From: Candidatus Nanoarchaeia archaeon
Lineage (GTDB): Archaea > Nanobdellota > Nanobdellia > Woesearchaeales > JANQNE01
DNA: 64,000 bases
Reading direction: 5' to 3'
Assembly (NCBI GenBank): GCA_028279725.1
Contig: JANQNE010000011.1
Location: 25,872 to 89,871 of the forward strand
Both the position numbers and the translations under genes were made by a program. The notes below the pieces were generated by a model. That model was not told the DNA's origin. It worked only from the letters and a program-made list of their open reading frames with translations, and did no database searches. This document shows, piece by piece, positions 1 to 64,000 of this stretch. Numbering within the stretch: position 1 is the first letter of the stretch; each line of letters begins with the position of its first letter.

Positions 1-253
1 TGTAAAGGAACAGATATCCCAGAAAATTAAGGAATGCCCCGAGTAATAATACGATAACAAAGACCTTTGTAAGAGCAATATCTTGGGGATAGAAAAAAGA
101 CCAAATAACCAAAGGAATCACTCCGATAATATAACTGTAAATAAAAGCTCTAAAAGCTCCAATCTTTTCAACAAGATTTTTTGCAAGAAAATCAGAAATT
201 CCCCAGGAAAACATGGTCAAGATCCCAAAGATAATACCTGTTGAAAGTACCAT
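1..253 (-). CDS. EamA/DMT-type transporter-like membrane protein, 5' fragment (gene continues past window start)
   Basis: Minus-strand ATG at 253, open to position 1. Translation MVLSTGIIFGILTMFSWGISDFLAKNLVEKIGAFRAFIYSYIIGVIPLVIWSFFY gives hydrophobic helices with an FSWG motif typical of EamA repeats. Not in the ORF track because it is truncated. Confidence 0.5.
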   Translation of the reverse strand, partial: MVLSTGIIFGILTMFSWGISDFLAKNLVEKIGAFRAFIYSYIIGVIPLVIWSFFYPQDIALTKVFVIVLLLGAFLNFLGYLFLY

Positions 254-418
254 TATTGTTTATATTTGGATTCTATTTATATATTTAACTGAATTTTATA
301 AATCAGAAATAAGTAATTATAAAGAACCCCTTTTTAATTAAATTTGATACTGTTTCATTAAATTTGTTGTCAATACTTAAGGACAAATCTTTTAAGTAAC
401 TTACTGATCCCAAAGGAT

Positions 419-733
419 ATGCCGGAATTAGAAAAAATAGCAAAAAAAGGATGTCCCAGGAAAGGGGATTGTAATTATTTAGATACTTTATCAGAACTAC
501 TCAGCAAAGCAGACCATGAAGCTAAGTATTGCAACAATGGACATCATCCAGAATGCGAAGGGAATCTGAAGAAGACTGAAAATCAAACTCTGAATTTGGC
601 TCCTTTACCTGAAGAACAAAGTCCTTTTCCCTACGAGAGAAGAAGGGAAGGATTAAGGAATTATATCTGGAGAGGCGTTCGTAATGCAGTGGATGAGTTT
701 CAAAGGTATGGAGCTTTTTTCTTTAGTAGATAG
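419..733 (+). CDS. hypothetical small Cys/His-containing protein
   Basis: 104-aa ORF with no competing ORF on the other strand. No recognisable motif. Confidence 0.3.
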   Translation: MPELEKIAKKGCPRKGDCNYLDTLSELLSKADHEAKYCNNGHHPECEGNLKKTENQTLNLAPLPEEQSPFPYERRREGLRNYIWRGVRNAVDEFQRYGAFFFSR

Positions 734-765
734 ATTTATATATAAATTTCTTCTATAGCCGTAAT

Positions 766-1881
766 ATGAAGAGGGTTACGCTTGATAAGAGGCTATTCAG
801 GGCAGTTATCATAATAGTTGTTATAGCTGGAATAATGCCTTTCTTTTTTAGAAGCTGGGATAACCTGTTTATCCTTGAAAATCTTACAAATGAGTCTGGA
901 TTAAAGAATATTTCTGCTGGGAACAATACGTGTGAGTTTGAATGCTGTGAAAGCGGTCCTGTTATAAAATATTGTAAGGGAAACATGAAGTGTGAAGGAA
1001 ATAAATGTGTAAAGAAGAAATGTCCTTTTGAATGCTGTCCTGGAACAGATTTTATCAGAAAAGACTGCAATAAAGGATTTGCATGCGTAAACAATGTATG
1101 CAGATATGCGAAAGAGCTTTGCGGCAATGGAGAATGTGATGAAGATCATCTTGAATGTGAGTATTGTAAAGATGAATGCATGTTTGACCATCCAGATGGG
1201 ACTTCTGCTGCATTGAACTATTATTGGAACGAGACAGGAACATGCAGGCCGTATATAAATCCTGAAAATGTAGAATGGTTTATAGACCCTGATGATAAAC
1301 TAGTTGAAGTTACTGTTGACAGCAATATATTGTCACTGCCAGGGCATATGTGGAGCTATTTTGAGCTTGCACAGCAATGGGTTATAGAGAATATCGAAGA
1401 TAATGAATCTGATGTTCCTTATCCTACTCCTACAGAAACATTGGTGAAAAGGAAAGGAGGAGATAGGGAAAGAGCATTTTTGATGACATCTATGTTTTTG
1501 GATATAGTGCAGAAGGCCGGATTATTCCAGTATGAGAACTCAACAAATACAACTTATGAGATAAAAGCGATTTCTTTTCCAACTGAGGATGGAGAGCATT
1601 ATTTTGTTGTTGTCCAGTTTGACGGATTCCAGAGCATATATGATACAAATGAAGTATTTACAAAGATGGCTTATACAAATCAAGAGGTTGTCGAAGTGTG
1701 GGATGAGCTATTTATGAAGTATGGTGTTATCTCTCCAAAAGCTGAGAAACAGATGAGCCATGATTATCTTGTCTATCAGAAGAGCTATGGCGGAAAGTAT
1801 ATGCTTCCTTTTATCTACATAGGAAATCCTGTAGATATCGAGCTTACACAGCAAAGAAATTCAACTGCTGAAGAAATTTAG
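766..1881 (+). CDS. membrane-anchored cysteine-rich extracellular protein
   Basis: TATA-like tttatatataaa lies about 25 nt upstream. N-terminal hydrophobic helix AVIIIVVIAGIMPFFF. Dense Cys modules (CEFECCESGP, CPFECCPG, CGNGECDEDHLECEYCKDEC) are followed by a ~230-aa globular domain. Confidence 0.6.
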   Translation: MKRVTLDKRLFRAVIIIVVIAGIMPFFFRSWDNLFILENLTNESGLKNISAGNNTCEFECCESGPVIKYCKGNMKCEGNKCVKKKCPFECCPGTDFIRKDCNKGFACVNNVCRYAKELCGNGECDEDHLECEYCKDECMFDHPDGTSAALNYYWNETGTCRPYINPENVEWFIDPDDKLVEVTVDSNILSLPGHMWSYFELAQQWVIENIEDNESDVPYPTPTETLVKRKGGDRERAFLMTSMFLDIVQKAGLFQYENSTNTTYEIKAISFPTEDGEHYFVVVQFDGFQSIYDTNEVFTKMAYTNQEVVEVWDELFMKYGVISPKAEKQMSHDYLVYQKSYGGKYMLPFIYIGNPVDIELTQQRNSTAEEI

Positions 1882-2336
1882 AAAATATAGTCTTTTTTTC
1901 TCTTTTTGTCCCCTTTAATCGATACATGGACATTAAGGCTTCTTTGTAGTGCGTCTTTAATGATCTTTTTTGACTCTCTGAACAGTTCTGCCCTGTGGGA
2001 TTTGCTTATATCTGAGAATTTCCTGCTTAGCTTGTCTTGCAGAGCTGCAAAATCTTTTTCAAATTCCTTTTTTACTAATTTTTGCTTTTCTGCAAAGTAT
2101 TTCTTGACTTCATCCATGATCTCTTTCTTTATCTTGGATAGGTTGGCTGTCTTTTTTATGACTTCAGCCTCTTTTTTCATTGCTCTTAGCATTATTGCAA
2201 GCTCTTTCTTTGTCTCTGAGAAATTTGTGTAGTGCTTTTCAACATCCTGGCTAACTTTTTCTGCTTTATCAAATACCTTATCAACCGTCTCTTTTGTCTT
2301 CCTTAATTTGGATTGTATGTATCCTTCCTCAGTCAT
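1878..2336 (-). CDS. hypothetical Lys/Glu-rich coiled-coil protein
   Basis: The track ORF runs to 2432 and would then overlap the dapF start head-to-head. The internal Met (MTEEGYIQSK) at 2336 sits about 27 nt from a minus-strand TATA (atttaaatac, 2361-2370), so the shorter leaderless form is preferred. Confidence 0.45.
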   Translation of the reverse strand: MTEEGYIQSKLRKTKETVDKVFDKAEKVSQDVEKHYTNFSETKKELAIMLRAMKKEAEVIKKTANLSKIKKEIMDEVKKYFAEKQKLVKKEFEKDFAALQDKLSRKFSDISKSHRAELFRESKKIIKDALQRSLNVHVSIKGDKKRKKDYIF

Positions 2337-2360
2337 TTTATGGTGTTTTAAGGCAGGATG

Positions 2361-2400
2361 GTATTTAAATGTTGGTTTTTGACAGCAATCTTTATAAATA
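2361..2400. promoter_or_regulatory. divergent TATA-box promoter pair (leaderless dapF operon and minus-strand coiled-coil gene)
   Basis: tttataaata at 2391-2400 is centred about 27 nt before the dapF ATG (2422). gtatttaaat at 2361-2370 is centred about 27-30 nt before the minus-strand ATG at 2336. Confidence 0.4.
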
Positions 2401-2421
2401 GCCAGTTTTTCTGCTCTAGCT

Positions 2422-3240
2422 ATGAAATTCACGAAGATGAATGCTCTGGGAAACGATATTATAGTGATAAATGGGATAGAAGAGAAGATTGAGAAGGATT
2501 ATTCTGAGCTAGCTATAGACCTCTGCAGAAGAAAATATGGGATAGGTGGAGATGGGATAGTGATAATAGAGAAAAGCGATAAGGCTGATGTCAAGATGAG
2601 AGTGTTTAATCCTGATGGTTCTGAAGGAGGGATAAGCATCAATGGAGCCAGGTGTGCTGCAAAATATGCTTTTGATCATGGGATGGCCAATAAGAAAGGC
2701 ATGACTATAGAGGCACAGAAAAGAGTTATGAATGCAGCACTGGAAGATGAGATGGTAGTTGATGTTGGAGAGCCTATATTAGATAGGAAAGAGATACCTA
2801 TGCTTGGAGAAGGAGAGAAAGTTGTTAATGAGCAGCTAGTTTTAAGTGACAGGATAGTAAGGATCACTGCATTATCCCTGGATAACCCTCATTGCGTTAT
2901 ATTTGTAGATGATCTGGCTGAATATGCTTTTGAAGAAGAGGGAAAGATCATAGAGAATCATGAGAGTTTTCCAAAGAGGACAAATGTTGAATTTGTTCAA
3001 GTGAATAATGAAGATGAGATCACTATACGAGTCTGGGAAAGAGGAGTTGGAACAACATTGAGCTGCGGAACCGGAGCTTGTGCATCAGTTGTTGCTGGTG
3101 TTTTGAATGAAAAGACAAATAGGAATGTTACAGTCCACATGGCTGGTGGGAATGTTAAGGTTGAATGGGATGAAAAGACAAACCATATAAAGATCACTGG
3201 CTCAGTTGAATATAATTTTGAAGGAGAAGTGAAAAGATAA
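2422..3240 (+). CDS. dapF: diaminopimelate epimerase family protein (first catalytic Cys replaced by Ser)
   Basis: NALGNDIIVI, FNPDGSEGGISINGARC and GVGTTLSCGTGACA match DapF signature regions. The canonical DGSE...CGNGxRC reads SINGARC here. Confidence 0.75.
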   Translation: MKFTKMNALGNDIIVINGIEEKIEKDYSELAIDLCRRKYGIGGDGIVIIEKSDKADVKMRVFNPDGSEGGISINGARCAAKYAFDHGMANKKGMTIEAQKRVMNAALEDEMVVDVGEPILDRKEIPMLGEGEKVVNEQLVLSDRIVRITALSLDNPHCVIFVDDLAEYAFEEEGKIIENHESFPKRTNVEFVQVNNEDEITIRVWERGVGTTLSCGTGACASVVAGVLNEKTNRNVTVHMAGGNVKVEWDEKTNHIKITGSVEYNFEGEVKR

Positions 3241-4889
3241 TGGCAGAAGAAAATATCCATTGGGCAGACCAGATCGCTAAGGAAGTTAAGGAAAGGGTTG
3301 AGAAAGATCCTGTTCTTAAGAAGATTGTTGAAGAGAAGGGATTTATCGTATATGATGAGAAGACGCCATCTGGCACGATACATATAGGGTCTGGAAGAGG
3401 ATGGATAATACATGATGTTATCGCTAAGGCTATGAGAGATTTGGGGTTGAAAGCTAAGTTTATATTGAGTTCAGATGATATTGATCCTTATGACAAGCCG
3501 AACAAAGAACTGCCTAAGAGTTATGATAAATATCTAGGGATGCCTTTTAGGAATATTCCTTCACCTTTTGAAGGATATAAGAGCTTTGCAGACTATTATT
3601 TTATGCAGGTTGTTGAGAAGTTTGAAGAGATAGGCATAGAATGTGAGATACAGAGCACTGGTGAGCAGTATGAAAAGGGAACTTTTAATGCAGCGATAAA
3701 GAAAGTTTTGGATAATTCTGATACAATAAAGGAGATTTTTGAGGAAACTTATAGTAAAGAGTATAATAAGATCCCTTTTAATGTGATATGTGAGAAATGC
3801 GGAAAGATAGCAACTACAAAAGCGACAAAATGGGATAAAGAGAATGAGCTTTTGACATATAAGTGTGAGAAGAATCTTGTTGACTGGGCTGAAGGATGCG
3901 GTCATGAAGGACAGATAAGCCCTTATGATGGAAACGGGAAGCTTCCCTGGAAAGTTGAGTGGGCTGCTAAATGGCCTTCAGTCGGTGTTGTATGTGAGTT
4001 TGCCGGCAAAGATCATTTTACTGCTGGAGGTTCAAGAACTATTTCTATAGCAATAGCTGATCAGGTGTTAGATTTTCCACCACCTTATCCATCTACAAGA
4101 GAGGAGACAGGAAAAGGTTATGAGTTCTTTAATGTTGGCGGAAAGAAGATGAGCACTTCTAAAGGAAAGGGTTTTGGATTTGCTGAGATGTTCAATTATA
4201 TTCCTGCGCAGATTATTAGATATTTGTTGGTTAAGACTAGGCCGCATGCTGTGCTTGATTTTGATCCTGAAGGAAGAAATGATATGATACTTCTTTATGA
4301 AAGGTTTGATAGGGCAGAGAGGATGTATTTTGGAGAAGAGACTGATGATAACAAGAATGAAGTTGCAAACCAGAAGAGAATATATGAGTTAGCGCATGTT
4401 GGGGATATTCCTGACAGGATGCCTAAGCAGATACCATTTACTTTAGCTGCAACAGTTATACAAGTTGGATTAAGTGAGGAGAAAGCCATAGAGATATTGA
4501 AGAAAACAGGACATGTTGATGAAAATATTGAAGGGATGGATCTTCATTATGTACTGCAGAGATTAAGGGATGCAAAGAGATGGATAGAAAGGTTTGCTCC
4601 AGAGCAATATAAGTTTCAGGTGCAGGATAAATTAGCTGAAGGTATTGAGATTGATGATAAAGAGAAAGAAGTTCTTAAGAAGGTTATTGCTGAGCTTGAT
4701 AATGAGCTGGGTGAGGAAGAATTGCATAATAAATTCTGGGAATTATGCCAGGAAAATGATGTTAAACCAAAGGATTTTTTTAAAGCAGCGTATCAAGTGC
4801 TTATCAATAAAGATAGGGGACCAAAGTTAGCAGGTTTTATGCTTTCTATTGACAAAGATAAGGTTAAGAAACTTATTGAGAGTTTGTAA
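3240..4889 (+). CDS. lysS: lysyl-tRNA synthetase, class I (archaeal type)
   Basis: PSGTIHIGSGRG (HIGH-like) and KMSTSKG (KMSKS-like), 549 aa, class I LysRS layout. The start overlaps the dapF stop (TAATG). Confidence 0.9.
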   Translation: MAEENIHWADQIAKEVKERVEKDPVLKKIVEEKGFIVYDEKTPSGTIHIGSGRGWIIHDVIAKAMRDLGLKAKFILSSDDIDPYDKPNKELPKSYDKYLGMPFRNIPSPFEGYKSFADYYFMQVVEKFEEIGIECEIQSTGEQYEKGTFNAAIKKVLDNSDTIKEIFEETYSKEYNKIPFNVICEKCGKIATTKATKWDKENELLTYKCEKNLVDWAEGCGHEGQISPYDGNGKLPWKVEWAAKWPSVGVVCEFAGKDHFTAGGSRTISIAIADQVLDFPPPYPSTREETGKGYEFFNVGGKKMSTSKGKGFGFAEMFNYIPAQIIRYLLVKTRPHAVLDFDPEGRNDMILLYERFDRAERMYFGEETDDNKNEVANQKRIYELAHVGDIPDRMPKQIPFTLAATVIQVGLSEEKAIEILKKTGHVDENIEGMDLHYVLQRLRDAKRWIERFAPEQYKFQVQDKLAEGIEIDDKEKEVLKKVIAELDNELGEEELHNKFWELCQENDVKPKDFFKAAYQVLINKDRGPKLAGFMLSIDKDKVKKLIESL

Positions 4890-5294
4890 ATGACTTCTGA
4901 ATTTAGTGCTTTAGGAAAGAAGGTTGATTATAAGTATGATAAGCCAGATGCTTCTTTATTGGAAAGTTTTGATAATAAGCATCCTGAGAATAATTATGTG
5001 GTTAAGTTAGAATGCAATGAATTTACAGCAATATGTCCTGTAACTGGACAGCCTGATTTTGCTAAGATCGATATTGAATATATTCCTGATTCTAAGTTAG
5101 TTGAGAGTAAGTCACTAAAATTGTATCTTTTTTCTTTCAGAAATCATGGAGAGTTCCATGAAGACTGTGTGAACAGGATCGCTAATGATATTTGGAGTTT
5201 ATTAGAGCCAAAATGGATAAAAGTTACAGGAAATTTCAATTCTAGAGGAGGAATCGCTATAGTTCCTGTTGTAGAAAAAGGAAAAAAAGATTAA
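4890..5294 (+). CDS. queF: NADPH-dependent 7-cyano-7-deazaguanine (preQ0) reductase, unimodular QueF type
   Basis: [10 protein letters not shown] (catalytic Cys) and the QueF motif [20 protein letters not shown]. Confidence 0.85.
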
Positions 5295-5647
5295 GGCCTG
5301 TCAAATCCGAAAGAATAATATTCTCCATCTTTGGTCCTTAATTTAACTCCACCTGAATTTATCTTATATCCTTCAAGATGTTTTTCAAGAGTTCCCTGGA
5401 TCACTATCTCTTTTCCTTTTGATTCTGATTCTTTCATATAACTCAGAGCAGATGTATCTCCAAACCAAAAATCTCTCTGGACTCTTATAGGTATCTGGTT
5501 TCCATTGTCATGTAAAACAGCATTATACCAGAAGAACTTATGCGGTGTTATGTCTTTAACAACTCCTGGAACTTCAACCCTGATATCTTTCCTTATCAGG
5601 TGATCTCCTAATTCATCTATTCTGCACTCATGATACTGTTTTTTCAT
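5291..5647 (-). CDS. hypothetical protein
   Basis: 118-aa ORF with compact spacing to serA. No recognisable motif. Confidence 0.5.
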
Positions 5648-5659
5648 TTGTATTCCCCC

Positions 5660-7354
5660 TTATCTGAAGCTTACATGTTTCTGTAAATATACCTGAATAC
5701 CTTTATGGTTTAGATCTTGTTTCATCTCTTTCATCGCTTCTTCCGACAGTGGTTTGTCTGTTGAGAATGTTGCAAGAGATATTGATTTATCTTGTCTTTC
5801 TGTAATGTTCATGAACCCTATATTTACACCATATTTTTCTATTATTTTACCAACTGTAGCAACCATTCCTGGTTTGTTATCATATTCTATCAAGAATTTG
5901 TCTCCTTCGGGGATAATGTTGACCCTACTATACCCATCTATCCTCTGTATTAATGAACCTTCGTCCCCAATTGTTCCTCTGACGCTGTGTTTTTTTCTTT
6001 GACCGCCTTCTTCTTCAGTTATTATGTCAACAGTTATTGCGTTGTAATCTTTTGATTCGTATGGTTTTCTTCCTTTTACATCAATTCCTTGTTCGTCAGC
6101 AATTTCCATTGCGTTGACAGTGCTTGTCTGAGGTACTCTTGTCCTTAGGACTCCTTTTGTTATAAAGTTTCCAAATAATTCTGTGTGTTTGTTAAGTTCA
6201 TTATAGCATGTATATTCAATCGCTACAACATGCTTGTTTCCTTCTTCAACCTGCGCTATATTTGCACACAAGTAACCGATCCTATCTGCAAGATCTAAAT
6301 ATCTCGCATCTATATCATCGGGAATCCTTGCAAAGTTAACAGCGTTTTTTAATCTTCCATTTACTAATAGTTCTGCGATATTAGATGCTGTCTCTTTTGC
6401 AACTCTTTCAGAAGCTCCAGGTGTTGATGCTCCTAGATGCGGAGATAATTTTAATCTATTTAAATATTTTTTCTGTAAAAATTTATATTTTCCTTCTTCA
6501 TAGTTCTCTTCAAACTTTTTCTCCCCTTTGAATACATCTAAACAAACCCTGCTTTTTGATTTATTATCTAAGAGATACCCTATAGCTCCTTCTTCAATTA
6601 TGTCTCCTCTTGAAGTATTTATCAATGTAAGATTATCTTTTGCTCTGGAAAGCACTTCTTTGTTTATGCTGTCTTTAGTCTTGTCTGTCAAAGGAGCGTG
6701 TATAGTCATATAATCTGATTTTTCTACTAATTCATTCAAAGAAACTAGCTTGACACCCATCTTTTCTGCCATCTCTTTGCTTGCAAATGGATCATATGCA
6801 AGTATTTCCATGCCAAATGCTTTTGCTCTTGTTGCAACACCTTTTCCGATATTGCCTAAACCATATATTCCCATTGTTTTTCCATAGACTTCCGTTGGCT
6901 TTGGCTTTTCCCCAATATCTTTGTCAGTCTTTTTAGCCCAAATTCCTAATTTTGATGTATTATCATAGAAATCTAGTTCAGCAGCTGAATTTAATGTGAA
7001 AGCCATAACTCTTTCAGCAACTGATATTATATTTGCTTCTGGTGTATTACATACTGCAACCCCATGTTTCTTTGCAGCTTCTAAATCTATATTATCAACA
7101 CCAACACCACCTCTGACTATAATTTCAAGATTTTTAGATGGAGCAGCTGCTTCTATTATATCAGCAGTCACTTTTGGATTAGAACGAACTGCAAGAGCGT
7201 TAGCTCCTTTTAATTTTGATATAAGATCTTCTTTGTCGATCTTTGGGTCAACTCTTTCTACAGAGTCTCTAGAAATTCCAAGAGCTTCAAGCTCCGATTC
7301 AAATGATTTGTTGAAATCGCTTGAGATGACAACTTTATAGTTTGTTTCCATCAA
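5660..7354 (-). CDS. serA: D-3-phosphoglycerate dehydrogenase, long form with C-terminal ACT domain
   Basis: GLGNIGKGVATRAKAFGMEILAYDP (NAD fold), SPHLGAST, C-terminal PGMVATVGKIIEKYGVNI (ACT-like). 564 aa. Confidence 0.85.
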   Translation of the reverse strand: MMETNYKVVISSDFNKSFESELEALGISRDSVERVDPKIDKEDLISKLKGANALAVRSNPKVTADIIEAAAPSKNLEIIVRGGVGVDNIDLEAAKKHGVAVCNTPEANIISVAERVMAFTLNSAAELDFYDNTSKLGIWAKKTDKDIGEKPKPTEVYGKTMGIYGLGNIGKGVATRAKAFGMEILAYDPFASKEMAEKMGVKLVSLNELVEKSDYMTIHAPLTDKTKDSINKEVLSRAKDNLTLINTSRGDIIEEGAIGYLLDNKSKSRVCLDVFKGEKKFEENYEEGKYKFLQKKYLNRLKLSPHLGASTPGASERVAKETASNIAELLVNGRLKNAVNFARIPDDIDARYLDLADRIGYLCANIAQVEEGNKHVVAIEYTCYNELNKHTELFGNFITKGVLRTRVPQTSTVNAMEIADEQGIDVKGRKPYESKDYNAITVDIITEEEGGQRKKHSVRGTIGDEGSLIQRIDGYSRVNIIPEGDKFLIEYDNKPGMVATVGKIIEKYGVNIGFMNITERQDKSISLATFSTDKPLSEEAMKEMKQDLNHKGIQVYLQKHVSFR

Positions 7355-7382
7355 AATCCCCCTTTATTCTCTGAGAAAGCCC

Positions 7383-7404
7383 AGAGGTGTGTCTTATCAC
7401 CTCT
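7383..7404 (-). promoter_or_regulatory. perfect 7-bp hairpin/palindrome in the serA 5' leader
   Basis: AGAGGTG (7383-7389) and CACCTCT (7398-7404) flank an 8-nt loop. It lies between a minus-strand TATA (tttatataa) and the serA ATG. Confidence 0.3.
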
Positions 7405-7446
7405 TTGTCTGGATATTTGATGAGGTATTATATAAACCTTACCAAT

Positions 7447-7722
7447 TTACTTAGAAAGCTTTGCTTTTATGCTGTCTCTTTCTGCTTCAATCTTTTTTAG
7501 TTCTGCTTTTTTCCCTTCCAGGTATTTTATCATCTCTTCTCTTCCTTCTCTTAGCTCCTGTATCTTTAATTGAGCCTGTTCAGCAGCATCTCTTGCATCA
7601 ATAAGGAGTTCAAGCTCACTTTTTGGAGCTTTTGTAGTATCAGCTTTTATCTGAGTGGAGTCTCCACCGTAAGTCATGGAGTAAATAAAATAAGGTATGA
7701 TCAATAGATATTTTCCGTACAT
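7447..7722 (-). CDS. small secreted/membrane-anchored coiled-coil protein
   Basis: N-terminal hydrophobic segment YLLIIPYFIYSM followed by a charged helical region. In line with the upstream operon. Confidence 0.4.
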   Translation of the reverse strand: MYGKYLLIIPYFIYSMTYGGDSTQIKADTTKAPKSELELLIDARDAAEQAQLKIQELREGREEMIKYLEGKKAELKKIEAERDSIKAKLSK

Positions 7723-7747
7723 GAAAGGTAGAAAGCAAGTAAAATAT

Positions 7748-8314
7748 TTAAATCTTTTTGAGGCTTTTTAAAACCTCGGAAGGAGATTTTTCCTCGAATT
7801 CTTTTGAATATTCTTTATATTCATCTGTCTCTTTTAGGAATTGGTTTATGAGATGGAGTGCCTGTGCACTTGTATAGTTAAGACAGTTTAGGATGTGTTT
7901 CATGCAGTTCTTTTCTGTGAATTTGCAGTATTTATCTTCTGGCTCTATGAAGATCTTCAGTTCTCCGTCAATCCTTCTGAAACCAATAGGAAAGATCTTG
8001 CATATCAGTGGTCTGACTGGATAGACAATGCATTTTTTGTCTTCTAAGAAGATGCATTCTTTGTTTTCTTTGCTTTTTAGCTGGAGGACTTTTCCATTGT
8101 CACAGTATTCAAAATAAGAATGGTCGCGGTCTTCCATAACTTCTTTCTGCTCTTCTGGATCCTGGCATATCGGGCCATAGAAACAGAATTCTTCTATCTT
8201 TTTTCCAGTATGCTTTGATATCCTGTCTGCATCTCTTAGTGTAAGAAATGTCCCGTAATCTCCAATACAGCAATGTTCTTTGCATGTCTCACAAGGATGC
8301 TTATTCTGGCTCAA
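7748..8314 (-). CDS. YkgJ/UPF0153-type cysteine-cluster (Fe-S or Zn) protein
   Basis: CETCKEHCC (CxxCxxxCC) plus CIFLEDKKCIVYPVRPLICKIFP, the signature of the CxxCxxCC family. Overlaps the upstream gene by 14 nt. Confidence 0.7.
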   Translation of the reverse strand: MSQNKHPCETCKEHCCIGDYGTFLTLRDADRISKHTGKKIEEFCFYGPICQDPEEQKEVMEDRDHSYFEYCDNGKVLQLKSKENKECIFLEDKKCIVYPVRPLICKIFPIGFRRIDGELKIFIEPEDKYCKFTEKNCMKHILNCLNYTSAQALHLINQFLKETDEYKEYSKEFEEKSPSEVLKSLKKI

Positions 8315-9194
8315 AGTTGATCCACTCCCATTGTTTTGTCTCTTCTAAATTCCAAAGTTTCTTCCAGCCTGAATCACCCGACATAAAATCAATCTTTTTT
8401 GCTTTTAATTTTATTGCATTCTTTATATGTTCTGCTATAAGAAGCTTTCCTAAGTTCTTGATATCTGTGTTTGTTCCTCCGTCAAGGACATAGTAGACGT
8501 TATTGTAGAATATGGCTATTTCAGCAGCTTCTGTCTTGTTGCTGATCTTTATCGATAACATGTGAAGCATATCTTTTTCTTTTGCTGTTTCAACAAGTTT
8601 TTTCATGCTTTCTTCAAATCCATCCTGAAGATAGTTTGAATCTTCCCTAAATCTTTGTTTGTTAAGCTCTACAAGTGTCTTAAAGTCGTCTATGTTGTTC
8701 CATACTGTGCTGTAGTTCAGCTCTTCAAGATGCCTTAGGTCATATTTTATGTTTTTTCTGTGTTTTTTGCTGAAAGATGCAAAATAAGAGTCTATATCTG
8801 GAAAGTCCTCTATATTTAGTGAGAAGGATACATCGCATTCTTTTGGATCAGGAAAATATTCTTTCTCAGAATCATCTATGTATTCTATATTCATGTCTTC
8901 TGGGAATGAGTTAAGGAAATCTTTGATATGTTCTTTGTTTTTTATGAAGAATCTCCTTCTTTCAGGATAGTTTCCACCAAAGAATGCATGGAAATCATTA
9001 TCTCCTTCGTACTGTAATGGGAGCAGACCTATCTCTTTTCCTTCCTGGTAACCTACTACGAAAAAGAACTGATTAATCTTTGGATTGAAGAAGCAATGGT
9101 TGAACTCCCAAAGATCCCATAGTATCTCTTTTGGGCTGTATTTATCCCAAAGCTTCTTACAGTCTTCAAGTTTTGTGAAGGATTTAAATTCCAT
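8301..9194 (-). CDS. GNAT-fold acyl/aminoacyl-transferase, FemAB/CelD-like (Acetyltransf_6-like)
   Basis: C-terminal AEIAIFYNNVYYVLDGGTN...GKLLIAEHIKNAIKLKAKKIDFMSGDSGWKKLW resembles the CelD/BioF2-like GNAT pattern (xDFxxGxxxYKxxW). Overlaps its neighbours at both ends. Confidence 0.55.
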   Translation of the reverse strand: MEFKSFTKLEDCKKLWDKYSPKEILWDLWEFNHCFFNPKINQFFFVVGYQEGKEIGLLPLQYEGDNDFHAFFGGNYPERRRFFIKNKEHIKDFLNSFPEDMNIEYIDDSEKEYFPDPKECDVSFSLNIEDFPDIDSYFASFSKKHRKNIKYDLRHLEELNYSTVWNNIDDFKTLVELNKQRFREDSNYLQDGFEESMKKLVETAKEKDMLHMLSIKISNKTEAAEIAIFYNNVYYVLDGGTNTDIKNLGKLLIAEHIKNAIKLKAKKIDFMSGDSGWKKLWNLEETKQWEWINFEPE

Positions 9195-10107
9195 CCTTGT
9201 TTTTCCTCATTATCGAGAAAGTATATGTGTTGTATGTGCTTACTGGTTTAAATTTGTTCTTAAATTCAAGCAGGTCATCATCTGAACCGCCGAAATTGGC
9301 TTTATCGAAGCCCATCTTCTTTATCTCTATGAGGTCATATAGGTTTGTTATCTCTCCGAGTCCTTCAAATTTGTAGTTAAGCACACCTATGCCTGAATAA
9401 TATGTATTTGTGTTTGGAACTCTCCATCCTGCTGTTATCGAGCATGGAATTCCATCAACTATCAGTGTTTTTGCCATGTCACAGCCTGCGAAATCTGAAT
9501 CAACCATCCTAAAATAGCATTCTTTATAGGCAAAATCTTCTGCTCCTCTTTTATCTATCCAGTCTGTGATGATTTTCTTTAGTTCTTCTTTTGGAAGATC
9601 CAATGAATCTATTAGTTCAACTTTATGTTCTTCAAGGAATCTGTTCTTTATATTTCTTATCTTCTTCCATTTCTTTCCTTCAAGCTTATCTCCATCCCAT
9701 GTTTTCATATCATACATCGGCCATTCAAGCCTAAAGTTAAGCTGTCCTGATCTGAAGTCTGTGTTTTCAAGTTTTTCTTTCAGTTCTTTCCTGAATTTCT
9801 TGTCAACTTCTATCTGAAGCCTGTTAGCTTCGTCTTTGTTGAAAACATGATCTACAAACTTCATGAATGTTTCAAATTTCTCTTCTTTTGGAGCAAGGAC
9901 TTCAGATATCATATACCAAAGCTTGCCTGTCTTTGATTTTTGTGCAAGAACACCTTTGCTGTTATCAAAGCCTACAAATATAGGCATCTTTGCGCTTGTT
10001 GTCTGGTTCATATAGTGATGATAGTTATGTTCAGCATCATGGCCATGTATTTCAACAGCTTTTATTGCTTTTTCTTCAAATTCTTTCTTATCTGTCAATA
10101 CTTCCAA
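9184..10107 (-). CDS. standalone DUF2156 protein (MprF C-terminal aminoacyl-transferase-like), paralog 2
   Basis: GKKWKKIRNIKNRF, ITAGWRVPNTNTYYSGIG, GLGE and FGGSDDDLLEFKNKFKP match the LPG-synthase C-terminal pattern (xxFKxKFxP). No membrane domain. Confidence 0.55.
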   Translation of the reverse strand: MEVLTDKKEFEEKAIKAVEIHGHDAEHNYHHYMNQTTSAKMPIFVGFDNSKGVLAQKSKTGKLWYMISEVLAPKEEKFETFMKFVDHVFNKDEANRLQIEVDKKFRKELKEKLENTDFRSGQLNFRLEWPMYDMKTWDGDKLEGKKWKKIRNIKNRFLEEHKVELIDSLDLPKEELKKIITDWIDKRGAEDFAYKECYFRMVDSDFAGCDMAKTLIVDGIPCSITAGWRVPNTNTYYSGIGVLNYKFEGLGEITNLYDLIEIKKMGFDKANFGGSDDDLLEFKNKFKPVSTYNTYTFSIMRKNKDGI

Positions 10108-10119
10108 ACAAAAACACCC

Positions 10120-11034
10120 CTATTTCTTTGAGATTTTGAAAAAATAATACTTTTCCATACTATGTGGATTAAATTTCAGCTTGAAATTTAATAAGTTTTT
10201 CTTTTCAGAGCCTCCAAAATCGACAAAATCATATTTTTTTTCTTTTAACTGCTTTAGATCATCCACGTAAGCAACTTCTCCAAGTCCTTTGTGTTTGTAA
10301 TTGTGGATTCCTATGGATGAATAGTATGTGTTTGTATTGGGAATTCTCCATCCTGCTGTTATTGCACATGGTTCATCATTAACATAGATTATTCTTGTCA
10401 TATCACATCCTTTGAAGTCGTTCTCTACAAAGTTGAGGAATGTAGGGGCCCATGCTTTTGCTACAGTGCTTTTTCTTGTCTTTTCCCAGTCTTCGATTAC
10501 TTTTTTTATCAGTTCTTTGTCTTCTTTTTTGTATTCTTTTATCTCTATTCTGTTTTCATTGAAGAATGTGTTTTTGATGTTTCTTATCTTCTTCCAGTCT
10601 TTTCCTGGCAAAGAAGAGTCAAAATCATTCATATTGAATACTGGAGAGTCAAAGATCCTTGAAGGTTTATGGATGTTGTACTTTTCCTGGCTGATCTTGT
10701 TAAGAAATTTTCTTCTGAACTCTTTTTCTAATGTTAGGAATATCTTGTCTGATGATCTTAATGAATGTTCTATGAAGTTCAGCAGAAGGTCTAATTGTTT
10801 TTCTTTTGGAGCTAAAACATCTGAGATGATCTCATATTCATTATCATCTTCATAGTAAAGGGCGAAGACTCCATATTTTTCTTCAAAGATGAAGAAAGTC
10901 GGTATAACTCCTTCTTCTTTCATGTTATAATAATACCAGAAATTGTGTTCAGACATATTACCATAGCTGGAGATAAGCTGTTCAATAAGTTCCTTGCTTT
11001 CTAATATATTATTTATGACCCTCACGTTGATCAA
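10120..11034 (-). CDS. standalone DUF2156 protein (MprF C-terminal aminoacyl-transferase-like), paralog 1
   Basis: Shares VLAPKE, DWKKIRNIKN, GCDM, ITAGWRIPNTNTYYSSIG, GLGE and FGGS...FKLKFNP with the adjacent paralog. Confidence 0.55.
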   Translation of the reverse strand: MINVRVINNILESKELIEQLISSYGNMSEHNFWYYYNMKEEGVIPTFFIFEEKYGVFALYYEDDNEYEIISDVLAPKEKQLDLLLNFIEHSLRSSDKIFLTLEKEFRRKFLNKISQEKYNIHKPSRIFDSPVFNMNDFDSSLPGKDWKKIRNIKNTFFNENRIEIKEYKKEDKELIKKVIEDWEKTRKSTVAKAWAPTFLNFVENDFKGCDMTRIIYVNDEPCAITAGWRIPNTNTYYSSIGIHNYKHKGLGEVAYVDDLKQLKEKKYDFVDFGGSEKKNLLNFKLKFNPHSMEKYYFFKISKK

Positions 11035-11070
11035 GAAGAAGTTGTTATATTTAAATTATTAGATTCTCAA

Positions 11071-11163
11071 TGTATAACACGCTACGTTCTATTCTGGAAT
11101 GGATCTGTTTCAGATTCTAGTATTTTTATAACTCTGTCCGAGAACTTCGCTTGGTGTTATGCA
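11071..11163. ncRNA. conserved ~95-nt hairpin element, copy A (candidate structured RNA)
   Basis: Homologous to 48762-48857 and 59004-59098. 10-bp closing helix TGTATAACAC:GTGTTATGCA, inner helix GTTCT:AGAAC, conserved blocks GCTACGT, TTTCAGATTCTAGT and GAGAACTTCGCTTG. Confidence 0.6.
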
Positions 11164-11171
11164 CTTTAGGA

Positions 11172-12215
11172 TTAAGAATAACTGGTTTCTTCAGCTTTCT
11201 GCTGAGCTTCTATCAAAGGACCAAGTTTTTCTCTTAGGTTATGTCTTTCTATTGCACAATCAAGGATCTTCTGTATCATCTCATGATATTCTAATCCTAT
11301 TGACTGGGCTGCCATCGGTGTTGAGCAATCACAAGAGATTCCTGGATTTGGATTCATCTCTAAAACATAAGGGATGTTGTTTTCGCTTAATCTTATGTCA
11401 ACTCTTCCGTAATCCCTTACATCTAATAACCTGTATAGTTCTGCTGCAACTCTTTTGATCTTTGATTCTACATATTTAGGGATATCATCTGGCTGCCTGT
11501 AGTCTGCATTCTTGTATAATTCACTTTTTTCATCCCATTTAGCTTCATAAGAGAAGATTCTCATAGGGTCTGGAGTTAAGTTCTTGAAAGAAACTTCCAT
11601 AATTGGCAAGCTTATGAGGTTGCTTCCATTTCCAAGGACTCCAACATCAAGATCTCTTCCTCTGATATATTCTTCAACCAATGCAGGCTGATTGTATACT
11701 CTGTTTATGAATCCAACTCTTGACTGCAGCTCTTTTTCATTTCTTACTATTGCATCTGAGCTGATACCTATGCTGTTGTCCATCCTTGATGGCTTTACTA
11801 TCAAAGGAAAATGCAGATCAGGATCAAGTTTCTTGTTTCTTGAGTAAAATATCTGCCATTTTGGTGTTGGAATGCCATGATGCATCATTATCTCTTTTAC
11901 CCTAGCCTTATTCATACAAAGAGCCAGGCTTAAAGGACCAGAACCAGTATATGGTATATCTAACAGTTCAAGCATAGCTGCAACATGAGGCTCATGGAAC
12001 GAGTTTCCGTTGAATCTTTCGCAAACATTGAAAGCTATGTCAACATTTGCTCTTGACAGCTTACCAAATGTCTGTTCATTGACATCAAAGAACTCAACAT
12101 CATGGTTATTCTTCTTCAATGCTTCATGAACAAGGTTTCCAACCTTGAAAAGATCATTCTCAACTTCCTTATTTGAATATTCTTTAAAGATGTTAGAAAG
12201 AACAGCTACTTTCAT
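11172..12215 (-). CDS. D-alanine--D-alanine ligase family ATP-grasp enzyme
   Basis: N-terminal Rossmann-like MKVAVLSN, HEPHVAAMLELLDIPYTGSGPLSLALCMNKARVKEIM, FPLIVKPSRMDNSIGIS, EEYIRGRDLDVGVLGN, GRVDIRL...YVLEMNPNPG. Ddl-type ATP-grasp order. Confidence 0.7.
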   Translation of the reverse strand: MKVAVLSNIFKEYSNKEVENDLFKVGNLVHEALKKNNHDVEFFDVNEQTFGKLSRANVDIAFNVCERFNGNSFHEPHVAAMLELLDIPYTGSGPLSLALCMNKARVKEIMMHHGIPTPKWQIFYSRNKKLDPDLHFPLIVKPSRMDNSIGISSDAIVRNEKELQSRVGFINRVYNQPALVEEYIRGRDLDVGVLGNGSNLISLPIMEVSFKNLTPDPMRIFSYEAKWDEKSELYKNADYRQPDDIPKYVESKIKRVAAELYRLLDVRDYGRVDIRLSENNIPYVLEMNPNPGISCDCSTPMAAQSIGLEYHEMIQKILDCAIERHNLREKLGPLIEAQQKAEETSYS

Positions 12216-12428
12216 TTAGCACTGCACCCCTGTAGAAAACAACAACACACCATCTTTTTTTTGTTTTAGGTAAAAAAACATTCGGTTTATCACCAGTTTT
12301 TTATTTTTTTTATTTGTTAATGCAATTATATACTTTTTTATTTATAAATGTTATGTTTTTTGTTATTTTTTTAGAAATTTTTCTATAAAAAAGTTTTTTT
12401 AGTCTTATTCTTTTGTTTTTTATTTTGT

Positions 12429-12441
12429 TTTTTATCGTCGA
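12429..12441. promoter_or_regulatory. TTTTTATCGTCGA motif, copy 1
   Basis: One of two identical 13-mers; they are the only G/C islands in the T-rich tract. Confidence 0.3.
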
Positions 12442-12566
12442 GAAAATAACTTTTTTATGTTTTTGCTTTATTTTTTTACTTAATCTTGTTTTTTTGTTAG
12501 TTTTTGTAAAAAATTGCAAAAAAAGAAATTTTTAGTTTACTTTTTTTGGTAAAAATTTTTGTTTTA

Positions 12567-12581
12567 TTTTTATCGTCGATA
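12567..12581. promoter_or_regulatory. TTTTTATCGTCGA motif, copy 2 (perfect palindrome TATCG-T-CGATA)
   Basis: Identical 13-mer, 138 bp from copy 1. TATCGTCGATA (12571-12581) has 5-bp inverted arms. Confidence 0.3.
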
Positions 12582-12866
12582 AAAAGTTTAGGAATTTTTT
12601 AGAAAAAATTTATTTTTTTAATTTTTGTTTAATTTTTTAGATTTTGTGATTATTTTTTCATCTTTTATTTTCTTTTTATTTTTTTCAAAGAATAGTTTGA
12701 TTTTACTTATTGGATGTTGTTTTTTTGTTTGATTTCTGATGATTAGAAAACATTGGGTTTTCTAGCGTTTATTTGCTAAACTTTCAGAAAAAATTATACA
12801 TTATCAGAAAAGTTTATAAAGAGATTTAGGATATATTTCGCTATAAAACCAAAAAGGGGTATTACT

Positions 12867-13211
12867 ATGGCTGCAAAACAAAAAATAATAGGGCTTACTG
12901 AAAAAGTACTGGTCTATGGCCAGAATAAAAAGAAAAATGTTGTCGCTAGGATAGATACTGGAGCGACAAAGTCTTCTATCGATGTAAAATTAGCTGCTGA
13001 GCTGCAGTTAGGTCCTATATACAGGACTAAATTAGTCAAGTCTACCCATGGTAATACATTAAGGCCTGTTGTTGAGATGAACATAAGACTTTCTGGGGTG
13101 GAATTAAGGTCAGATTTTACGATAGCTGACAGAACTGATATGAAATATCAGATATTGGTCGGCCAGAATATATTGAAAGAGGGAAATTTTTTGGTTAATC
13201 CTAAAAAATGA
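12867..13211 (+). CDS. retropepsin-like aspartic protease domain protein (RimK-associated, DUF785/Zn_protease-like)
   Basis: ARIDTGATKSSID (D-T-G-A active-site signature). 114 aa. Overlaps the rimK-like start by 4 nt. Confidence 0.6.
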   Translation: MAAKQKIIGLTEKVLVYGQNKKKNVVARIDTGATKSSIDVKLAAELQLGPIYRTKLVKSTHGNTLRPVVEMNIRLSGVELRSDFTIADRTDMKYQILVGQNILKEGNFLVNPKK

Positions 13212-14311
13212 AAGCTGCATTAATCAGTCTAGGAAGCAAGAGCTCTCAATTTACAGCTGAAGCTATGAAGAATTACTTTGATGAAGTTGATGATCTTGAT
13301 ATAAAGAATATAGAAGTTAATTTTGGTGTTAAGGAGCTTGAACTATTATATAATGGAGAGCCTTTGAAGGATTATGACTGTGTCTATGCAAAAGGATCTT
13401 TCAGATATTCACCTTTGCTTGCGTCAATAACATCTGTATTGGCTAAGAAAGATATATATCTGCCGATAAGCGCAGATTCTTTTACTATAAGCCATGATAA
13501 GCTGCTTACACAGATAGAGCTTCAGAAGAACAAGATACCTATGCCTAAAACATATCTTTCTTCTACACCTGAAGCTGCAAGGGAGCTGTTAGAGAAGGTC
13601 AATTATCCTATAATCATGAAGTTTCCGCAGGGAACACAAGGGAAAGGGGTGATGGTCGCTGATTCTTTTGCTTCAGCATCTTCAATGCTTGATGCTTTGT
13701 CAGCTTTGAGACAGCCTTTTTTGATACAGGAATATATAGAGACAGGCGGAATCGATATAAGAGCGATAGTTGTGGGAAAGAAAGTTGTTGCAGCGATGAA
13801 AAGAAAGGCAGAAGGGGAAGAGAAGAGAGCAAATATACATGCAGGCGGTAAAGCAGAGCCTTGCCAGCTGGATGCTCACACTAAAAAGATCGCTATAGAT
13901 ACTGCAAAGGCAGTTGGTGCAGAGATATGCGGTGTTGATATATTAGAAAGTGCTAAGGGTCCTGTTGTCATTGAGGTGAATATATCTCCTGGGCTGCAGG
14001 GAATAATGGCTGCAACTAAGGTTAATGTTGCTGACAAGATAGCAAAATATCTTTATGAAGTTTCCAAGAAGAGATCTGAAGGGGATAAAAAAGAGTCAGC
14101 ATCAAAGATACTGAGCGATCTTGGTGTTGAAGAGGCAACAAAGACATCAAAAGATATAATGACGACCCTTGATTTCAGAGGAAAGAGGGTGTTGCTGCCT
14201 GAAGTTGTAACCAATCTTACTAAGTTTGATGATACGCAGGATGTTGTGATAAGTGCTGACAAAGGAAAGCTTGAGATAAAGAAGCTTATCATCGGCGCTA
14301 AGAAGAAATAA
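13208..14311 (+). CDS. rimK: RimK-family alpha-L-glutamate ligase (ATP-grasp) with a C-terminal extension of roughly 80 aa
   Basis: YPIIMKFPQGTQGKGVMV, FLIQEYIETGGIDIRAIVVG, RANIHAGG and CGVDILES..GPVVIEVNISPG follow the RimK/LysX pattern. Confidence 0.75.
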   Translation: MKAALISLGSKSSQFTAEAMKNYFDEVDDLDIKNIEVNFGVKELELLYNGEPLKDYDCVYAKGSFRYSPLLASITSVLAKKDIYLPISADSFTISHDKLLTQIELQKNKIPMPKTYLSSTPEAARELLEKVNYPIIMKFPQGTQGKGVMVADSFASASSMLDALSALRQPFLIQEYIETGGIDIRAIVVGKKVVAAMKRKAEGEEKRANIHAGGKAEPCQLDAHTKKIAIDTAKAVGAEICGVDILESAKGPVVIEVNISPGLQGIMAATKVNVADKIAKYLYEVSKKRSEGDKKESASKILSDLGVEEATKTSKDIMTTLDFRGKRVLLPEVVTNLTKFDDTQDVVISADKGKLEIKKLIIGAKKK

Positions 14312-14342
14312 CTTTTTAAATAGAGAGTTCTTGTTTTGTCCT

Positions 14343-16424
14343 ATGTGTGGGATTATAGGGATATTTAACCATAAGGATGCTAAGAAGCTAGCTAAGAAGG
14401 GGCTGTCTAAGATATTATACAGGGGAAAGGACAGTAATGGCCTCTTTAGTTCTGAGAATTGCTGTATCGGACATTGCCTGCATTCTGTAGTTAATTTTGT
14501 TGAACAGCCTTTCAAAGGAAAAGGTGTGCTGATCGTAAATTGCGAGCTGTATAATTGGGAAGAGCTTAACGATAAATATAAGTTTAAGGCAAGGAATGAT
14601 TCTGAATTACTTTTTATGTTGTTGGAGAAGAAAGGAGTTTCAAAGATCAAAGAGATATTAGATGAGCTGGATGGTGTTTATTCTTTCTGCTATTGGATTG
14701 ATGATAAAGTTTATGTTGCGAGAGATATAATCGGTGTAAAGCCATTATGGTTCTCTAAGTATGAGCATCTTGGTTTTGCTTCTGAGAAAAAGGCATTGAA
14801 AGAGATAGGAATGTTTGATGCTGAGGAACTAAATCCCAGGAAGATATTAGTTTATGATGTGAAGAAGAATAAGGTTGAATTTATCGAGAGGGATTTTTTA
14901 AAGATAACACCTGAATTGAAGTGTAAATATGAAAAGATAAAGAAAGAGCTGACTGGGCTTGTTGTTAATTCTATCTCTAAAAGGATACCTGATCAGAAGT
15001 TTGGGATATTGTTTTCCGGAGGGATTGACTCTGGTCTGATCGCACATGCATGTAAAGAATTAGGTGTTGATTTTACATGCTATACTGCTGCTTTGAAAGA
15101 AAAAGGGATGGGAGAAGCAGAAGATATGGTCTATGCTAAGAAAGTTGCTGATAAATTAGGATTCAGGCTAAAGACAAAGACAATTTCTCTTAAAGAAACT
15201 GAAAAGTATCTGAAAAAAGTAGTTCCTTTGATAGAAGATTCCAATGTTGTTAAAGTTGGAGTGGGATTGACTTTCTATGTTGCATGTGAGATGGCTAAGA
15301 AAGATGGGATCAAAGTTATATTTTCCGGACTTGGATCTGAGGAGCTGTTTGCCGGCTATGAAAGGCATAGGAAAAGTGATCTGATAAACAAAGAATGCCT
15401 TTCTGGAGTCATTAAGATATATGAAAGGGATCTTTATAGGGATGATGTTATTGCGATGGCAAACAATCTTGAGCTTAGGCTTCCTTTTCTGGATAAGAAG
15501 CTTACTAGTTATGCACTGAAGATTCCTGCTAAATACAAGATAAAAGATGGGTTGACTAAAGTTGTTCTCCGTGATGTTGCTGTTGGTCTTGGTTATGATA
15601 AAGAATTTGCATCTAGAAGGAAGAAAGCTGCGCAGTATGGAAGCAAGTTTGACAGAGCGATAGCTAAACTTGCTAAGAGAAAAGGATTTAACCTTAAATC
15701 AGAATATTTGAGGACCTTTTATCCGGAAGTTAATCTTAAGCTAGGTGTGTTGTTCAGTTCTGGGAAAGACAGCTGCTATGCGATGCATGTTATGAAAAGA
15801 CAGAATTATGAGATAAGCTGCCTGATAACATTAAAGAGCAAAAATAAAGATTCTTATATGTTTCATACGCCTGCTATCGAGCTTGCTGAAGTGCAGGCGA
15901 AGGCGATGGAATTACCTATAATAGAACAGGAGACTGCAGGTGTTAAGGAAAAAGAGCTTGCTGATCTGAAGAAGGCATTAGCTGCTGCAAAGAAAGAGCA
16001 TAAGATAGAAGGTGTTGTGACCGGAGCATTATTTTCTAAATATCAGCGTGAAAGGATAGAGAAGGTTGCTGATAGTCTTGGGTTAAAGATATTTTCTCCT
16101 TTGTGGCATATGGATCAGGAGACTGAGCTTAAAAGTTTGGTGAGAGAAGGATTTGATGTTATTATCAGCTCTATAGCTGGTTATGGCATGGAAACAAAAG
16201 ATATAGGAAAGAGGATTGATGATAAGATGATCTCGAAATTGAGAAGGTTAAAAGATAAGATCGGGTTTAATGTAGCTGGAGAAGGCGGAGAGTTTGAGAG
16301 CTTTGTCCTTGATGGGCCTATGTTTAAGAAGAGATTGGAGATTGTTGATAGCCAGAGAGCTATAGAGAATGAATGTACTGGCAGGATGCTGATCAAGAAG
16401 ATTAAATTAGTCGACAAGAAATAG
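14343..16424 (+). CDS. fusion protein: glutamine-hydrolysing asparagine synthase-like (N) + diphthine-ammonia ligase Dph6/MJ0570-like PP-loop domain (C)
   Basis: Start set at MCGIIG (Ntn Cys2), with TATA ctttttaaata about 25 nt upstream. AsnB PP-loop ILFSGGIDSG. C-terminal LGVLFSSGKDSCYAM and VAGEGGEFESFVLDGPMF are Dph6 signatures. Confidence 0.75.
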   Translation: MCGIIGIFNHKDAKKLAKKGLSKILYRGKDSNGLFSSENCCIGHCLHSVVNFVEQPFKGKGVLIVNCELYNWEELNDKYKFKARNDSELLFMLLEKKGVSKIKEILDELDGVYSFCYWIDDKVYVARDIIGVKPLWFSKYEHLGFASEKKALKEIGMFDAEELNPRKILVYDVKKNKVEFIERDFLKITPELKCKYEKIKKELTGLVVNSISKRIPDQKFGILFSGGIDSGLIAHACKELGVDFTCYTAALKEKGMGEAEDMVYAKKVADKLGFRLKTKTISLKETEKYLKKVVPLIEDSNVVKVGVGLTFYVACEMAKKDGIKVIFSGLGSEELFAGYERHRKSDLINKECLSGVIKIYERDLYRDDVIAMANNLELRLPFLDKKLTSYALKIPAKYKIKDGLTKVVLRDVAVGLGYDKEFASRRKKAAQYGSKFDRAIAKLAKRKGFNLKSEYLRTFYPEVNLKLGVLFSSGKDSCYAMHVMKRQNYEISCLITLKSKNKDSYMFHTPAIELAEVQAKAMELPIIEQETAGVKEKELADLKKALAAAKKEHKIEGVVTGALFSKYQRERIEKVADSLGLKIFSPLWHMDQETELKSLVREGFDVIISSIAGYGMETKDIGKRIDDKMISKLRRLKDKIGFNVAGEGGEFESFVLDGPMFKKRLEIVDSQRAIENECTGRMLIKKIKLVDKK

Positions 16425-16539
16425 TTACCAACTCGAGACGAAGTATACATTTCCTAGATATTATACAACAGAAACATATTTAAATAACTTGCAATTTTGT
16501 TTTTTATGGTATACATGCTAAATTTTGAGGGGGTTTTGA

Positions 16540-18120
16540 ATGGCAAAAGAGATAATCAATGATCCTTCTAGGACTTTTATGGAGTATAGATTCCTGCCAG
16601 GAGAGACTCCTCGGGATTGTACACCTGATAAGATCTCTTTAAGAACTCCACTGACAAAGTTTACTAAAGAGAGCGGTATGGAGAGTGCTAAAATCATACT
16701 TAATCTTCCTTTTATGTCTGCTGCTATGCAGTCTGTGACAGGGTCTGGACTTGCGATCGCTTTGGCCCAGAACGGTGGCATTGGTGTGCATTATTGCTCA
16801 CAGCCTGTTGAAGATGAAGCAAGAAAGGTTGCTGAAGTTAAGGGTGCTAAGGCTGGATTTGTAAAGCCAAAGACATTGTCTCCTAATGATACTGTTGAAG
16901 ATGCTTTTGAAAAAGCTGTCAAGGAAGGGTATTCGATATATCCTGTAATAGATGAGAATGGAGTATTGTTGGGTTCTGTAAATGTTAATTATCTTAAGAA
17001 CAGGATGGGAGATGAAAAGATATCTGATGTTATGAGGAAATTTATCCCGAAGGGCCTTGATGAGATAACATCTGAGATGAAAGCTAATAATGCGACAGAT
17101 GAAGAGATAATAAAGACAATAAGAGAATATATCACATTTGCTAAAGTGGGTATTGATTTAGAGGAAGCAAACAGGATCGTGGAGGAGAATAACTCTAAGT
17201 TTATCGCTATTGTCGGAGAGGATAATAAATTACATTCTTTAGTATTCAGAAAAGATATCTATAAGCATATAAGCCATCCTAAGGAGCTTATTGATGCTAA
17301 TAAGAGATATATCTGTGCAGCTGCTATCAATACACATGATTACAAAGAAAGAGTTCCTGCTTTAGTGAAAGCTGGAGTTGATATGATAGTTGTAGATTCG
17401 TCAGACGGCTATACTGAGTGGCAGAAAGAGGCTGTCCAGTTCTGCAAAGGAGAGTATCCGACAATACCTGTTATGGGAGGCAATATAATAACTGCTGAAG
17501 GATTCAGATATCTTGCAGATGCAGGTGTTGATGCTGTAAAGGTTGGAATGGGTGGCGGTTCTATATGTATAACTCAAGAACAAAAGGGGACTGGAAGAGG
17601 ACAGGCTGATGTTGTTGAAGAAGTCTGTGCTGAGAGAGATAAATATTATGAAGAAACAGGTGTTTATATTCCAATTATTTCTGATGGAGGCCATAGTTTT
17701 GCGAAAGATATGACTATGGCTTTGGCTTTTGGTGCTGATGCAATAATGTGCGGAAGGATGTTTGTTGGATGTGAGGAAAGCAATGCTCCGTTCCATCCAG
17801 AAGACAGGAAGTTCAAGCAGTATTGGGGAGAAGGACATTCAAGAGCTAAGGCCTGGAGACAGCAAAGATATGGCCAGGTAAGTTTTGATGAAGGGGTTGA
17901 TGGATTTGTTCCTTTTGTCGGAAAACTTAAGGAAAATGTTCTCGATGATATCACAAAGAAGATGATATCAACGATGGTTACGTGCGGATGCAAGAATCTG
18001 GATGAGCTTCATAAGAAAGCAAGAGTTAAGCTTATCTCTGAGCTTTCTATGAGAGAAGGCAAGCCGCATGATATCATATTACCAGAGAACATGACATATA
18101 AAGCCAGAAGGTGGGGTTGA
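16540..18120 (+). CDS. guaB: IMP dehydrogenase with CBS pair
   Basis: PFMSAAMQSVTG, VVDSSDGY, GMGGGSICITQEQKGTGRGQ (catalytic Cys loop), ISDGG. SD GAGGGGGT upstream. Confidence 0.9.
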   Translation: MAKEIINDPSRTFMEYRFLPGETPRDCTPDKISLRTPLTKFTKESGMESAKIILNLPFMSAAMQSVTGSGLAIALAQNGGIGVHYCSQPVEDEARKVAEVKGAKAGFVKPKTLSPNDTVEDAFEKAVKEGYSIYPVIDENGVLLGSVNVNYLKNRMGDEKISDVMRKFIPKGLDEITSEMKANNATDEEIIKTIREYITFAKVGIDLEEANRIVEENNSKFIAIVGEDNKLHSLVFRKDIYKHISHPKELIDANKRYICAAAINTHDYKERVPALVKAGVDMIVVDSSDGYTEWQKEAVQFCKGEYPTIPVMGGNIITAEGFRYLADAGVDAVKVGMGGGSICITQEQKGTGRGQADVVEEVCAERDKYYEETGVYIPIISDGGHSFAKDMTMALAFGADAIMCGRMFVGCEESNAPFHPEDRKFKQYWGEGHSRAKAWRQQRYGQVSFDEGVDGFVPFVGKLKENVLDDITKKMISTMVTCGCKNLDELHKKARVKLISELSMREGKPHDIILPENMTYKARRWG

Positions 18121-18124
18121 TCTT

Positions 18125-19855
18125 ATGATAACCAAAGAAGCACACCAACATATGAAGGATATCGGTGTTATTGAAGGATTAAATCGTGATATTTCTCAAG
18201 AATATGAGGTAACTTCTTTTGATGAGGCCTTGCTTCCTCTGATAGACAAGAATGATGTTTTGGTTGTAGCAGGCGGTTTTTTTGGTGATGAAGGGAAGGG
18301 AAAGATAACAGATGCTGTTGCTAATCACTCAAAGATCAAACTGATAATGAGATCAAATTCAGGAGAAAATGCAGGCCATACAGTCTATCATGATGGAGTA
18401 AAATATGTTTTCCATGTAGTTCCTTCAGGAATATTAGTTCCAGGCAAGTTAAATCTTATCGGTTCTGAGTGTGTTGTGGATCCTGTAAATCTTATGGGGG
18501 AGCTTTCCCAGCTTACTGAAAGAAATATAGATTACTCTGAAAAACTTTTTATAGCAAATCCACATATTGTCGCTCCATATCATAAGCTGATGGATCTTAT
18601 CCAGACTGCTTCAAATTCCTCCACATTAAGAGGCATATCTCCTATACATGCTTCAAAGGCGAAGAAAAGAGGGTTGAGGCTTGATGACATATACATGCCG
18701 GAAGAACATCAGAAGAAGATCATTGAGAAAGATATGGGAGATTATATCGGATTGATGGAAGTATTGGGAAAAAATCAAGAACAACTGCTGAAGTTTTGTG
18801 AAGAAGTGAATTCTGATGATAATGTTGTCATTCCGGAGCATGTAGTTGGTTTTCTTAAAGCAGATGATAAAGTAAGATATATTGTTGATCTTTTCAGAAA
18901 GACTGTTGTAGAAAATAAGCTCTTTCCTGAAAGGACGAAGAATATGGATCTAGTTGACGATACTTTGGAGAAGGGAGATAAGATGCTTGTTGAAGCAGCA
19001 CAAAGTTTTTTTCTTTCAAATAAGATAAAGACTCATTTCAGATCTGCTACTTCAGCTGATACAAGCGCAAGCGGGACTATCTCTGCAGCTAATTATAATA
19101 TTGCCAAATACAATACAGCAGTCATAAATGTAATCAAATTTGTATCTTCAAGAGTTGGCAGAGGAGAGAATCCTGTCGGTTTTGTGCCGCAGACCTTCTT
19201 TTCAGATCAGGGGATAACCACGTTAAATGAACTGAAAGGTGTGTGTGAAGATTTTGATGAGATACAAAAGCAGTTTATGGATTCTGTTGGAGAGAACGGA
19301 ATCTTGGATCCTACAACCTACAAAGATAAGGATGGAAAAGAGTATCCTATAGTTGTTGCTATGGCTATCGCTTCTTCAAAACACTATGGGGAAAGAGGAG
19401 CTACTACTAAAAAACCAAGGATTACTGGATTTATAGATTGTGTTGCTCATCACCTTGTCAATAAGAAGCAAGGTCCATATCTTTCTATATCTGCTATGGA
19501 TAGAGGAGATGACCTTGATAAAGTGGGATTGGTTATCGCTTATGTTATCTATGTTCCAGAAGGGAAGAGTAATCCTGAGTCTGAAGGAAAAGAATATAAG
19601 ACAGGAGATTTGATAAAAACAGGAGATCCTATGCCTAATGAACAGGTCTTGAAGTATGCTATCCCTATAATAAAAGTTATGAATGGGTGGAAGGACAGCC
19701 CTATTGCTGTTGATAAAAGAAGTGTGGATGACCCATTACCTAAATCAGTCCAGGATTATATTGCTGCATTAGAGCATTTTACTGGAGCTGAAGTTATATC
19801 TATTGGGAATGGAGCTGACACAAAGAACCTGATATACTTGAAAAAGAAAGCTTAA
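18125..19855 (+). CDS. purA: adenylosuccinate synthetase family protein, long and divergent (576 aa)
   Basis: GDEGKGKITD, GENAGHT, GATTKKPRITGFID and MNGWKD align to AdSS motifs. The GTYPxVTSS and TTGRxRR blocks are substituted and large insertions are present. Confidence 0.65.
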   Translation: MITKEAHQHMKDIGVIEGLNRDISQEYEVTSFDEALLPLIDKNDVLVVAGGFFGDEGKGKITDAVANHSKIKLIMRSNSGENAGHTVYHDGVKYVFHVVPSGILVPGKLNLIGSECVVDPVNLMGELSQLTERNIDYSEKLFIANPHIVAPYHKLMDLIQTASNSSTLRGISPIHASKAKKRGLRLDDIYMPEEHQKKIIEKDMGDYIGLMEVLGKNQEQLLKFCEEVNSDDNVVIPEHVVGFLKADDKVRYIVDLFRKTVVENKLFPERTKNMDLVDDTLEKGDKMLVEAAQSFFLSNKIKTHFRSATSADTSASGTISAANYNIAKYNTAVINVIKFVSSRVGRGENPVGFVPQTFFSDQGITTLNELKGVCEDFDEIQKQFMDSVGENGILDPTTYKDKDGKEYPIVVAMAIASSKHYGERGATTKKPRITGFIDCVAHHLVNKKQGPYLSISAMDRGDDLDKVGLVIAYVIYVPEGKSNPESEGKEYKTGDLIKTGDPMPNEQVLKYAIPIIKVMNGWKDSPIAVDKRSVDDPLPKSVQDYIAALEHFTGAEVISIGNGADTKNLIYLKKKA

Positions 19856-19865
19856 TGGTGAAAAG

Positions 19866-21701
19866 ATGAGTGCTGAAAAGATCCTTGTTTTAGATTTTGG
19901 AGGACAGTACACTCAGCTTATTGCCAAGATTGTGAGGCAGTGCAATGTTTTTTCTGAGATAAAGCCTCATGATTATCATTCTGAAGATATTGTAGGAGAT
20001 AATCCTAAAGGAATTATCTTATCTGGTGGGCCTGACAGTGTTTATGGTGATGGAGCTCCACAAATTGATAGGGAAATTCTTGAGTTAGGTATTCCTGTGC
20101 TAGGAATATGCTATGGCATGCAATTGATCAACTATACTCTGGGTGGTGGGATGATAAGAGGTGGAGATTCTATCAAAGAGTATGGGGAAAGTAGTGTGAT
20201 GGTGGAGAATGAGCATGATCTTTATTCTGGACTTAAAGAAAAGATAACTACCTGGATGAGCCATGGAGACAGTGTTGACGGAGGAGATCTTGCAAAAGGT
20301 TTTAGAGTTATAGGAAGGACTGACAATCATGTAGCTTCTATAGCGAATGATGATAAGAAGATTTATGGTGTACAGTTCCATCCTGAAGTTACTCATACTG
20401 TAAATGGAAAGGATATTGTCTCTAATTTTGTTCATAATATCTGCGGCTGTGGTGATGACTGGAATATGGGGAACTATATCGAGCAGTGCAAGAAATATGT
20501 CCAGAAAACAGTGGGGAAGAATGATGTAATCAATTTTGTAAGTGGTGGAGTTGATTCTACTTTTGTTGCTGCTGTTCTTTCTAAGACTGAGAACATCGGG
20601 AATGTGTATAATGTTTATATCGGAGCTTTGATGAGAAAGAATGAGAATAAAGAAGTTGTTAAAAGTATGGAGAAGGCTGGTGTGAAGAATCTTATTTTTA
20701 AAGAGTGTGAAGACAGGTTTATAGAAGCTGTCAGTAAGATGAGCGATCCTGAAGAGAAAAGGAAAGCTATAGGTGATCTTTTTGGGAAGATAATGCAGGA
20801 AGTGTGTGAAGAACTGAAATTAGATGCTGATAAGACTTTCTTAGGACAGGGGACATTGTATACAGATCAGATAGAAAGTGGCAAAGGTGTTGGTGATAAG
20901 GCTGATAATATCAAGTCTCATCATAATGTGGGATGTCCTTTTATAGAAGATATGAAGAAAAAGGGAAGGCTAGTTGAGCCGAATAATATGATATTCAAGG
21001 ATGAAGTTAGGAAGGCAGCAAAAGAGATAGGATTGCCTGAGTCGATATATGCAAGACAGCCATTTCCTGGTCCTGGAATAGGAATAAGGATTGTTGATGG
21101 TGTTGAGAATGTTGATCTGAGTGAAGTTAATGATAAAGTTAATGAAATTGCTAAGCAAGAGGGGTTGATCGGAGGAGTTGTTCCTGTGAAGACTGTTGGT
21201 GTACAGGGAGATGGAAGAACCTATACTTATCTTGCTGTCTTGAGGGGGGAGAGAAACTGGGATAAGATAAGGAAAGCTGCTAAAAGAATACCTCAGGAAG
21301 TAAGAGAAGTTAACAGGATTGTCTATGACCTGGGTAAGGAAGGAGATATTGATTTCAAAAGTACAGTTTCTACTAAAGTTAGCAGAGAGACTGTCGATCT
21401 GCTTAAGGATGTTGATCTTGAAGGAAGAAAGATAATTGATGAAAATGGTTTTAAGGATATAAGCCAGACAATATTTGTGTTGTTTGGATCTGACATGAAT
21501 AGTAAAGGGAAAAGAAGTGTTGCGTTGAGGGCTGTATCAACAGATGATTTTATGACAGTCAGACCAGTAAAAGTGGGTGATGGGTTCTTATCATGGGAAT
21601 GTCTTCAGCAGATCCATGATGTTCTATTGGATAAGTATAATGTCGGAGCGTTTGTCTATGATGTTACAGACAAGCCTCCTGCAACAACATGCTGGGAGTG
21701 A
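19866..21701 (+). CDS. guaA: GMP synthase (glutamine-hydrolysing), single fused polypeptide, 611 aa
   Basis: GATase LGICYGMQ and VQFHPEV. PP-loop FVSGGVDST. C-terminal PPATTCWE, matching the canonical PPATIEWE end. Confidence 0.9.
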   Translation: MSAEKILVLDFGGQYTQLIAKIVRQCNVFSEIKPHDYHSEDIVGDNPKGIILSGGPDSVYGDGAPQIDREILELGIPVLGICYGMQLINYTLGGGMIRGGDSIKEYGESSVMVENEHDLYSGLKEKITTWMSHGDSVDGGDLAKGFRVIGRTDNHVASIANDDKKIYGVQFHPEVTHTVNGKDIVSNFVHNICGCGDDWNMGNYIEQCKKYVQKTVGKNDVINFVSGGVDSTFVAAVLSKTENIGNVYNVYIGALMRKNENKEVVKSMEKAGVKNLIFKECEDRFIEAVSKMSDPEEKRKAIGDLFGKIMQEVCEELKLDADKTFLGQGTLYTDQIESGKGVGDKADNIKSHHNVGCPFIEDMKKKGRLVEPNNMIFKDEVRKAAKEIGLPESIYARQPFPGPGIGIRIVDGVENVDLSEVNDKVNEIAKQEGLIGGVVPVKTVGVQGDGRTYTYLAVLRGERNWDKIRKAAKRIPQEVREVNRIVYDLGKEGDIDFKSTVSTKVSRETVDLLKDVDLEGRKIIDENGFKDISQTIFVLFGSDMNSKGKRSVALRAVSTDDFMTVRPVKVGDGFLSWECLQQIHDVLLDKYNVGAFVYDVTDKPPATTCWE

Positions 21702-21703
21702 AA

Positions 21704-22183
21704 ATGGGAAAGAAAAAACTAGAATCTATGGTTAAGAGTAGTGTTAAGTATCTGATAGAAGGGGCAGTCTTGGCTGCGAAAGAAAGATATGACGGTGCGT
21801 TAGAACATAGGGCAGCTGAATATGCTGTTGAGAGAGAAGGAAAGCTGACAAAGGACCAATATGAATTCTTATTTCATTGCATACATTGGTTTCTATATTC
21901 AAGCCCTGGAGAATATGGACAAAAGAAGAGGCTTGATCGTACAGATGCAAGGAGAAGTGGTGATAAGCAGTATTGGAAATTGTTGAATCCACGTGAGTTC
22001 TTCAATAATGGCGATGGTCCTAGGAAGGATTTTGATAGGACAATGAACAGATTAGCTGAATGTGCGTATAGGCAGGAGAAAGACTGGTTTGACGGAAGAT
22101 ATGCCAGTTATATGGATAAAGGCGGAGAAATCAACAGAACAGAAAGAGTTAAATTGTTAAAATCACTCGATATCAAAGAGTAG
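21704..22183 (+). CDS. hypothetical protein embedded in the purine cluster
   Basis: Start moved to MGKKKLES, which has SD GGGAGTGA and follows the guaA stop by 2 nt. No recognisable motif. Its 3' end overlaps the convergent purM by 21 nt. Confidence 0.5.
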   Translation: MGKKKLESMVKSSVKYLIEGAVLAAKERYDGALEHRAAEYAVEREGKLTKDQYEFLFHCIHWFLYSSPGEYGQKKRLDRTDARRSGDKQYWKLLNPREFFNNGDGPRKDFDRTMNRLAECAYRQEKDWFDGRYASYMDKGGEINRTERVKLLKSLDIKE

Positions 22184-23281
22184 ATCTTCTTTATCTTTTC
22201 CTTTACTTTTTATTTTTATTTTGTTTTCTTCGATGACTTTGCCTGCAATCTGGGCTTTTATGTTGAACTTTGCTGCTTCCTGGATAACTTTTTCTGGCTC
22301 TGGTGTTATTATTGCTAAGCCTTGGCCCATGTTCCATGTCCTGTATGCTTCTTTGTCTGCTATGTTTCCTAGTTCCTGGCAATATTGCATAGCTTTGCAT
22401 GGTTCGAAAAGATTGTCTAGTTCAGCTCCATAACCTGATGGTTTTAGGACTCTGCCAAGTTTTCCTGGCAATCCGCCTCCTGTGATATGAGAGACACCAT
22501 GGATCTTACAGCATCCTTCTGTCTTGAAACCACCATGCATATGAATAACAGCTTTTGAATATATTGTTGAAGGTATGAGGACTAAATTTCCTAATTTTTC
22601 TCCTTCAAATTCAAAATTGTGCCATTCTGGACCATGTTTTTGTTCAAAAACCTTTCTTGTAAGAGATAATCCGTTTGATCTGAAGCCTTTTTCTTCAAGA
22701 ACAACAACAGAATCTCCTAGCTGAACTTCTTTTCCTGTGAAAAGCTTGTTTTTGTTTGCAAACCATGCTATGCTGGAGCACCAATTGTACTTGAACTTTC
22801 CATAACCACCAACACCATCTCCAAGTTCAGCTAATTCTCCGTTGATTACTGCAACATTTGCTGCATCAGCAGCTTTTACATAGCCTTCTGCAAGTTGTTT
22901 TAGCTGTTCTATGTGTGATTCGTTTTCTTTTCCTAAAGAATTAACGTCAAGAACACTTCCGATAAGGACTGGTTCTGCTCCTCTTACTATTGCATCATCA
23001 CAGACCATTGCAAAAAGATCAAAGGCTATTGTCTTATGGTTGTTCATCCTCTGTGCAATCTCTACTTTTGTTCCGACTCCGTCAAAACCTATGCACATAA
23101 GGCTTCCTTCAGGAAGATTTCCGATGTTAATGGCTCTGACTCCTGAGAAATCATCAAATGGAACGATGATCTCTCCGATATTGCCTTTTCTGTTATCAAA
23201 GGTAAGCTTTGCAGCTTTGTACAATATCTTTGATGCATCATCTCCAAGTTCGATGTTAACTCCTGAGTCTTTATAGTCCAT
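22163..23281 (-). CDS. purM: phosphoribosylformylglycinamidine cyclo-ligase (AIR synthetase)
   Basis: DYKDSGVNIELGD, GFDGVGTKVEIA and HITGGG match the PurM pattern. Confidence 0.9.
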   Translation of the reverse strand: MDYKDSGVNIELGDDASKILYKAAKLTFDNRKGNIGEIIVPFDDFSGVRAINIGNLPEGSLMCIGFDGVGTKVEIAQRMNNHKTIAFDLFAMVCDDAIVRGAEPVLIGSVLDVNSLGKENESHIEQLKQLAEGYVKAADAANVAVINGELAELGDGVGGYGKFKYNWCSSIAWFANKNKLFTGKEVQLGDSVVVLEEKGFRSNGLSLTRKVFEQKHGPEWHNFEFEGEKLGNLVLIPSTIYSKAVIHMHGGFKTEGCCKIHGVSHITGGGLPGKLGRVLKPSGYGAELDNLFEPCKAMQYCQELGNIADKEAYRTWNMGQGLAIITPEPEKVIQEAAKFNIKAQIAGKVIEENKIKIKSKGKDKEDLLFDIE

Positions 23282-23282
23282 A

Positions 23283-24782
23283 TTAACCTCTGTCAGCTTT
23301 CTCCAGCTTTTCTATCTTTTCTTTGTTTTTCTTTTTTATCGCTTTCTGGATCTTCTCATTTGAGAGTCCTAAGATCTGTGCTGCATGTCTTGCTGCATTA
23401 GCAGGTCTTAAGATCAATGAGTTAGAGCTTCCTGGTGGATTCTCTAAGCAAGAAAAGCAATCATCTGCATCAGGAGGACAGCTGATCACTGGGTGAACGC
23501 TGTGGAATGATACAACTCCTGAAAGAGCATCTGTTCCTCCTGCAACAGAGATAAATACAACTGGTTCTTCAGACTGGTTGTATTTGTTTATGATCTCTTC
23601 ACATCTTCTTGGTTGTTTGTGTGCTGAGCAGATTCTTATGACTGATGCCAGTCCGTATTTGTTCAACTCTTCCTGGATCTTTTTCAGATGAGGCATGTCA
23701 CTGTCTGATCCTGCTATGATAACTACTAAGCCACCTTTGATGTATCCTTCTTTTCTTAGCTTTTGGATCATATCTGTGCTTACATCTGACTGAGGGAAAT
23801 TGAACTTATTTCCTGTCAGGCTTTCATATAAACTGATATATCTGTAAGCAACTTCTATTACATCTTTGTCTTCAAGTTCTGGCGGCTTTTCTGTTGATCC
23901 GTAAGCACCATATCCTTTTTCAACAAGAACATCTCTAACGAACTGTTTTGACAGCTCTTTTATCTTTAGCTGTGGTTTTTTCTTAAGAAGTTCTGTTACA
24001 TCTTTGTATCTTCCTGTATCCATCTCTTTCTTTATTCCTGTGTATTTGTTGTATTCTTCTATTGTACAGTATCTTGATGAATCTGGTGTGTTTGCTTCGT
24101 CAATCAGGTTGATCTTTCCTTTTTCGTCGATACCAAACTCATACTTTGTGTCAATGAAGATAAATCCTTTCTGTTCTGCCAGTTTTGATGCACGCTTAAA
24201 TAGTCTTATTGAGATATCTCTGAGCTGTGTTGCCAGTTTTTTTCCAAGCTTATCTGCCATGTATTCAAAGCTTACATTAACATCATGATCTCCATCTTCT
24301 GCTTTTGTAGCTGGAGTAAATAATGGTTCTCTAAGCTTTTGGTATCTTAGCAATGAATCTGAAAGCTTTATTCCGCAGAACTCTCTTTTTCCATCTTCGT
24401 AGTCTGCAGCCATGCTTCCCCAAACATATCCTCTTACAACGAATTCGAATGCAATCTTATTCATCTTTTTCTGGACAATAACATTTCCATGAGGGCTTCT
24501 TATGACAGCGTTTGGAACAATATCTGTTGTGTTGTCAAATGCCCATTGTGCGAAGAGGTTTAATGTTAATCCTTTGAAAGGGATCTGCCTGCTAAGTACA
24601 TGGTCAAAGCAAGATATCCTATCTGATGCCACCATCACTATAGGTTTTCCAACTTTTGGTGATGTAAAATGTACTTCTCTTACTTTTCCTGATTTATGTG
24701 TTCCAAGTTCTGGGATGTATCCTGAGAACAGGGTATTGTCTAAGTTTTCTTTGATTATTTTTTTGTATTTTTGTTCTTCCAT
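23283..24782 (-). CDS. purC-purE: bifunctional SAICAR synthetase (N) + class II-like AIR carboxylase PurE (C), PAICS-like order
   Basis: N: GKVREVH...VASDRISCFD...IPFKG. C: IIAGSDSDMPH, CSAHKQP, VAGGTDALSGVV...HPVISCPP, AAQILGLSN (animal PAICS-like strings). Confidence 0.85.
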   Translation of the reverse strand: MEEQKYKKIIKENLDNTLFSGYIPELGTHKSGKVREVHFTSPKVGKPIVMVASDRISCFDHVLSRQIPFKGLTLNLFAQWAFDNTTDIVPNAVIRSPHGNVIVQKKMNKIAFEFVVRGYVWGSMAADYEDGKREFCGIKLSDSLLRYQKLREPLFTPATKAEDGDHDVNVSFEYMADKLGKKLATQLRDISIRLFKRASKLAEQKGFIFIDTKYEFGIDEKGKINLIDEANTPDSSRYCTIEEYNKYTGIKKEMDTGRYKDVTELLKKKPQLKIKELSKQFVRDVLVEKGYGAYGSTEKPPELEDKDVIEVAYRYISLYESLTGNKFNFPQSDVSTDMIQKLRKEGYIKGGLVVIIAGSDSDMPHLKKIQEELNKYGLASVIRICSAHKQPRRCEEIINKYNQSEEPVVFISVAGGTDALSGVVSFHSVHPVISCPPDADDCFSCLENPPGSSNSLILRPANAARHAAQILGLSNEKIQKAIKKKNKEKIEKLEKADRG

Positions 24783-24806
24783 TTTTTCCTCCCCTATCCC
24801 TCTTTT

Positions 24807-25421
24807 TTATTTTTTGACTATAACTTTTCTTCCTTCAACCTTTATCTTTCCTTCTCCAAAAAGCTGTATAGCTTTAGGGTAAAGCTCTTTTTCTAATGTC
24901 TGGACCTTTTCTTTCAATGAATCTACTGTCTCGTCGTTCTCTATGTCTACTGTTCCCTGCATTATTATAGGTCCTGTGTCCATTCCTTCGTCAACAAAGT
25001 GGATTGTGCATCCGCTGACCTTACATCCATAGTTAAGGATGTCTTCATGTACTGACCTGTCCATTCCTGGGAATGAAGGCAGTAGTGAAGGATGAATGTT
25101 CATTATCCTGTCTTTATATTTGTTTGCAAACCATGGGCTAAAAAGACGCATATAGCCTACAAGGACTAAAAGTTCTACTTCTTCCTGGTCTAAGATCTCT
25201 GCAACTCTTTTGTCGTAGCTTTCTCTTGTGTCTTCATCTTTTTTGTACAATTCTATTCTTGTCTTGAATCCCTGGTTTTGTGCTCTTTCGATAGCATAGC
25301 ATTCTTTGTTTGCTAGGACAATCTTTAATTCTGCATCAAGCTCTTTGTTCTTTATAGCATCCATTATAGCCTGAAGATCTGTTCCGTTTGTTGATGCCAT
25401 TACAGCTATTTTTATCGTCAT
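24807..25421 (-). CDS. purN: phosphoribosylglycinamide formyltransferase (folate-dependent)
   Basis: [53 protein letters not shown]. Confidence 0.9.
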
Positions 25422-26287
25422 TTTAGATTATTTTGCATCTTGTATGCAGTTAATGTGTTTTCTAGTAATGATGCTATTGTCATAGGGCCAACTCCACCTG
25501 GAACAGGTGTTATGTGTGAGCATTTGCCTTTTACGTTTTCAAAGTCAACATCGCCTTCAAGATGATATCCTTTTTCTGAGTCATCATCAACTCTGTTAAC
25601 TCCTACATCAATTACTACTGCTCCTTCTTTTACCATATCTGCTGTTACTAGTTTTGGTCTTCCTACTGCTGCAACTAATATATCTGCTGTCTTGCAGATC
25701 TCTGCCATATTTTGTGTTCTTGAATGGCAGATGGTTACTGTTGCGTTTTTTTGGAGTAGTAATGTCGATACTGGTTTTCCTACGATATTGCTTCTTCCTA
25801 TCACAACAGCATGTTTTCCGCTTATGTCTGTTCCAGTTGATTCTATAAGTGTTATTATCCCTTTTGGTGTGCATGAGACAAGGCTATTGTTTCCTGTGAA
25901 TAGATTTCCCATATTTACAGGATGAAATCCATCAACATCTTTCTCTGGGATTATTGTGTTTATGACTTTAGTGTCTGAGATCTGTTTTGGAACAGGCATC
26001 TGGACTAAAATTCCATTGACTGTTTCGTCGTTGTTAAGCTTTTCTATGAGTTTTAGCAGCTCTTCTTCTGGAATGTCTTTATCTAATTCATATTTGAATG
26101 ACTGAATGCCTACTTCTCTGCATTTCACTTCTTTCATGTTGACATATACTTTTGAAGCTGGATTTTCCCCTACTAAAACAACTGCTAATCCTGGCTTTTT
26201 TTCCAGTTGTGAAACTTCTTCTTTGATCTTTTCTCTTATCTCAGCTGAGATCTTGTTTCCGTCTATCAATTCCATTTTATCTATCAC
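25418..26287 (-). CDS. folD: bifunctional methylenetetrahydrofolate dehydrogenase/methenyl-THF cyclohydrolase
   Basis: [42 protein letters not shown]. Confidence 0.9.
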
Positions 26288-27445
26288 CTAAAAATGTGCA
26301 AAGCATCTTTCTGTAGTATAGACCATTGCCATATCATGATCATTTGCTGCTTCAACAACCTCTAGGTCTTTTACAGAACCTCCTGGCTGTATTATTGCAG
26401 TTATACCTTGATTTGCTATAAGGTCAACTGAATCTCTGAAAGGAAAGAATCCATCTGATGAGATGACTGCTCCTTTTAGGGGATTTTCTGACAGTTTTTC
26501 TTTTGATGCTATGACATTTAATGAATCATATTCAATATTTTCCCTATCCATTGCTTTTTGGTATGCTTTTAGGATAGCCTGCTCAACAGCTCCAACTCTT
26601 TCTTGCTGTCCTGAGCCTATTGATAGGGAAACACCATTCTTAACAATAACAACACCATTACTTCTTACACCTAGGTTGATGTACCATGATGTTAGCAGGT
26701 CTTGGAGTTCCTGTATTGAAGGCTCTCTTTTTACTGAAACTTCTTTTTCATCTGTGTTTATTGTCGGATGTGTTATAAGATCTGATGGATCTTTTATCTT
26801 GCATAAGTAAGGTTTTTGGATGATTAATCTTCCTGCACCCATTATTTTGACGTCGAAGAGTCCTGTTGTGTCATCTCCAGCAAATTTTGGAACTTTGTCT
26901 AGGTTTTCGAATGTGAGCAGTCTCATGTTTTTCTTTTCGCTCAGGATATCTTCTGCTTCTTTCTGGAATCCAGGAGCTGCAACAGCTTCAACATAGCTTG
27001 TCATTATCTCTTCTGCTGTTTCTTTGTCAACTTCTCTGTTGAAAACTACTACTGAGCCGAATGCACTTCTTGCATCAGCATCTCTTGCATTTTTGTAGAT
27101 GTCTTTCAATGAGTTGTCCTGATATTGAGTTGCAAACCCCGAAGGTATTATGTGTTTCATAACGCAAACTGAAGGATGATTGAAGAACTTCAGTATTTCC
27201 ATAGCTCTTATTACATCCATTACATTTGTTGCTGATAATCCACCTTTTCCTGATTTTAGAAGCTGAATATTTGTAAGGTCAGCTATTGTTGATCCTTTGA
27301 ACTTGTATTCTGCTCCTGGCTGATTTGGATTTTCTCCATATCTTAGATCCATCTCTTTGACTAATTCTAACGGCAGTTCATCCGGATAGTCTCCAGCATT
27401 TACTGTCTTGTACATATTTTTTAGGTCGCTTAAGTTTTCTCCCAT
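26288..27445 (-). CDS. purH: AICAR formyltransferase domain protein (C-terminal half of PurH as a separate gene)
   Basis: LRYGENPNQPG, the GSGQQERV-type block (IGSGQQERVGAV) and C-terminal ERCFAHF. Confidence 0.85.
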   Translation of the reverse strand: MGENLSDLKNMYKTVNAGDYPDELPLELVKEMDLRYGENPNQPGAEYKFKGSTIADLTNIQLLKSGKGGLSATNVMDVIRAMEILKFFNHPSVCVMKHIIPSGFATQYQDNSLKDIYKNARDADARSAFGSVVVFNREVDKETAEEIMTSYVEAVAAPGFQKEAEDILSEKKNMRLLTFENLDKVPKFAGDDTTGLFDVKIMGAGRLIIQKPYLCKIKDPSDLITHPTINTDEKEVSVKREPSIQELQDLLTSWYINLGVRSNGVVIVKNGVSLSIGSGQQERVGAVEQAILKAYQKAMDRENIEYDSLNVIASKEKLSENPLKGAVISSDGFFPFRDSVDLIANQGITAIIQPGGSVKDLEVVEAANDHDMAMVYTTERCFAHF

Positions 27446-27446
27446 T

Positions 27447-28169
27447 CTAATCCCTCTTTATTTCATAGCATTTCTCAAGATCTGCTATCTCTGTTTTTTG
27501 TATCAGCTTATTGACTGATGCCATATAATCTGTTATCATGCTTGATGCTTTTTTTGCCAAGTTAAGGCGAGTTGCAAGTGAGATCGCTCCGTTGTTTGTG
27601 TCTAGTTCTTCAATTAGTGTTTTGTATTCTGACGGATCTGTTATCAATGCAGTGCTTACTAATGCTTTTCTTGCATTATGACTCATGCTTGGCCCTCCTA
27701 CGTCTATATTTTGCCTTAGGATCTCAAAAGTTGAGTCAGGCTTTGCCATCATCTCATCCAATGGATAAAAGTTGACTATTAATGCATTGATGTAGTTGAT
27801 GTTATGTTCTTTCATGAATTCATCGTCTGATTCTGTATGATTGTGTGCTAAAAGTCCTGCATGTATAACTGGATGTAGTGATTTAACTAATCCTGTCTTC
27901 ATCTCAGGGTATTTTGTAACTTCTGAGACTTCTACAACATTAAGCCCTGCTTCTTTTACTATCTTGTATGTTCCTCCTGTTGATATGAACTGGACATCTG
28001 GGTTTTTTTCTGCTATAAAACCTAAAAGTCCGTTTTCTGGAATTCCTTCTATTATTGGTCCATCTTTTCTTTTGTTGGAAACTAATCCTTCTTTGTTTGT
28101 ACAGCTGACCAATACATGCTTTAGCTGTATAAGGTCATCAACTTTTTTTACAAATTCAATTTCAGCCAT
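27447..28169 (-). CDS. purH: IMP cyclohydrolase, MGS-like domain protein (N-terminal half of PurH as a separate gene)
   Basis: VLVSCTNKEG, FISTGGTYK, GLVKSLHPVIHAGLL, VNFYPL, NIDVGGPSM. The TAG stop is followed after 1 nt by the ATG of the AICARFT gene, in another frame. Confidence 0.8.
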   Translation of the reverse strand: MAEIEFVKKVDDLIQLKHVLVSCTNKEGLVSNKRKDGPIIEGIPENGLLGFIAEKNPDVQFISTGGTYKIVKEAGLNVVEVSEVTKYPEMKTGLVKSLHPVIHAGLLAHNHTESDDEFMKEHNINYINALIVNFYPLDEMMAKPDSTFEILRQNIDVGGPSMSHNARKALVSTALITDPSEYKTLIEELDTNNGAISLATRLNLAKKASSMITDYMASVNKLIQKTEIADLEKCYEIKRD

Positions 28170-28738
28170 TATTTACACCTTATCACTCTTTTTTCGGTAA
28201 TTATCATATCCATCGGGATGTCATAATCTTCTGTTGGTATATTTTTTGTTATCTGTTCTTCAAATGCAAGCCCTATTTTTAGGGAGTTTCTGTCTTTCAG
28301 GAATCTGTCGTAAAAACCTTTTCCGAATCCTATCCTTGCTCCGCTTTGGTCAAAAGCGATGCCTGGGACGAGGACGATGTCCAGGTTTTCTTTGTATTCC
28401 TCTTTTTTGATTGGTTCGAGTACTCCGAAGTTCCCTTCTTTTAGGTCATTGAAGTCAGATAATTTTGATATCTTTATGTTGTTTTCTTCGACAAATGGGA
28501 TGATTACTGTCTTTTGCTGCAGTTGTTCTTTGATTAATTCTATTGTGTTTACCTCACTTTTTAGTGAAAGGTAAGACATCACTATGTTTGCTTTTTTGAA
28601 CTCATCCAGATCTTTTAGATGTTGGATGATTGTCTTGCTTTTTTCTGAGATCTGTTCTTCCGGTATGTTATCTCTTATGGACCTTATGGTGTTTCTGATC
28701 TCTTGTTTGTTTATTCTGTTCATAGTGCGATTCTTCAC
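28169..28738 (-). CDS. 5-formyltetrahydrofolate cyclo-ligase
   Basis: LVPGIAFDQSGARIGFGKGFYDRFL is the MTHFS signature. Confidence 0.8.
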   Translation of the reverse strand: MKNRTMNRINKQEIRNTIRSIRDNIPEEQISEKSKTIIQHLKDLDEFKKANIVMSYLSLKSEVNTIELIKEQLQQKTVIIPFVEENNIKISKLSDFNDLKEGNFGVLEPIKKEEYKENLDIVLVPGIAFDQSGARIGFGKGFYDRFLKDRNSLKIGLAFEEQITKNIPTEDYDIPMDMIITEKRVIRCK

Positions 28739-31404
28739 TTTTGCCTATCAAGCTCTTTTTTTGCAATATCTTTTCTAAAAAACATGCCGTCGAAGTTTAT
28801 GTCATTTATTTTTGTGTATGCTGTATCGACGGCATCTTTAAGGGTTGATCCTAATGTGATTACATTTAATACTCTTCCTCCATTTGTGAGGATCTTTCCG
28901 TTATCTTTCTTTGTTCCAGCGTGAATCACCTGTGCTCCACTTATGTTATCTAAACCTTTTATCTCTTTTCCCTTTTCATATGAACCAGGATAACCTCCTG
29001 ATGCTAGTACTATGCTTACGCAGTGTTTTTCAGACCAGTCTAGTTTCATAGCTCCTAGTTTCTTGTCTATTACTGCGTTCATTACGTCAAGTATATCATT
29101 GTTTAATCTTGGAAGGATAACCTGTGTTTCCGGATCTCCAAATCTGCAGTTGAATTCTAAGATCTTTAGGCCGTCTTTTGTTTTCATAAGTCCGACGTAG
29201 AGGACTCCTTTGTATTCTATGCCTTCTGCTTTTGTTCCAGCTATGAATGGCTTAATTATCTTTTCTTCCATCTCTTTTTCAAGTCCGTCTAATATTGGTG
29301 CTGGTGAGTAAGCTCCCATCCCTCCTGTATTAGGGCCTTTGTCTCCTTCATAGATTGGTTTGTGATCCTGTGAATATACCATTGGCTTGAATGTTTCTGA
29401 GTCTACGAAGACTAAGTAGGACCCTTCTTCACCTACAAGACATTCTTCTACAACTATTGATGAAGATGCATCTCCGAATTTGTTTGCTTTTAGGCATTCT
29501 TCTGCAAACTTTACTGCTTCTTCTACTGTGTTTGCGACAAGAACTCCTTTTCCAGCAGCTAGTCCGTCTGCTTTTACGACAATTGGTGCTCCCTGCTTTT
29601 CGATGTATGCTTTTGCTTTTTCAAAATCAGTGAATTCATCAAATTCAACTGTTGGAAGATTATATTTTTTCATGAATCTTCTTGCAAATGCTTTTGATCC
29701 TTCAAACTGTGATGCTTTTTTGTTAGGGCCGAAGACTCTTATCCCTGCTTTTTCAAGTTCGTCAGCTGCTCCGTTAACTAGCGGAGCTTCTGGACCTATG
29801 ATTGCAAGATCTATCTTCTTTTCTTTTGCAAACTTGACTAAAGCTTCATTATCATTTTGGTCGATATCATGACAGCAAGCTACCTGGCCAATACCTGGAT
29901 TTCCCGGGACTGCGTATAGTTTGTTTAATCTGTCAGATTCTGTGACTTTTAATGCAATAGCATGCTCTCTTCCGCCTGAACCAACTATCATTACGTTAAG
30001 TTTGGTGTCTAATGTTGTCTGCTCTTCTGTTCTCTGGCAACCAAGGCATTGCTGCTGTGATTCTGATACTGGTTCTGGGTATTCTCCTGTTAAACATGCC
30101 ATACATACATCCCTCCTTGTAGCATTCTTGATATTATCAACTGTTGCATATACTAAATTATCTGCTTCAAGATATTCTCTTATCTGTTCTATTGATTTAT
30201 CTGAAGCTATAAGCTCTTTTTTTGTCGCCATGTCTATCCCATAGAAGCATGGGAATTTTATAGGAGGACAAGCAGAAACAAATGTAACTTTTCTAACTCC
30301 TCCATCTTTTAATGTTCTTACTATCCTTTTTGATGTTGTTCCCCTTACAATGCTGTCATCAACTACAGCAACACTCTTGTTTTCAAGTATACTTATTACA
30401 GGCCTTAGTTTTCTTCTTACTGAGTCATGCCTTGTCTTTTGTGATGACATTATGAATGTTCTTTGTATATATTTATCTTTGATCAGACCTTCCCTATATT
30501 TTACAGCAAGATCTTCACTTAATTTTATAGCAGCTGTCCTTCCTGAATCTGGAACTGGGACTACAACATCGATGTCTTTTTGGTCCATCTGCTCGCTCAT
30601 CAGTTTTCCAAGAGCTAATCTTGTCTTGTATACTGATCTGTTCTCTATCATGCTGTTCGGGCTTGCAAAATATATCCATTCAAACATACAATGAGCTTTT
30701 TTCTCCTGTTTTAGGATCTTGCTTTCTATAACCAAGTCTTTTGAGATAAAAACAGCTTCTCCTGGCTCTATATCTCTGACATAATCATGATCAATAACCT
30801 GAAATGCTACAGTTTCTGAAGCAAATATGTATGAATCTCCTCTCTTTCCGAGAACTAAAGGCCTTATGCCTCTTGGATCTCTTATCGCGAATATACCTTT
30901 GTCTGCTATCATTCCAACAATTGAGTAAGCTCCTCTTACCTTATCCATGAAGTGCTTTGCAGCTGCAAAGAAATCTCCATGCTGTTCGTAATGCTCTGCG
31001 AATATTCTTAGAAGAACTTCACCGTCAACAGAGGTTTCAAGATGTTTTCCTTTTTTTTGGAATTCTTCTTTTAGGTCGAAGTAGTTTATTGTGTTTCCGT
31101 TCTGAGCCATAGCAACTTTTGGGTTGATCTTTGTTGTAAGAGGTTGTGCGTCGCACAACATTCCTTTTCCCTGTGTTGCATATCTTGTGTGGCCGATGCC
31201 CATCTTCCCTTGTAATAGGTTTGCGTCTCTTGCCTTGAATACTCTGTGAACAGCATCCATCTCTTTTTTTGTGAAGAATTCGTCTTTTACGTTTGTTACT
31301 ATGCCGCATGCATCCTGGCCTCTATGCTGCAATGACATCAAGCTAGTTACTGCATCCTCAAAAACTTCATCATCTTTTGAAACAATACCAATAATTCCGC
31401 ACAT
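28735..31404 (-). CDS. purF-purD: fusion protein: amidophosphoribosyltransferase PurF (N) + phosphoribosylamine-glycine ligase PurD (C), 889 aa
   Basis: N: MCGIIGIV, HTRYATQG, VDDSIVRGTT, CMACLTGEYP. C: VMIVGSGGREHAIA, VVKADGLAAGKGV, EFNCRFGDPE, TNGGRVL. Confidence 0.9.
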   Translation of the reverse strand: MCGIIGIVSKDDEVFEDAVTSLMSLQHRGQDACGIVTNVKDEFFTKKEMDAVHRVFKARDANLLQGKMGIGHTRYATQGKGMLCDAQPLTTKINPKVAMAQNGNTINYFDLKEEFQKKGKHLETSVDGEVLLRIFAEHYEQHGDFFAAAKHFMDKVRGAYSIVGMIADKGIFAIRDPRGIRPLVLGKRGDSYIFASETVAFQVIDHDYVRDIEPGEAVFISKDLVIESKILKQEKKAHCMFEWIYFASPNSMIENRSVYKTRLALGKLMSEQMDQKDIDVVVPVPDSGRTAAIKLSEDLAVKYREGLIKDKYIQRTFIMSSQKTRHDSVRRKLRPVISILENKSVAVVDDSIVRGTTSKRIVRTLKDGGVRKVTFVSACPPIKFPCFYGIDMATKKELIASDKSIEQIREYLEADNLVYATVDNIKNATRRDVCMACLTGEYPEPVSESQQQCLGCQRTEEQTTLDTKLNVMIVGSGGREHAIALKVTESDRLNKLYAVPGNPGIGQVACCHDIDQNDNEALVKFAKEKKIDLAIIGPEAPLVNGAADELEKAGIRVFGPNKKASQFEGSKAFARRFMKKYNLPTVEFDEFTDFEKAKAYIEKQGAPIVVKADGLAAGKGVLVANTVEEAVKFAEECLKANKFGDASSSIVVEECLVGEEGSYLVFVDSETFKPMVYSQDHKPIYEGDKGPNTGGMGAYSPAPILDGLEKEMEEKIIKPFIAGTKAEGIEYKGVLYVGLMKTKDGLKILEFNCRFGDPETQVILPRLNNDILDVMNAVIDKKLGAMKLDWSEKHCVSIVLASGGYPGSYEKGKEIKGLDNISGAQVIHAGTKKDNGKILTNGGRVLNVITLGSTLKDAVDTAYTKINDINFDGMFFRKDIAKKELDRQK

Positions 31405-31406
31405 TT

Positions 31407-32231
31407 TTATCTATCCTTAAAATAGTCAACAGCATTCTGGAAAATCCTGAAGTTTGAGCTAATTAAATCAGGGATCTCTTTGTTTTCTCTTTTAGCGATC
31501 TCTTTTTTCAGATGGAATTCCGGCTCGCTGATTGAGTATATTGCTCTTTCTGGATGAGGCATCATTCCCATTAGCCTTCCAGTCTTGTCGCAGATAGCTG
31601 CTATATCATTTAAAGCTCCATTAGGGTTGATAGGGTAAACATTTTCTGCATCATCTCCTGCTTCATTGCAGTACGTGAAAACTATCTGGTTGTTCTTTTT
31701 TAATTCTTCAAGTGTGTTTTTATCGCATGTGAATCTTCCTTCTCCATGAGCTATAGGGAGATGTGTCTGTTCTATTCCTTTTGTGAATATACAATTAGAA
31801 TTGTTGTTTTTTATGTTTACCCATAAGCATTCATATCTGTTGCTTGTGTTTGATTCTAATGAGCTGATTCTTTTTCCGTAGTCTCCATCTGTAGCGAATA
31901 ATCCTAAATGGGTCATGACCTGGAATCCGTTGCAGACTCCGAGTATCAATTTTCCTGAGTTTATGAACTCTAAAAGATCTTCCCAAAGGTTGTTTTTTAT
32001 CTTGTTTGCAAAAGCATTTCCTGAACCTGTGTCATCTCCATACGAGAATCCTCCTGGAAACATAATTATATTGTAGTCAGACATCTTTTTCTTTTTTGAG
32101 ATAAGGTCGTTTATGTGGACAATTTCGCATTCAGCTCCTGCTTTTTCAAAAGCATGAGCACTTTCTTTCTCGCAGTTGATCCCATATCCTGACATAATCA
32201 ATACTTTTGGTATCATATTAATAGTCCTCAA
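31407..32231 (-). CDS. purQ: phosphoribosylformylglycinamidine synthase, glutaminase subunit
   Basis: FPGGFSYGDD, GVCNGFQ (catalytic Cys), MMPHPER. Confidence 0.9.
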   Translation of the reverse strand: MRTINMIPKVLIMSGYGINCEKESAHAFEKAGAECEIVHINDLISKKKKMSDYNIIMFPGGFSYGDDTGSGNAFANKIKNNLWEDLLEFINSGKLILGVCNGFQVMTHLGLFATDGDYGKRISSLESNTSNRYECLWVNIKNNNSNCIFTKGIEQTHLPIAHGEGRFTCDKNTLEELKKNNQIVFTYCNEAGDDAENVYPINPNGALNDIAAICDKTGRLMGMMPHPERAIYSISEPEFHLKKEIAKRENKEIPDLISSNFRIFQNAVDYFKDR

Positions 32232-35178
32232 ACCTTTTTTTGTATATTTTTTCTAATTTTTCAATGTCTGTCTTGATTACTTGTTCTTCTTTGTTGTTTA
32301 TTATGAACTCATTGTCTTCTTTTACTGTTCCTATCTTTGCTATGTCGAAGTCGCTCATTGCTTTTACAAATTCATCCTGGTCTTTAGGGTTGATCGTTAC
32401 GATGAATCTGGACTGTGATTCTGAATAGAATATCTTTTCTATTGGCAGGTTATCGTTTGGTGCTTTGCTTAAGTCTGTTTCCGCTCCAAGCTGTCCTGCG
32501 ATTGCCATCTTTGCTAATGTGATCAGTAGTCCGCCTTGATTGACTGGAGCACATGCACTGAACATTCCTTTTTTGTTTAACTGGAACATTGTTTCGTAAA
32601 GTTTTCTTGCTTTTTGTGCATCTACTTTTGGTGACTTTGCTCCGAACTTATCGAATGCTCTATAGAACTCGCTTCCACCACATTCGTCTTTCGTCATTCC
32701 TATGGTGTATATCAGATCTCCCGGAAGCTTGAAGTCCATCGTTATTGTATCTTTTGCATTGTCGATTATGCTTATGCTTGAGATCATCAATGTTGGAAGT
32801 ACTGAAATCTTTATTGAGTTATCTTTTTCGTCAAATCCTTTGAAATCGTTGAACATGCTGTCTTTTCCTGAGATAAATGGTGTTTTGTAGATGGTTGCAT
32901 AATCATAGCATGCTTGTGCTGCGTCTTTTAGCTGGCCCATACGTTCTGGCTCGTTTGAACTGCACCAGCAGAAGTTGTCCATGAGTGCAAGATGGTCTAT
33001 GTTTCCGCCGACAGCAACACAGTTTCTTATTGAAGTGTCTATAGCACATGCTGCCATATCATAGCAGTTTATCTCGCTTAGTCTTGGATAAAGGCATTGT
33101 GACATAACAGCTGCTTTATTGCTGCTGAACAAAGGCTTTACAACTGAAGCTGCTCCGTTGACTCTGCCTTTTCCCTGTAATGGTTTTATGACTGAGTTAT
33201 TCTGAACTTCATGATCATACTGTTTTGATATAAATTCAAAGCTGCAGTTGTTGTGATTTCCCAGGATCTTTTCGAACAGTGCTTTTTGGTTGTCTATTGT
33301 TATTTTTGGCTCTTCTGTCCTGTAAGGATAAGGTTTTGTGATAAGTTTTCTTTTTGGAAGTCCGTCATGTAAGAATTCCATGTCTAAGTTGAATATTTCT
33401 TTTCCGTTGAAATTCACTATAGCTTTTTTTGTGTCGTTGAAATTTCCAATTACTGTTGATTCAACTCCTCTGCTTTCCATAAGGTCCATGAATTCTTTTA
33501 GCTTGTTGTCTGGAACTGATAATGTCATACGTTCCTGTGATTCTGAAATCCATGTTTCCCAAGGCGGAAGTCCTGGATATTTTAGAGGAACTTTTTCTAA
33601 GTCTACTATGAAACCACCACATTCTCTTGCCATCTCTGCAACTGAACAGGATAATCCTCCTGCTCCATTGTCTGTTATGCTATTGTAAAGTTCTTTATCT
33701 CTTGCTTCTTTTACAATTGCATCCGAGAGTTTCTTTTGAGTGATCGGATCTCCTATCTGAACAGCTGTTGCTGGTGAGCCTTCATCCATCTCTTCTGATG
33801 AGAATGTTGCTCCGTGAATACCATCTTTTCCAACTCTTCCGCCGATCATGACAATGTTGTCTCCTGGCTGAGCCTGTTTGTCCTGGCTTGGATTTCCGTT
33901 AGGAAGTTTTCTTGGTAAAAGTCCTACAGTTCCTACGAATATGAGAGGTTTTCCCTTGTAGCAATCGTCGAAGTATACAAATCCTGTTGGTGTTGGAATA
34001 CCTGAGCAGTTTCCTCCTACATTTACTCCATGTATTACTCCATCCATGATCTTTCTTGGTGTTAAAGCTGGGTTTGTCTTGTTCTTTCCTCTGTAAATGA
34101 ATGTCTTGTCTTCTGGTCTTCCTAAGCAGAAGCCGTATTTGTTAACTATTGGAAGTGCGCCCATACCGAAGCCGATAGTGTCTCTGTTAACTCCTACAAT
34201 TCCAGTTATAGCTCCTCCAAATGGATCTAATGCTGAAGGACTATTATGTGTTTCAGCTTTGTCTGTGATCATCCAGTCGTCATTGAATATTATTCCTCCT
34301 GAATTGTCTTTGAATACTGATAAGCAGAAATCTTTATCTCCTAAGTCTTCTCTTACTTTTATTGTCGCTGCTTTGATGAACTTTTTGTATATTCCTTCTT
34401 TTATGTCATCTATCTCTCCTGCAAATAAAGTGTGTTTGCAGTGTTCTGACCATGTTTGTGCGATTGATTCCAGCTCAATATCAGTTGCTTTTCTTCCTTC
34501 TTTTTTGTAATAAGCCTGTATTGCGTGTAAGTAGTCTAAGTCTAAAGCTAAAGGGCCTCTTCTTGTGTTTGTTACAGGATCAGGAATTCCTTTTTTTCCA
34601 AGTTCTGTAAGAATTTCATCACTGACATTCAGATCAATTGCAATTACGTTTTGTTCTTCTTTTATGTTTACTTTTGGAACAATATAATCCATGCCGTTGT
34701 CTTCAGTGTATTGTTCTGCTGATTTGATGTGGAAACGTTCTATTAAAGTGTTGATTAGTTCTTTTGCAATTATTTCTATGTCTTCTTTCTTTAGGTTGTC
34801 TGATTTTATTAAGATCAGTTTAGAAGTGAATACTTTGTTTCTTCCAATGTTGATCTTGAATAGGTCGTTTATGATTTCTGTAGTTGTGTTTGCTACATTG
34901 TCTGTAACTCCTGGCAAGAATCCCAGTTCTAATGCCCAGCTAAACTCTTTTTTTGATGGTGAGTTGATCCTTGGAGTTTCTACGATAGGATTGTGTAATG
35001 CGTTAGCTATTGCTGTTATTTGTTCTGCTGAGAAATCATACTGGATAGTGTATACTTTGCTTACTTCAATAGAGGTTTCGAAGCCCAGCGAGAACAGCTT
35101 TTTCTCTAATATTTTGGCTTCAGAGCCCTTCTCCTTGGAATCTATAGAAATCCTAAATATCTGTCCATTTTCTTGCAT
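32218..35178 (-). CDS. purL: phosphoribosylformylglycinamidine synthase II with an N-terminal PurS-like extension (no glutaminase domain)
   Basis: Start placed at MQENGQIF, with SD AGGGGGTTGATC just upstream; the track ORF extends to 35214. ETHNSPSALDPFGGA, PurL PurM-like repeats, and an extra N-terminal domain of roughly 200 aa. Confidence 0.85.
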   Translation of the reverse strand: MQENGQIFRISIDSKEKGSEAKILEKKLFSLGFETSIEVSKVYTIQYDFSAEQITAIANALHNPIVETPRINSPSKKEFSWALELGFLPGVTDNVANTTTEIINDLFKINIGRNKVFTSKLILIKSDNLKKEDIEIIAKELINTLIERFHIKSAEQYTEDNGMDYIVPKVNIKEEQNVIAIDLNVSDEILTELGKKGIPDPVTNTRRGPLALDLDYLHAIQAYYKKEGRKATDIELESIAQTWSEHCKHTLFAGEIDDIKEGIYKKFIKAATIKVREDLGDKDFCLSVFKDNSGGIIFNDDWMITDKAETHNSPSALDPFGGAITGIVGVNRDTIGFGMGALPIVNKYGFCLGRPEDKTFIYRGKNKTNPALTPRKIMDGVIHGVNVGGNCSGIPTPTGFVYFDDCYKGKPLIFVGTVGLLPRKLPNGNPSQDKQAQPGDNIVMIGGRVGKDGIHGATFSSEEMDEGSPATAVQIGDPITQKKLSDAIVKEARDKELYNSITDNGAGGLSCSVAEMARECGGFIVDLEKVPLKYPGLPPWETWISESQERMTLSVPDNKLKEFMDLMESRGVESTVIGNFNDTKKAIVNFNGKEIFNLDMEFLHDGLPKRKLITKPYPYRTEEPKITIDNQKALFEKILGNHNNCSFEFISKQYDHEVQNNSVIKPLQGKGRVNGAASVVKPLFSSNKAAVMSQCLYPRLSEINCYDMAACAIDTSIRNCVAVGGNIDHLALMDNFCWCSSNEPERMGQLKDAAQACYDYATIYKTPFISGKDSMFNDFKGFDEKDNSIKISVLPTLMISSISIIDNAKDTITMDFKLPGDLIYTIGMTKDECGGSEFYRAFDKFGAKSPKVDAQKARKLYETMFQLNKKGMFSACAPVNQGGLLITLAKMAIAGQLGAETDLSKAPNDNLPIEKIFYSESQSRFIVTINPKDQDEFVKAMSDFDIAKIGTVKEDNEFIINNKEEQVIKTDIEKLEKIYKKRFEDY

Positions 35179-35269
35179 GATCAACCCCCTATAGTTAGCT
35201 GAAAAATGACTCATATATAAATATTATGGCTACCAGCCAGTACTAAAGATATACTCAAGAATATAGTTT

Positions 35270-35704
35270 TTACCCTCTAAGTGAAGGATGTAATGGGTAA
35301 GAAGGTGTTATGTATGTGTCTCCTCTTGATTCTACTTTTATCAATGTGTTATCAGCTACCCTAAAATCTAACGGGTCTTTGATTGCATTATCCCTGGCTT
35401 CGAATTTTCCAAGATAACATTCTTGAACTGCTTGTTTTAAGTGCGGTTCACAAGCAAAGATTTCAGCATAAGGTGTTGCTTCCATGATTGCCTTTGCAAC
35501 ATCAAGACTTGAGCTTCCTTCTTTTACAATGTTTGCCAGATCAACCATATCATAGAGCTTAATTGTTCCTGCTGGTTCTTTTTCACACTTCTTACATTCT
35601 CCATAAGGAAGATGCATAGTCTCGGTCAACCTATTTCTATCCATCGCTTTTCTAAGTGGAATGGATTTTTCCAAACCTTTTATGAATTCTCCTAAATCTG
35701 ACAT
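35270..35704 (-). CDS. hypothetical protein between purL and purB
   Basis: 144-aa ORF with CKKC and several Cys. No recognisable family. Confidence 0.5.
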   Translation of the reverse strand: MSDLGEFIKGLEKSIPLRKAMDRNRLTETMHLPYGECKKCEKEPAGTIKLYDMVDLANIVKEGSSSLDVAKAIMEATPYAEIFACEPHLKQAVQECYLGKFEARDNAIKDPLDFRVADNTLIKVESRGDTYITPSYPLHPSLRG

Positions 35705-35787
35705 AGAACAAAAGGATTACTAAGTTGTATATAAATATTATTGTTTTTGAGTATTCTAGAATGGTAACGTTACGTTAATCGTAAGAA

Positions 35788-37227
35788 CTAAACATTAATT
35801 GATGTGTTTGATTTTCCGACCAATTCTTTGTATTTTTCCAGAACTGGTTTGACTTCTTTCTGGATGAATTCTTCTGTCTGTTCTTTTGCTGCTCCTGTGA
35901 ACCTTACTGGGTTGTCTAATAGTGAGTTTAGGTAGTTTTCATCTACTGGTATTGACTGGTCTTCTGCTAATCTTTTGAATAAGTCATTCGGTTTTCCTTC
36001 TAGTTTTACTGATTTTGCTGCATCTACTGAATGTTTCTTTATTATTTCGTGCATCTCTTGTCTGTCATGTCCTTGTTTTGCCAATTCCATCAGTATAACT
36101 TCTGTTGACATGAACGGCAGTTCTGCATCAAGATGTTTTTTGATCTGAGCTGGATAGACAACCATGCCGTCTGTTATGTTTTGATATAGTTTTAAGATTG
36201 CGTTTGCTAGAAGGAAAGACTGAGGTATACTGATCCTTCTTATGGATGAATCATCTAGTGTTCTTTCAAACCACTGGTTAGCGTGAATATGTGAGAAATC
36301 TATTTGAAGATTGATGAGTTTTCTTGCCAATGCAGTCATACGTTCAGAACGCATTGGGTTCCTTTTGTATGCCATAGCTGAAGATCCTGTCTGTGATTTT
36401 GCAAATGGCTCTTCCATTATCTTAAGATTTGACATAAGTCTCATGTCAACTGCGAATTTATGCGCTGATTCTGCGATTCCTGACAGAATTTTTGCAACTA
36501 TAGTGTCGAATTTTCTTGTGTAAGTCTGTCCTGTAGTTGGATATGATTCTTCAAAACCTAATTTTTTGCTTACTAAGCTGTCTAATTGCTTAACTTTTTC
36601 ATAATTGTCGTTGAAAAGTTCTGTGTATGATGCCTGAGTTCCTACTGTTCCTTTTGCTCCTCTTGCTTTTAATTCTATCTGTTCTAATTGTTTTAGGTCT
36701 AGTAAAAGATCTTGAATGTAAAGTGTGATTCTTTTTCCTATGGTTGTCGGCTGTGCTGGCTGGTAATGTGTGTATCCTAGTGTTGCTAATGATTTGTTTT
36801 CTTCAGCAAATTTGGATAAGTTGTTTATTGTGTTTATTAATCCTGCTTTTATGATCTTCAGTGCTTCTCTTATTTGGATTAGATCTGTGTTGCAGCAGAC
36901 GAACTGAGAAGTTGCTCCTAAATGGATTATTCCTTTTGCTTTTGGGCAGTGTGTTCCGTATTCAAACACATGAGCCATGACGTCGTGTCTGATTTCTTTT
37001 TCTTTTTCTTTTGCGATGTCATAGTTGATTGTGTTCTGAGCAGCTTTTAGCTCTTCGATCATCTCTGGAGTGATCTGGGAGAGTCCTAGTTCCATCTGAG
37101 ATTCAGCTAAAGCTATCCAGCACTTTCTCCATGTTGAGAACTTGAAATTATCTGAGAATATCTGCTGCATCTCTTTGTCAGTATATCTTCCTACTAACGG
37201 ATCCTGGTAAACTTCGTGATTGCTCAT
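35788..37227 (-). CDS. purB: adenylosuccinate lyase
   Basis: GATSQFV, TGSSAMAYKRNPMRSE (fumarate-lyase signature). 479 aa. Confidence 0.9.
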   Translation of the reverse strand: MSNHEVYQDPLVGRYTDKEMQQIFSDNFKFSTWRKCWIALAESQMELGLSQITPEMIEELKAAQNTINYDIAKEKEKEIRHDVMAHVFEYGTHCPKAKGIIHLGATSQFVCCNTDLIQIREALKIIKAGLINTINNLSKFAEENKSLATLGYTHYQPAQPTTIGKRITLYIQDLLLDLKQLEQIELKARGAKGTVGTQASYTELFNDNYEKVKQLDSLVSKKLGFEESYPTTGQTYTRKFDTIVAKILSGIAESAHKFAVDMRLMSNLKIMEEPFAKSQTGSSAMAYKRNPMRSERMTALARKLINLQIDFSHIHANQWFERTLDDSSIRRISIPQSFLLANAILKLYQNITDGMVVYPAQIKKHLDAELPFMSTEVILMELAKQGHDRQEMHEIIKKHSVDAAKSVKLEGKPNDLFKRLAEDQSIPVDENYLNSLLDNPVRFTGAAKEQTEEFIQKEVKPVLEKYKELVGKSNTSINV

Positions 37228-37287
37228 TTTACCCCCTATGTCTGAAGAGTAGATGGTTGATATTTAAATGTTTTGAGAAAAATAAGG

Positions 37288-38244
37288 CTATGACACCTTA
37301 AATCTATTCTTAGTAATAGAAGTTATGTCTTCTCCAACTGCCTTATTTACAATATCTCTTAGAAAGTTTATTGACTCATCTTCCCCAATATCTTTTAATT
37401 CATTTAATATGACTCTAATCTTATTTTTTCCATATGTTTCTTCAATATATTTCCAAAAACAATATCCTGTGTAATACCAGTAAATACGTGGATTTTCAGG
37501 AGCTTTTGATAAATCTGAATAATCATGTACTCTTTTTATTTGAGGATCCCCAAAGTCTGATCCATACCACCCATCACTTCTACACTCAATTCCTATGGCT
37601 CTTCTTTCCTGCTCATCTATATAAGTTGCTATCCCTTCGTTCGCCCACCCAGGAATAATGGTATCTGAAACAAATACATGGGTCATTTCATGTAAGTTTA
37701 AACAAACTTGTTCTTCATAGATTTTCTCTTTAAAATAACCCTCATTATCAACTCGTCTTTTATAAGCTTCCATATTAAGAAAAGTCGTTACCCCACTAGA
37801 TGTAGCTCCTGAGAATGTGTTCTCATCATCTCCGACCAAAACTAGATAATAAATAAATTCAGACTTTGTAGAATTGGGCAAATCAATTCCTAATTCTTTC
37901 TTCAGGAATTTGATACAAGTTAAAGAATCTTGCAAATAATCTTCAGCTAACCACTTACCAAATTCCTTGTTGTAAACTATAGTTACATTCTCTCTAGAGA
38001 TTATATCTTCATCTTCACCAGGAACCCCTTCGCAATCTATATAACATCTTTGCCAAGTCTCTTTACCATTGCATATTCCATCACCACAAAAAGGAGGTCT
38101 TTCTTCTTTGACTTTCTCATACTCATTAATAACAGCTGGTGCTTCTTCCTCAATAATTATGATGGGGGTGTCTTTCTCCTTAGTTTCCTGATAAGCACAA
38201 CCAGTAATCAATAAAACAAAAACTATGAAAACGACTTTTATCAT
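37288..38244 (-). CDS. secreted lipoprotein, putative zinc metallopeptidase
   Basis: Lipobox LLITGC, the Cys module CGDGICNGKETWQRCYIDCEG and HExxH as LHEMTHVF. Confidence 0.6.
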   Translation of the reverse strand: MIKVVFIVFVLLITGCAYQETKEKDTPIIIIEEEAPAVINEYEKVKEERPPFCGDGICNGKETWQRCYIDCEGVPGEDEDIISRENVTIVYNKEFGKWLAEDYLQDSLTCIKFLKKELGIDLPNSTKSEFIYYLVLVGDDENTFSGATSSGVTTFLNMEAYKRRVDNEGYFKEKIYEEQVCLNLHEMTHVFVSDTIIPGWANEGIATYIDEQERRAIGIECRSDGWYGSDFGDPQIKRVHDYSDLSKAPENPRIYWYYTGYCFWKYIEETYGKNKIRVILNELKDIGEDESINFLRDIVNKAVGEDITSITKNRFKVS

Positions 38245-38317
38245 AGAGGTGGTAAAACAACTACATTATTTATATTTTTTGATAAAAAAATGAAAAAATA
38301 AAAATAAAGAACTAAGC

Positions 38318-38755
38318 TTATTCCTGTTTTGGCTCTTCCTCTGCAGGTTCTTCTGCAACTTGCTCTTCAGCTGGAGCTTCTTCTTCACCGAAGTCTTCTG
38401 TGTCTTCTGGTGCAGGTTCGTCTGCAACTGGTTCTGGCTGAACCTCAGGTTCTGCTTGTGGAGCAGGAGCTGGTGAGTCTTCGATTGGTCCTTGTGCATC
38501 GCCGATCTTGTCTGCGAATCCAACTTTCTTAAGGACTCTAGTTACTTTTACTCTGCATTCTTCTCCTTCCTTTACGCCAGGAACAAAAAGAACAAATCCT
38601 TTTACCTTTGCTATACCGTCGCCTTTTTCTCCGACAGCCTCTATCCTTACATCTATCTCTTCATCTACTTTAACTGGAGCAAAACTTCTTCTTCCGCCGA
38701 AGCCTCCTCCGCCAAATCCGCCACGGCCTCTGCCGCCGCCTTCGCCATATGTCAT
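38318..38755 (-). CDS. TRAM (OB-fold) domain protein with an N-terminal RGG/Gly-Arg box and an acidic Pro/Glu-rich tail
   Basis: GGGRGRGGFGGGGFGGRR; TRAM core GDGIAKVKGFVLFVPGVKEGEECRVKVTRV; tail PAPAPQAEPEVQPEPVADEPAPE...EEEPKQE. Confidence 0.75.
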   Translation of the reverse strand: MTYGEGGGRGRGGFGGGGFGGRRSFAPVKVDEEIDVRIEAVGEKGDGIAKVKGFVLFVPGVKEGEECRVKVTRVLKKVGFADKIGDAQGPIEDSPAPAPQAEPEVQPEPVADEPAPEDTEDFGEEEAPAEEQVAEEPAEEEPKQE

Positions 38756-38885
38756 ATTTATTTCACCTATGTACTTTATCTAAATCTTGCAGCGAGCTGC
38801 AATAACCTGCTATTTAAGAAGTTAGTATTTAAATATTGCGGAAAAAGTGCGTAGATTTATATAGGGAGCGCTTTTCTGGGATTTG

Positions 38886-40670
38886 ATGGCAAAATCTAAA
38901 AATATACTGTTTGTTTATCCAAAAACTCCTGAAACTACATACTGGAGCTATGAATATGCTATGCCATTCATAGATAAGAAAGCCACTATTTCTCCTTTAG
39001 GACCAATAACTGTTGCAGCTATGCTTCCAAAAGAGTATTCTGTCAAGCTTATCGATATGAATATTGAGGACCTTAAGGATGAAGATATAAAGAAGGCAGA
39101 TGCTGTCTTCACTTCAACTATGGTTGTTCAGAAGGATTCACTGGAAGAAGTTGTCAATCAGGTAAGAAGATTTGAAAAACCGATTGTTGCAGGAGGGCCT
39201 TTTCCCACACAATTCTATGATAAGATAGAAGGTATTGACCATTTTGTATTAGGGGAAGCGGAATCAGGAGCACTTGATGCTTTTATAAGAGATTTTGAGA
39301 ACGGCAATGCCAAGAAAGCGTATGCCAGGTTTGCTTTTAGAAAAAAAGGTGATGAAAAGGAGGCAGATGAAAGAGAATTTGAAGCACTGAAGAAATTTTT
39401 TGGAGAGAATTCAGATATACAAAAAGTAAGTTCAAGACCAGATATATCAAACAATCCTGTTCCCAGATTTGATCTTCTTAAAATGGATGAGTATGTCTCT
39501 ATTGCGATACAGTATTCCAGAGGATGTCCACATAGCTGTGATTTTTGCAGCGAATCTACATTATATGGTCATAAGATGAGATTAAAAGGATCAAAGAAGA
39601 TAATAAGTGAACTGAAAAAGATATATGATCTGGGATTTAGGGGATCTATATTTGTTGTAGATGATGATTTTATAGGCAATAAAAAACAGGTCAAGGAAGA
39701 TCTTGTAGATATAAAAAAGTTTCAGGAAGACAGAAGATATCCTTTTCCACTTTATACTGAAGCGACCATACTGCTTGCCAAAGATAAAGAACTGATGAGA
39801 AGGATGAGAGATGCTGGCTTCAATATGGTGTTTGTGGGTATAGAAACTCCGGATAAGGAAGTGTTGAAAGACATGGGCAAATCCCAGAATGTTAAGTCTG
39901 ATCTTCTGGAAGATGTTAAGGCTATCCAAAGATATGGTATGGAGGTCAGCGGAGGTTTTATCGTAGGAAATGATAATGATCCTCCTGACATATGTGATAA
40001 GGTCTTTGAGTTCTGTCAGGAAGCAGGGATCCCTACTGCAATGGTCGGATTATTAACTGCATTTAAGGGTTCTCCCCTATTGGACAGGCTGAAAGCAGAA
40101 GGAAGATTACGGAAGGATTCTGAAGGTGATAATACTCATTCTTTTGAACTTAATTTTAAGCCAGTTGAAGGAAAAAATGAAGCAAAGATAATCGGTGATT
40201 ACAAGACTCTTCTGAATAAACTTTATGACAGAACCGGGAAGAACTATTATGCAAGATGTTCTACATTATTAAATAACCTGGGATATAATCCAAAAGGTGC
40301 AAGAGATGTTAATGCCAATGAATTAAGGGCCCTTTTTAGATCAGCCAGAAGAAGTATGTTCAACCCAAACTATTCTAAGTTCATGGCTCATGCTCTTGTA
40401 AGGCATACAAGTGTTTTTCCTGAAGCTGTCAGGATGGCAATAATGGGATATCATCTAAGAAAGATCACTAAACTTTCCTTAAAGGCTGATGAGATAAGCG
40501 GAGTTCTAAAGATGTATGATAATATTGTTCATGAAGGCGGAGAGGTTATAGATTCTATAGGTAAAGTTTTATCTAAGATGAAAAGGAAGATTCAAAGGCT
40601 CCCTGAAGCTTACAGATCAAAGCCTAATGAAATTTACGGAAGAATAATGGAAAAAAATTCAAAAAGATAG
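38886..40670 (+). CDS. B12-binding-domain radical SAM protein
   Basis: N-terminal Rossmann-like B12 domain (ILFVYPK...). Radical SAM SRGCPHSCDFCSE (CxxxCxxC). ATG at 38886 preferred over the TTG at 38883. Confidence 0.75.
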   Translation: MAKSKNILFVYPKTPETTYWSYEYAMPFIDKKATISPLGPITVAAMLPKEYSVKLIDMNIEDLKDEDIKKADAVFTSTMVVQKDSLEEVVNQVRRFEKPIVAGGPFPTQFYDKIEGIDHFVLGEAESGALDAFIRDFENGNAKKAYARFAFRKKGDEKEADEREFEALKKFFGENSDIQKVSSRPDISNNPVPRFDLLKMDEYVSIAIQYSRGCPHSCDFCSESTLYGHKMRLKGSKKIISELKKIYDLGFRGSIFVVDDDFIGNKKQVKEDLVDIKKFQEDRRYPFPLYTEATILLAKDKELMRRMRDAGFNMVFVGIETPDKEVLKDMGKSQNVKSDLLEDVKAIQRYGMEVSGGFIVGNDNDPPDICDKVFEFCQEAGIPTAMVGLLTAFKGSPLLDRLKAEGRLRKDSEGDNTHSFELNFKPVEGKNEAKIIGDYKTLLNKLYDRTGKNYYARCSTLLNNLGYNPKGARDVNANELRALFRSARRSMFNPNYSKFMAHALVRHTSVFPEAVRMAIMGYHLRKITKLSLKADEISGVLKMYDNIVHEGGEVIDSIGKVLSKMKRKIQRLPEAYRSKPNEIYGRIMEKNSKR

Positions 40671-40702
40671 TTTTATATACAACCTGCTTACTAATTTTTG
40701 TC

Positions 40703-41737
40703 ATGGAAAAGAGGGATAAGCTGAGGAAATTAGTCGAGGGGAAGAAGGTTTTTCTTGCAACACACTGGGATGCTGATGGTGTTACATCTGGAGCGTTAGT
40801 GTATCATCTGATAAAGCCATTTGCAAAAGAGATCGAAACTGTCTCTAAAGGAGAGACTTTTTTGGTGAACAAAGAAGATGTTAAAGGAGATCCTGATGTT
40901 ATAATCTGTACAGATATAAAGCCTGGAGATATAGACCATAAGAAGACGATATATATCGATCATCACCCATGGGATAAAGATGGAGTTGAGGAGAACGAAT
41001 ATCTTTATTGCATCTTTGACAAAGATATGCAGTCATGCTCTTTGCTGATATGGCATGAGCTATTGCAGGACACTACAAATCCATATTACATTTTTCTGAC
41101 ATTAGTCGGTTATTTTGGAGATGGAGGAAACAGAGAAGAGATCCCTGTTGAGCTGCAGATGCTGGCTGATAAATATCTTAAGCATCAGACAAGTGTAGGT
41201 GTTCATGATCTAATGGAGAAGAAAAATTCAAGATTCAGTGAAGGCTATTATTATGAGATAGAAAGATATGTATCTGCACTAAATACAGGAAAGAGGATGC
41301 ACTGGAGCGGAGATATTCCGTTTGAGCTTCTGAAAAATATCAGCAGCTATAAGCCATATATCTATAAGATGCATCCGATAGCTCAGCAGCTTAATGATTA
41401 CAGATATCAATTAAGAAATCATTATGATATGCAGATAAAACTCTTTGATAAGAAGAAGATACAGTATGCGATGATAGAGTCTGATAAAAATATACAAGGA
41501 GTTCTTTGTGCAAGATATCTCAAAGATAAGCCGATAATTGTCCTGAACAAAAGGAATGGAAGTATCATAGCTAGCATGAGAGTTCCTGATGATGTTGAAT
41601 TTGATGCTGGAGAATTTCTTGGACAGCTTAACGGAAAGATACCTTCTTTAGTTGGAGGAGGTCATGAGAAGGCTGCTGGTGTCACATTAAAAGAAGAAGA
41701 TCTGGATAAATTCTTGGATTTTTTAGATAATAGCTGA
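40703..41737 (+). CDS. DHH/DHHA1 family phosphoesterase (NrnA/RecJ-like)
   Basis: THWDADGVTSG, YIDHHPWD (DHH motif), GGGHEKAAGV (DHHA1 GGGH). Confidence 0.7.
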   Translation: MEKRDKLRKLVEGKKVFLATHWDADGVTSGALVYHLIKPFAKEIETVSKGETFLVNKEDVKGDPDVIICTDIKPGDIDHKKTIYIDHHPWDKDGVEENEYLYCIFDKDMQSCSLLIWHELLQDTTNPYYIFLTLVGYFGDGGNREEIPVELQMLADKYLKHQTSVGVHDLMEKKNSRFSEGYYYEIERYVSALNTGKRMHWSGDIPFELLKNISSYKPYIYKMHPIAQQLNDYRYQLRNHYDMQIKLFDKKKIQYAMIESDKNIQGVLCARYLKDKPIIVLNKRNGSIIASMRVPDDVEFDAGEFLGQLNGKIPSLVGGGHEKAAGVTLKEEDLDKFLDFLDNS

Positions 41738-41909
41738 TCAAGATATTGGGTTAATCATTTCTAAGTATACAACATATTGTATTATGCAATTCTGGATTTT
41801 ATATAAATTATATATAAACTACTCAGGAGTAGCAATAAAAACGAAACTTTTATAAATGGTTGGAGCCTTATAGAGCTTGATTTAGCTAGTTTGGGGTATA
41901 AACTGAAAA

Positions 41910-44900
41910 ATGAAGGATTTAAGCAGATATCTAGATAAATTTAGAGGCGATTCTGTTAGGTTAGATAGACCTAGCCTTGATGATGATATCCGGACTATAG
42001 TATTCAATTATGAGCCTTTTGTTCTTGATTGGAAAAATTTTAGGAAACTGGAAAGAGATACTGAAAGAGAAGCAGAAGAAGTCTATAAGCAAAGAGCTCT
42101 GAATGGAGACACCTATACTGATATTGAAAAACAGTTTAAAGATGACCCAAAAGGAAGATATGATGCTACGAAAGATAGAGACTGGGTTGAAGGAAAGGTA
42201 AAAGCGTTCAGGCCGGAGATAAAAAGAGCTCTTGAGAGCAAATCAATAATAGGTATTAGACCTGACCAGGAAGATCTTGAGTCTATCTGTATGGATAGGA
42301 ACATCACTTTAGTTGGAAAAGAAGTTGTAGGTATTAATTCTGAATTTATGGTGGGAAATGACATCATACTTTTGGAGACCGAAGTATATGAAAAGGTCTG
42401 TGAGAGGCTAAAAGAAAGCGATGATAAATCAAAAGAGAATGCAGTAGCTACAATCAAGGAAGTTATTGAAGAAGAACTTACTAAAGAGAAACCAAAACTG
42501 CTGATAGTTGATAATGAAATGGGAGAAAGATTGAGGATGACTGAAATAGCTCTAAAATGCGGGTTTAGCACTCGAATAGCTGAAAATCCAGAACAGGCAT
42601 TTCAGATGCTTGAAAAAGAAAAAGACATTGGTACGATAATAACAGGTGATATATTTCCTGGAACTAATGGGCTTGATTTCATAATGGAGCTTAGAAAGAG
42701 AGGAGGAGAACAGCATGCAATACTTGTATCAGATGAGCAGTTCATAGAAAAGGAATATGAAGGAAAAAACCATAAAGAACTGCTTCAGGCAAATGTGAGA
42801 GTTATTGAGAAAGGAGGAAATACAGATCCAGAGATAAGAAGTGAATTTCTTAATGCTAAAGGTAAGATGGATCTTATGGCTGAGAAGACAGATGTACGTA
42901 TAGAGGAGAAAGATTCAAAGATACCAACCTTTGCAGATTTTGAGAATAAGATAAGAGATTACAACAGCAATTCTGGAAAGCTTATAATGCTTGATTCGAA
43001 TGATATCAATGAAGTTATTACATCATTCAAGAGCAAGTTTAAAACACCCGAAGATTATATCACACTTTCAACTTTGAATAATGAAGATATGAAATACATA
43101 TTGACTGTTCCACGTATACTTAAGATTGAAGAGAATGGTGTGGAAGATAAAGCTATCGACCATATGATGGATGTTTTGGATCCTGAGGAAAGAAATCTAG
43201 GAAATGTTCTTGGAAAATTCTATGAAAAGATAAAAGAAGGATGGACTGGAGAAGATGTACAGGAGCTGCTTCGTTCAATCCTACGAAAAGAAGATGTAGG
43301 AGAATCTATCAAGAGTATTTACAGAAATAGAAAGGGTATGGATGATGAAGTAGTCATTGAAAGGAATATGAGAGAAGGTTCTGATTTTAGAACTTCTATA
43401 TTTTTCAGCTATAAGAATGCAGGAAGAGTGGCTGAAAGATACAATCATTATAGTGAGGATAAAAGGATAAAGTATAATCTTGGAATTACAACAGAAAGAG
43501 TAAGCTGGGTTGCAAAGAACAATGCACTGCTTGCCAGGTATCTTGAGATGTTTGGTGCTGCAAAAGGGAAAGTTGAACATGACAGTCTTGTCAATATAAT
43601 AAATCAGGACAGAAAGGATGATGTTGTGAGCATCAAGGAATCAAAGATTACAGTAGATTCAAAATATCATGTTTACGAAGTTACATCAACTTATGGAGAA
43701 AATGAAAAAAGACACAGCATAGTAAAATTCATAACTAATCCAGATTCATTTGAAAGGGAAGTCTATAACTATAATTATTTCAAGAGATTTGACGGAATAA
43801 ATGATGCGAATAGTCTGGTAACTACAACAGTGGAGGATGAAGAAGGAAACAAGAATTATGTTGTTGTACTTAATTTTAAGGAAGGAGTGGAGCCTAGACA
43901 GAATCTTATGACTACTTTTGAAAATATAAGAGAGAGTATCAAGACAGGAGGAGATGATGTTAAGAAAGAGCTTAATGATAAGGCAAATAAAGTAGGGATA
44001 CAGGCTATGTCTGATGTAGGAAGAGTACATGGTGTTGCTCCTGAACTAAAAGGAGATACATACACTTCATTCTATGGTGATTTTAAAAAATACCTTCATT
44101 TCAGGATAGGAGAGTTCCAAGATAATCTTACTGACCTTGTAAAACAGCTTGCTACTGAATTTAAAGATCATATACAAAAGAACTCATCAAGAGTTAAATC
44201 AAACTCTTATTCACTTGTTGAATATCTAGCAAGCATGGATACAACTTTCTATAAGGATACTGTAACAAAGAACATGACTCCTATGGGGGAGGAAGGAGGG
44301 AAGAACTCAGGCAGGTTTGCATCAGTTGATTATGGAGAAGTCAGAAAACTTCCACTGACTTTTGATGTTGCAAATGCAGTACATACTATGTACATACCTG
44401 ATATCAGGGTTGCTGAGGAAGATGGAACAATAGATCAGATGCTGATATCCTATCTTAGTGGATATTGTGAAGGAAGAACATCGTACAATAATGAAGTTAT
44501 GAAGAAGAAAAATGTAAAAAAATATCTTGTAGATAATCTTGAAAGGATGAGAAAAGGGACAGGAAATGAAAGTGTAAGGGAGAATCTATCTGATCTTCTT
44601 AAGATAATAAAGAAGGAAGAGCCAAAACATAAGAGCAGGAAAAAGAAGATGGCATTTTATAAGGATATCATGTCTGGATTTGCTGAGTCAAGCGGATCAG
44701 ATGAGTTAAAAAGAGTTGTAGCGAATGAGATCAAATATTTTGATGAAATAGAAGATAAACCTGACCCATATTTTGGGAAGCTTAAGATCAGGACAAGCAC
44801 TGCGAAAGGAAGAAGAAACAAAAGATATGAGATCATAAGCGATAAATTAAAAGGACCAAGAGATAGGTGGTCAACTAAATTGAATGATGCGTTCGAAAGA

Positions 44901-45212
44901 TTCAAAGCAGATTTCTATGTAAGTATGGCATACAGAGGACAGGTTATAGCAAATACTGTTCCAGTCTATATATTATCAGATCATAATATCAACAAGCAGA
45001 GGAGGGATTATTTTTCATCTGTTATGGGAAATACTACTCAAGCATTAGAGATACTTAGTGAGAAATATATCGGAAAAGAAAAAGGAATGTACTTAAGGAG
45101 AGAGCTAGATGGCGATAAGCTTAATGAAGTTAAGAATGCACTTTCAGATATCAGGAATATATTTGAAAAGATAGATCCGGGGGCTGTTAAGAATGCCGAA
45201 TACAAAGCTTGA
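41910..45212 (+). CDS. 1100-aa multidomain protein: unknown N-terminus, receiver (REC) domain, possible protein-kinase-like/APH-like domain, unknown C-terminus
   Basis: REC: KLLIVDNEMGER...IGTIITGDIFPGTNGLDFIMELRK...HAILVSD. Kinase-like: HSIVKFITNPDSFEREVYNY, VVVLNFKEG, FYKDTVTKN (HxDxxxxN-like), ASVDYGE (DFG-like). Confidence 0.6.
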   Translation: MKDLSRYLDKFRGDSVRLDRPSLDDDIRTIVFNYEPFVLDWKNFRKLERDTEREAEEVYKQRALNGDTYTDIEKQFKDDPKGRYDATKDRDWVEGKVKAFRPEIKRALESKSIIGIRPDQEDLESICMDRNITLVGKEVVGINSEFMVGNDIILLETEVYEKVCERLKESDDKSKENAVATIKEVIEEELTKEKPKLLIVDNEMGERLRMTEIALKCGFSTRIAENPEQAFQMLEKEKDIGTIITGDIFPGTNGLDFIMELRKRGGEQHAILVSDEQFIEKEYEGKNHKELLQANVRVIEKGGNTDPEIRSEFLNAKGKMDLMAEKTDVRIEEKDSKIPTFADFENKIRDYNSNSGKLIMLDSNDINEVITSFKSKFKTPEDYITLSTLNNEDMKYILTVPRILKIEENGVEDKAIDHMMDVLDPEERNLGNVLGKFYEKIKEGWTGEDVQELLRSILRKEDVGESIKSIYRNRKGMDDEVVIERNMREGSDFRTSIFFSYKNAGRVAERYNHYSEDKRIKYNLGITTERVSWVAKNNALLARYLEMFGAAKGKVEHDSLVNIINQDRKDDVVSIKESKITVDSKYHVYEVTSTYGENEKRHSIVKFITNPDSFEREVYNYNYFKRFDGINDANSLVTTTVEDEEGNKNYVVVLNFKEGVEPRQNLMTTFENIRESIKTGGDDVKKELNDKANKVGIQAMSDVGRVHGVAPELKGDTYTSFYGDFKKYLHFRIGEFQDNLTDLVKQLATEFKDHIQKNSSRVKSNSYSLVEYLASMDTTFYKDTVTKNMTPMGEEGGKNSGRFASVDYGEVRKLPLTFDVANAVHTMYIPDIRVAEEDGTIDQMLISYLSGYCEGRTSYNNEVMKKKNVKKYLVDNLERMRKGTGNESVRENLSDLLKIIKKEEPKHKSRKKKMAFYKDIMSGFAESSGSDELKRVVANEIKYFDEIEDKPDPYFGKLKIRTSTAKGRRNKRYEIISDKLKGPRDRWSTKLNDAFERFKADFYVSMAYRGQVIANTVPVYILSDHNINKQRRDYFSSVMGNTTQALEILSEKYIGKEKGMYLRRELDGDKLNEVKNALSDIRNIFEKIDPGAVKNAEYKA

Positions 45213-46617
45213 TAGTCCCAGTATAGATCTTCACCTGCACAGCGGTTTTTCTGTCGATAATGAAAATATCTCTCCTGAGGAATGGGCTGAATTTATCTAT
45301 AAAGTAAAGGAGAGCAGGCTTCCTGGACTGAAAGGGATAGCCTTGACTGACCATAACAACATGGTAGGAGTTGAGCCTAATCTTGATGCACTTAGAAAGC
45401 TAGAGAGAAGGAAAGGAGTTGAGCCTTTAGAGTTTATCCCCGGTGTTGAATGCGCTCTTGAGCATGAGAATGTTTCTGCACATATAATTGCTTATTTTGT
45501 ACCTGGCGAAAATGAGAAGATAGAAGATGCACTGCACAGGGCAACGCAGATAAATCCGCTTCTTGAGATAATCAATACTGAATTTACGAGAAGAAAATAC
45601 GGAGTTCTTGCTCTGGAGACAGCTAATGCACATATGAGAAATAAGCTAGGAGATGCTTTTGAACACCCTATCACTATAAAAGAGATGGATGCTGTGATGA
45701 GAGAAGAGCTTCCTGTTTATGAGCTTGACAACTGGATATTCAAGCCAACCTATGAAGATGGAAGTATGACAAAGAACAGGATAACTGAGCTTAACCACAG
45801 GCAGCTTGAGAAGCTTCTTTGCGGGAATCATGAATCAGGAGATATAAAAAGGAATTGGGTAGATCCAAAAGAGGCTGAGATATTGGTAAAAAGAGGAGGA
45901 GTACTCTATCCTGAAAATTTTCCAGGCTACAGTGTACTCAAAGGGATAGAGCAGATACATGAAGCAGGAGCTTTTGCAAGCTTTGCGCATCCTCAGCTTA
46001 CAATAAGGAGCCTTTGTGAAAAAAAATTAGGAAATAAGATAAAAGATGAAGGAGTTAAAGGTGGTTTGAAGCTTGATAGGGTAAAAGATATACAGATTAA
46101 GTATTCAGCTCTGGATGAGACTCTTGTAGAGTTCCAGGATTTTTTAGAGAAAGAGATGATACCAAGAGGGCTGAATGCTATCGAGCTGACAAACCATTAT
46201 TCATATCTTATGGCTGAGTTTGCATATATGACTATAAGTCTTTTGATGTTTGTTGATAATTATAACAGAAGAAATCCTAACAACAGGCTGTATGTAACTG
46301 GAGGATCTGATTTTCATAAGCCGGTAGGAAACAGAAACATAGGAACAGTAAACACAATGTGTGAGAAAGGTGTCCAGCAGCTTATCGAGATATACAGCAA
46401 GATGGACAGCGGCAGCAGGCCAAGATTTGATGAAGGGACAATAAAACAGCTTCATGAGATAATCATGACAGGAACAAGAGATATCTATACAACAGATAAC
46501 AGTGCAAATGAGTTCACCAGAGTCATACCTTACTATCAGCTAACAAGGATGAAAGAGGCAGAAAAAGATCCAAAATCAGGACTTTATCTGCTTCCAGGTT
46601 CAGTCAAGAGTGAGTGA
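45193..46617 (+). CDS. PHP-domain metal-dependent phosphoesterase with large insertions
   Basis: IDLHLHSGFS, ALTDHNNM, ECALEH...AHIIAYF, SFAHPQ, ELTNHY, TGGSDFHK. Overlaps the upstream gene by 20 nt. Confidence 0.7.
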   Translation: MPNTKLDSPSIDLHLHSGFSVDNENISPEEWAEFIYKVKESRLPGLKGIALTDHNNMVGVEPNLDALRKLERRKGVEPLEFIPGVECALEHENVSAHIIAYFVPGENEKIEDALHRATQINPLLEIINTEFTRRKYGVLALETANAHMRNKLGDAFEHPITIKEMDAVMREELPVYELDNWIFKPTYEDGSMTKNRITELNHRQLEKLLCGNHESGDIKRNWVDPKEAEILVKRGGVLYPENFPGYSVLKGIEQIHEAGAFASFAHPQLTIRSLCEKKLGNKIKDEGVKGGLKLDRVKDIQIKYSALDETLVEFQDFLEKEMIPRGLNAIELTNHYSYLMAEFAYMTISLLMFVDNYNRRNPNNRLYVTGGSDFHKPVGNRNIGTVNTMCEKGVQQLIEIYSKMDSGSRPRFDEGTIKQLHEIIMTGTRDIYTTDNSANEFTRVIPYYQLTRMKEAEKDPKSGLYLLPGSVKSE

Positions 46618-47523
46618 GATCGTCGATCCCAGCACATCATTTATCCTTTGGGCGATATTTCCAAGATATTCAAGAAGGACTATCTCTTTATCGTTCTTGT
46701 TCTTGTACAGGTCTCTTATCTTTTTTTCTACTTTCTGCCTTACTTCATTTATAGCGACTAACTTATCTTTGTCTCCGCTGTAGAATGCTTTGTAGAATTC
46801 AGAGAACATTCCGTTAACATCATTGTATAGAGTAACTGCTTCTTTGCTTATCTTTGTCTTTGCATCTGCATTTTTTGACAAGAATTCTGCAAGATGGTAG
46901 TATTCATCTCCTATACTTTCGATAGACCAGACGATCACATACATGAATGTTGTCTTCTTATAATCTTTGAAGCCTTTTGTGTTAAGGATCCTTTCACAGA
47001 AGTTTGTAAGCTTGTTAACTGTTACCTCTAAAACTTTTATATCTTTTAGTTTTTCAAAATTATTATTTTTTATAGCTTCAAAGCTGCTTTCAGCCATAGA
47101 CTGTATGACCAAAAATACTCTTCTTAATGTAGGGTCAAATTCGCTTTCAAGATCCTGTGATAAGTTTCTGACTAGGCATCTGTTTCCAGACTGCTCTATG
47201 ATCGCATAGCCCATAAGACCTTCCTGGATAGTTGACTGGATTATCTCCAATATCTTAGGATCTGTGAATTTTATCTCAACTTCGTCGTAGCCGCTTTTAT
47301 GGACAGCGAACAATGACCATCTTACTAAGTGAGGATTTAGGTTAGAAACATCTAATGAGATCTTTTTCATCTCGATCCCTTTTGGAGTTGTGATAGTAAG
47401 ATTACTTCCTTCTTCCTTTATATCTAGCTCATCTCCTTTCTTTATGTTGTGTTTTTGAGCCCATTTTCTAGGCAAGGATACTAGCTGTGTACTGTCTGCG
47501 ATCTGTATAACTTTTCTTTTCAT
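46600..47523 (-). CDS. AbrB/SpoVT-domain + PhoU-domain regulator (archaeal phosphate-uptake-regulator type)
   Basis: N-terminal IQIADSTQLVSLPRKWAQKHNIKKGDELDI (AbrB swapped-hairpin) followed by a helical PhoU-like repeat region. Confidence 0.65.
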   Translation of the reverse strand: MKRKVIQIADSTQLVSLPRKWAQKHNIKKGDELDIKEEGSNLTITTPKGIEMKKISLDVSNLNPHLVRWSLFAVHKSGYDEVEIKFTDPKILEIIQSTIQEGLMGYAIIEQSGNRCLVRNLSQDLESEFDPTLRRVFLVIQSMAESSFEAIKNNNFEKLKDIKVLEVTVNKLTNFCERILNTKGFKDYKKTTFMYVIVWSIESIGDEYYHLAEFLSKNADAKTKISKEAVTLYNDVNGMFSEFYKAFYSGDKDKLVAINEVRQKVEKKIRDLYKNKNDKEIVLLEYLGNIAQRINDVLGSTISLTLD

Positions 47524-47676
47524 TTTAAAGCACCCCTCTGTTTTTGATAATTTATATGGAGGTTTTGCTACATTTATAAGTCTTTCGGTTTTATATAAAT
47601 TTTATATATTATAAGAATTAATTATAAATAGCACGGAATAACTCCAACGTTTATAAAACCTTTAAGGAGGGATAAA

Positions 47677-47826
47677 ATGGAGATACCTGATGACTGGAAT
47701 GAAGAAAATGAAGATACCATCTATTCAGAGGATGGAAGAGAAAGTTTAGTAGATAGTGAAGCTATGACACCAGAAGAAGCTGCATTTATGCAGGGTTATA
47801 GTGAAGCTGAAGAAGAGCTTGAATAA
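47677..47826 (+). CDS. small acidic protein, paralog 1 (49 aa)
   Basis: TATA tttataaaa and SD AGGAGGG upstream. MEIPDDWNEENEDTIYSEDGRESLVDSEAMTPEEAAFMQGYSEAEEELE. Below the ORF-track cutoff. Confidence 0.6.
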   Translation: MEIPDDWNEENEDTIYSEDGRESLVDSEAMTPEEAAFMQGYSEAEEELE

Positions 47827-47942
47827 GTGTTTTTTTATATAATTCTTATACGTTTTATAAAATTTAATGGGTAATTATATATATTTGCTTCTATTACTAC
47901 CTCTTATCCAAGGTTAAAATACTATAAATGGGGTGGGGTTGA

Positions 47943-48092
47943 ATGAAAATAATAAAATCAAATTGGATAGATGAGTTAGAGGGTGAGAACTTAAGCGTTT
48001 ATTCTGAAGACGGCAGAGATATGCTTGTAGACGATGATGAGATGACATTAGAGGAAGCTGGCTTTATGCAAGGCTGGGATGAAGCAGGTTAA
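47943..48092 (+). CDS. small acidic protein, paralog 2 (49 aa)
   Basis: SD GGGGTGGGG upstream. MKIIKSNWIDELEGENLSVYSEDGRDMLVDDDEMTLEEAGFMQGWDEAG. Confidence 0.6.
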   Translation: MKIIKSNWIDELEGENLSVYSEDGRDMLVDDDEMTLEEAGFMQGWDEAG

Positions 48093-48105
48093 GGGGGTGA
48101 GTGAG

Positions 48106-48225
48106 ATGAGAATAATAGATGATTGGGATGAAGAGCTTAAGGGAGCATTTTTCAAGGAGAAAGGGCTTCATGTAGATGATGAAGATGTGTGGTTTGAGGA
48201 TCTTTTTCCAGAAAAAGCTAGCTGA
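48106..48225 (+). CDS. small acidic protein, truncated/diverged paralog 3 (39 aa)
   Basis: SD GGGGGTGAGTGA upstream. MRIIDDWDEELKGAFFKEKGLHVDDEDVWFEDLFPEKAS shares the IxDDWxEE N-terminus with paralog 1. Confidence 0.4.
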   Translation: MRIIDDWDEELKGAFFKEKGLHVDDEDVWFEDLFPEKAS

Positions 48226-48270
48226 CAGCGCTTAACAAATTTTTTATAGTTTAAAATTTACTAGTTCTAG

Positions 48271-48510
48271 ATGGATAAAGAGGAAAATATGGATATTTCT
48301 GAGCATAAGAGGGTAAAGAGGTATTTTGAGGAAGAGCTGAAGAGAAGGGATAAGATAATCGATAGATTAAAGGAAGAAAAACGTGTTATTCTAGATTCTT
48401 CGTTCAAAAAAGAAGAGGAAAGGGCTAAACTTAGAGAACAGCTGGATAAACTGCATAAAAGCCATCAAAACCTCTTGAATAGGGTAAAGAAGGATAAAGA
48501 AAGGAGATAG
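48271..48510 (+). CDS. small basic coiled-coil protein
   Basis: 79 aa, K/R/E-rich heptad-like sequence (EEELKRRDKIIDRLKEEKR...). Sits inside the acidic-protein island. Confidence 0.45.
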   Translation: MDKEENMDISEHKRVKRYFEEELKRRDKIIDRLKEEKRVILDSSFKKEEERAKLREQLDKLHKSHQNLLNRVKKDKERR

Positions 48511-48585
48511 AATTCTATTTTGTTTTTGGTAAAAAGAAAGACTTAAAAATAATATAATCTTTATCGGTGCTCAGAGGGTGAAATA

Positions 48586-48759
48586 ATGAGAGATGATTAT
48601 AAGGAAGAGATTGAGGAAGAGAATGTATATAGTGAAGGCGGTAGAGAGAGCAATCTAGATGATGATGAGATATCGGGCAGTGAAGAAGCATTTATGCGTG
48701 GATATGATGATGCTGAAGAGTATGATGACGGAGATTACTCTGAAAGCGAAGAAGAATAA
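48586..48759 (+). CDS. small acidic protein, paralog 4 (57 aa)
   Basis: SD AGAGGGTGA upstream. MRDDYKEEIEEENVYSEGGRESNLDDDEISGSEEAFMRGYDDAEEYDDGDYSESEEE. Confidence 0.6.
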   Translation: MRDDYKEEIEEENVYSEGGRESNLDDDEISGSEEAFMRGYDDAEEYDDGDYSESEEE

Positions 48760-48761
48760 GA

Positions 48762-48857
48762 GTGCATATTGCGCTACGTACTAATTCTGTTTTTTGACTG
48801 ATTTCAGATTCCAGTGTCATAGATATTTACCTGAGTACTTCGCTTGCCAATATGCAC
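48762..48857. ncRNA. conserved ~95-nt hairpin element, copy B (candidate structured RNA)
   Basis: 10-bp closing helix GTGCATATTG:CAATATGCAC, inner helix GTACT:AGTAC, blocks GCTACGT, TTTCAGATTCCAGT and GAGTACTTCGCTTG. Begins 3 nt after a stop codon. Confidence 0.6.
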
Positions 48858-48904
48858 CAGAATAAACAAAAGATTTATTAAATAAATAACTAATTCTTTT
48901 AAAT

Positions 48905-49603
48905 ATGAAAATTAATATTCAAAAAGAGGTATTTGATAAGTTAGATGGATTTAGTGTAGGTGTTGTTGTTTCTAAAGGTGTTGACAATAAGGTTGAAGAG
49001 AAAAGGATCGCTAAGCTTGTTTCTGAAGTTGAGAATATGATCAGGATGGATTTTATACCTGAGGAAGTTGCTAAGCATCAGCTGATATCCCCATGGAAAG
49101 CAGCATATTTTGATTTTGATGAAAGACCGAAAGGAATGCATAGCTCTGTTGAGAAGCTTATGAAAGCTGTTCTTGATGGAAAGAATATATTAGTTGTGAA
49201 TAAGCTTAAGGATATTGCAAATTATCTTTCTCTTAAACATATCATACCTGTAAGTATCCATGATTCAAGGATGTTCAACGGAGATATTGCTATTAAGAAA
49301 GCTGCTGCAAGAGAGCATTTCAAAGTTATAGGAAAGGATGTGAAGCATCCTGCTAAAGGAGAGATTATCATCAAAGATAAACTAGAAGTCTTGTGCAGGA
49401 AGTTCGGGCTTGAGAAAGCAGAGAAGACCAGATTGAGAAAAGATACAAAAGATGTTGTTGTATTTGTGTTTGGACTTAAGCCAATATCTGGAAAGAAATT
49501 AGTTGAAGTGTGCAAGGATATGTCTGGAATGCTTGATTCATTTTGTGGTGGAGAGAGCAAGTATTACATATTGAACAAAAATAATTCTGAAGTTGATGTT
49601 TAA
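48905..49603 (+). CDS. standalone B3/B4 (PheRS-beta-like tRNA-binding) domain protein
   Basis: ISPWKAAYFDF, HSSVEKLMKAVLDGK...VVNKLKDIANYLSLKHIIPVSIHD, PAKGEIIIKD, VLCRKF. Matches the COG3382-type pattern. Confidence 0.55.
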   Translation: MKINIQKEVFDKLDGFSVGVVVSKGVDNKVEEKRIAKLVSEVENMIRMDFIPEEVAKHQLISPWKAAYFDFDERPKGMHSSVEKLMKAVLDGKNILVVNKLKDIANYLSLKHIIPVSIHDSRMFNGDIAIKKAAAREHFKVIGKDVKHPAKGEIIIKDKLEVLCRKFGLEKAEKTRLRKDTKDVVVFVFGLKPISGKKLVEVCKDMSGMLDSFCGGESKYYILNKNNSEVDV

Positions 49604-49604
49604 A

Positions 49605-51299
49605 ATGGACAAATATGAGAAAGAAGTGCTGGATCTTCTTAAGAAAGAGCTGAAAAAGGAGGTTAGTCTATCTAGACCGCCTGACAGCGCTATGGGAGAT
49701 TATGCTTTTCCGTGCTTTGTTCTTGCTAAAGACATGAAGAAAGCTCCTAATGTAATTGCTGAAGAGCTTGCTGGAAAGCTTAAAGTTTCTGGGAATATAG
49801 AGAGGATAGAATCTAAAGGGCCTTATCTGAATTTTTTTATGAAGAAAGGAAGTGTTGCTTCTGATGCATTGAAGAAGATCTTTAAAGATGGAGCAGAGTT
49901 TGGAAGAGTTTCTGGAAAGAAAAAGGTTGTTATAGAATATCCCGGACCTAATACAAATAAGCCATTGCACTTAGGGCATGTAAGGAATATGGCTTTGGGT
50001 TATTCTATGAGCAGGATACTTTCTGCTGCAGGAAATAATGTTATTACTGTGAATATCAATAATGACAGAGGGATACATATATGTAAATCTATGCTTGCTT
50101 ACAAAAAATGGGGAAAGAATGATTCTCCTGAAAAATCAAAGATGAAGAGTGATTTTTTTGTTGGAAAGTATTATGTCAAGTTTGCTGAAGAGCTTAAGAA
50201 GAATCCTGATCTTGAGAATGAAGCTTTAGAGATGCTGGAGAAGTGGGAGCAAGGTGATAAAGAAGTTGTTGCTCTCTGGAAAAAGATGAACAAATGGGCT
50301 TTTGATGGATTCAAAAAGACGTATAAAACATTTGATGTTAAGTTTGAGAAAGAATATTTTGAAAGCGAGACATATAAGAAAGGAAAAGATATTGTCATGG
50401 ATGGATTGAAGAAAGGAATCTTTGAGAAAGATGAGGATGGAGCTGTTGTAGCTGATCTTGAGAAAGAAGGGTTTGGAAAGAAAGTTTTGTTAAGGGCTAA
50501 TGGAACAACTGTTTATGTTACGCAAGATCTTTTTTTAGCTAAGCAGAAATTTGATGATTTTAAGTATGATAAGTCTATATATGTTGTTGCAACAGAGCAG
50601 AACTATCATTTTAAAGTTCTGTTTACTTTATTGAAGAAGCTTAATTTTCCTTTTGCTGATAAATGCCATCATTTTGCTTATGGAATGGTCAATCTGACTA
50701 CAGGAAAGATGAAGTCCAGAGAGGGAACAGTTGTTGATGCTGATAATCTTGTCGATGAGATGGTTGCAATTGCAAAAGAAGAGACTAAGAAAAGGCATAA
50801 GGATATTTCTGAGAAGGAGTTAGATAAGAGAGCTAAGCAGATCGCTATGGCAGCTATAAGATTTTATTTGCTTAAGAGTGATTCTATCAAAGATATACTG
50901 TTTGACCCTAAGGAATCTATATCTTTTGAAGGAGAGACTGGGCCTTATGTTCAGTATGTTCATGCAAGATGTTGTAGTGTTTTGAAGAAAGCTAAACTGG
51001 AAGTTGATGCTAAGGTTGATTTTGAGCTGTTGAAAGAAAAGCAGGAGCAAGAACTGGTCAGTATGCTGAATGAATTTCCATCAGTTGTTGCAAACAGTGC
51101 AAAGAATTATAAACCTTCATTGATTACAAGATATTTATTGGATCTTTGCCAGTCATTCAACAATTTTTATCATTGTTTTCCTGTGATACAGGATGATAAG
51201 AAATTAGAGAAAGCAAGATTACTGCTTGTTGATTGCGTAAGGTCTGTTGTTGAGAACGGCTTGGATCTTCTGGGGATAGAAGCTCCGAGAACTATGTAA
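49605..51299 (+). CDS. argS: arginyl-tRNA synthetase
   Basis: Start at MDKYEKEV, directly after the upstream stop. EYPGPNTNKPLHLGHVRN (HIGH region), the anticodon-binding C-terminus and terminal RTM. Confidence 0.9.
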   Translation: MDKYEKEVLDLLKKELKKEVSLSRPPDSAMGDYAFPCFVLAKDMKKAPNVIAEELAGKLKVSGNIERIESKGPYLNFFMKKGSVASDALKKIFKDGAEFGRVSGKKKVVIEYPGPNTNKPLHLGHVRNMALGYSMSRILSAAGNNVITVNINNDRGIHICKSMLAYKKWGKNDSPEKSKMKSDFFVGKYYVKFAEELKKNPDLENEALEMLEKWEQGDKEVVALWKKMNKWAFDGFKKTYKTFDVKFEKEYFESETYKKGKDIVMDGLKKGIFEKDEDGAVVADLEKEGFGKKVLLRANGTTVYVTQDLFLAKQKFDDFKYDKSIYVVATEQNYHFKVLFTLLKKLNFPFADKCHHFAYGMVNLTTGKMKSREGTVVDADNLVDEMVAIAKEETKKRHKDISEKELDKRAKQIAMAAIRFYLLKSDSIKDILFDPKESISFEGETGPYVQYVHARCCSVLKKAKLEVDAKVDFELLKEKQEQELVSMLNEFPSVVANSAKNYKPSLITRYLLDLCQSFNNFYHCFPVIQDDKKLEKARLLLVDCVRSVVENGLDLLGIEAPRTM

Positions 51300-51312
51300 A
51301 AAGAGGTGTAAG

Positions 51313-52539
51313 ATGTTTGATCAGATAATAGTATTGGTTATATTGATCTTACTTTCTGGATTCTTTTCTGGAGTAGAGATAGCCCTGTTTTCATTGAGTA
51401 AACTGAAGCTTAGGCATATGGTAGAGAAGAAAGTTATGAATGCGCATATCATCCAGAAGCTTAAAGATAACCCTCAGAGGTTGTTGATCACTATACTTAT
51501 AGGGAATAATGTTGTGAATATATTAGCAAGCGTTTATGCGACAACTGTTGCTATCAGCATGTCTGAAAGCAATGTAGTCGGTATTGTTACTGGAGTTATG
51601 ACTTTCCTGATATTGGTGTTTGGAGAGATAATACCAAAGAGTGTTGCAACAACACACTCACAGATAATATCGCAGATTGTTGCAAAGCCTATTTTATGGA
51701 TGCAATATCTTTTGTTTCCTCTGATAATCGTGTTTGAAGTGATCGCTAAGCTTGGAACTTTGGTTTTTGGGAAGAAGGATATCCCAATTGTTACTGAAGA
51801 AGAGGTTAAGAGCATAATTGCAGCTGGTGAAGAGGAAGGAGAGATCAAGGAAGCAGAGAAAGAGATGATAGAGAGGGTTTTTAAGTTTGATGATGTCAGT
51901 GCAGATGAGATAATGACTCCAAGGAATGATATGATTGTTGTCAGCAGGAAGGCAAGCTTAAGTGAAGCTGTGAAGAAGATGATGAGGAGCGGATTTTCAA
52001 GGCTGCCAGTATATGAAAAGACAAGAGATAAAATCGTAGGAATCGTCCATCTTAAGGATGTTGTTGATGTTATGAAGAACAAGAAGAAAAAGGTTGAGAC
52101 TATAATGAAAGAACCTGATTTTGTCCCTGAATCAAAGAAGACGGATAATCTTTTGAAGCATTTTCAGAGGAAAAAATCACATATGTCGCTTGTTGTTGAT
52201 GAGCATGGTATTGTCCAGGGGTTAGTCACTCTTGAAGATGTTTTGGAAGAGATTGTCGGTGAGATACTGGATGAAAGAGATAAGGTTGAGCCTGATCTTA
52301 CCAAGATAAAAAGGAATGAATGGCTTGTTATGGGGAAGATGGATGTTGATGATTTCTTCAAGAAGTTCAAGATAAGGAAAGTTAAAGAGCCGGATTATGA
52401 GACAGCAGGCGGTTATGTTATAAGCAGGCTTGGATTTATACCTGAGAAAGGGGATGTTTTAGACCTTAAGAATTTCAGGATAACTGTAGAAGAGATGAAG
52501 GCTCAGAGGCTGTGCAGCTTTAAGATTGTGAAGAAGTAG
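51313..52539 (+). CDS. CNNM/HlyC-CorC family membrane protein (DUF21 + CBS pair + CorC_HlyC)
   Basis: N-terminal TM helices with GEIIPKS, a CBS pair (MTPRNDMIVV...; RLPVYE...IVGIVHLKD), and HMSLVVDEHGIVQGLVTLEDVLEEIVGEI. Confidence 0.85.
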   Translation: MFDQIIVLVILILLSGFFSGVEIALFSLSKLKLRHMVEKKVMNAHIIQKLKDNPQRLLITILIGNNVVNILASVYATTVAISMSESNVVGIVTGVMTFLILVFGEIIPKSVATTHSQIISQIVAKPILWMQYLLFPLIIVFEVIAKLGTLVFGKKDIPIVTEEEVKSIIAAGEEEGEIKEAEKEMIERVFKFDDVSADEIMTPRNDMIVVSRKASLSEAVKKMMRSGFSRLPVYEKTRDKIVGIVHLKDVVDVMKNKKKKVETIMKEPDFVPESKKTDNLLKHFQRKKSHMSLVVDEHGIVQGLVTLEDVLEEIVGEILDERDKVEPDLTKIKRNEWLVMGKMDVDDFFKKFKIRKVKEPDYETAGGYVISRLGFIPEKGDVLDLKNFRITVEEMKAQRLCSFKIVKK

Positions 52540-53023
52540 CAAAACAAAGCAAAGCATAGAACCCTTCCTTGTTCTGCAATAATATATTCTCAGTTGATTG
52601 TCTTGTTGATTTTTCTCTTTTTATCTCTCTGAAATGTTTTTCCGCTATCTTTGATAGATCGTTAAATGTCTTTAGGCTTCCACTCCTTTTCTTAAAGAGC
52701 AATGCATTGGTAAGATCGTCAGGGCTGTTAAAGTCCTTTATAGTTGGACTGTTGTATTCTTCAGAGTGTATGAATTTCATATAAGGATATTCTGGGTTGG
52801 AGATGTTCGGGGTTATTCTGTTGCCTATCTTTGTAGTATGGACAAAATGCCCGTCCTTCCTGGATAAAGTCCTTATGCAGAGGTTGTTTCCTGAATCAAC
52901 CATATAAGCACAGGAGATCATACCTTCACATAATGCAGTTGCATGCGATTCAGAAGAAGAATATATGTGGAAGTGATCTGTCCTTCTATCCCTCGCCGGA
53001 AGCTTAAGTAATCTGTATCTCAT
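52520..53023 (-). CDS. hypothetical protein
   Basis: 167-aa ORF whose 3' end overlaps the convergent gene by 20 nt. No recognisable motif. Confidence 0.4.
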   Translation of the reverse strand: MRYRLLKLPARDRRTDHFHIYSSSESHATALCEGMISCAYMVDSGNNLCIRTLSRKDGHFVHTTKIGNRITPNISNPEYPYMKFIHSEEYNSPTIKDFNSPDDLTNALLFKKRSGSLKTFNDLSKIAEKHFREIKREKSTRQSTENILLQNKEGFYALLCFATSSQS

Positions 53024-53075
53024 CTTTGCTTTTAGTGTGTTTTTCTTTAAAAAAGTAACTATTTTAAAATGCTAA

Positions 53076-54496
<1,421 letters not shown>

Positions 54497-54503
54497 TTCT
54501 TGT

Positions 54504-55823
54504 TTATATAATATTTAATTGTAATCTTCTTTCTATCTCTTTACCAATCAACCTGTAATATTCTTTTAATGTAATTTCTCCATAATCTTTTCTTGCAGCC
54601 CTGTCGATGTAATAACACAGAGTGGTATTTAAGTAGTGATCATACATTCCTGTTGTTCCTAACAGGCTATCAAGTTTTCTAACACCTATATCAATCACTT
54701 CGATATAACGCGGAATTGGCATCTTATTATGCCTTACTAAGATGCTAGGGTCCTTACCATAGATATATTTCTTCATTTTCTTTGCATAAAAATCAAGCAG
54801 TTCTCTTCTGTCAACCGGAACTTTAACATTCAGATGGTGGGATTTAACACATATGCATCTTTCTTCTAATCTTTGCCCAGTCCTGTAATCATAAACATGT
54901 TTTAATGCGATAACTTCATAGTTTTTTTCTCTTTTTCTGATTGCAGCAAGTTCATCATCTGTTAGTTTTATAGCAACAGCATTAAATTTATGACCTATGG
55001 AAGCAGAAATGTTCAGTACAGCAACTCTATTTGCCTTAATATCTTCATCTGTTTCCCATTTCTTTCTGGTGGCGATCTTGTTAAATACTCTTTTATAACC
55101 TACCACCCACACAGGTGTTAATCTGGCTTTGAATTCTGCAGCTAAATCCTTTATAGGAGTTCCTGCTTTTTCTAAAGTTGATCTTAGTTCATCTATAGTT
55201 TCATCTGCATTCATCAGGCTGCCATAGCCAACCAAAGAATATGTGAAATTTCTTGGGTATTCTTCTTCAATATTTTTGGTCTCTTCTTTAGCAATCTCTG
55301 CTAATTCCTTTTCTTTTCCCAGGATTATCCCTTCTTGTCTGATGAGGGTCTCAAATTCATGAAAGTTCTTGATGAAAGAAGGGGGATTATCTAGGTGTTT
55401 TTTTAACCACCCCATCTGTTTTTGTAATACTGAAACCAGATTCCTTAGACTTTCGTGAAGGATATTAAGATCTGAATATTCCCGAAGAGTTAATTTAAAC
55501 AACTTCCTATTAGTTTTCCATCTAACCAGCAGGTCCTTTAAGATGTTTAATGCCTTACTTGAATATTTTTCCTCTGTTTTCTCATAATTTTCTTCAAGCC
55601 CAATAACCCGTAGAAGTTTCCTTGTTTCATTAAAGATGGCCTTTCCACCAAATGCAGTGATTTTACCTTTTTTCTGCTCGTCTCTACATCTTTTGATAAA
55701 AGCCAGTTTTCTCCTGTACCTGTCTTCCAAAGAATAAAATACCTTTAGCATGTCCTTTAAATTATCATCCAGTTTGTTTAACATATTAGAACTTTTTTTT
55801 GAGATGAATATGTCAAATATCAT
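54504..55823 (-). CDS. protein with a C-terminal ChaC/gamma-glutamylcyclotransferase-like domain and a helical N-terminal extension of roughly 200 aa
   Basis: LVGYGSLMN, VVGYKRVFN and IRKREKNYEV resemble ChaC blocks (YGSLxW, GxxRxF, RExxxY). Start placed at MIFDIF, 25 nt downstream of TATA ttttatata; the track ORF uses a TTG at 55877. Confidence 0.45.
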   Translation of the reverse strand: MIFDIFISKKSSNMLNKLDDNLKDMLKVFYSLEDRYRRKLAFIKRCRDEQKKGKITAFGGKAIFNETRKLLRVIGLEENYEKTEEKYSSKALNILKDLLVRWKTNRKLFKLTLREYSDLNILHESLRNLVSVLQKQMGWLKKHLDNPPSFIKNFHEFETLIRQEGIILGKEKELAEIAKEETKNIEEEYPRNFTYSLVGYGSLMNADETIDELRSTLEKAGTPIKDLAAEFKARLTPVWVVGYKRVFNKIATRKKWETDEDIKANRVAVLNISASIGHKFNAVAIKLTDDELAAIRKREKNYEVIALKHVYDYRTGQRLEERCICVKSHHLNVKVPVDRRELLDFYAKKMKKYIYGKDPSILVRHNKMPIPRYIEVIDIGVRKLDSLLGTTGMYDHYLNTTLCYYIDRAARKDYGEITLKEYYRLIGKEIERRLQLNII

Positions 55824-55917
55824 ATAGGTGGGAAATATGTGGGTGAGGTATATAAAATTTTCTACTCGTCTGATCAAAAGAAAAAATATTTAAACCCCTG
55901 TTACTTTAGCCTTATAA

Positions 55918-56928
55918 ATGGAAAAACGAAAAAGAGGAAGGAAAGACAAAAAGCTAGTTCTGTTCAGGAAGTTGAAAAAGATAGAGAGTGAGGTATTTAA
56001 TGACGGGTTTACATACCTGGTAAGCTTATTGAGATATCCAAATCACAGGAGTTTCCAGTACGGGACTTTAGAGCATATATACAAGAAAAGGAATGAGGGT
56101 TCTTTCAAGAATTTCTTTTTTGATAAGAAGTTGTATCAGCTTGTTAAGAAGGAGATTGAAATTCTTTATCCAAAATATAAAAGGATAAGGATAATCATAA
56201 CAAGGTATGGTATAATGGTGTGTGATAATTATAGGCCTAATAACTTTAATGTGTTGCTTCTGACTATCCATGCCGGAAGGTGGGCTCCTGAGAATATCGA
56301 AAAGAAGATGAGATTGACCAGGACAGGAAGGTTTAGGGAGGAAGATATCGACTCTGACAGGATATATTCTAATATTGTTCTTGAGAGAGGAGGTATATGG
56401 ATCAACTCTAAACTTTCAAGATATGTCTGTGACCTTAACAGGCCACAGAACAGGTGCATATATTTCAAGAAAGATGAGAAATGGATAGATAACGATATCT
56501 GGGATGATGATCTTACAAATAAAGAGATAACACAGATAAACAGGTGGCATCAGGATTTTTATGTTACACTACATAAAGTGTTGGAGACGTATAAGTTCAA
56601 TATAATATTTGACGGGCATACTATGAAAGACAGGCCTGGAAGACCAACGATAAGTTTTGGTACAAAGCATATATCTCCATTCTATATGCCTGTTGTGAGA
56701 GCGATGAAAAACAGGCTTAAGAAAGTGGGGTATAAAGATACTTTTTTCAACAGGCCTTATGGCGGTGGTTTCATTTTGAAATGGCTGAAGACCAAATTCC
56801 AGGATAAGTTTATATTCTCTATGGAGATAAACAAGAAAGAATATATGAATAAAGACAGGACTAAGACAAAGAAGGATAAGGTTGAAAGGTTAAGCCATGA
56901 GATAACACAGATATTTGATATAAAATGA
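55918..56928 (+). CDS. N-formylglutamate amidohydrolase (FGase) family protein
   Basis: LLLTIHAGRWAP, YVCDLNRPQN and NIIFDGHTM correspond to the HAG / DxNR / DxH(S/T) metal-site blocks of the FGase family. Confidence 0.55.
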   Translation: MEKRKRGRKDKKLVLFRKLKKIESEVFNDGFTYLVSLLRYPNHRSFQYGTLEHIYKKRNEGSFKNFFFDKKLYQLVKKEIEILYPKYKRIRIIITRYGIMVCDNYRPNNFNVLLLTIHAGRWAPENIEKKMRLTRTGRFREEDIDSDRIYSNIVLERGGIWINSKLSRYVCDLNRPQNRCIYFKKDEKWIDNDIWDDDLTNKEITQINRWHQDFYVTLHKVLETYKFNIIFDGHTMKDRPGRPTISFGTKHISPFYMPVVRAMKNRLKKVGYKDTFFNRPYGGGFILKWLKTKFQDKFIFSMEINKKEYMNKDRTKTKKDKVERLSHEITQIFDIK

Positions 56929-58325
56929 AGATAATAAACACGACAAAGAAGCAGAGCAATAAAAGGCCTTTGAAAAAGGCAAAGACCGGGCTGGAAGTAG
57001 AGATGTTTGTCATAGATAAAAAAGGAGATATGACACAGAAAGGATATTCTCTTGTGAAAAATGTCAAGAAAATAGAGGGAGAAGTTGAGATTGTAAAAGA
57101 AGTCGGAATGAATATGATCGAGTTCGGGTGTTATCCTAGTGTTAATACATACAACCCCGCGTTGGAACTGATCGAGTCTATAGAGAAGACAATAAAGATT
57201 GCAAAGAAAGATGGATTATTGCTATATCCTTTTGGAACTTATCCTGGAACCTCTGAATCAAAGCTTACTCCAGACACAAGAGGGCACTATAAGATCAAGA
57301 AGAAGATATTTGGAGATAAGAAATTTCCATTAGCAACAAAAGCGATAGGATTTCATCATCACTATGCTCTTCCTAAAGGGGTGTTTAATTACGAGAAGAA
57401 GGAATTAAAATTATTGATTGACAGTAAGTTGAAGAGAAGTTTGTTGAATTGCTATAATTTTGAGATCGCTATAGATCCTATATTGACGTTATTGACGCAA
57501 TCATCTCCATTTTTTGAAGGAGAACAGCTTGCTAAGGATTCGAGGATGCTGATATATAGGGGAGGAAAGAAACTAAAGTATAAGAAAGGGCTGTATCATA
57601 AGTTCCAGATATTAGGTGGGCTTCCTCCATATAAGCAGACTGAGACTGACCTGATAAGAAGTATCAAGAGGAGACAGCAGAAATGGAAGAGGCTTATAAG
57701 AAAGGCTGACAAGACTGTGAAGTTCAGGAAGATGTATCCGTTCAAGATGGATATAGGATGGAATCCTATAAAGATCAACAAGCATGGAACTTTGGAGGAA
57801 AGAGGGATGGACATGAACTACATGTCTATACTTCTTGGAGTCTCTGCTTTGATCAAGTTCTGTCTTAAGAAGATACAGAGAGATTTTATCGAGGTCATAC
57901 CTTCTGATATCGGGATAAAGGAGCCTTTCAAGATAAGGAAAGGTGTGATGTTTATCCCGCCGCATACACATATCAGGGAAAACTTACAGAAAGCCAGCGC
58001 TTATGAAGGATTTGATAATGATGAGCTTTACGAATATACAAAAGCATTCTATAAGCTTGCAAAGAGCTTGTCAAGAAAGATCTATTATCCTTTGTTTGAA
58101 AGGATCGAAGGGATGATAGAGAAAAGAAAGTCTGTCTCTGATGAGATCATCGATTATGCTAAGAGGAAGAAATTAATCAATGGTGATGGAAAGATATCAA
58201 ACAAGAATGCAAAAGTTCTTGCATTGTATCTGTCTAAGAAGTTTGAGAGGGACCTTAAGGAGACAAAGAAGATAGTAAAGGAGATAATGACGAAGCATAA
58301 AAGACAGATCAAGACTAAAAGATGA
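56925..58325 (+). CDS. carboxylate-amine ligase, glutamate-cysteine ligase family 2 (GCS2/YbdK-like)
   Basis: TGLEVEMFVIDKKGD, GFHHHYALP, ERGMD. Overlaps both neighbours by 4 nt. Confidence 0.6.
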   Translation: MKIINTTKKQSNKRPLKKAKTGLEVEMFVIDKKGDMTQKGYSLVKNVKKIEGEVEIVKEVGMNMIEFGCYPSVNTYNPALELIESIEKTIKIAKKDGLLLYPFGTYPGTSESKLTPDTRGHYKIKKKIFGDKKFPLATKAIGFHHHYALPKGVFNYEKKELKLLIDSKLKRSLLNCYNFEIAIDPILTLLTQSSPFFEGEQLAKDSRMLIYRGGKKLKYKKGLYHKFQILGGLPPYKQTETDLIRSIKRRQQKWKRLIRKADKTVKFRKMYPFKMDIGWNPIKINKHGTLEERGMDMNYMSILLGVSALIKFCLKKIQRDFIEVIPSDIGIKEPFKIRKGVMFIPPHTHIRENLQKASAYEGFDNDELYEYTKAFYKLAKSLSRKIYYPLFERIEGMIEKRKSVSDEIIDYAKRKKLINGDGKISNKNAKVLALYLSKKFERDLKETKKIVKEIMTKHKRQIKTKR

Positions 58326-58969
58326 TAAAGGCTATCGTATTTGATATGGACGGAGTAATAGTTGATTCTGAGAAGTTGCACTTTCAGGCCTGGAAAATTC
58401 TTTTTAAGCAGGAGAAAGGTATTGAGATCGATGAAAAATATTTTAAGAAGATGGTCGGAACTACAGATCTTTTTACAGTCAGACATTTTTTCAGGAAATA
58501 TAAGATAAGGGGAAATATCCAGGAATGGAGGATGAAGAAGAAAAGAATCATACTCAAGATGTTTAGGGAGAAAGGGAAGATCTTTCCAGGGGTTAAACAT
58601 ATTATCAGGAAGCTGAGCGCTAAGTATAAGATGGGATTAGCTACAGGAGCCTGGAGAGCATCAGCTAATGTTGTGATGAAGAAGTTTGATCTTAAGCAGT
58701 ATATCTCTAAGATGGTCACGAAAGAAGATGTCAGGAATCATAAGCCGCATCCTCAGGCTTATCAGAAGATGGCAAATCTTTTAGGGGTTGATGAGAAAGA
58801 GTGTGTTGTATTTGAGGATTCTGTGCCTGGAATATTGGCTGCAAAAAGAGCTAAATGCAAATGTATCGCTGTTACAAACAGCCATCCTGCAGCAAAGCTG
58901 AAGAAAGCTGACCTGGTTGTGAAGGATCTTAGGGATAAGAGGATAGGAAAGTTTATTAGTTCTTTATAG
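58322..58969 (+). CDS. HAD-IA hydrolase (beta-phosphoglucomutase-like phosphatase)
   Basis: IVFDMDGVIVDSE, GLATGA, HKPHPQAY, VFEDSVPGILAAKRAK. Confidence 0.8.
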   Translation: MIKAIVFDMDGVIVDSEKLHFQAWKILFKQEKGIEIDEKYFKKMVGTTDLFTVRHFFRKYKIRGNIQEWRMKKKRIILKMFREKGKIFPGVKHIIRKLSAKYKMGLATGAWRASANVVMKKFDLKQYISKMVTKEDVRNHKPHPQAYQKMANLLGVDEKECVVFEDSVPGILAAKRAKCKCIAVTNSHPAAKLKKADLVVKDLRDKRIGKFISSL

Positions 58970-59003
58970 TATACTGGTATACGTTTTTGTATATTATGTT
59001 GAT

Positions 59004-59098
59004 GGTATAGCACGCTTTGTCTGCTTCTGAAATGGCTGGAGAAGCAGATTTTAGTCAATACAGAAGCTGTATCTGAAGACTGCGCTTGGTGCTATACT
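59004..59098. ncRNA. conserved ~95-nt hairpin element, copy C (candidate structured RNA)
   Basis: Closing helix GGTATAGCAC:GTGCTATACT, inner helix GTCT:AGAC, internal hairpins TCTGCTTC:GAAGCAGA and TACAG:CTGTA, blocks CAGATTTTAGT and GAAGACTGCGCTTG. Confidence 0.6.
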
Positions 59099-59163
59099 TT
59101 ATATCCGAAATATTTAAATAAAGAATCGAGATTTCTATCGCTACAAATAACAAGAGTGATAAC

Positions 59164-59355
59164 ATGGGAAGAATAAAAACAAAACTGGTAAAAAGAATAA
59201 CAAACGAACTGATAAAACAGTACGGAGAAAACTTCAAGAAGGAGTTTGAAGAGAACAAGAAATTAGTAGAGAAATATTCCAGTGTTCCATCTGTAAAGAT
59301 GAGGAACATTATAGCTGGATATGTAACAAGACAGATGAAGAATAACGAAGAGTGA
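59164..59355 (+). CDS. rps17e: 30S ribosomal protein S17e
   Basis: MGRIKTKLVKRITNELIKQYGENF...MRNIIAGYVTR is the S17e pattern. Confidence 0.9.
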   Translation: MGRIKTKLVKRITNELIKQYGENFKKEFEENKKLVEKYSSVPSVKMRNIIAGYVTRQMKNNEE

Positions 59356-59367
59356 GGTTGAGAGAAA

Positions 59368-59649
59368 ATGGCAGAAGACAATTCAATATTTGTGGGCGGA
59401 AAGCCGTTCATGAACTATGTGACAGCAGTGGTTATGCAGTTTACGACAAAGAATGCAGACGAAGTTTTGATAAAAGCAAGAGGAAAGTTTATTTCAAGAG
59501 CTGTAGATGTAGCGGAAGTCGCTGCAAAGAGATTCTTAGACGGGCAGATCGAGCCTAAAGAGATCAGAGTAGACAGTGAAGAGTTCCAGAATAAGGAAGG
59601 AAAACAGGTCAGAGTCTCTACAATCGAAATAATACTAGGAAGGAAGTGA
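59368..59649 (+). CDS. albA: Alba DNA/RNA-binding protein
   Basis: NSIFVGGKPFMNYVTAVVMQF...VLIKARGKFISRAVDVAEV. Confidence 0.9.
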   Translation: MAEDNSIFVGGKPFMNYVTAVVMQFTTKNADEVLIKARGKFISRAVDVAEVAAKRFLDGQIEPKEIRVDSEEFQNKEGKQVRVSTIEIILGRK

Positions 59650-59654
59650 TCTAA

Positions 59655-59798
59655 TTGATAGGGATAATTTTTATTTTATTACTTTTGGCAGTCTGTACAG
59701 CTGCACCGATATATTACTATAAGAAGAAAAATGAAAAGCCGGCTGTATATGTCTGGGTTGGCGAAGGAAAGAATCCTTTGGATGAGATTTCTGAATAA
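59655..59798 (+). CDS. possible 47-aa single-pass membrane protein (TTG start)
   Basis: SD-like GGAAGTGAT 5 nt upstream of the TTG. (M)IGIIFILLLLAVCTAAPIYYYKKKNEKPAVYVWVGEGKNPLDEISE. Below the track cutoff. Confidence 0.3.
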   Translation: MIGIIFILLLLAVCTAAPIYYYKKKNEKPAVYVWVGEGKNPLDEISE

Positions 59799-59834
59799 GT
59801 AGTTTTTTATATGATTAATTTAATTCTTGTAGTT

Positions 59835-59936
59835 GGGCCTATAGTCTAATGGATAGAACAACCGGCTTCGGTAAGTGGGGTCAAAAGCTTCGCTTGTGGG
59901 TACCGGTTAGTGGGGGTTCGAATCCTCCTAGGCCCA
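59835..59936 (+). tRNA. tRNA-Arg (anticodon TCG) with a 30-nt intron at the canonical 37/38 position; no encoded CCA
   Basis: Acceptor GGGCCTA:TAGGCCC (7 bp), anticodon stem ACCGG:CCGGT, loop C-T-TCG-G-[intron 59872-59901]-A, T arm GGGGG-TTCGAAT-CCTCC, discriminator A. The mature length is 72 nt. The D stem has one mismatch. Confidence 0.8.
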
Positions 59937-60023
59937 TATTTTCTTCATTCTCCTTGTTGGGTGGATAAACCGTAAACTTTATATACTACACTTATAAAGA
60001 TTAGGTTAAAAGAGGTGATTTCA

Positions 60024-60275
60024 GTGGCTAAGAAAGCTATCAAAAAGATCAAAGAAATCTCTGAGGAAAGTTTCTTCAAAAAACACATCAGAAGATTTGG
60101 TATGGGTATTCTTGTTCTTTGTCAAGCTCTTGCATTCGGTATTGTAGGAGGAATAATATATTATGCGCTTGTATTTTACAGACTCATATTTCCAGCAGTC
60201 ATATTTGTACTGATCCTGATATATTTCGCAGGAGCATATGAGGAACTGAAGAGAGAAAAGTTGTATAAGAAATGA
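60024..60275 (+). CDS. small two-helix membrane protein
   Basis: SD AGAGGTGAT lies before the GTG at 60024. Hydrophobic GILVLCQALAFGIVGGIIYYALVFY and FPAVIFVLILIYFAG. Confidence 0.45.
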   Translation: MAKKAIKKIKEISEESFFKKHIRRFGMGILVLCQALAFGIVGGIIYYALVFYRLIFPAVIFVLILIYFAGAYEELKREKLYKK

Positions 60276-60505
60276 TCGAAGAGATAACAACAACAATCGG
60301 CTTTCAGGAGCTGAGTAAGGAAATTTTTGTTTACCAGCAAGCAACTTTGTTATTTTGCTTGCTAATCTCTGTTTCTATCTACCTGTTATTGCCTAAAAGA
60401 GTTGAGAACAGCAGAAGGATCGCTGCATCAGCATTGATCTTTATGGGCTTGTTCGGATTGTTCTCTATATTATTGAAAACATTAGTGAGAATCTTCACAA
60501 GATAA
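60272..60505 (+). CDS. small two-helix membrane protein
   Basis: Overlaps the upstream stop by 4 nt. Hydrophobic ATLLFCLLISVSIYLLL and ALIFMGLFGLFSILL. Confidence 0.45.
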   Translation: MIEEITTTIGFQELSKEIFVYQQATLLFCLLISVSIYLLLPKRVENSRRIAASALIFMGLFGLFSILLKTLVRIFTR

Positions 60506-60507
60506 GA

Positions 60508-61404
60508 TCATATCTTCTTCAATAATTCCTTGAATTGCTGATCAGATCCTGATAGGTTTCTTGGATCATTTAAAATCTCATGTAGCTGTATCTGAGCGTC
60601 AGTCCAGTCTTTAATCACCTGTCTGTCTTTTAACAGGGTTTTAGGCTCAGATTTTTTCAATCTCTCCATGCCATTCATGCTGACCACTCCTAATCCATCT
60701 ACTTTGATACTGTATCTTATCCCATTCCCATCTAATACTCTGGAGAAATAATTTATGGCACTTCCTGCAGAACCATCAGGGATAGAGAATAATCCTCCAC
60801 TAGACTGAGCATTCTTTATCAAAAGATAAGACAATGCTGGTGCTGATGAGTTAACCTCTTCAACGATCTTCTTAGTGTCAGCTCCAGTACCAGACAGATG
60901 GTTTATCCTGTTGGCTATATTGATTATCCTTTTAGTGGAAAAGCTCTCAAAATTATAAGGACTGTATCCTTCTGGAAGATCTACACTTCCATAAACTTTT
61001 ATCAATGTGTCTAAACCTTCTTTGAATGTTTCTGCTGCTTCTTTTGCGATCCCAGCACCATATTTTCCAAATGTAAGATTTGAAGCAAGACCTATGTACT
61101 TGTGGGCGTTTTCTATATCCTGTGCCTTATCAAATTTCTCTACAAAGAAATCCATATCTTTTATCCTGTCATGCATCCCTGCCCTGTATGCATAATCCAT
61201 CCCAAGAGATATGCAGCCTTCATAAGAAGGAGACTTGTCTACCTTATGCTGATAGTGTTCTGGAATACTGAAATTGCCCAACAATGAGGTATGGACTACA
61301 GAACGTAATGCTTCGTTAAATAATAGAGCTTTAGCTGATGGATCATGCTTTGCAAAACTCTCTACTGTGCTGAAATAAAGGTTATTTATTTCTCTTTCCT
61401 TCAT
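60508..61404 (-). CDS. hypothetical protein
   Basis: 298-aa ORF with normal composition. No recognisable motif. Confidence 0.55.
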   Translation of the reverse strand: MKEREINNLYFSTVESFAKHDPSAKALLFNEALRSVVHTSLLGNFSIPEHYQHKVDKSPSYEGCISLGMDYAYRAGMHDRIKDMDFFVEKFDKAQDIENAHKYIGLASNLTFGKYGAGIAKEAAETFKEGLDTLIKVYGSVDLPEGYSPYNFESFSTKRIINIANRINHLSGTGADTKKIVEEVNSSAPALSYLLIKNAQSSGGLFSIPDGSAGSAINYFSRVLDGNGIRYSIKVDGLGVVSMNGMERLKKSEPKTLLKDRQVIKDWTDAQIQLHEILNDPRNLSGSDQQFKELLKKI

Positions 61405-61515
61405 AAACTACACCCTAGAAGTAGTGAGATTTACTGATATATAAATGTTTCGTTTTTTTACCACTAATAGGGAGTAACAGCAAGGTTTATATAGAACTCG
61501 AAATTTCCAGAAAAG

Positions 61516-61839
61516 ATGAATAGAAGCTATATGCAAGAATACAAACTAGAACTGTTTGGAGATGAAGGTTATCAGTTCAGGAAGAGAGCTGAAGACAGAG
61601 GGCTTCCTGATGGTAATGTTGGAGAGGATGGATTCTATCTTCAAGGTGTTAAGAAAACCTCACTCAGAAAATTGTGGAACTATCTTAAGGATCATAACAC
61701 TAAGATAAGAGTATATGTGGGAGACGGAGTTATTGAAAGAGTCGAGAAAGCGAAGAATGGAAGCACTATAGCAAAAAATCAGGTGTTAGGTTATCTTGCT
61801 ATGTATGCTGCTATAGCTCCTGACAAGGAAAAGGTTTAA
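61516..61839 (+). CDS. hypothetical protein
   Basis: 107-aa ORF. No recognisable motif. Confidence 0.45.
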   Translation: MNRSYMQEYKLELFGDEGYQFRKRAEDRGLPDGNVGEDGFYLQGVKKTSLRKLWNYLKDHNTKIRVYVGDGVIERVEKAKNGSTIAKNQVLGYLAMYAAIAPDKEKV

Positions 61840-61844
61840 ATATA
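61835..61844 (+). promoter_or_regulatory. TATA box for leaderless proS
   Basis: tttaaatata is centred about 26 nt before the ATG at 61865. No SD in between. Confidence 0.4.
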
Positions 61845-61864
61845 GCTGTTAAATGGTGTTTTGT

Positions 61865-63301
61865 ATGGCTGAGAAAGAGGAGAACATCGGTATAACTGTG
61901 AAAAAAGAGGATGATATGCCAGAATGGTATTCTCAAGTCTGCCAGAAAGCTGAACTGGCTGATACTTCTTCGATAAAAGGATTTATGGTCATAAGGCCAA
62001 ATGGTTATGGCATATGGGAAAATATCCAGGATTATTTTAACAAAGTGATAAGAGAGAGAAAAGTAAGGAATGCTTATTTTCCACTTCTTATTCCTGAGAG
62101 TTTTTTTAAGAAAGAGGCAGAACATGCAGAAGGGTTTGCTCCTGAGCTTGCCTGGGTTGGCGGAGCTGCTGAGGAAGGAGAAGAAAGATTAGCTATAAGG
62201 CCTACATCTGAAACTATAATGTATGATTCTTATTCAAAGTGGATCAGATCATATAGGGACCTTCCTTTGAGGATAAACCAATGGTGTAATGTTCTTAGAT
62301 GGGAAGTTAAGCAGACTAAAGTTTTTTTGAGAACAAGAGAGTTTTTGTGGCAGGAAGGGCATTGTGTATATGAAACAGAGGAAGAATGTGATAAGGAAGT
62401 TTATATGTTCTTAGATGAATATAAGAGATTAGCTGAGGAGCAGCTAGCTGTTCCTGTGCTTACTGGAAAGAAAACTGAGAAAGAGAAGTTTGCTGGTGCG
62501 AAATATACTACTACAATAGAAGCTTTTATGCCGGACGGAAAAGCATTGCAGTGTGGAACTTCACATAATCTTGGGCAAGGGTTTGCTGAAGGTTTTGGAA
62601 TCAGATATATAGGAAAGGATGAGAAAGAACACATACCTTGGCAGAACAGCTGGGGATTTTCTACAAGACTGATCGGAGCTATAATCATGACCCATGGAGA
62701 TAATAAGGGAATGGTCATGCCTCCTAGAATTGCAAAAGATAAGATCGTAATTGTTCCTATATTGTTTGATAAGACAAAGAAAGAAGTTTTGAAAAAGGCT
62801 GATGAGCTTGAGAAGAAATTATCAGAGTATGGAGTTATTGTTGATGACAGAGAAGGATACAGCCCTGGATGGAAGTATAATGAATGGGAGATGAAAGGAG
62901 TTCCTTTGAGATTAGAGGTCGGCCCTAAGGATATCGAGAAAAAGCATGTAGTTGTTGTAAGAAGAGATAATGGAAAGAAGGAATTTGTGAAAGAAGCTGA
63001 TCTTATAAAGAGGATACCTAAGATAATTGATGAGATGCATGGTGATATGTTCGCTAAAGCGAAGAAACATCTTGATGAAAGTATTGTAGAAGTTAAGAGC
63101 TGGGAAGAGTTTGAAAAAGTAGTAAAGGAAAATAAGATCGCTAAAGCACCTTTCTGCGGAGAGGGGGAATGTGAAGACTGGATAAAGGATAAGTCAGGCG
63201 GAATCACTTCAAGATGTGTTGCTGAAGGCAAGCCAAAAGATAAGTGTGTCCAGTGCGGAAAGAAAGCTGAAGAGTTTGTGTATTTCTCAAAGAGTTACTG
63301 A
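61865..63301 (+). CDS. proS: prolyl-tRNA synthetase, archaeal/eukaryotic type
   Basis: WYSQVCQKAELAD, AIRPTSET, RWEVK.TKVFLRTREFLWQEGH, TSHNLGQ, and a C-terminal Zn-binding domain ending in Y. Confidence 0.9.
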   Translation: MAEKEENIGITVKKEDDMPEWYSQVCQKAELADTSSIKGFMVIRPNGYGIWENIQDYFNKVIRERKVRNAYFPLLIPESFFKKEAEHAEGFAPELAWVGGAAEEGEERLAIRPTSETIMYDSYSKWIRSYRDLPLRINQWCNVLRWEVKQTKVFLRTREFLWQEGHCVYETEEECDKEVYMFLDEYKRLAEEQLAVPVLTGKKTEKEKFAGAKYTTTIEAFMPDGKALQCGTSHNLGQGFAEGFGIRYIGKDEKEHIPWQNSWGFSTRLIGAIIMTHGDNKGMVMPPRIAKDKIVIVPILFDKTKKEVLKKADELEKKLSEYGVIVDDREGYSPGWKYNEWEMKGVPLRLEVGPKDIEKKHVVVVRRDNGKKEFVKEADLIKRIPKIIDEMHGDMFAKAKKHLDESIVEVKSWEEFEKVVKENKIAKAPFCGEGECEDWIKDKSGGITSRCVAEGKPKDKCVQCGKKAEEFVYFSKSY

Positions 63302-63981
63302 ATCAGTTTTTTTGTTTTTTTTCTATAGTCCAGAGTGATATGGTCTCCGTTATATAAGTTCTCTTCTGAAATGTATACTTTATTATCTTTGATCTTTACG
63401 TCTGTAAATTTTTCTCTGCGACATGCATCTATCCTTTTCGCTGTAAACTCATAATTTCTTAAGTCAAAAGGAAACTCAAAAACGCCGTCATATTTATTTG
63501 TCAGTTCAATAAATTTGTGCTCAAAATAATCCTCTTTTATTGTTCCGTGATTTAAGTCACTCATACATGTAGGATGTACAGATAATATCTCAACTTTGTA
63601 TTTTTTCCCCTGTTTTAGCTTGTATTTTATGATGTACTGCACTCTCTTGTCTTCCTCTTCATGGCTTGTTATATCCCTTCCAAATTTCAATAAATAACCA
63701 TCCAGCCTAACTTCTATCTTGTAGTTGCTATTTTCTCCTGTGGGTGTTCCTCTAAAAAAATGATAATGGATATTGTCCTCTAAAGCCTTGATATAAACAG
63801 TGGTTCTTTCTACCACATACATATTGTATTGTTTATCTTTTTTATTCGAGTCATAAACCATCTTGCTTAAGGTGGTCATCCCAAGCACATGATAAGGGTG
63901 CGGCCTCTGTAGATGAATAAGCTGTGAGAGCAGAGTATTCTCTGAGTCCTCTATGCCTAATATCCTTCTGAAACCATTCAT
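63295..63981 (-). CDS. hypothetical protein
   Basis: 228-aa ORF whose 3' end overlaps the convergent proS by 7 nt. No recognisable motif. Confidence 0.5.
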   Translation of the reverse strand: MNGFRRILGIEDSENTLLSQLIHLQRPHPYHVLGMTTLSKMVYDSNKKDKQYNMYVVERTTVYIKALEDNIHYHFFRGTPTGENSNYKIEVRLDGYLLKFGRDITSHEEEDKRVQYIIKYKLKQGKKYKVEILSVHPTCMSDLNHGTIKEDYFEHKFIELTNKYDGVFEFPFDLRNYEFTAKRIDACRREKFTDVKIKDNKVYISEENLYNGDHITLDYRKKTKKLIQ

Positions 63982-64000
63982 TATCTGTTCTTTAAGCAGC

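Follow-up and report, generated by a model that had tools for sequence, protein, structure and literature searches.

The operon and its conservation

The operon consists of five co-directional minus-strand open reading frames, which run from 12215 to 7748 and overlap or abut one another within the 64-kb window (the whole stretch of DNA that was analysed). Together with the region upstream, its features are as follows:

12216..12866, no strand assigned: divergent intergenic region upstream of the operon, 651 nt, AT-rich
11172-12215, minus strand: Ddl-family ATP-grasp ligase, 347 aa, PF07478
10120-11034, minus strand: DUF2156 paralog A, 304 aa, PF09924
9184-10107, minus strand: DUF2156 paralog B, 307 aa, 37% identity to A
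8301-9194, minus strand: PF13480 (Acetyltransf_6) protein, predicted FemX-like tandem GNAT, 297 aa
7748-8314, minus strand: CxxCxxCC (PF03692) metal-binding protein, 188 aa, which closes the conserved unit

In operon order, the genes are separated by gaps of 137 nt and 12 nt and then overlap by 11 nt and 14 nt, which confirms the tight, co-directional arrangement described in an earlier note on this DNA. All five operon proteins are soluble, as none of them has a membrane segment, and a flippase domain is likewise absent. The window also encodes a class I LysRS and an intron-containing tRNA, and the named homologues are almost all from Candidatus Woesearchaeota or Nanoarchaeota, bearing out the archaeal setting.

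The module is kept in Woesearchaeota-type DPANN archaea and in some CPR bacteria. Its five-gene order is identical in a 77%-identical relative (L058), where a convergent gene follows the CxxCxxCC gene; among relatives, the latter gene is placed either between the ligase and DUF2156 genes or behind them. Directly after the ligase gene comes a DUF2156 gene on the same strand, starting at most 1.6 kb downstream, in 39 of 44 informative metagenome loci, and the coupling recurs in all three distinct contexts reached via ligase homologues. The synteny exceeds chance by far, and the search for the same gene set in related genomes, which the earlier note had suggested, finds it conserved. The paralog B type is present in most related loci and paralog B is the best match for 42 of their DUF2156 genes. 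The DUF2156 A/B subfamily as a whole is very small, with 269 representatives among 1.84 billion.

The ligase, the putative transferases and the cysteine-rich protein

In profile searches, the ligase matches PF07478 (Dala_Dala_lig_C, E 1e-33) but scores below every NCBIfam Ddl cut-off (best 187 bits, cut-off 243), and the archaeal pseudomurein ATP-grasp model gave no match. Solved Ddl structures share little sequence identity with it (E 4e-28 for the best match in the PDB), E. coli DdlB being 29% identical (alignment A3). Aligned to DdlB, the ligase keeps K144, K215, R255, D257, E270 and N272, which by this alignment are the ATP, Mg and transition-state/catalytic residues, whereas in the D-Ala pocket E15 falls on a variable position, S150 is replaced by N and Y216 by W, and the loop with S281/L282 either varies or contains an insertion. 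As judged from the alignment, the D-Ala1/D-Ala2 pocket residues E15, S150, Y216, S281 and L282 are thus lost, and this loss, with the sub-cut-off scores, speaks strongly against a D-Ala-D-Ala ligase. With the Ddl/VanA family, the window ligase has in common the ATP-grasp fold of PF07478 as well as the residues for ATP, Mg and catalysis, but it differs from that family in the replaced pocket, the scores and the absence of mur linkage. With 50-80% identity across Woesearchaeota, it is, on sequence grounds, a distinct DPANN/CPR subfamily of Ddl-family ATP-grasp carboxylate-amine ligases.

Paralog A (304 aa counted from TTG, 301 aa in databases) matches PF09924 (DUF2156/LPG_synthase_C) with 40.3 bits (GA 27.5), while paralog B reaches 22.6 bits, which is under GA, but aligns to A with E 2e-66 and retains all family motifs. 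The PF13480 protein matches Acetyltransf_6 with 56.9 bits. AlphaFold (AF2) models of paralog A and the PF13480 protein have a pLDDT of 94.7 and 95.6, respectively, and Foldseek identifies both as tandem GNATs. The top matches of paralog A are 2HQY, MprF synthase domains, Sbb17/Sba18 and FemX, of which 2HQY (TM 0.72-0.79) and the MprF synthase domains are closest, and those of the PF13480 protein are FemX (6SNR, 1XF8) and Sbb17/Sba18. All domain calls of the earlier note thereby survive profile and fold searches, that of paralog B through its likeness to A.

Reviews list as hallmarks of aminoacyl-tRNA transferases a double GNAT fold, a helix with positive charge in GNAT domain 2 and a catalytic Lys preceded by an aromatic residue, such as FemX K305 or DhpH F328-K329 (PMC6103681, PMC12945691). 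The window proteins contain counterparts of these: in paralog A, the invariant K148, R151 and N152, with the likewise invariant N155, are located on helix 145-160, and an invariant F284-K285 lies close to the C-terminus; in the PF13480 protein, K144, H145 and N148 on helix 143-157 are invariant, as is W277-K278. Paralog A is hence predicted to be a soluble MprF/Fem-type tandem GNAT and a putative aminoacyl-tRNA-dependent transferase, and the PF13480 protein is predicted from its model to be a FemX-like tandem GNAT and the third putative transferase of this type. The latter had been noted as a CelD/FemAB-like GNAT, and its assignment makes the case for a transferase kit stronger than first held.

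Both proteins have better-known relatives. MprF and other aminoacyl-PG synthases, together with 2HQY, a stand-alone DUF2156 protein from Bacteroides, share Pfam family and fold with the window DUF2156 proteins, but the latter have no membrane or flippase domain, and solved MprF structures show no sequence-level match to them. FemX, FemA and FemB are the best fold match of the PF13480 protein and are proposed to share its chemistry, yet they belong to a different sequence family (PF02388), and the window differs in its archaeal host and a context without peptidoglycan precursor genes. Among the closest solved structures are Sbb17/Sba18 bound to streptothrisamine, aminoacyl-tRNA-dependent peptide synthases that acylate small-molecule amines from aminoacyl-tRNA. 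Aminoacyl-tRNA-dependent enzymes with small-molecule amine or hydroxylamine acceptors (streptothricin-type Orf11/Sba18/Sbb17, VlmA, PacB and DhpH-C) are, like the window enzymes, soluble tandem GNATs with a positively charged domain-2 helix and, close to the C-terminus, an aromatic-Lys motif. The streptothricin-type transferases are among the top fold matches of both modelled window proteins, at ~8-15% identity in fold alignments. However, the known small-amine transferases are single enzymes in actinomycete antibiotic clusters, whereas the module combines up to three paralogous putative transferases with an ATP-grasp ligase in tiny DPANN/CPR genomes, and related putative transferases adjoin genes of primary polyamine metabolism.

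The CxxCxxCC protein matches PF03692 with 25.5 bits (GA 23), and eight of its Cys (C8, C11, C15, C16, C87, C95, C105 and C130) are invariant among 12 homologues from related loci.

Polyamine biosynthesis genes beside relatives of the module

Of 44 species-level genomes, 35 have a polyamine biosynthesis gene at most 3 kb from DUF2156, a count that partly reflects the shared ancestry of related marine genomes. In many cases the DUF2156 genes are interspersed among the polyamine genes and overlap with them, as in the order SpeD-like > DUF2156 > agmatinase > DUF2156 > PF13480. The neighbouring enzymes are of non-homologous kinds, namely PF02675 or PdaD arginine decarboxylase, agmatinase, a DHS/SpeY homologue, carboxyspermidine dehydrogenase and decarboxylase, and homospermidine-synthase-like, ODC-like and spermidine synthase proteins, and the association is found in archaea as well as CPR bacteria (L027, L046-L049, L102). 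At L027, a PurD-like ATP-grasp enzyme, whose family couples glycine with an amine, takes the place of the Ddl-like ligase and adjoins SpeD-SpeE-SpeD, DUF2156 and CxxCxxCC genes. One member of the module families forms a fusion protein with a classical PF00583 N-acetyltransferase, and at L055 a protein of the PF00583 type is encoded adjacently.

The ligase gene itself is directly contiguous with polyamine genes at ~14 loci in at least five gene orders, yet polyamine genes are found at no more than 5 of the 44 metagenome loci anchored on the ligase; there are none in the 64-kb window and none beside the closest relatives (L007-L009, L058). The polyamine link is hence strong where the DUF2156 A/B subfamily is concerned, but for the ligase it does not hold throughout.

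For one Woesearchaeota SpeD homologue, whose gene clusters with speB and speY, arginine decarboxylase activity is proven, and the DHS homologue of such clusters has been taken to be the homospermidine synthase SpeY (PMC10407285). These speDA-speB-speY clusters of DPANN/CPR are the same clusters as those of the module relatives, and that study (Li et al., 2023; PMC10407285) mentions no ATP-grasp genes in them. Among the papers searched, none links the module families with polyamines; what is new here is that relatives of the module genes are embedded in polyamine biosynthesis clusters.

A proposed pathway and its alternatives

This embedding suggests that the acceptor is a polyamine or an amine of the agmatine type, and the operon may thus be a tRNA- plus ATP-dependent kit that aminoacylates such an amine, a reading that we favour tentatively and give not quite an even chance. 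The pathway would be soluble and cytoplasmic, would form amide bonds and would comprise components of three kinds. DUF2156-A, DUF2156-B and the PF13480 protein would each move an aminoacyl group from a charged tRNA to an amine of a small acceptor; the ligase, as a D-Ala-D-Ala ligase descendant with a rebuilt substrate pocket, would convert a carboxylate to an acyl-phosphate and couple it with an amine in that same molecule; and the eight-cysteine metal-binding protein would accompany these enzymes as an accessory. The acceptor would most likely be a polyamine or precursor (agmatine, putrescine, homospermidine or spermidine) and the product an aminoacylated or peptidyl polyamine; here we infer aminoacyl-tRNA use, the order of the steps and the identity of the amino acids along with the acceptor. 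Glutathionylspermidine/trypanothione synthetase and gamma-glutamylpolyamine synthetase use ATP to link a carboxylate to a polyamine amine in an amide bond, as proposed here, but belong to families non-homologous to the window ligase. Of the amide-bond or short-peptide kit suggested in the earlier note, the combination of putative aminoacyl-tRNA enzymes with an ATP-grasp ligase stands as the best family-level reading, while its lipid and murein versions are not supported. Between amino-acid-decorated polyamines and a cell-wall peptide, the former are the probable product, because the relatives usually lie in polyamine-synthesis clusters.

A murein- or pseudomurein-like D-amino-acid peptide, for which the ligase would make a D-Ala-D-Ala-type dipeptide and DapF supply a diamino acid, is very improbable. 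The ligase is of the Ddl family, Fem-type enzymes build peptidoglycan bridges and a DAP epimerase (DapF) gene is present at 2422-3240, 4.5 kb from the operon end, but the lost pocket residues, the sub-cut-off Ddl scores and the unmatched pseudomurein model speak against it; DapF is beside the module in 0 of 50 loci searched, so that this link is not conserved, and the annotated neighbourhoods contain no Mur ligase, MraY or glycosyltransferase genes. Lipid or envelope aminoacylation by stand-alone synthase domains, by analogy to MprF, ErdS and alanyl-diacylglycerol synthase, would suit a family defined by the MprF synthase domain, the rank of MprF structures among the best fold matches, and the gene for a Lit-family (PF07314) membrane protein upstream in ~10 marine loci. 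It is nevertheless unlikely: a lipid acceptor is disfavoured because all five proteins are without membrane segments, no conserved lipid or glycan biosynthesis gene is nearby and the Lit neighbour is limited to one closely related clade.

Slightly less unlikely, though still doubtful, is protein modification, in which transferases and ligase would add amino acids to a protein, by analogy to N-end-rule L/F- and R-transferases, RimK and TTL, with a target perhaps in the translation apparatus, such as aIF5A and its polyamine-derived (deoxy)hypusine residue. The DHS homologue within 3 kb at 11 of 44 loci would agree with this, but is read as SpeY in such clusters (PMC10407285). Some family members match PF04377 (ATE_C) weakly, yet the closest structural matches are small-molecule and lipid transferases rather than ATE/Aat. 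The unusually high conservation of the ligase would also fit a conserved macromolecular substrate, but the neighbourhoods contain no conserved gene for a candidate target protein. In the window and at L112, the divergent neighbours are RimK and a retropepsin-like gene, but this pair is missing in most related loci. A similarly small chance is given to a free small peptide or amino-acid conjugate without a polyamine tie, such as an osmolyte or signalling di- to tetrapeptide, for which the proximity of polyamine genes would reflect co-regulation or common precursors (arginine, lysine). N-acetylglutaminylglutamine amide is an example of a compound produced by an ATP-grasp enzyme paired with a GNAT, and both the clade of the window (with L058 and L007-L009) and most ligase-anchored loci have the module without polyamine genes. 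However, co-regulation alone fails to explain why DUF2156 genes are interleaved, with overlapping translation, between the genes for arginine decarboxylase and agmatinase, or the recurrence with non-homologous polyamine enzymes in two domains of life.

Upstream of the operon, the near-palindrome TTTTATCG-T-CGA(T/G)AAAA occurs in two copies (12429-12446 and 12568-12584), 138 nt apart, and its core motif occurs 3 times in the window, where 0.11 matches would be expected; the near-palindrome is a candidate operator.

The operon and its conservation in relatives

Five co-directional genes on the minus strand, running from 12215 to 7748, were recovered by ORF calling and assigned to families with Pfam, which bears out the operon that the earlier note had drawn from the sequence.

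Genes of the operon, with Pfam matches
11172-12215, minus strand: Ddl-like ligase, 347 aa (PF07478 Dala_Dala_lig_C, E 1e-33)
10120-11034, minus strand: DUF2156-A, 304 aa (PF09924 LPG_synthase_C, DUF2156; 40.3 bits, gathering threshold GA 27.5)
9184-10107, minus strand: DUF2156-B, 307 aa (PF09924; 22.6 bits, below GA)
8301-9194, minus strand: PF13480 Acetyltransf_6 protein, 297 aa (56.9 bits)
7748-8314, minus strand: CxxCxxCC protein, 188 aa (PF03692; 25.5 bits, GA 23)

In gene order, 137 nt separate the first two genes and 12 nt the second and third, and the last two junctions are overlaps of 11 and 14 nt. The PF09924 tandem-GNAT synthase domain is thus present above GA in DUF2156-A, while DUF2156-B falls below GA but is 37% identical to DUF2156-A (E 2e-66) and retains every family motif. 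No membrane segment is predicted in any of the five proteins, whose maximal 19-residue hydropathy does not exceed 1.16 (0.93 and 1.05 for the DUF2156 proteins of 304 and 307 aa). An exact database look-up of a 301-aa form of DUF2156-A returned no record. Named homologues of the operon proteins come nearly all from Candidatus Woesearchaeota or Nanoarchaeota MAGs, and the window also encodes LysRS of class I and a tRNA with an apparent intron; the archaeal (DPANN) setting of the operon is confirmed.

Upstream of the operon lies a 651-nt AT-rich divergent intergenic region containing a duplicated unit of ~135 nt, within which the near-palindrome TTTTATCG-T-CGA(T/G)AAAA occurs twice (12429-12446 and 12568-12584, 138 nt apart). 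Its core motif has three matches in the window against 0.11 expected, and the repeated element could be an operator. A scan for bacterial-type promoters and terminators, which is uninformative for an archaeon, gave results at or below shuffle expectation.

Conservation was followed in two scans. The search for DUF2156 relatives, with one genome per species, returned 44 loci, nearly all from Woesearchaeota or Nanoarchaeota, including several binchicken MAGs labelled "uncultured Methanosarcinales"; a few belong to CPR bacteria, and for three of the related loci (L046, L047, L049) a bacterial origin is supported by a ribosome hibernation factor, recognised by eye, and SecA nearby. A metagenome scan anchored on the ligase gave 69 loci, 44 of them with enough downstream sequence, and in 39 of these 44 a DUF2156 gene starts on the same strand within 1.6 kb downstream of the ligase, with a CxxCxxCC gene between or just after in ten. 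The pairing also occurs in all three distinct contexts found via ligase homologues, so that the coupling of ligase and DUF2156 is near-universal. In L058, a relative with a 77%-identical ligase, two DUF2156 genes come after the ligase gene, then PF13480, CxxCxxCC and a convergent gene; hence the conserved unit ends at 7748, and the 91-aa ORF and phosphoglycerate dehydrogenase gene downstream, which are not conserved, were rejected as operon members. With the ligase-DUF2156 pair in 39/44 loci and the identical order in L058, the gene set is conserved in relatives and not scattered. The DapF-like epimerase gene, which the earlier note had linked to the module, is absent from all other loci and was dropped as a member of the system; in the window, it shares a base at 3240 with the class I LysRS gene, the two together spanning 2422-4889 on the plus strand.

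Predicted transferases, ligase and metal protein

Outside the ribosome, charged tRNA is a known amino-acid donor for the cell walls of bacteria, for lipids in bacteria and fungi, for N-end-rule protein tagging and for a handful of antibiotics; for archaea, to our knowledge, there is essentially no description of such transfer beyond MprF homologues in methanogens, which are unexplored. Sequence searches of the PDB with the DUF2156 protein, the DUF2156 family profile, and the PF13480 and CxxCxxCC proteins gave no meaningful match, so that for these proteins only the fold search is informative. AlphaFold (AF2) models built from family alignments (DUF2156-A, pLDDT 94.7; PF13480 protein, pLDDT 95.6) are both tandem GNATs, matched by Foldseek with probability 1.00 to FemX, MprF and the aminoacyl-tRNA-dependent peptide synthases Sbb17/Sba18. 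The best match of modelled DUF2156-A is the stand-alone DUF2156 protein 2HQY, followed by MprF synthase domains (4V34-36, 5VRV, 7DUW, 9J8S) and then Sbb17/Sba18 and FemX, while the model of the PF13480 protein has FemX and Sbb17/Sba18 as its nearest structures. Both models thus have the double GNAT fold typical of Fem/MprF/VlmA-type aminoacyl-tRNA-dependent transferases, a fold whose substrate cleft lies between the domains.

According to reviews, enzymes of this class combine the double GNAT fold with a helix of the second GNAT domain that is positively charged and holds the tRNA acceptor stem (PMC6103681), and with a catalytic lysine after an aromatic residue, as in FemX K305 and DhpH F328-K329 (PMC12945691). 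Family alignment and secondary structure place a putative counterpart of the charged helix in DUF2156-A (residues 145-160, with invariant K148, R151, N152 and N155) and in the PF13480 protein (residues 143-157, with K144, H145, K147 and N148, of which K144, H145 and N148 are invariant). F284-K285 in DUF2156 and W277-K278 in the PF13480 protein are invariant and lie at an equivalent distance from the C-terminus, a match to the catalytic lysine in position only. Together, the fold matches and the matching invariant residues in both families argue for three, not two, predicted aminoacyl-tRNA-dependent transferases in the operon. The tRNA-dependent kit suggested in the earlier note therefore stands as to families and folds, its DUF2156 and GNAT assignments holding in profile and fold searches alike, and is amended in that the "GNAT" is a third Fem-type tandem GNAT.

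The DUF2156 A/B subfamily has 269 representatives at E ≤0.001 among 1.84 billion sequences. Its only fusion partners are found in two rare proteins (P0413, 573 aa; P0295, 488 aa), one with an N-terminal TrmB-type HTH and the other with a C-terminal classical PF00583 acetyltransferase; neither the ligase nor any polyamine enzyme was seen as a fusion partner. A PF00583 gene is also adjacent in one related locus (L055), and polyamine N-acetyltransferases belong to this family.

The Ddl-like ligase matches solved Ddl structures with a best E of 4e-28 and is 29% identical to E. coli DdlB (alignment A3), yet with 187.2 bits it stays below the cut-off of 243 of its best NCBIfam Ddl model (NF002378), and all other Ddl/Van models score far below their cut-offs. 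In an alignment of 22 subfamily members with DdlB, the ATP, Mg and catalytic residues K144, K215, R255, D257, E270 and N272 (DdlB numbering) are invariant. The D-Ala1/D-Ala2 pocket of DdlB, which we take from established structural work to be formed by E15, S150, Y216, S281 and L282, has changed: the GGxSxE motif is absent, the E15 position is variable, S150 is replaced by N and Y216 by W, and the S281/L282 loop is variable and carries insertions. What has been lost is the site in the Ddl pocket for the carboxylate of the second substrate. Across Woesearchaeota and other DPANN, the subfamily is strongly conserved (50-80% identity). From these alignments, the protein is predicted to be an active carboxylate-amine ligase whose substrate pair is conserved but differs from that of Ddl.

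Mur ligase families are missing from the Pfam-annotated gene tables of 12 neighbourhoods, and a non-exhaustive Pfam scan of the ORFs of the window found none. The replaced pocket, the sub-cut-off scores and the lack of Mur-gene association speak strongly against a functional D-alanine-D-alanine ligase, and a D-amino-acid or murein role was not borne out. Nor is there a detectable relation to pseudomurein synthesis, as the archaeal pseudomurein ATP-grasp model NF053643 is absent among the best 25 of 40 NCBIfam matches of the Ddl-like protein, and the neighbouring RimK matches it weakly (33.8 bits, cut-off 500). On some metagenome contigs (L109, 8001-11372; L115; L124), two or three tandem Ddl-like ligase paralogs take the place of the ligase-DUF2156 pair.

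The fifth protein belongs to the PF03692/YkgJ family and has an N-terminal CxxCxxxCC motif and further conserved cysteines. Eight cysteines (C8, C11, C15, C16, C87, C95, C105, C130) are invariant in twelve homologues from related loci, a pattern that fits a putative two-site metal-binding protein. The flagellin lysine methylase FliB is a member of the family. No NCBIfam model, that of FliB included, matched at E 0.01 or better, which lends no support to orthology with FliB, and the literature on PF03692/YkgJ offered no functional lead.

The association with polyamine genes

Neighbouring genes were clustered, and their families were confirmed by Pfam and by tblastn with reference proteins. A polyamine gene lies within 3 kb of DUF2156 in 35 of the 44 species-level loci:

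Polyamine-related neighbours in the 44 species-level loci
PF02675 SpeD-like decarboxylase: 27/44 loci
Agmatinase-family gene: 29/44 loci
Deoxyhypusine-synthase (DHS) homologue: 11/44 loci

The genes are typically interleaved with overlapping stop and start codons, in the order SpeD-like, DUF2156, agmatinase, DUF2156 (and PF13480), and the order DHS-like, SpeD-like, agmatinase, DUF2156, DUF2156 is also seen. Individual loci combine Lit, SpeD-like, ligase, agmatinase, DUF2156 and PF13480 (L044), ligase, CxxCxxCC, DUF2156, PdaD, DHS-like and agmatinase (L020), or SpeD-like, SET, carboxyspermidine dehydrogenase, decarboxylase, DHS-like and DUF2156 (L014), each in that order. In CPR, the order is PdaD, MetK, agmatinase, ligase, DUF2156, SecA, homospermidine-synthase-like and ODC-like (L046-L049, L102), while L027 has SpeD, spermidine synthase, SpeD, DUF2156, M29 peptidase, CxxCxxCC and, in place of the Ddl-like ligase, a PurD-like ATP-grasp. 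The PurD family joins glycine to an amine. In L001 (6724-7458) and ~10 related marine loci from Woesearchaeota polyamine clusters, a homologue of Lit (PF07314, bacterial lipoprotein intramolecular transacylase), a family unexpected in an archaeon, is found directly upstream of the arginine decarboxylase.

One SpeD homologue from Woesearchaeota, encoded in a cluster with speB and speY, has been shown biochemically to be an arginine decarboxylase (PMC10407285), and on this basis the neighbours are genuine genes of the route from arginine via agmatine and putrescine to (homo)spermidine. Shared ancestry alone is insufficient to account for the association, since it involves non-homologous enzymes for the same steps, several gene orders and two domains of life. 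Polyamine genes are strongly coupled to the DUF2156 A/B subfamily, whereas with the ligase the link recurs but is not universal: they occur in only 5 of the 44 ligase-anchored metagenome loci, and the ligase is directly contiguous with them in ~14 loci when all loci are counted. None of nine polyamine enzyme queries matched within the 64 kb of the window, and the closest relatives (L007-L009, L058) have no polyamine gene adjacent. The paper on DPANN polyamine clusters does not mention ATP-grasp genes (PMC10407285). Literature searches found no link between the DUF2156, PF13480 or ligase families and polyamines, an earlier in-silico mention of ATP-grasp genes in MprF-like contexts in a survey of amidoligases being possible, and nothing relevant on Woesearchaeota with D-alanine ligase or on polyamines with aminoacyl-tRNA, agmatinase and ATP-grasp.

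Possible products and other features of the window

The module, which resembles Fem/MprF/VlmA/Orf11 aminoacyl-tRNA transferases combined with an ATP-grasp amide ligase, is probably a conserved soluble kit for amide-bond formation. Its DUF2156 proteins lack the N-terminal integral-membrane (flippase) domain of MprF, and its ligase, failing both the pocket and the score tests, differs from a functional Ddl. We tentatively propose that the product is an aminoacylated or peptidyl polyamine or agmatine-type amine, and we infer every chemical step. The amine would be supplied by the polyamine pathway, encoded elsewhere in the genome if at all; with charged tRNAs as donors, the three tandem-GNAT enzymes would aminoacylate its amino groups or the alpha-amine of the residue last added, the ATP-grasp enzyme would activate a carboxylate as an acyl-phosphate and couple it to one of the amines of this molecule, and the eight-cysteine metal protein would have an accessory role. 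Three details agree with this scheme: the PurD-like stand-in for the ligase in L027, the PF00583 acetyltransferase found fused to one family member and adjacent in L055, and the loss from the Ddl pocket of the second substrate's carboxylate site.

Modification of a protein, for example aIF5A or ribosomal proteins, would agree with the DHS-homologue neighbour, weak ATE_C matches and the high conservation of the ligase, yet the DHS homologue is read as SpeY and no target gene is conserved, and we consider this unlikely. We are equally sceptical of a free peptide unrelated to polyamines, which would suit the window's own clade with its lack of adjacent polyamine genes but would leave the interleaved operons unexplained. 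The family name, and the Lit-family neighbour in one clade, would favour aminoacylation of a lipid or of the envelope; all proteins of the module are soluble, however, and such a role appears quite improbable. A murein-like D-amino-acid peptide, to which the Ddl family, the Fem-type enzymes and the nearby DapF might point, is hardly credible in view of the lost D-Ala pocket, the sub-threshold scores, the absence of Mur genes from the annotated neighbourhoods and the lack of DapF conservation.

For the proposed peptidyl or aminoacylated amine, the amino-acid donor was sought among neighbouring synthetases and the attempt abandoned, as these are single-copy housekeeping genes and the evidence is too weak. 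The class I LysRS lies 3 kb from the operon in the window; in AR3-type loci it comes right after the ligase-DUF2156 pair, in convergent orientation. IleRS occurs in 14/44 loci. LysRS next to the pair in L052 (9158-10879) and L076/L078 (10161-11759) is a weak hint of a Lys-tRNA donor, too sparse to build on.

The compact module is conserved in two ultra-small, host-dependent groups, DPANN and CPR, repeatedly within polyamine genes. It is conceivable, if rather doubtful, that both share an undescribed branch of primary metabolism. In it, as many as three enzymes of the Fem/MprF type would load amino acids from charged tRNAs onto polyamines or agmatine, and a modified Ddl-type ligase would lengthen or cap the products, yielding a new class of peptidyl-polyamine metabolites; if true, DPANN archaea would have their first proposed pathway of tRNA-dependent, non-ribosomal aminoacylation. 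The prediction, directly testable with recombinant proteins, would, if it holds, provide new polyamine conjugates, a function for a small unannotated protein family, an explanation for "D-alanine-D-alanine ligase" annotations in wall-less archaea, and soluble enzymes for making aminoacyl-amines.

Several other genes of the window were recorded. Divergent from the operon (12867-14311, plus strand), a retropepsin-like aspartic peptidase (PF05618, with weak NCBIfam RimB/RloA matches) overlaps a RimK-family glutamate ligase by 4 nt; the pair, which looks like a RimB-RimK-type module in an archaeon, recurs upstream of the L112 ligase and, at a distance of 6 kb, in L043. It is followed by a 697-aa fusion (14331-16424, plus strand) of a glutamine amidotransferase/asparagine synthase and a diphthamide-synthase-like (PF01902) domain, whose 76%-identical orthologue adjoins the operon divergently in L058. 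A 102-nt tRNA, apparently intron-containing, at 59835-59936 (plus strand) scores 51.6 bits with Rfam and was missed by ARAGORN. DPANN genomes are, as far as we know, usually described as being without nucleotide synthesis; positions 16540-37227 hold a near-complete de novo purine and folate-linked cluster comprising IMPDH, a long PurA (576 aa), GuaA, PurM, a PurC-PurE fusion, PurN, FolD, a split PurH, 5-FTHF cyclo-ligase, a PurF-PurD fusion (889 aa), PurQ, PurL and PurB. Finally, overlapping genes at 55918-58325 (plus strand) for an N-formylglutamate-amidohydrolase-family protein (PF05013) and a weakly matching GCS2-type carboxylate-amine ligase (PF04107, 22.3 bits) would give the window a second amide-ligase pair, with no relation to the first.

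Follow-up and report, generated by a model that had tools for sequence, protein, structure and literature searches.

Paralogous, putative free-standing DUF2156-type transferases of DPANN archaea are associated with polyamine-synthesis genes

Two adjacent genes, here called A and B, were analyzed in a 64,000-nucleotide stretch of DNA from a tiny-celled archaeon of the Woesearchaeota type (Candidatus Nanoarchaeia; contig JANQNE010000011.1; the whole stretch is referred to as the window). They encode putative transferases of the free-standing DUF2156/Fem type, members of a small and distinct subfamily that occurs in DPANN archaea and extends into CPR bacteria; existing annotation goes no further than "hypothetical" or "DUF2156 domain-containing." In related genomes, the A/B pair is mostly located in polyamine-synthesis operons, a placement that suggests an undescribed tie between tRNA-borne amino acids and polyamines. 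The literature searched yielded no earlier description joining DUF2156, or aminoacyl-tRNA (aa-tRNA)-dependent enzymes, to polyamines, putrescine, homospermidine, or agmatine, and we know of no aminoacylated polyamines from archaea.

Gene A (positions 10120–11034, minus strand) was recognized as encoding a free-standing DUF2156-like tandem-GNAT protein from its ORF, PF09924, its AF2 model, and Foldseek. Read from the TTG at 11034, it comprises 304 aa, and 301 aa when read from the GTG at 11025; the latter is the probable start, the same being used in the annotated homologue P0001 and close relatives. After a spacer of 12 nt follows its paralogue B (9184–10107, minus strand; 307 aa), an ORF with a TTG start preceded by the SD-like sequence GGGGTG. 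Over their full length (301 columns), A and B share 37% identity and 59% positives (BLASTP, E 2e-66; E 2e-109 when profile was compared with profile). The original prediction had described several strings common to two otherwise diverged proteins, and WKKIRNIKN, ITAGWR[IV]PNTNTYYS, GLGE, and FGGS were indeed all present in both. That neither protein contains transmembrane segments or the MprF flippase domain, as it had also stated, is borne out by their size (304/307 aa), by 19-residue Kyte-Doolittle means not exceeding 0.93 (A) and 1.05 (B), and by AF2 models depicting compact α/β globules.

At the sequence level, PF09924 (DUF2156/LPG_synthase_C) matched A with 40.3 bits (gathering score 27.5), covering model positions 59–295 of 298. 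The score of B, 22.6 bits, was under the gathering score; many B-clade homologues carry a precomputed PF09924 match. Single-sequence and profile HMM searches of PDB sequences with A and B returned nothing significant, the best profile HMM match being 2HQY (E 0.37), located on the helix motif described below. The AF2 models of both proteins (pLDDT about 94; 93.7 for A) have a tandem-GNAT fold, with GNAT I at residues ∼1–134, a helix at 145–160, and GNAT II at ∼163–304. Their best structural matches were the free-standing DUF2156 protein 2HQY, MprF synthase domains, FemX/FemA, and Sbb17; for A, Foldseek ranked 2HQY first, followed by the MprF domains. Two GNAT domains with an intervening basic helix, and 2HQY and MprF synthase as top folds, agree with a DUF2156-type architecture.

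WKKIRNIKN, residues 147–155 of A (10570–10596, minus strand), makes up the core of a positively charged helix that separates GNAT I from GNAT II. In B, the same residues (9643–9669, minus strand) occupy the equivalent inter-domain helix 145–160 of the model, again with invariant columns; K148, K149, R151, N152, and N155 are invariant across the family. Near the C-terminus of GNAT II lies an F-K..KF.P motif, FKLKFNP in A (F284–P290; 10165–10185, minus strand) and FKNKFKP in B (F282–P288; 9244–9264, minus strand). FK.KF.P is invariant in 69 family members and was placed by hhalign opposite K.KLSYHP of a 2HQY-like DUF2156 family (c4). By analogy with F304/K305 of FemX and F328/K329 of DhpH-C, it may represent the Fem-type catalytic lysine motif; the F-K lysine is catalytic in both of these enzymes (PMC12945691), and the α(+) helix is required for aa-tRNA use by DUF2156 enzymes (PMC8913301). 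Among the 69 members, drawn from both clades, conservation is 93% or higher for G144, KK.RN..N (helix 145–160), GW.IPN..YYS, GE, D.G.S, and FK.KF.P. Because the A and B clades both retain every core motif, the possibility that one paralogue is a degenerate pseudo-enzyme was ruled out. The helix region is the best conserved between A and B, with 57% identity, followed by GNAT II with 45% and GNAT I with 23%. Divergence is thus concentrated in GNAT I, the acceptor-side domain, where polar or charged and aromatic residues are conserved (EHN; W129/P130 in B; D139 in A).

The A/B family is small, comprising 214 clusters (50% identity) out of 1.84 billion. In the tree, A and B form separate clades across Woesearchaeota; the duplication is therefore ancient, as the original prediction had proposed, and a recent local duplication is ruled out. 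The interpretation advanced there, an old duplication followed by specialization, is supported. B is the member universally present in related loci. Among the 150 best-scoring representatives listed, nearly all full-length ones have ∼300 aa, and none is long enough for a flippase domain. P0211 (282 aa) has a match to the MFS_1 transporter model. Domain fusions were sought as a functional clue, and only one was found, of B with Acetyltransf_1 (P0098).

The gene neighborhoods of relatives were compared in 39 loci, dereplicated at 80% identity and each with at least 3 kb of flank. Polyamine genes (for the arginine decarboxylase SpeDA, the agmatinase SpeB, PvlArgDC, DHS/SpeY or HSS-like) occurred within 5 kb in 27 loci and were not nearby in the other 12. 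A second amide-forming partner (A, a 2HQY-like DUF2156 protein, a Fem-like PF13480 protein, or a Ddl-like ATP-grasp ligase) was nearby in 36 loci. Typically, the genes are arranged as SpeDA, A, SpeB, B, with a PF13480 gene after B in some loci, and overlaps are found between A and SpeB (25 or 4 nt) and between c4 and B (4 nt). A CPR bacterial locus (L036), containing PvlArgDC, MetK, an arginase-family gene, a Ddl-like gene, B, SecA, and a saccharopine-dehydrogenase-type enzyme, keeps the polyamine theme with non-homologous enzymes. Arginine decarboxylase activity has been demonstrated for the SpeD homologue of Woesearchaeota, whose gene lies in a cluster with speY and speB (PMC10407285), and SpeB homologues accept N-substituted agmatines (PMC13625781).

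In the window, A and B belong to a putative operon with the order Ddl-like gene, A, B, PF13480 gene, CxxCxxCC gene. The Ddl-like ATP-grasp ligase (11172–12215, minus strand; PF07478, 116.8 bits) is encoded immediately upstream of A, and the 137-nt spacer between them carries a TATA-like tttaaatata. Its best PDB match is Ddl (E 4e-28), and it falls under all NCBIfam Ddl cut-offs (187 against 243). In an approximate alignment with E. coli DdlB, the gene product retains K215, R255, E270, and N272; it has N/N/W in place of the substrate triad E15/S150/Y216 and C/S in place of S281/L282. Given the sub-cut-off scores and the altered triad, it is doubtful that this gene encodes a bona fide D-Ala-D-Ala ligase. 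Its orthologues adjoin A or B in 13 of the 39 loci, with Ddl-to-B spacers of 3–7 nt. The PF13480 protein (Acetyltransf_6, a Fem/CelD-like GNAT; 8301–9194, minus strand; 56.9 bits) has an 11-nt overlap with the end of B, and its gene follows B in 11 of the 39 loci (spacing −11 to +6 nt). Compared with B by hhalign, it gave a weak colinear match (E 0.004, probability 8%) in which KKHRKN lies opposite WKKLRNIKN. The last gene, for the CxxCxxCC protein (PF03692, 25.5 bits; 7748–8314, minus strand), overlaps the PF13480 gene by 14 nt; in 16 of 121 loci, a member of its family is encoded between Ddl and B or behind the PF13480 gene. No NCBIfam model matched A, B, the PF13480 protein, or the CxxCxxCC protein. 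SpeB, SpeDA, DHS, c4, Lit, and other neighbor families were not found in the 64-kb window by tblastn. As it contains no SpeDA, SpeB, or DHS homologue, the polyamine link in this genome rests on orthology.

We tentatively propose that A and B are aa-tRNA-dependent transferases acting on polyamine-pathway amines or their conjugates, with different acceptors and in successive steps, which is quite possibly the case. The proposal goes, by inference, from the observed paralogy, fold, motif conservation, family size, and gene-neighborhood association to the use of tRNA, to the donor and acceptor involved, and to the order of action. Each protein would bind aa-tRNA through GNAT II and the invariant basic helix between the domains and, assisted by the F-K lysine, which is likewise invariant, would pass the aminoacyl group to a nucleophile positioned by the more divergent GNAT I. 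The acceptors would most likely be soluble amines of the pathway from arginine via agmatine to putrescine/homospermidine, or conjugates built on them. With their different acceptors, A and B may act one after the other in a small module for building amides, which would also include the Ddl-like ATP-grasp ligase, the third, Fem-like GNAT (PF13480), and the CxxCxxCC protein. There is precedent for aa-tRNA-dependent GNAT-fold enzymes acylating small-molecule amines in Orf11/Sbb17, PacB, and DhpH (PMC12945691; PDB 9WQX). That group, which also comprises Sba18, DhpH-C, and VlmA, consists of actinobacterial secondary-metabolite enzymes, whereas the A/B family belongs to reduced-genome DPANN archaea and CPR bacteria and, apparently, to core polyamine metabolism.

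Several observations speak against the proposal: the window lacks SpeDA, SpeB, and DHS homologues, as 12 of the 39 loci lack polyamine genes nearby; the closest characterized structural relatives act on lipids; a Lit-family membrane protein (PF07314) is encoded upstream of SpeDA in 9 of the 39 loci; and B alone is sub-gathering in Pfam, with sequence-only PDB searches insignificant. A and B might instead be soluble enzymes, resembling MprF synthase or ErgS, that use aa-tRNA to aminoacylate membrane lipids, for example, lipids scavenged from the host by the DPANN cell, with the paralogues differing in lipid or amino acid. Fungal ErgS, an ergosteryl-glycine synthase, is likewise a free-standing DUF2156 protein with a separate aaRS, has an α(+) helix that is essential, and is a paralogue of another DUF2156 enzyme with changed specificity (PMC8913301); it is, however, eukaryotic and uses a sterol, whereas A and B are two paralogues co-encoded in one operon with other ligases. 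The C-terminal domain of MprF/aminoacyl-phosphatidylglycerol synthase (PF09924; PDB 4V34-36, 5VRV, 6LV0, 9GOE) is 12–16% identical to A/B, but MprF has an N-terminal flippase/TM domain that A/B lack, and A/B lie among polyamine and amide-ligase genes, not lipid genes. This context argues against phosphatidylglycerol, which is probably not the acceptor. Nor do the neighborhoods contain a flippase or another conserved lipid-metabolism gene; the conserved partners are polyamine and soluble amide-forming enzymes, and this holds for several arrangements of the genes and for both archaea and bacteria. As GNAT I also displays conserved polar or charged and aromatic residues and a hydrophobic stretch is not evident in A/B, we regard lipid acceptors as rather unlikely. 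From 2HQY (Bacteroides thetaiotaomicron; free-standing DUF2156, function unknown), A/B stand apart as their own small family, with marginal sequence similarity (profile E 0.37; 2HQY-like c4 versus B, hhalign E 2e-4, probability 46%).

Still less probable is that A, B, and the PF13480 protein resemble FemX/FemA/FemB or L/F-transferase and extend a peptide stem, a protein N-terminus, or a side chain one residue at a time, with the Ddl-like ligase supplying or extending a dipeptide. Staphylococcal femAB are tandem paralogues too, but the FemAB Pfam model did not match A or B, both of which lack the coiled-coil insertion of Fem (∼300 versus ∼400 aa for FemA), and the organism is an archaeon with no murein-precursor genes detected in the window. 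The polyamine-synthesis context and the GNAT-superfamily fold would also suit tRNA-free, acyl-CoA-dependent N-acetylation or N-acylation of agmatine, putrescine, or homospermidine by A and B, and the K-x-x-G-L-G-E loop, read from the sequence, resembles the CoA-pyrophosphate motif Q/R-x-x-G-x-G/A. In the structural comparisons, acyl-CoA tandem GNATs, a class that includes MshD, scored clearly lower; Acetyltransf_1-type models did not match A or B, and the nearest fold neighbors are not CoA-dependent. We consider this the least probable of the three alternatives.

A more specific version of the polyamine proposal, and an improbable one, is that the order SpeDA, A, SpeB, B is a colinear pathway to N,N′-bis(aminoacyl)putrescine. 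Arginine would be decarboxylated to agmatine, whose sole free primary amine A would aminoacylate from aa-tRNA; the SpeB-type ureohydrolase would then release urea, unmasking the second amine for aminoacylation by B. The guanidino group would thus serve as a built-in protecting group, and extending or capping the product would fall to the Ddl-like ligase, to the Fem-like protein of PF13480, and to a GNAT acetyltransferase. Such a pathway would explain why two acceptor-diverged paralogues were retained, and would be the first tRNA-dependent polyamine aminoacylation, common to DPANN archaea and CPR bacteria. The hypothesis lends itself to direct testing, since the cassette has only four genes (SpeDA, A, SpeB, B), few enough for expression in E. 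coli.

The known targets of non-ribosomal tRNA-dependent aminoacyl transfer are lipids, cell-wall precursors, protein N-termini, and a small number of antibiotics. Should A and B modify scavenged lipids instead, this would bear on the remodeling of host-derived membranes by membrane-dependent symbionts. If the polyamine proposal is true, a dedicated, paralogue-paired family in DPANN/CPR polyamine operons would add a new acceptor class and would bring together translation substrates and polyamines, both core processes, in organisms with a barely known physiology.

The two DUF2156-like genes lie on the minus strand, A at 10120..11034 and B at 9184..10107, with a gap of 12 nt between the ORFs as called. 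Their products align over the full length with 37% identity and 59% similarity (BLASTP, E 2e-66; profile versus profile, E 2e-109), and the strings said to be common to both proteins are present in A and B. Neither contains a hydrophobic stretch (peak 19-residue hydropathy 0.93 for A and 1.05 for B), in line with the tandem soluble pair of the original prediction. The true start of A is probably the GTG at 11025, because its database copy (P0001) comprises 301 aa and close homologues start with MRVI; GGGGTG stands before the TTG start of B, and a sequence identical to its 307-aa product is already in the database. A TATA-like element (tttaaatata, about 11046..11055, minus strand) sits ∼25 nt 5′ of the GTG of A, within the 137-nt spacer to the Ddl-like gene; transcription of A and B may begin at a promoter of their own and yield a leaderless or short-leader mRNA.

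The Pfam model PF09924 (DUF2156/LPG_synthase_C; cut-off 27.5 bits) matched A above the threshold (40.3 bits) and B below it (22.6 bits). Searches of PDB sequences and NCBIfam with the A and B sequences returned nothing informative. AlphaFold2, with family alignments as input, predicted (mean pLDDT 93.7 for A, 94.1 for B) an N-terminal GNAT half (GNAT I, ∼1-134), a long helix (145-160) carrying WKKIRNIKN, and a C-terminal half (GNAT II, ∼163-304). With the A model, the top Foldseek match was 2HQY, a free-standing DUF2156 protein from Bacteroides thetaiotaomicron (E 4e-14, TM 0.75); the solved aminoacyl-PG synthase domains of MprF, with which comparison had been proposed, ranked second (TM 0.65-0.69), followed by FemX and Sbb17. 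The fold ranking descended from 2HQY (23.2) through L-PGS (21.2), MprF entries (20.4-20.9), FemX (18.7), FemA (18.0), Sbb17 (17.8), and Lipid II FemX (17.4) to NMT and GlcN N-acetyltransferase (14.2) and MshD (11.9); above the gap stood solely aa-tRNA-dependent enzymes and 2HQY, and below it all acyl-CoA tandem GNATs. In DUF2156 enzymes, a positively charged inter-domain helix is required for aa-tRNA use (PMC8913301). The motif FK.KF.P is invariant across the family, pairs in hhalign with K.KLSYHP of 2HQY-like proteins, and by its position probably matches the F-K motif of FemX/DhpH-C, the lysine of which is catalytic (FemX K305, DhpH-C K329; PMC12945691). We accordingly assign A and B to the superfamily of tRNA-dependent tandem-GNAT transferases, with DUF2156 nearest; tRNA dependence itself we infer.

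A census with the B-clade profile (E ≤ 1e-3, clusters at 50% identity) yielded 214 clusters among 1.84 billion representatives. Among the matches listed, nearly all full-length members have ∼300 aa, and the sole clear domain fusion is P0098, a B-type protein of 488 aa with a C-terminal Acetyltransf_1 GNAT. A and B form separate clades in a neighbor-joining tree, and typing of 41 loci by HMM found B together with A in 13 and with c4 (the 2HQY-like free-standing family) in 12; ten loci carried only B, and five, mostly at contig ends, only A. Thus, the duplication dates far back, and of the two, B is the constant member. As both clades retain all core motifs, a dead copy was ruled out for A and for B. 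Between A and B, identity is lowest in GNAT I (23%), highest around the helix (57%), and intermediate in GNAT II (45%). In DUF2156 enzymes, the acceptor is handled by GNAT I and the aa-tRNA by GNAT II (PMC8913301); this distribution fits specialization for different acceptors and agrees with the proposed old duplication followed by specialization.

In all, 120 related loci were gathered, their ORFs called, and neighbors typed by clustering, HMMs, and Pfam; dereplication at 80% identity and a required flank of at least 3 kb left 39. A polyamine gene was present within 5 kb in 27 of these, coding for SpeDA (arginine decarboxylase of the AdoMet_dc family; 25 loci), arginase-family SpeB (22), deoxyhypusine-synthase-related DHS/SpeY (eight), or PvlArgDC (two). 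A second amide-forming partner (A, c4, PF13480, Ddl-like, or a second B) was found in 36, and only three had neither. Four orders recurred: (Lit), SpeDA, A, SpeB, B, (PF13480); DHS, SpeDA, SpeB, c4, B; SpeDA, Ddl, B; and Ddl, (CxxCxxCC), B, (Acetyltransf_1). Spacers were operon-like (A-to-SpeB −25 or −4 nt, c4-to-B −4, Ddl-to-B +3 to +7, B-to-PF13480 −11 to +6). The cassette of a CPR bacterium (L036) consists of PvlArgDC, MetK, an arginase-family gene, Ddl-like, B, SecA, and a saccharopine-dehydrogenase-type enzyme. As the polyamine theme is kept there despite an arginine decarboxylase non-homologous to SpeDA, gene content argues for a functional tie between B-type genes and polyamine enzymes over inherited synteny.

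Further features recurred. B-type genes with Ddl-like and arginase-family neighbors occur in Magasanikbacteria (CPR) MAGs and one MAG labeled Gammaproteobacteria (L035-L037); their Ddl-like proteins are, by eye, highly similar to that of the window, which suggests inter-domain transfer of the module. A canonical Acetyltransf_1 GNAT directly 3′ of Ddl-B (L083 8900..9382, L087 8911..9381, L095 8894..9361, L105 8919..9404), together with the P0098 fusion, hints at N-acetylation of the product. Nine Woesearchaeota polyamine clusters carry a gene for a 160-aa SET-domain protein between SpeB and deoxyhypusine synthase/SpeY (L107 9804..10289, L040 9803..10285). The sole recurrent membrane component is a Lit-family (PF07314) integral membrane protein (L003/L004 6724..7458; 27 of 121 loci), encoded 51-94 nt 5′ of SpeDA-A-SpeB-B in the marine group.

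In the window, the order of the five minus-strand genes is Ddl-like ATP-grasp (11172..12215), A, B, PF13480 Fem/CelD-like GNAT (8301..9194, sharing 11 nt with B), and a CxxCxxCC protein (7748..8314, overlapping the PF13480 gene), an order identical in L001 and L041. Between the PF13480 protein and B, there is a weak but colinear alignment (E 0.004) that sets KKHRKN of the former opposite the basic helix; the PF13480 protein may be a third Fem-like transferase. The Ddl homologue retains the ATP-grasp catalytic residues and scores under every NCBIfam Ddl cut-off; its substrate triad appears to differ from that of E. coli DdlB in a pairwise alignment. Divergently from the Ddl-like gene, a retropepsin-like PF05618 protein (114 aa) and a RimK-type ATP-grasp ligase (367 aa) are encoded with a 4-nt overlap (12867..14311, plus strand), followed at 14331..16424 (plus) by the gene for a 697-aa protein in which a glutamine amidotransferase/asparagine-synthase module is fused to a Dph6-like diphthamide-synthase ATP-binding domain; the orthologous gene adjoins the Ddl-A-B operon divergently in L001 and L041. 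An overlapping pair at 55918..58325 (plus; N-formylglutamate-amidohydrolase family and a weakly GCS2-like carboxylate-amine ligase) may be a further small amidoligase module.

In Woesearchaeota, the SpeD homologue decarboxylates L-arginine, and its gene clusters with speY and speB (PMC10407285); SpeY/SpeB constitute an agmatine-dependent route to homospermidine in which the SpeB enzymes are broadly tolerant (PMC13625781). Neither paper mentions GNAT or ATP-grasp neighbors, and no paper connecting DUF2156 with polyamines was found in the literature searched. The reading with the best support, at slightly less than even confidence, is that A and B would take aminoacyl groups from aa-tRNA and transfer them to amines of the agmatine/putrescine/homospermidine pathway or their conjugates, the two acting in succession within a small amide-building module. 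Its main weakness for this window is that no polyamine genes were found within the 64 kb. The foremost rival, albeit an unlikely one, is that the two proteins aminoacylate lipids in the manner of MprF or ErgS.

Modification of peptides or proteins, as by Fem or L/F-transferases, is less probable still. Acyl-CoA-dependent polyamine acylation would suit the same neighborhoods, but fold ranking and motifs speak against it, making it the least likely of the rivals. Within the preferred aa-tRNA-dependent reading, a colinear pathway in which the agmatine guanidino group would serve as protecting group between two tRNA-dependent aminoacylations is a doubtful elaboration.

The named homologues are from Woesearchaeota, the LysRS in the window is class I, and a 102-nt tRNA (59835..59936, plus; Rfam model 51.6 bits, missed by ARAGORN) probably contains an archaeal intron; these markers place the source among DPANN archaea of Woesearchaeota type. 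The window also holds a near-complete de novo purine pathway (22163..37227, minus; 16540..21701, plus), with PurM-like, a PurC-PurE fusion, PurN, FolD, split PurH, 5-FTHF cyclo-ligase, a PurF-PurD fusion (28735..31404, 889 aa), PurQ, PurL, and PurB, and likewise GuaB, PurA, and GuaA; for a genome of the DPANN type, this biosynthetic set is unusually rich, and a PurF-PurD fusion is seldom seen.

Overall, the original observation proved real and its interpretation found support. Soluble members of DUF2156 were already known (2HQY, ErgS). The distinct DPANN/CPR subfamily, its conserved pairing of paralogues, and its tight association with polyamine and amide-forming genes, however, appear to be undescribed.

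What the first reader, a model, noticed from the sequence alone, without database searches (positions are those of the whole stretch)
14343..16424. Fusion of an AsnB-type glutamine amidotransferase to a Dph6-type diphthine-ammonia ligase domain
One 693-aa polypeptide (from MCGIIG) carries a complete Ntn-glutaminase and PP-loop asparagine-synthase-like unit (SGGIDS). It is followed by a second PP-loop domain with the Dph6/MJ0570 signatures SSGKDS and GEGGEFESFVLDGPMF. Dph6 normally amidates diphthine on EF-2 using free ammonium. A covalently attached glutaminase suggests a glutamine-dependent, ammonia-channelling version of that step, or a new amidation chemistry. I am not aware that this architecture has been described.
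Basis: partly seen in the sequence, partly recalled or inferred. Interest (0 to 1): 0.58.

Follow-up and report, generated by a model that had tools for sequence, protein, structure and literature searches.

The report
Known AsnB-like–Dph6 fusion enzyme
This is a real three-domain archaeal gene joining a glutamine-splitting, asparagine-synthetase-like unit to the enzyme that finishes the diphthamide modification of elongation factor 2, but the fusion was published in 2012 and is common in archaeal genomes, so it is not new, although how it works is still untested.

Summary
Window 14343-16424 (+) is one 693-aa ORF with an Ntn glutaminase, an AsnB-type PP-loop domain (SGGIDS) and a C-terminal archaeal Dph6 domain (SSGKDS, EGGEFE), which scores above NCBIfam's equivalog cutoff. 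It is not an assembly artefact: at least 120 protein clusters and 593 of 600 candidate stretches in GTDB genomes encode relatives, mostly full-length, across DPANN archaea, Methanosarcinales (including cultured Methanolobus), ANME and Halobacteria.

The novelty claim fails. de Crécy-Lagard et al. 2012 described this architecture and proposed the same glutamine-to-ammonia idea. NCBI already names such proteins 'diphthine--ammonia ligase'.

What I add:
- The AsnB-like domain is not a canonical asparagine synthetase. The glutamate essential for catalysis (human Glu-364, E. coli Glu-348) is Leu here and is never Glu or Asp in 217 relatives.
- The family is modular. Some members lack the glutaminase or have a dead one, a few have a decayed middle site, and the Dph6 site is intact in nearly all fusions.
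- AlphaFold2 predicts a rigid three-domain body (pLDDT 92.9, pTM 0.89).

Most likely this is the organism's Dph6 with a built-in glutamine-derived ammonia supply. That step is inferred, not shown. Interest is low to moderate.

The parts
14343..16424 (+). Complete CDS, 693 aa plus stop: GAT-II, AsnB-like PP-loop domain and Dph6 fused in one chain
   Evidence: ORF; domains; coordinates verified; 100% identical to database protein P0001.
14343..14912 (+). Class-II (Ntn) glutaminase domain, residues 1-190. Catalytic set: Cys2, Arg27, Asn66, Glu68, Asp86.
   Evidence: Pfam GATase_6/7. C2, R27, N66 and D86 are invariant in 118 fused homologues. They correspond to human ASNS Cys-1, Arg-48, Asn-74, Glu-76 and Asp-96.
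14928..15722 (+). AsnB-like PP-loop (adenylate-forming) domain, residues 196-460
   Evidence: Pfam Asn_synthase. Aligns to human ASNS and E. coli AsnB. Fold match TM 0.75-0.78.
15015..15032 (+). PP-loop 1, SGGIDS (residues 225-230)
   Evidence: S225, G226, G227, D229 and S230 are invariant. The loop stays intact even in relatives without a glutaminase.
15324..15344 (+). Motif SGLGSEE (residues 328-334), where AsnB/ASNS reads SGEGSDE. Leu330 (nt 15330-15332) replaces the catalytic Glu.
   Evidence: Residue-by-residue count on the 1CT9 and 8SUE alignments. L330 is invariant in 118 sequences. The position is never E or D in 217 relatives. Human E364A and E364Q are inactive.
15471..15479 (+). Glu377-Leu-Arg379, equivalent to human ASNS Glu-414 and Arg-416 at the glutaminase/synthetase interface
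   Evidence: 102 of 102 conserved when the glutaminase is intact. E377 is lost in more than half of the forms with an absent or dead glutaminase. Role of Glu-414 taken.
15678..15752 (+). Structured junction between the two PP-loop domains (residues 446-470)
   Evidence: Fixed length: 25 aa in 89 of 118 sequences, range 22-25. Y455, L456, F459, N464 and L467 are near-invariant. pLDDT about 94.
15738..16406 (+). Dph6 (diphthine-ammonia ligase, DUF71/MJ0570-type) domain, residues 466-688
   Evidence: TIGR03679 scores 274.7 bits against a cutoff of 197.3. PF01902 at 1.8e-65. Aligns end to end with PH1257 and PF0828. Fold TM 0.94-0.96, rmsd about 1.5 Å.
15756..15773 (+). PP-loop 2, SSGKDS (residues 472-477)
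   Evidence: S472, G474, K475 and D476 are invariant.
16281..16298 (+). EGGEFE motif (residues 647-652), equal to PF0828 E183/E186/E188
   Evidence: E647, G648, G649, E650 and E652 are invariant. These residues are named as conserved EF-2-interface residues in PMC3541065.

Best explanation
The gene encodes this archaeon's diphthine-ammonia ligase (Dph6), the enzyme that completes diphthamide on EF-2. It is permanently joined, through a rigid and conserved junction, to an AsnB-derived amidotransferase module.

Proposed mechanism:
1. The N-terminal Ntn glutaminase (Cys2) hydrolyses glutamine.
2. The ammonia passes through the AsnB-type interdomain tunnel. The interface residues Glu377 and Arg379 are conserved.
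3. The ammonia is consumed inside the same protein body rather than released.
4. The C-terminal domain adenylates the diphthine carboxylate with its own PP-loop and amidates it.

The middle AsnB-like domain still looks like an ATP-binding, adenylate-forming site, but it lacks the glutamate that asparagine synthetases need. It is therefore probably not a standard asparagine synthetase. It acts as the tunnel-bearing scaffold that couples the glutaminase to Dph6, and it may have a second, still unknown amidation activity.

Shown: the domain identities, the integrity of the three sites, the missing Glu, the rigid predicted architecture, and the wide recurrence of the fusion.

Inferred: that glutamine-derived ammonia reaches the Dph6 site, and what the middle site does.
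For: - Dph6 identity: equivalog HMM above cutoff; end-to-end alignment to PH1257 and PF0828; fold match TM 0.94-0.96.
- The residues the 2012 paper places at the EF-2 interface are all invariant here: PF0828 S44, E78, Y103, Q104, E183, E186 and E188 correspond to S504, E538, Y567, Q568, E647, E650 and E652.
- In M. mahii and M. zhilinae the single DUF71 gene is the fused one, so it is their only Dph6 candidate.
- DPANN archaea generally carry the dph pathway.
- Glutaminase competence: C2, R27, N66 and D86 are invariant. The interface pair E377/R379 is conserved in 102 of 102 sequences when the glutaminase is intact and decays when it is lost. This pattern is expected of a working glutaminase-tunnel unit.
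- Not a canonical AsnB: Leu330 sits at the Glu-348/Glu-364 position. The position is never E or D in 217 relatives. Human E364A and E364Q are inactive even with NH4+. TIGR01536 scores below its cutoff.
- Integration: pTM 0.89 and pLDDT 92.9 for the whole chain, with a fixed-length, conserved junction.
- A glutaminase client other than the middle site: about 5 of 95 fusions with a perfect glutaminase have a decayed middle adenylation site but intact Dph6.
- The same idea was proposed independently in PMC3541065.
Against: - No direct evidence shows that ammonia reaches the Dph6 site.
- About 25 diverse relatives are AsnB-like PP-loop + Dph6 with no glutaminase anywhere in ±8 kb. About 15 more keep only a dead glutaminase fold. 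Methanohalophilus sp. RSK lacks Cys1. So the fusion persists without glutamine supply.
- PP-loop 1 and the equivalents of D367, E368, D400 and K466 are conserved in every architecture. This argues that the middle domain has its own chemistry and could be the real ammonia consumer.
- Stand-alone GAT + AsnB-like proteins with the same Leu exist and have no Dph6 gene nearby.
- No dph2, dph5 or EF-2 gene lies in the window.
Confidence: 0.5

Rival explanations
1. It is a bifunctional enzyme made of two independent amidoligases. The AsnB-like half is the organism's working asparagine synthetase, with a variant active site, or makes a closely related amide. The Dph6 half uses free ammonium as usual. 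The fusion is a neutral or co-regulatory event in a genome prone to fusions, with no ammonia shared between the halves.
For: - PP-loop 1 and the equivalents of ASNS Ser-362, Gly-363, Asp-367 (as Glu), Glu-368, Asp-400 and Lys-466 are retained and conserved in all architectures.
- TIGR01536 misses its cutoff by only 6 bits.
- A family-specific invariant Arg341 (motif GYxRH) could replace the lost Glu in binding the substrate (inference).
- Stand-alone versions of the module exist.
- The same window carries PurF-PurD and PurC-PurE fusions.
- Fusions without a glutaminase still keep both PP-loop sites.
Against: - The Glu whose Ala and Gln substitutions inactivate human ASNS is absent from every one of 217 relatives.
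- The junction is rigid and conserved, and the chain is predicted as one body, which is not expected for a casual fusion.
- A few lineages lose the middle site but keep the glutaminase and Dph6.
- The fusion is maintained across very distant archaeal lineages.
Confidence: 0.3
2. The AsnB-like PP-loop domain performs a second, unrecognised ATP-dependent amidation or ligation that belongs functionally with Dph6. Candidates are a reaction on EF-2 or on another translation component. This would explain why the two PP-loop domains stay together even when the glutaminase is lost.
For: - The invariant pairing is AsnB-like PP-loop + Dph6, with or without a glutaminase.
- The altered substrate pocket (Glu to Leu, plus a new invariant Arg341) suggests a substrate other than aspartate.
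- AsnB-fold enzymes that act on other substrates, such as beta-lactam and carbapenam synthetases and TsnB9, are structural neighbours.
- Dph2-type genes lie within about 5 kb in L008, L052 and next to the stand-alone module in L079/L080.
- In L082 the neighbours are translation genes.
Against: - Diphthamide synthesis needs only one amidation, and no second modification is known.
- Gene-neighbourhood links are sporadic: 4 of 83 loci, two of which are syntenic.
- No candidate substrate was identified.
Confidence: 0.15
3. The fusion is an artefact: a sequencing or assembly error has joined two adjacent genes.
For: None was found.
Against: - The reading frame is continuous.
- At least 120 independent clusters from NCBI, JGI, ENA and Logan assemblies have the same full-length architecture.
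- 593 of 600 GTDB candidate stretches encode relatives, including isolate genomes.
- The junction is conserved and the fold across it is predicted with confidence.
Confidence: 0.01

Closest known systems
AsnB-DUF71 fusion proteins of Methanohalophilus mahii, Methanosalsum zhilinae and 'Ca. Nanosalinarum' (de Crécy-Lagard et al. 2012, Biol Direct 7:32, Fig. 2C)
   Same: Identical three-domain order: GAT-II, then Asn_Synthase PP-loop, then DUF71/Dph6. The paper proposes the same function, with the glutaminase as the NH3 source. Methanosarcinales homologues align full-length at about 50-57% identity.
   Different: The window protein comes from a low-GC, Woesearchaeota-like DPANN genome. Its glutaminase is fully intact, whereas at least one Methanohalophilus genome has a truncated glutaminase without Cys1. 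The 2012 paper did not examine the active-site residues of the AsnB-like domain.
Stand-alone archaeal Dph6 (PF0828 of Pyrococcus furiosus, PDB 3RJZ; PH1257, PDB 2D13; MJ0570 family, TIGR03679)
   Same: The PP-loop SGGKDS, the EGGE(F/Y)E motif and the EF-2-interface residues are present. The fold matches at TM 0.94-0.96 and the equivalog HMM scores above its cutoff.
   Different: Those proteins are about 220-aa single-domain enzymes thought to use free ammonia. Here the domain is the C-terminal third of a 693-aa chain.
Glutamine-dependent asparagine synthetase (E. coli AsnB, PDB 1CT9; human ASNS, PDB 6GQ3/8SUE)
   Same: It shares the two-domain Ntn glutaminase + PP-loop synthetase fold (TM 0.75-0.78). 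The glutaminase catalytic set, PP-loop, interface Glu/Arg and the equivalents of Asp-400 and Lys-466 are all present.
   Different: The catalytic Glu-348/Glu-364 is Leu. Asp-351/Asp-367 is Glu. The domain is about 100 residues shorter. TIGR01536 scores below its cutoff. A Dph6 domain is attached.
Yeast/eukaryotic Dph6 (YLR143W): DUF71 fused to two RidA/YjgF domains
   Same: A Dph6 domain is fused to a module that could generate ammonia locally. This is the parallel drawn in PMC3541065.
   Different: The partner domains are C-terminal RidA deaminases, not an N-terminal AsnB-type amidotransferase. The yeast enzyme is reported to work with ammonium (my recollection of Su et al. 2012, not checked here).
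Beta-lactam synthetase and carbapenam synthetase (AsnB-derived enzymes with altered chemistry)
   Same: They have the AsnB fold (TM about 0.71-0.74) and a synthetase pocket re-tooled for a substrate other than aspartate. From memory, the residue at the AsnB Glu-348 position is Tyr in beta-lactam synthetase.
   Different: Those enzymes have a catalytically dead N-terminal domain and form rings within one molecule. Here the glutaminase residues are intact and a Dph6 domain is attached.

Membership tests
Dph6 / diphthine-ammonia ligase (TIGR03679, PF01902) | Curated equivalog HMM score above the trusted cutoff | tested here: met
   TIGR03679 scores 274.7 bits against a cutoff of 197.3, residues 469-686. 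PF01902 scores 221 bits against a cutoff of 23.2.
Dph6 / diphthine-ammonia ligase (TIGR03679, PF01902) | N-terminal PP-loop SGGKDS and C-terminal EGGE(F/Y)E(T/S) motif | tested here: met
   SSGKDS at 472-477 and EGGEFE at 647-652, invariant in 118 homologues.
Dph6 / diphthine-ammonia ligase (TIGR03679, PF01902) | Conserved residues predicted at the EF-2 interface (PF0828 S44, Y45, E78, Y103, Q104, E183, E186, E188) | tested here: met
   They map to S504, Y505, E538, Y567, Q568, E647, E650 and E652. All are present, and most are invariant.
Dph6 / diphthine-ammonia ligase (TIGR03679, PF01902) | Fold of PF0828/PH1257 | tested here: met
   Foldseek TM 0.94-0.96 normalised by target, rmsd 1.3-1.6 Å.
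Dph6 / diphthine-ammonia ligase (TIGR03679, PF01902) | Genome also encodes Dph2, Dph5 and an EF-2 with the target histidine | tested here: inconclusive
   None of these lies in the 64-kb window, and the rest of the genome is not available. DPANN archaea generally have the pathway. Dph2-type genes lie near family members in 4 loci.
Dph6 / diphthine-ammonia ligase (TIGR03679, PF01902) | ATP-dependent amidation of diphthine on EF-2 | not testable with these tools
   This needs a biochemical assay.
AsnB-type glutamine-hydrolysing asparagine synthetase (TIGR01536, EC 6.3.5.4) | N-terminal nucleophile Cys1 with the Arg, Asn-x-Glu and Asp glutamine-binding set | tested here: met
   C2, R27, N66, E68 and D86 are present. 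C2, R27, N66 and D86 are invariant and E68 is near-invariant. They align to human Cys-1, Arg-48, Asn-74, Glu-76 and Asp-96.
AsnB-type glutamine-hydrolysing asparagine synthetase (TIGR01536, EC 6.3.5.4) | PP-loop SGGxDS and the essential Lys (E. coli K449, human K466) | tested here: met
   SGGIDS at 225-230. K427 aligns to human Lys-466.
AsnB-type glutamine-hydrolysing asparagine synthetase (TIGR01536, EC 6.3.5.4) | Catalytic glutamate of the SGEGSDE motif (E. coli Glu-348, human Glu-364) | tested here: not met
   Leu330 sits at this position. It is invariant in 118 fused homologues. Across 217 relatives the position reads L147, S18, I12, T9, V9, M6, N5, A3, F3, G2, Q2, R1, and never E or D. 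Human E364A and E364Q are inactive.
AsnB-type glutamine-hydrolysing asparagine synthetase (TIGR01536, EC 6.3.5.4) | Curated equivalog HMM score above cutoff | tested here: not met
   TIGR01536 scores 260.9 bits against a cutoff of 267.1. NF006949 AsnB scores 215.8 against a cutoff of 499.
AsnB-DUF71 fusion architecture (de Crécy-Lagard et al. 2012) | One polypeptide in the order GAT-II, then Asn_Synthase PP-loop, then DUF71 | tested here: met
   Homologues from Methanosarcinales, the order cited in the paper, align over the full length.

The most novel reading that the evidence does not exclude
The whole clade of AsnB-like modules that lack the catalytic Glu is not an asparagine synthetase family at all. 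It would instead be a dedicated partner of Dph6. In a large fraction of archaea (DPANN, many Methanosarcinales, ANME and others) the last step of diphthamide synthesis would then be glutamine-dependent and ammonia-channelled through a re-purposed AsnB synthetase site. Alternatively, that site may perform a second, unknown ATP-dependent reaction linked to EF-2 modification.
Probability: 0.3. Interest if true: 0.55.

Novelty: already known. Interest (0 to 1): 0.27.

Why it matters
Diphthamide on EF-2 is a universal archaeal and eukaryotic modification that helps maintain translational fidelity. Its last step is catalogued as ammonia-dependent (EC 6.3.1.14). If the fused enzymes use glutamine, that annotation is incomplete for a large share of archaea.

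The fusion would also be a rare case of one glutaminase serving, or being relayed through, two PP-loop adenylation sites in a single chain.

There is a practical point too. The AsnB-like half is routinely annotated as 'asparagine synthase (glutamine-hydrolysing)' in metabolic reconstructions of DPANN genomes. Because the catalytic Glu is missing, asparagine biosynthesis should not be inferred from this gene.

None of this changes the fact that the architecture and the hypothesis have been in the literature since 2012.

Tried and rejected
1. False fusion or sequencing error: rejected. The frame is continuous and the architecture recurs in at least 120 clusters and hundreds of genome loci.
2. 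Tunnel and inter-site geometry: could not be done. Structure prediction returns no coordinates and /data holds none, so only pLDDT and pTM could be used. The afdb50 library was unavailable.
3. Conserved gene neighbourhood: mostly negative. The window's neighbours (retropepsin-like, RimK-like, IMPDH, PurA-like, Ddl-like) are not found next to the fusion in 78 other loci. The exception is L078, where the retropepsin/RimK pair precedes a stand-alone Dph6. Dph2 lies nearby in only 4 of 83 loci.
4. dph2, dph5 or EF-2 in the window: none found among 46 ORFs scanned with Pfam.
5. A second Dph6 or AsnB copy in the window: none.
6. Middle domain as a dead scaffold: rejected as a general explanation. 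PP-loop 1 and the adenylation residues are conserved in every architecture, and only about 5 of 95 sequences show decay.
7. Canonical bifunctional AsnB + Dph6: weakened by the universal loss of the catalytic Glu and the sub-threshold equivalog score.
8. Biochemical characterisation of a glutamine-dependent Dph6 or of the fusion: literature searches found nothing beyond the 2012 comparative-genomics paper.
9. Lys-376 of E. coli AsnB as a conserved substrate contact: I dropped this after seeing that it aligns neither with the query nor with human ASNS.
Full report
1. The observation

Window 14343-16424 (+) is a single uninterrupted reading frame. The ORF lister starts it at a TTG four codons upstream. 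The ATG at 14343 is the sensible start because it gives MCGIIG: Ntn amidotransferases need Cys directly after the initiator Met, and all homologues start MC(G/S)I.

All quoted motifs are present at verified coordinates: SGGIDS at residues 225-230, SSGKDS at 472-477, and AGEGGEFESFVLDGPMF at 645-661.

Pfam finds GATase_6/7 (residues 30-153), Asn_synthase (206-347, 1.5e-43) and Diphthami_syn_2 (466-688, 1.8e-65). NCBIfam's archaeal Dph6 equivalog TIGR03679 scores 274.7 bits against a cutoff of 197.3. The asparagine synthase equivalog TIGR01536 scores 260.9 bits, just under its cutoff of 267.1.

2. Not an artefact, and not rare

A search of 5.8 billion clustered proteins returned the window protein itself (100% identity, NCBI and Logan). 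The 119 further clusters listed cover 93-100% of the query at 56-76% identity and all carry the same three domains. They come from NCBI, JGI, ENA and Logan assemblies of Woesearchaeota and Nanoarchaeota, and are named 'diphthine--ammonia ligase' or 'asparagine synthase (glutamine-hydrolysing)'.

Against 50%-identity representatives, full-length fusions extend down to about 33% identity, and 924 representatives score E ≤ 1e-30.

The hosts include Woesearchaeota/Nanoarchaeota, Iainarchaeia/Diapherotrites, Altiarchaeota, many Methanosarcinales (among them the cultured Methanolobus bombayensis DSM 7082 and Methanohalophilus sp. RSK), ANME-1 and ANME-3 lineages, Methanomicrobiales and Halobacteria MAGs.

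The junction (residues 446-470) has a fixed length, 25 aa in 89 of 118 sequences. It carries near-invariant Y455, L456, F459, N464 and L467.

3. Already described

de Crécy-Lagard et al. 2012 (Biol Direct 7:32, PMC3541065) used exactly this fusion as evidence that DUF71 is the missing diphthine-ammonia ligase. They describe a COG0367/AsnB domain, made of a GAT-II subdomain and an Asn_Synthase_B_C PP-loop subdomain, N-terminal to DUF71. They found it in Methanohalophilus mahii, Methanosalsum zhilinae and 'Ca. Nanosalinarum sp. J07AB56'. [quoted passage not shown]

Reviewer L. Aravind asked which PP-loop domain uses the ammonia and what the Asn-synthetase-like domain does. That question is still open.

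Their Table S1 lists a single DUF71 homologue in both methanogens. The fused protein is therefore their only Dph6 candidate.

I found no later biochemical work on a glutamine-dependent Dph6. Narrowe et al. 2018 confirm that DPANN carry the dph pathway but do not discuss the fusion.

4. The C-terminal domain is a bona fide Dph6

- It aligns end to end with the crystal structures PH1257 (2D13) and PF0828 (3RJZ) at E about 1e-52 to 1e-54.
- The AlphaFold2 model superposes on them at TM 0.94-0.96 and about 1.5 Å rmsd.
- The residues the 2012 paper places at the EF-2 interface map to S504, Y505, E538, Y567, Q568, E647, E650 and E652. All are present, and nearly all are invariant in 118 fused homologues.

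5. The N-terminal module is AsnB-derived but not a canonical asparagine synthetase

The glutaminase set (C2, R27, N66, E68, D86) is intact and conserved. It corresponds to human Cys-1, Arg-48, Asn-74, Glu-76 and Asp-96.

PP-loop 1 is invariant. The equivalents of human Ser-362, Gly-363, Glu-368, Asp-400, Glu-414, Arg-416 and Lys-466 are retained.

The motif that reads S346-G347-E348-G-S-D351-E352 in E. coli AsnB, and S362-G363-E364-G-S-D367-E368 in human ASNS, reads S328-G329-L330-G-S-E333-E334 here. I obtained the numbering by counting along the ungapped HMMER alignments to 1CT9 and 8SUE.

Zhu et al. [quoted passage not shown]

L330 is invariant in the 118 close homologues. Across 217 diverse relatives the position is never Glu or Asp: L147, S18, I12, T9, V9, M6, N5, A3, F3, G2, Q2, R1.

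The loss is not specific to the fusion. Stand-alone GAT + AsnB-like proteins of about 450 aa from Woesearchaeota and Nanoarchaeota share it.

The fold search also lists AsnB-derived enzymes with other chemistries as neighbours: beta-lactam synthetase, carbapenam synthetase and TsnB9.

6. Natural variation across the family

I aligned 232 diverse sequences to a family HMM and scored each catalytic site separately.

- 102 fusions have an intact or nearly intact glutaminase. In these, E377 and R379 (human Glu-414 and Arg-416, which sit at the glutaminase/synthetase interface) are conserved in 102 of 102.
- About 25 fusions have no glutaminase at all. Examples are real ORFs such as L052 7983-9485 (500 aa) and L056 7926-9380 (484 aa), which are preceded by unrelated genes and have no GAT domain within ±8 kb.
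- About 15 fusions keep only a degenerate glutaminase fold, for example with N-termini MTRIAG or MCRIAG.
- Methanohalophilus sp. RSK has a truncated glutaminase without Cys1.
- In the forms without a working glutaminase, E377 is lost in more than half, but PP-loop 1, D363, R366 and K427 stay conserved.
- About 5 of 95 fusions with a perfect glutaminase have a decayed middle adenylation site (the first PP-loop Ser and/or D363/R366 lost) while keeping E377/R379 and Dph6.
- The Dph6 site is intact in essentially all fusions.

So Dph6 is the constant. The middle domain's fold is always present between the glutaminase and Dph6. Neither the glutaminase nor the middle site's chemistry is strictly indispensable.

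7. Structure

AlphaFold2 with the 118-sequence alignment gives mean pLDDT 92.9 and pTM 0.89, with no low-confidence linker. This implies a defined arrangement of the three domains. No solved structure spans all three domains.

8. Context

The gene lies 31 nt downstream of a RimK-family ATP-grasp gene. That gene overlaps the end of a retropepsin-like protease gene. The fusion gene is followed after 115 nt by IMPDH, PurA and GuaA, then by a long purine-biosynthesis cluster that includes PurC-PurE and PurF-PurD fusions. The window holds no dph2, dph5 or EF-2 gene and no second Dph6 or AsnB copy.

The neighbourhood is not conserved elsewhere. The exception is L078, where the same retropepsin/RimK pair precedes a stand-alone Dph6. 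Dph2-type genes lie within about 5 kb in L008, L052 and L079/L080. In a 1.3-Mb contig the fusion sits among translation genes.

9. Interpretation

Most likely (about 0.5), the protein is the organism's Dph6 with a built-in, AsnB-derived glutamine amidotransferase whose ammonia is used internally. The middle domain would be the tunnel-bearing coupler and may have a second activity.

The main rival (about 0.3) is a bifunctional enzyme whose AsnB-like half still makes asparagine, or a related amide, with a variant active site. A more speculative rival (about 0.15) is an unknown second reaction linked to EF-2 modification.

The shown steps are the domain identities, the site integrity, the missing Glu, the recurrence and the rigidity of the model. 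The ammonia route and the middle domain's substrate are inferred.

10. Verdict

The new details are the clade-wide absence of the catalytic Glu and the pattern of modular loss. They sharpen a question that has been open since 2012, and they caution against annotating this gene as an asparagine synthase. They do not make the finding novel. I rate interest as low to moderate and novelty as already known.

Noticed in passing
window 28735-31404 (-): An 889-aa ORF combines PurF (GATase_6/7 + phosphoribosyltransferase) with PurD (GARS N, A and C domains). This is a PurF-PurD fusion of the first two purine-pathway enzymes.
   Followed up: no
window 23283-24782 (-): A 499-aa ORF combines SAICAR synthetase (PurC) with AIR carboxylase (PurE). 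The domain order is the same as in animal PAICS.
   Followed up: no
window 16540-37227: A nearly complete de novo purine and GMP/AMP cluster lies in what looks like a DPANN-type, low-GC archaeal genome: IMPDH, PurA-like, GuaA, PurM, PurN, FolD, PurH, 5-FTHF cyclo-ligase, PurQ, PurL, PurB. DPANN genomes are usually considered poor in nucleotide biosynthesis.
   Followed up: partly
window 12867-14311 (+); L078 2162-4348: A retropepsin-like aspartic protease gene overlaps the start of a RimK-family ATP-grasp ligase gene, which ends 31 nt before the fusion gene. In L078 the same pair directly precedes a stand-alone Dph6. This may be a small operon for modifying the translation apparatus.
   Followed up: partly
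L079 14915-16128; L080 12961-14267: A half-size Dph2 gene (PF01866, the split form reported for DPANN) is followed after 5 nt by a 179-aa protein with a C-terminal J domain carrying the HPD motif. This recalls eukaryotic Dph4, which is not known in archaea. It is seen only in these two syntenic loci.
   Followed up: partly
L049 7548-9791 (Methanohalophilus sp. RSK): In the genus cited in 2012 as the example of the fusion, the glutaminase domain is truncated. Only its C-terminal half is present, with no Cys1. Glutamine use is therefore unlikely in that organism.
   Followed up: partly
window 41910-45212 (+): A 1100-aa ORF has no Pfam match at E ≤ 1e-6. Several other ORFs of 300-470 aa also lack matches: 766-1881, 9184-10107, 37288-38244, 54504-55877, 56925-58325.
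   Followed up: no
L030, L075, P0116: Some family members sit in MAGs labelled as bacteria (Acidobacteriota, Peregrinibacteria, Bacteroidota). These are probably archaeal contigs that were binned wrongly, rather than bacterial Dph6 fusions.
   Followed up: no
window 15354-15368 (residues 338-342, GYERH): The family has a specific invariant Arg341 (motif GYxRH) where ASNS/AsnB reads GYxYFH. Together with the Glu-to-Leu change, this shifts the charge of the putative substrate pocket and may indicate a different substrate or binding mode.
   Followed up: no
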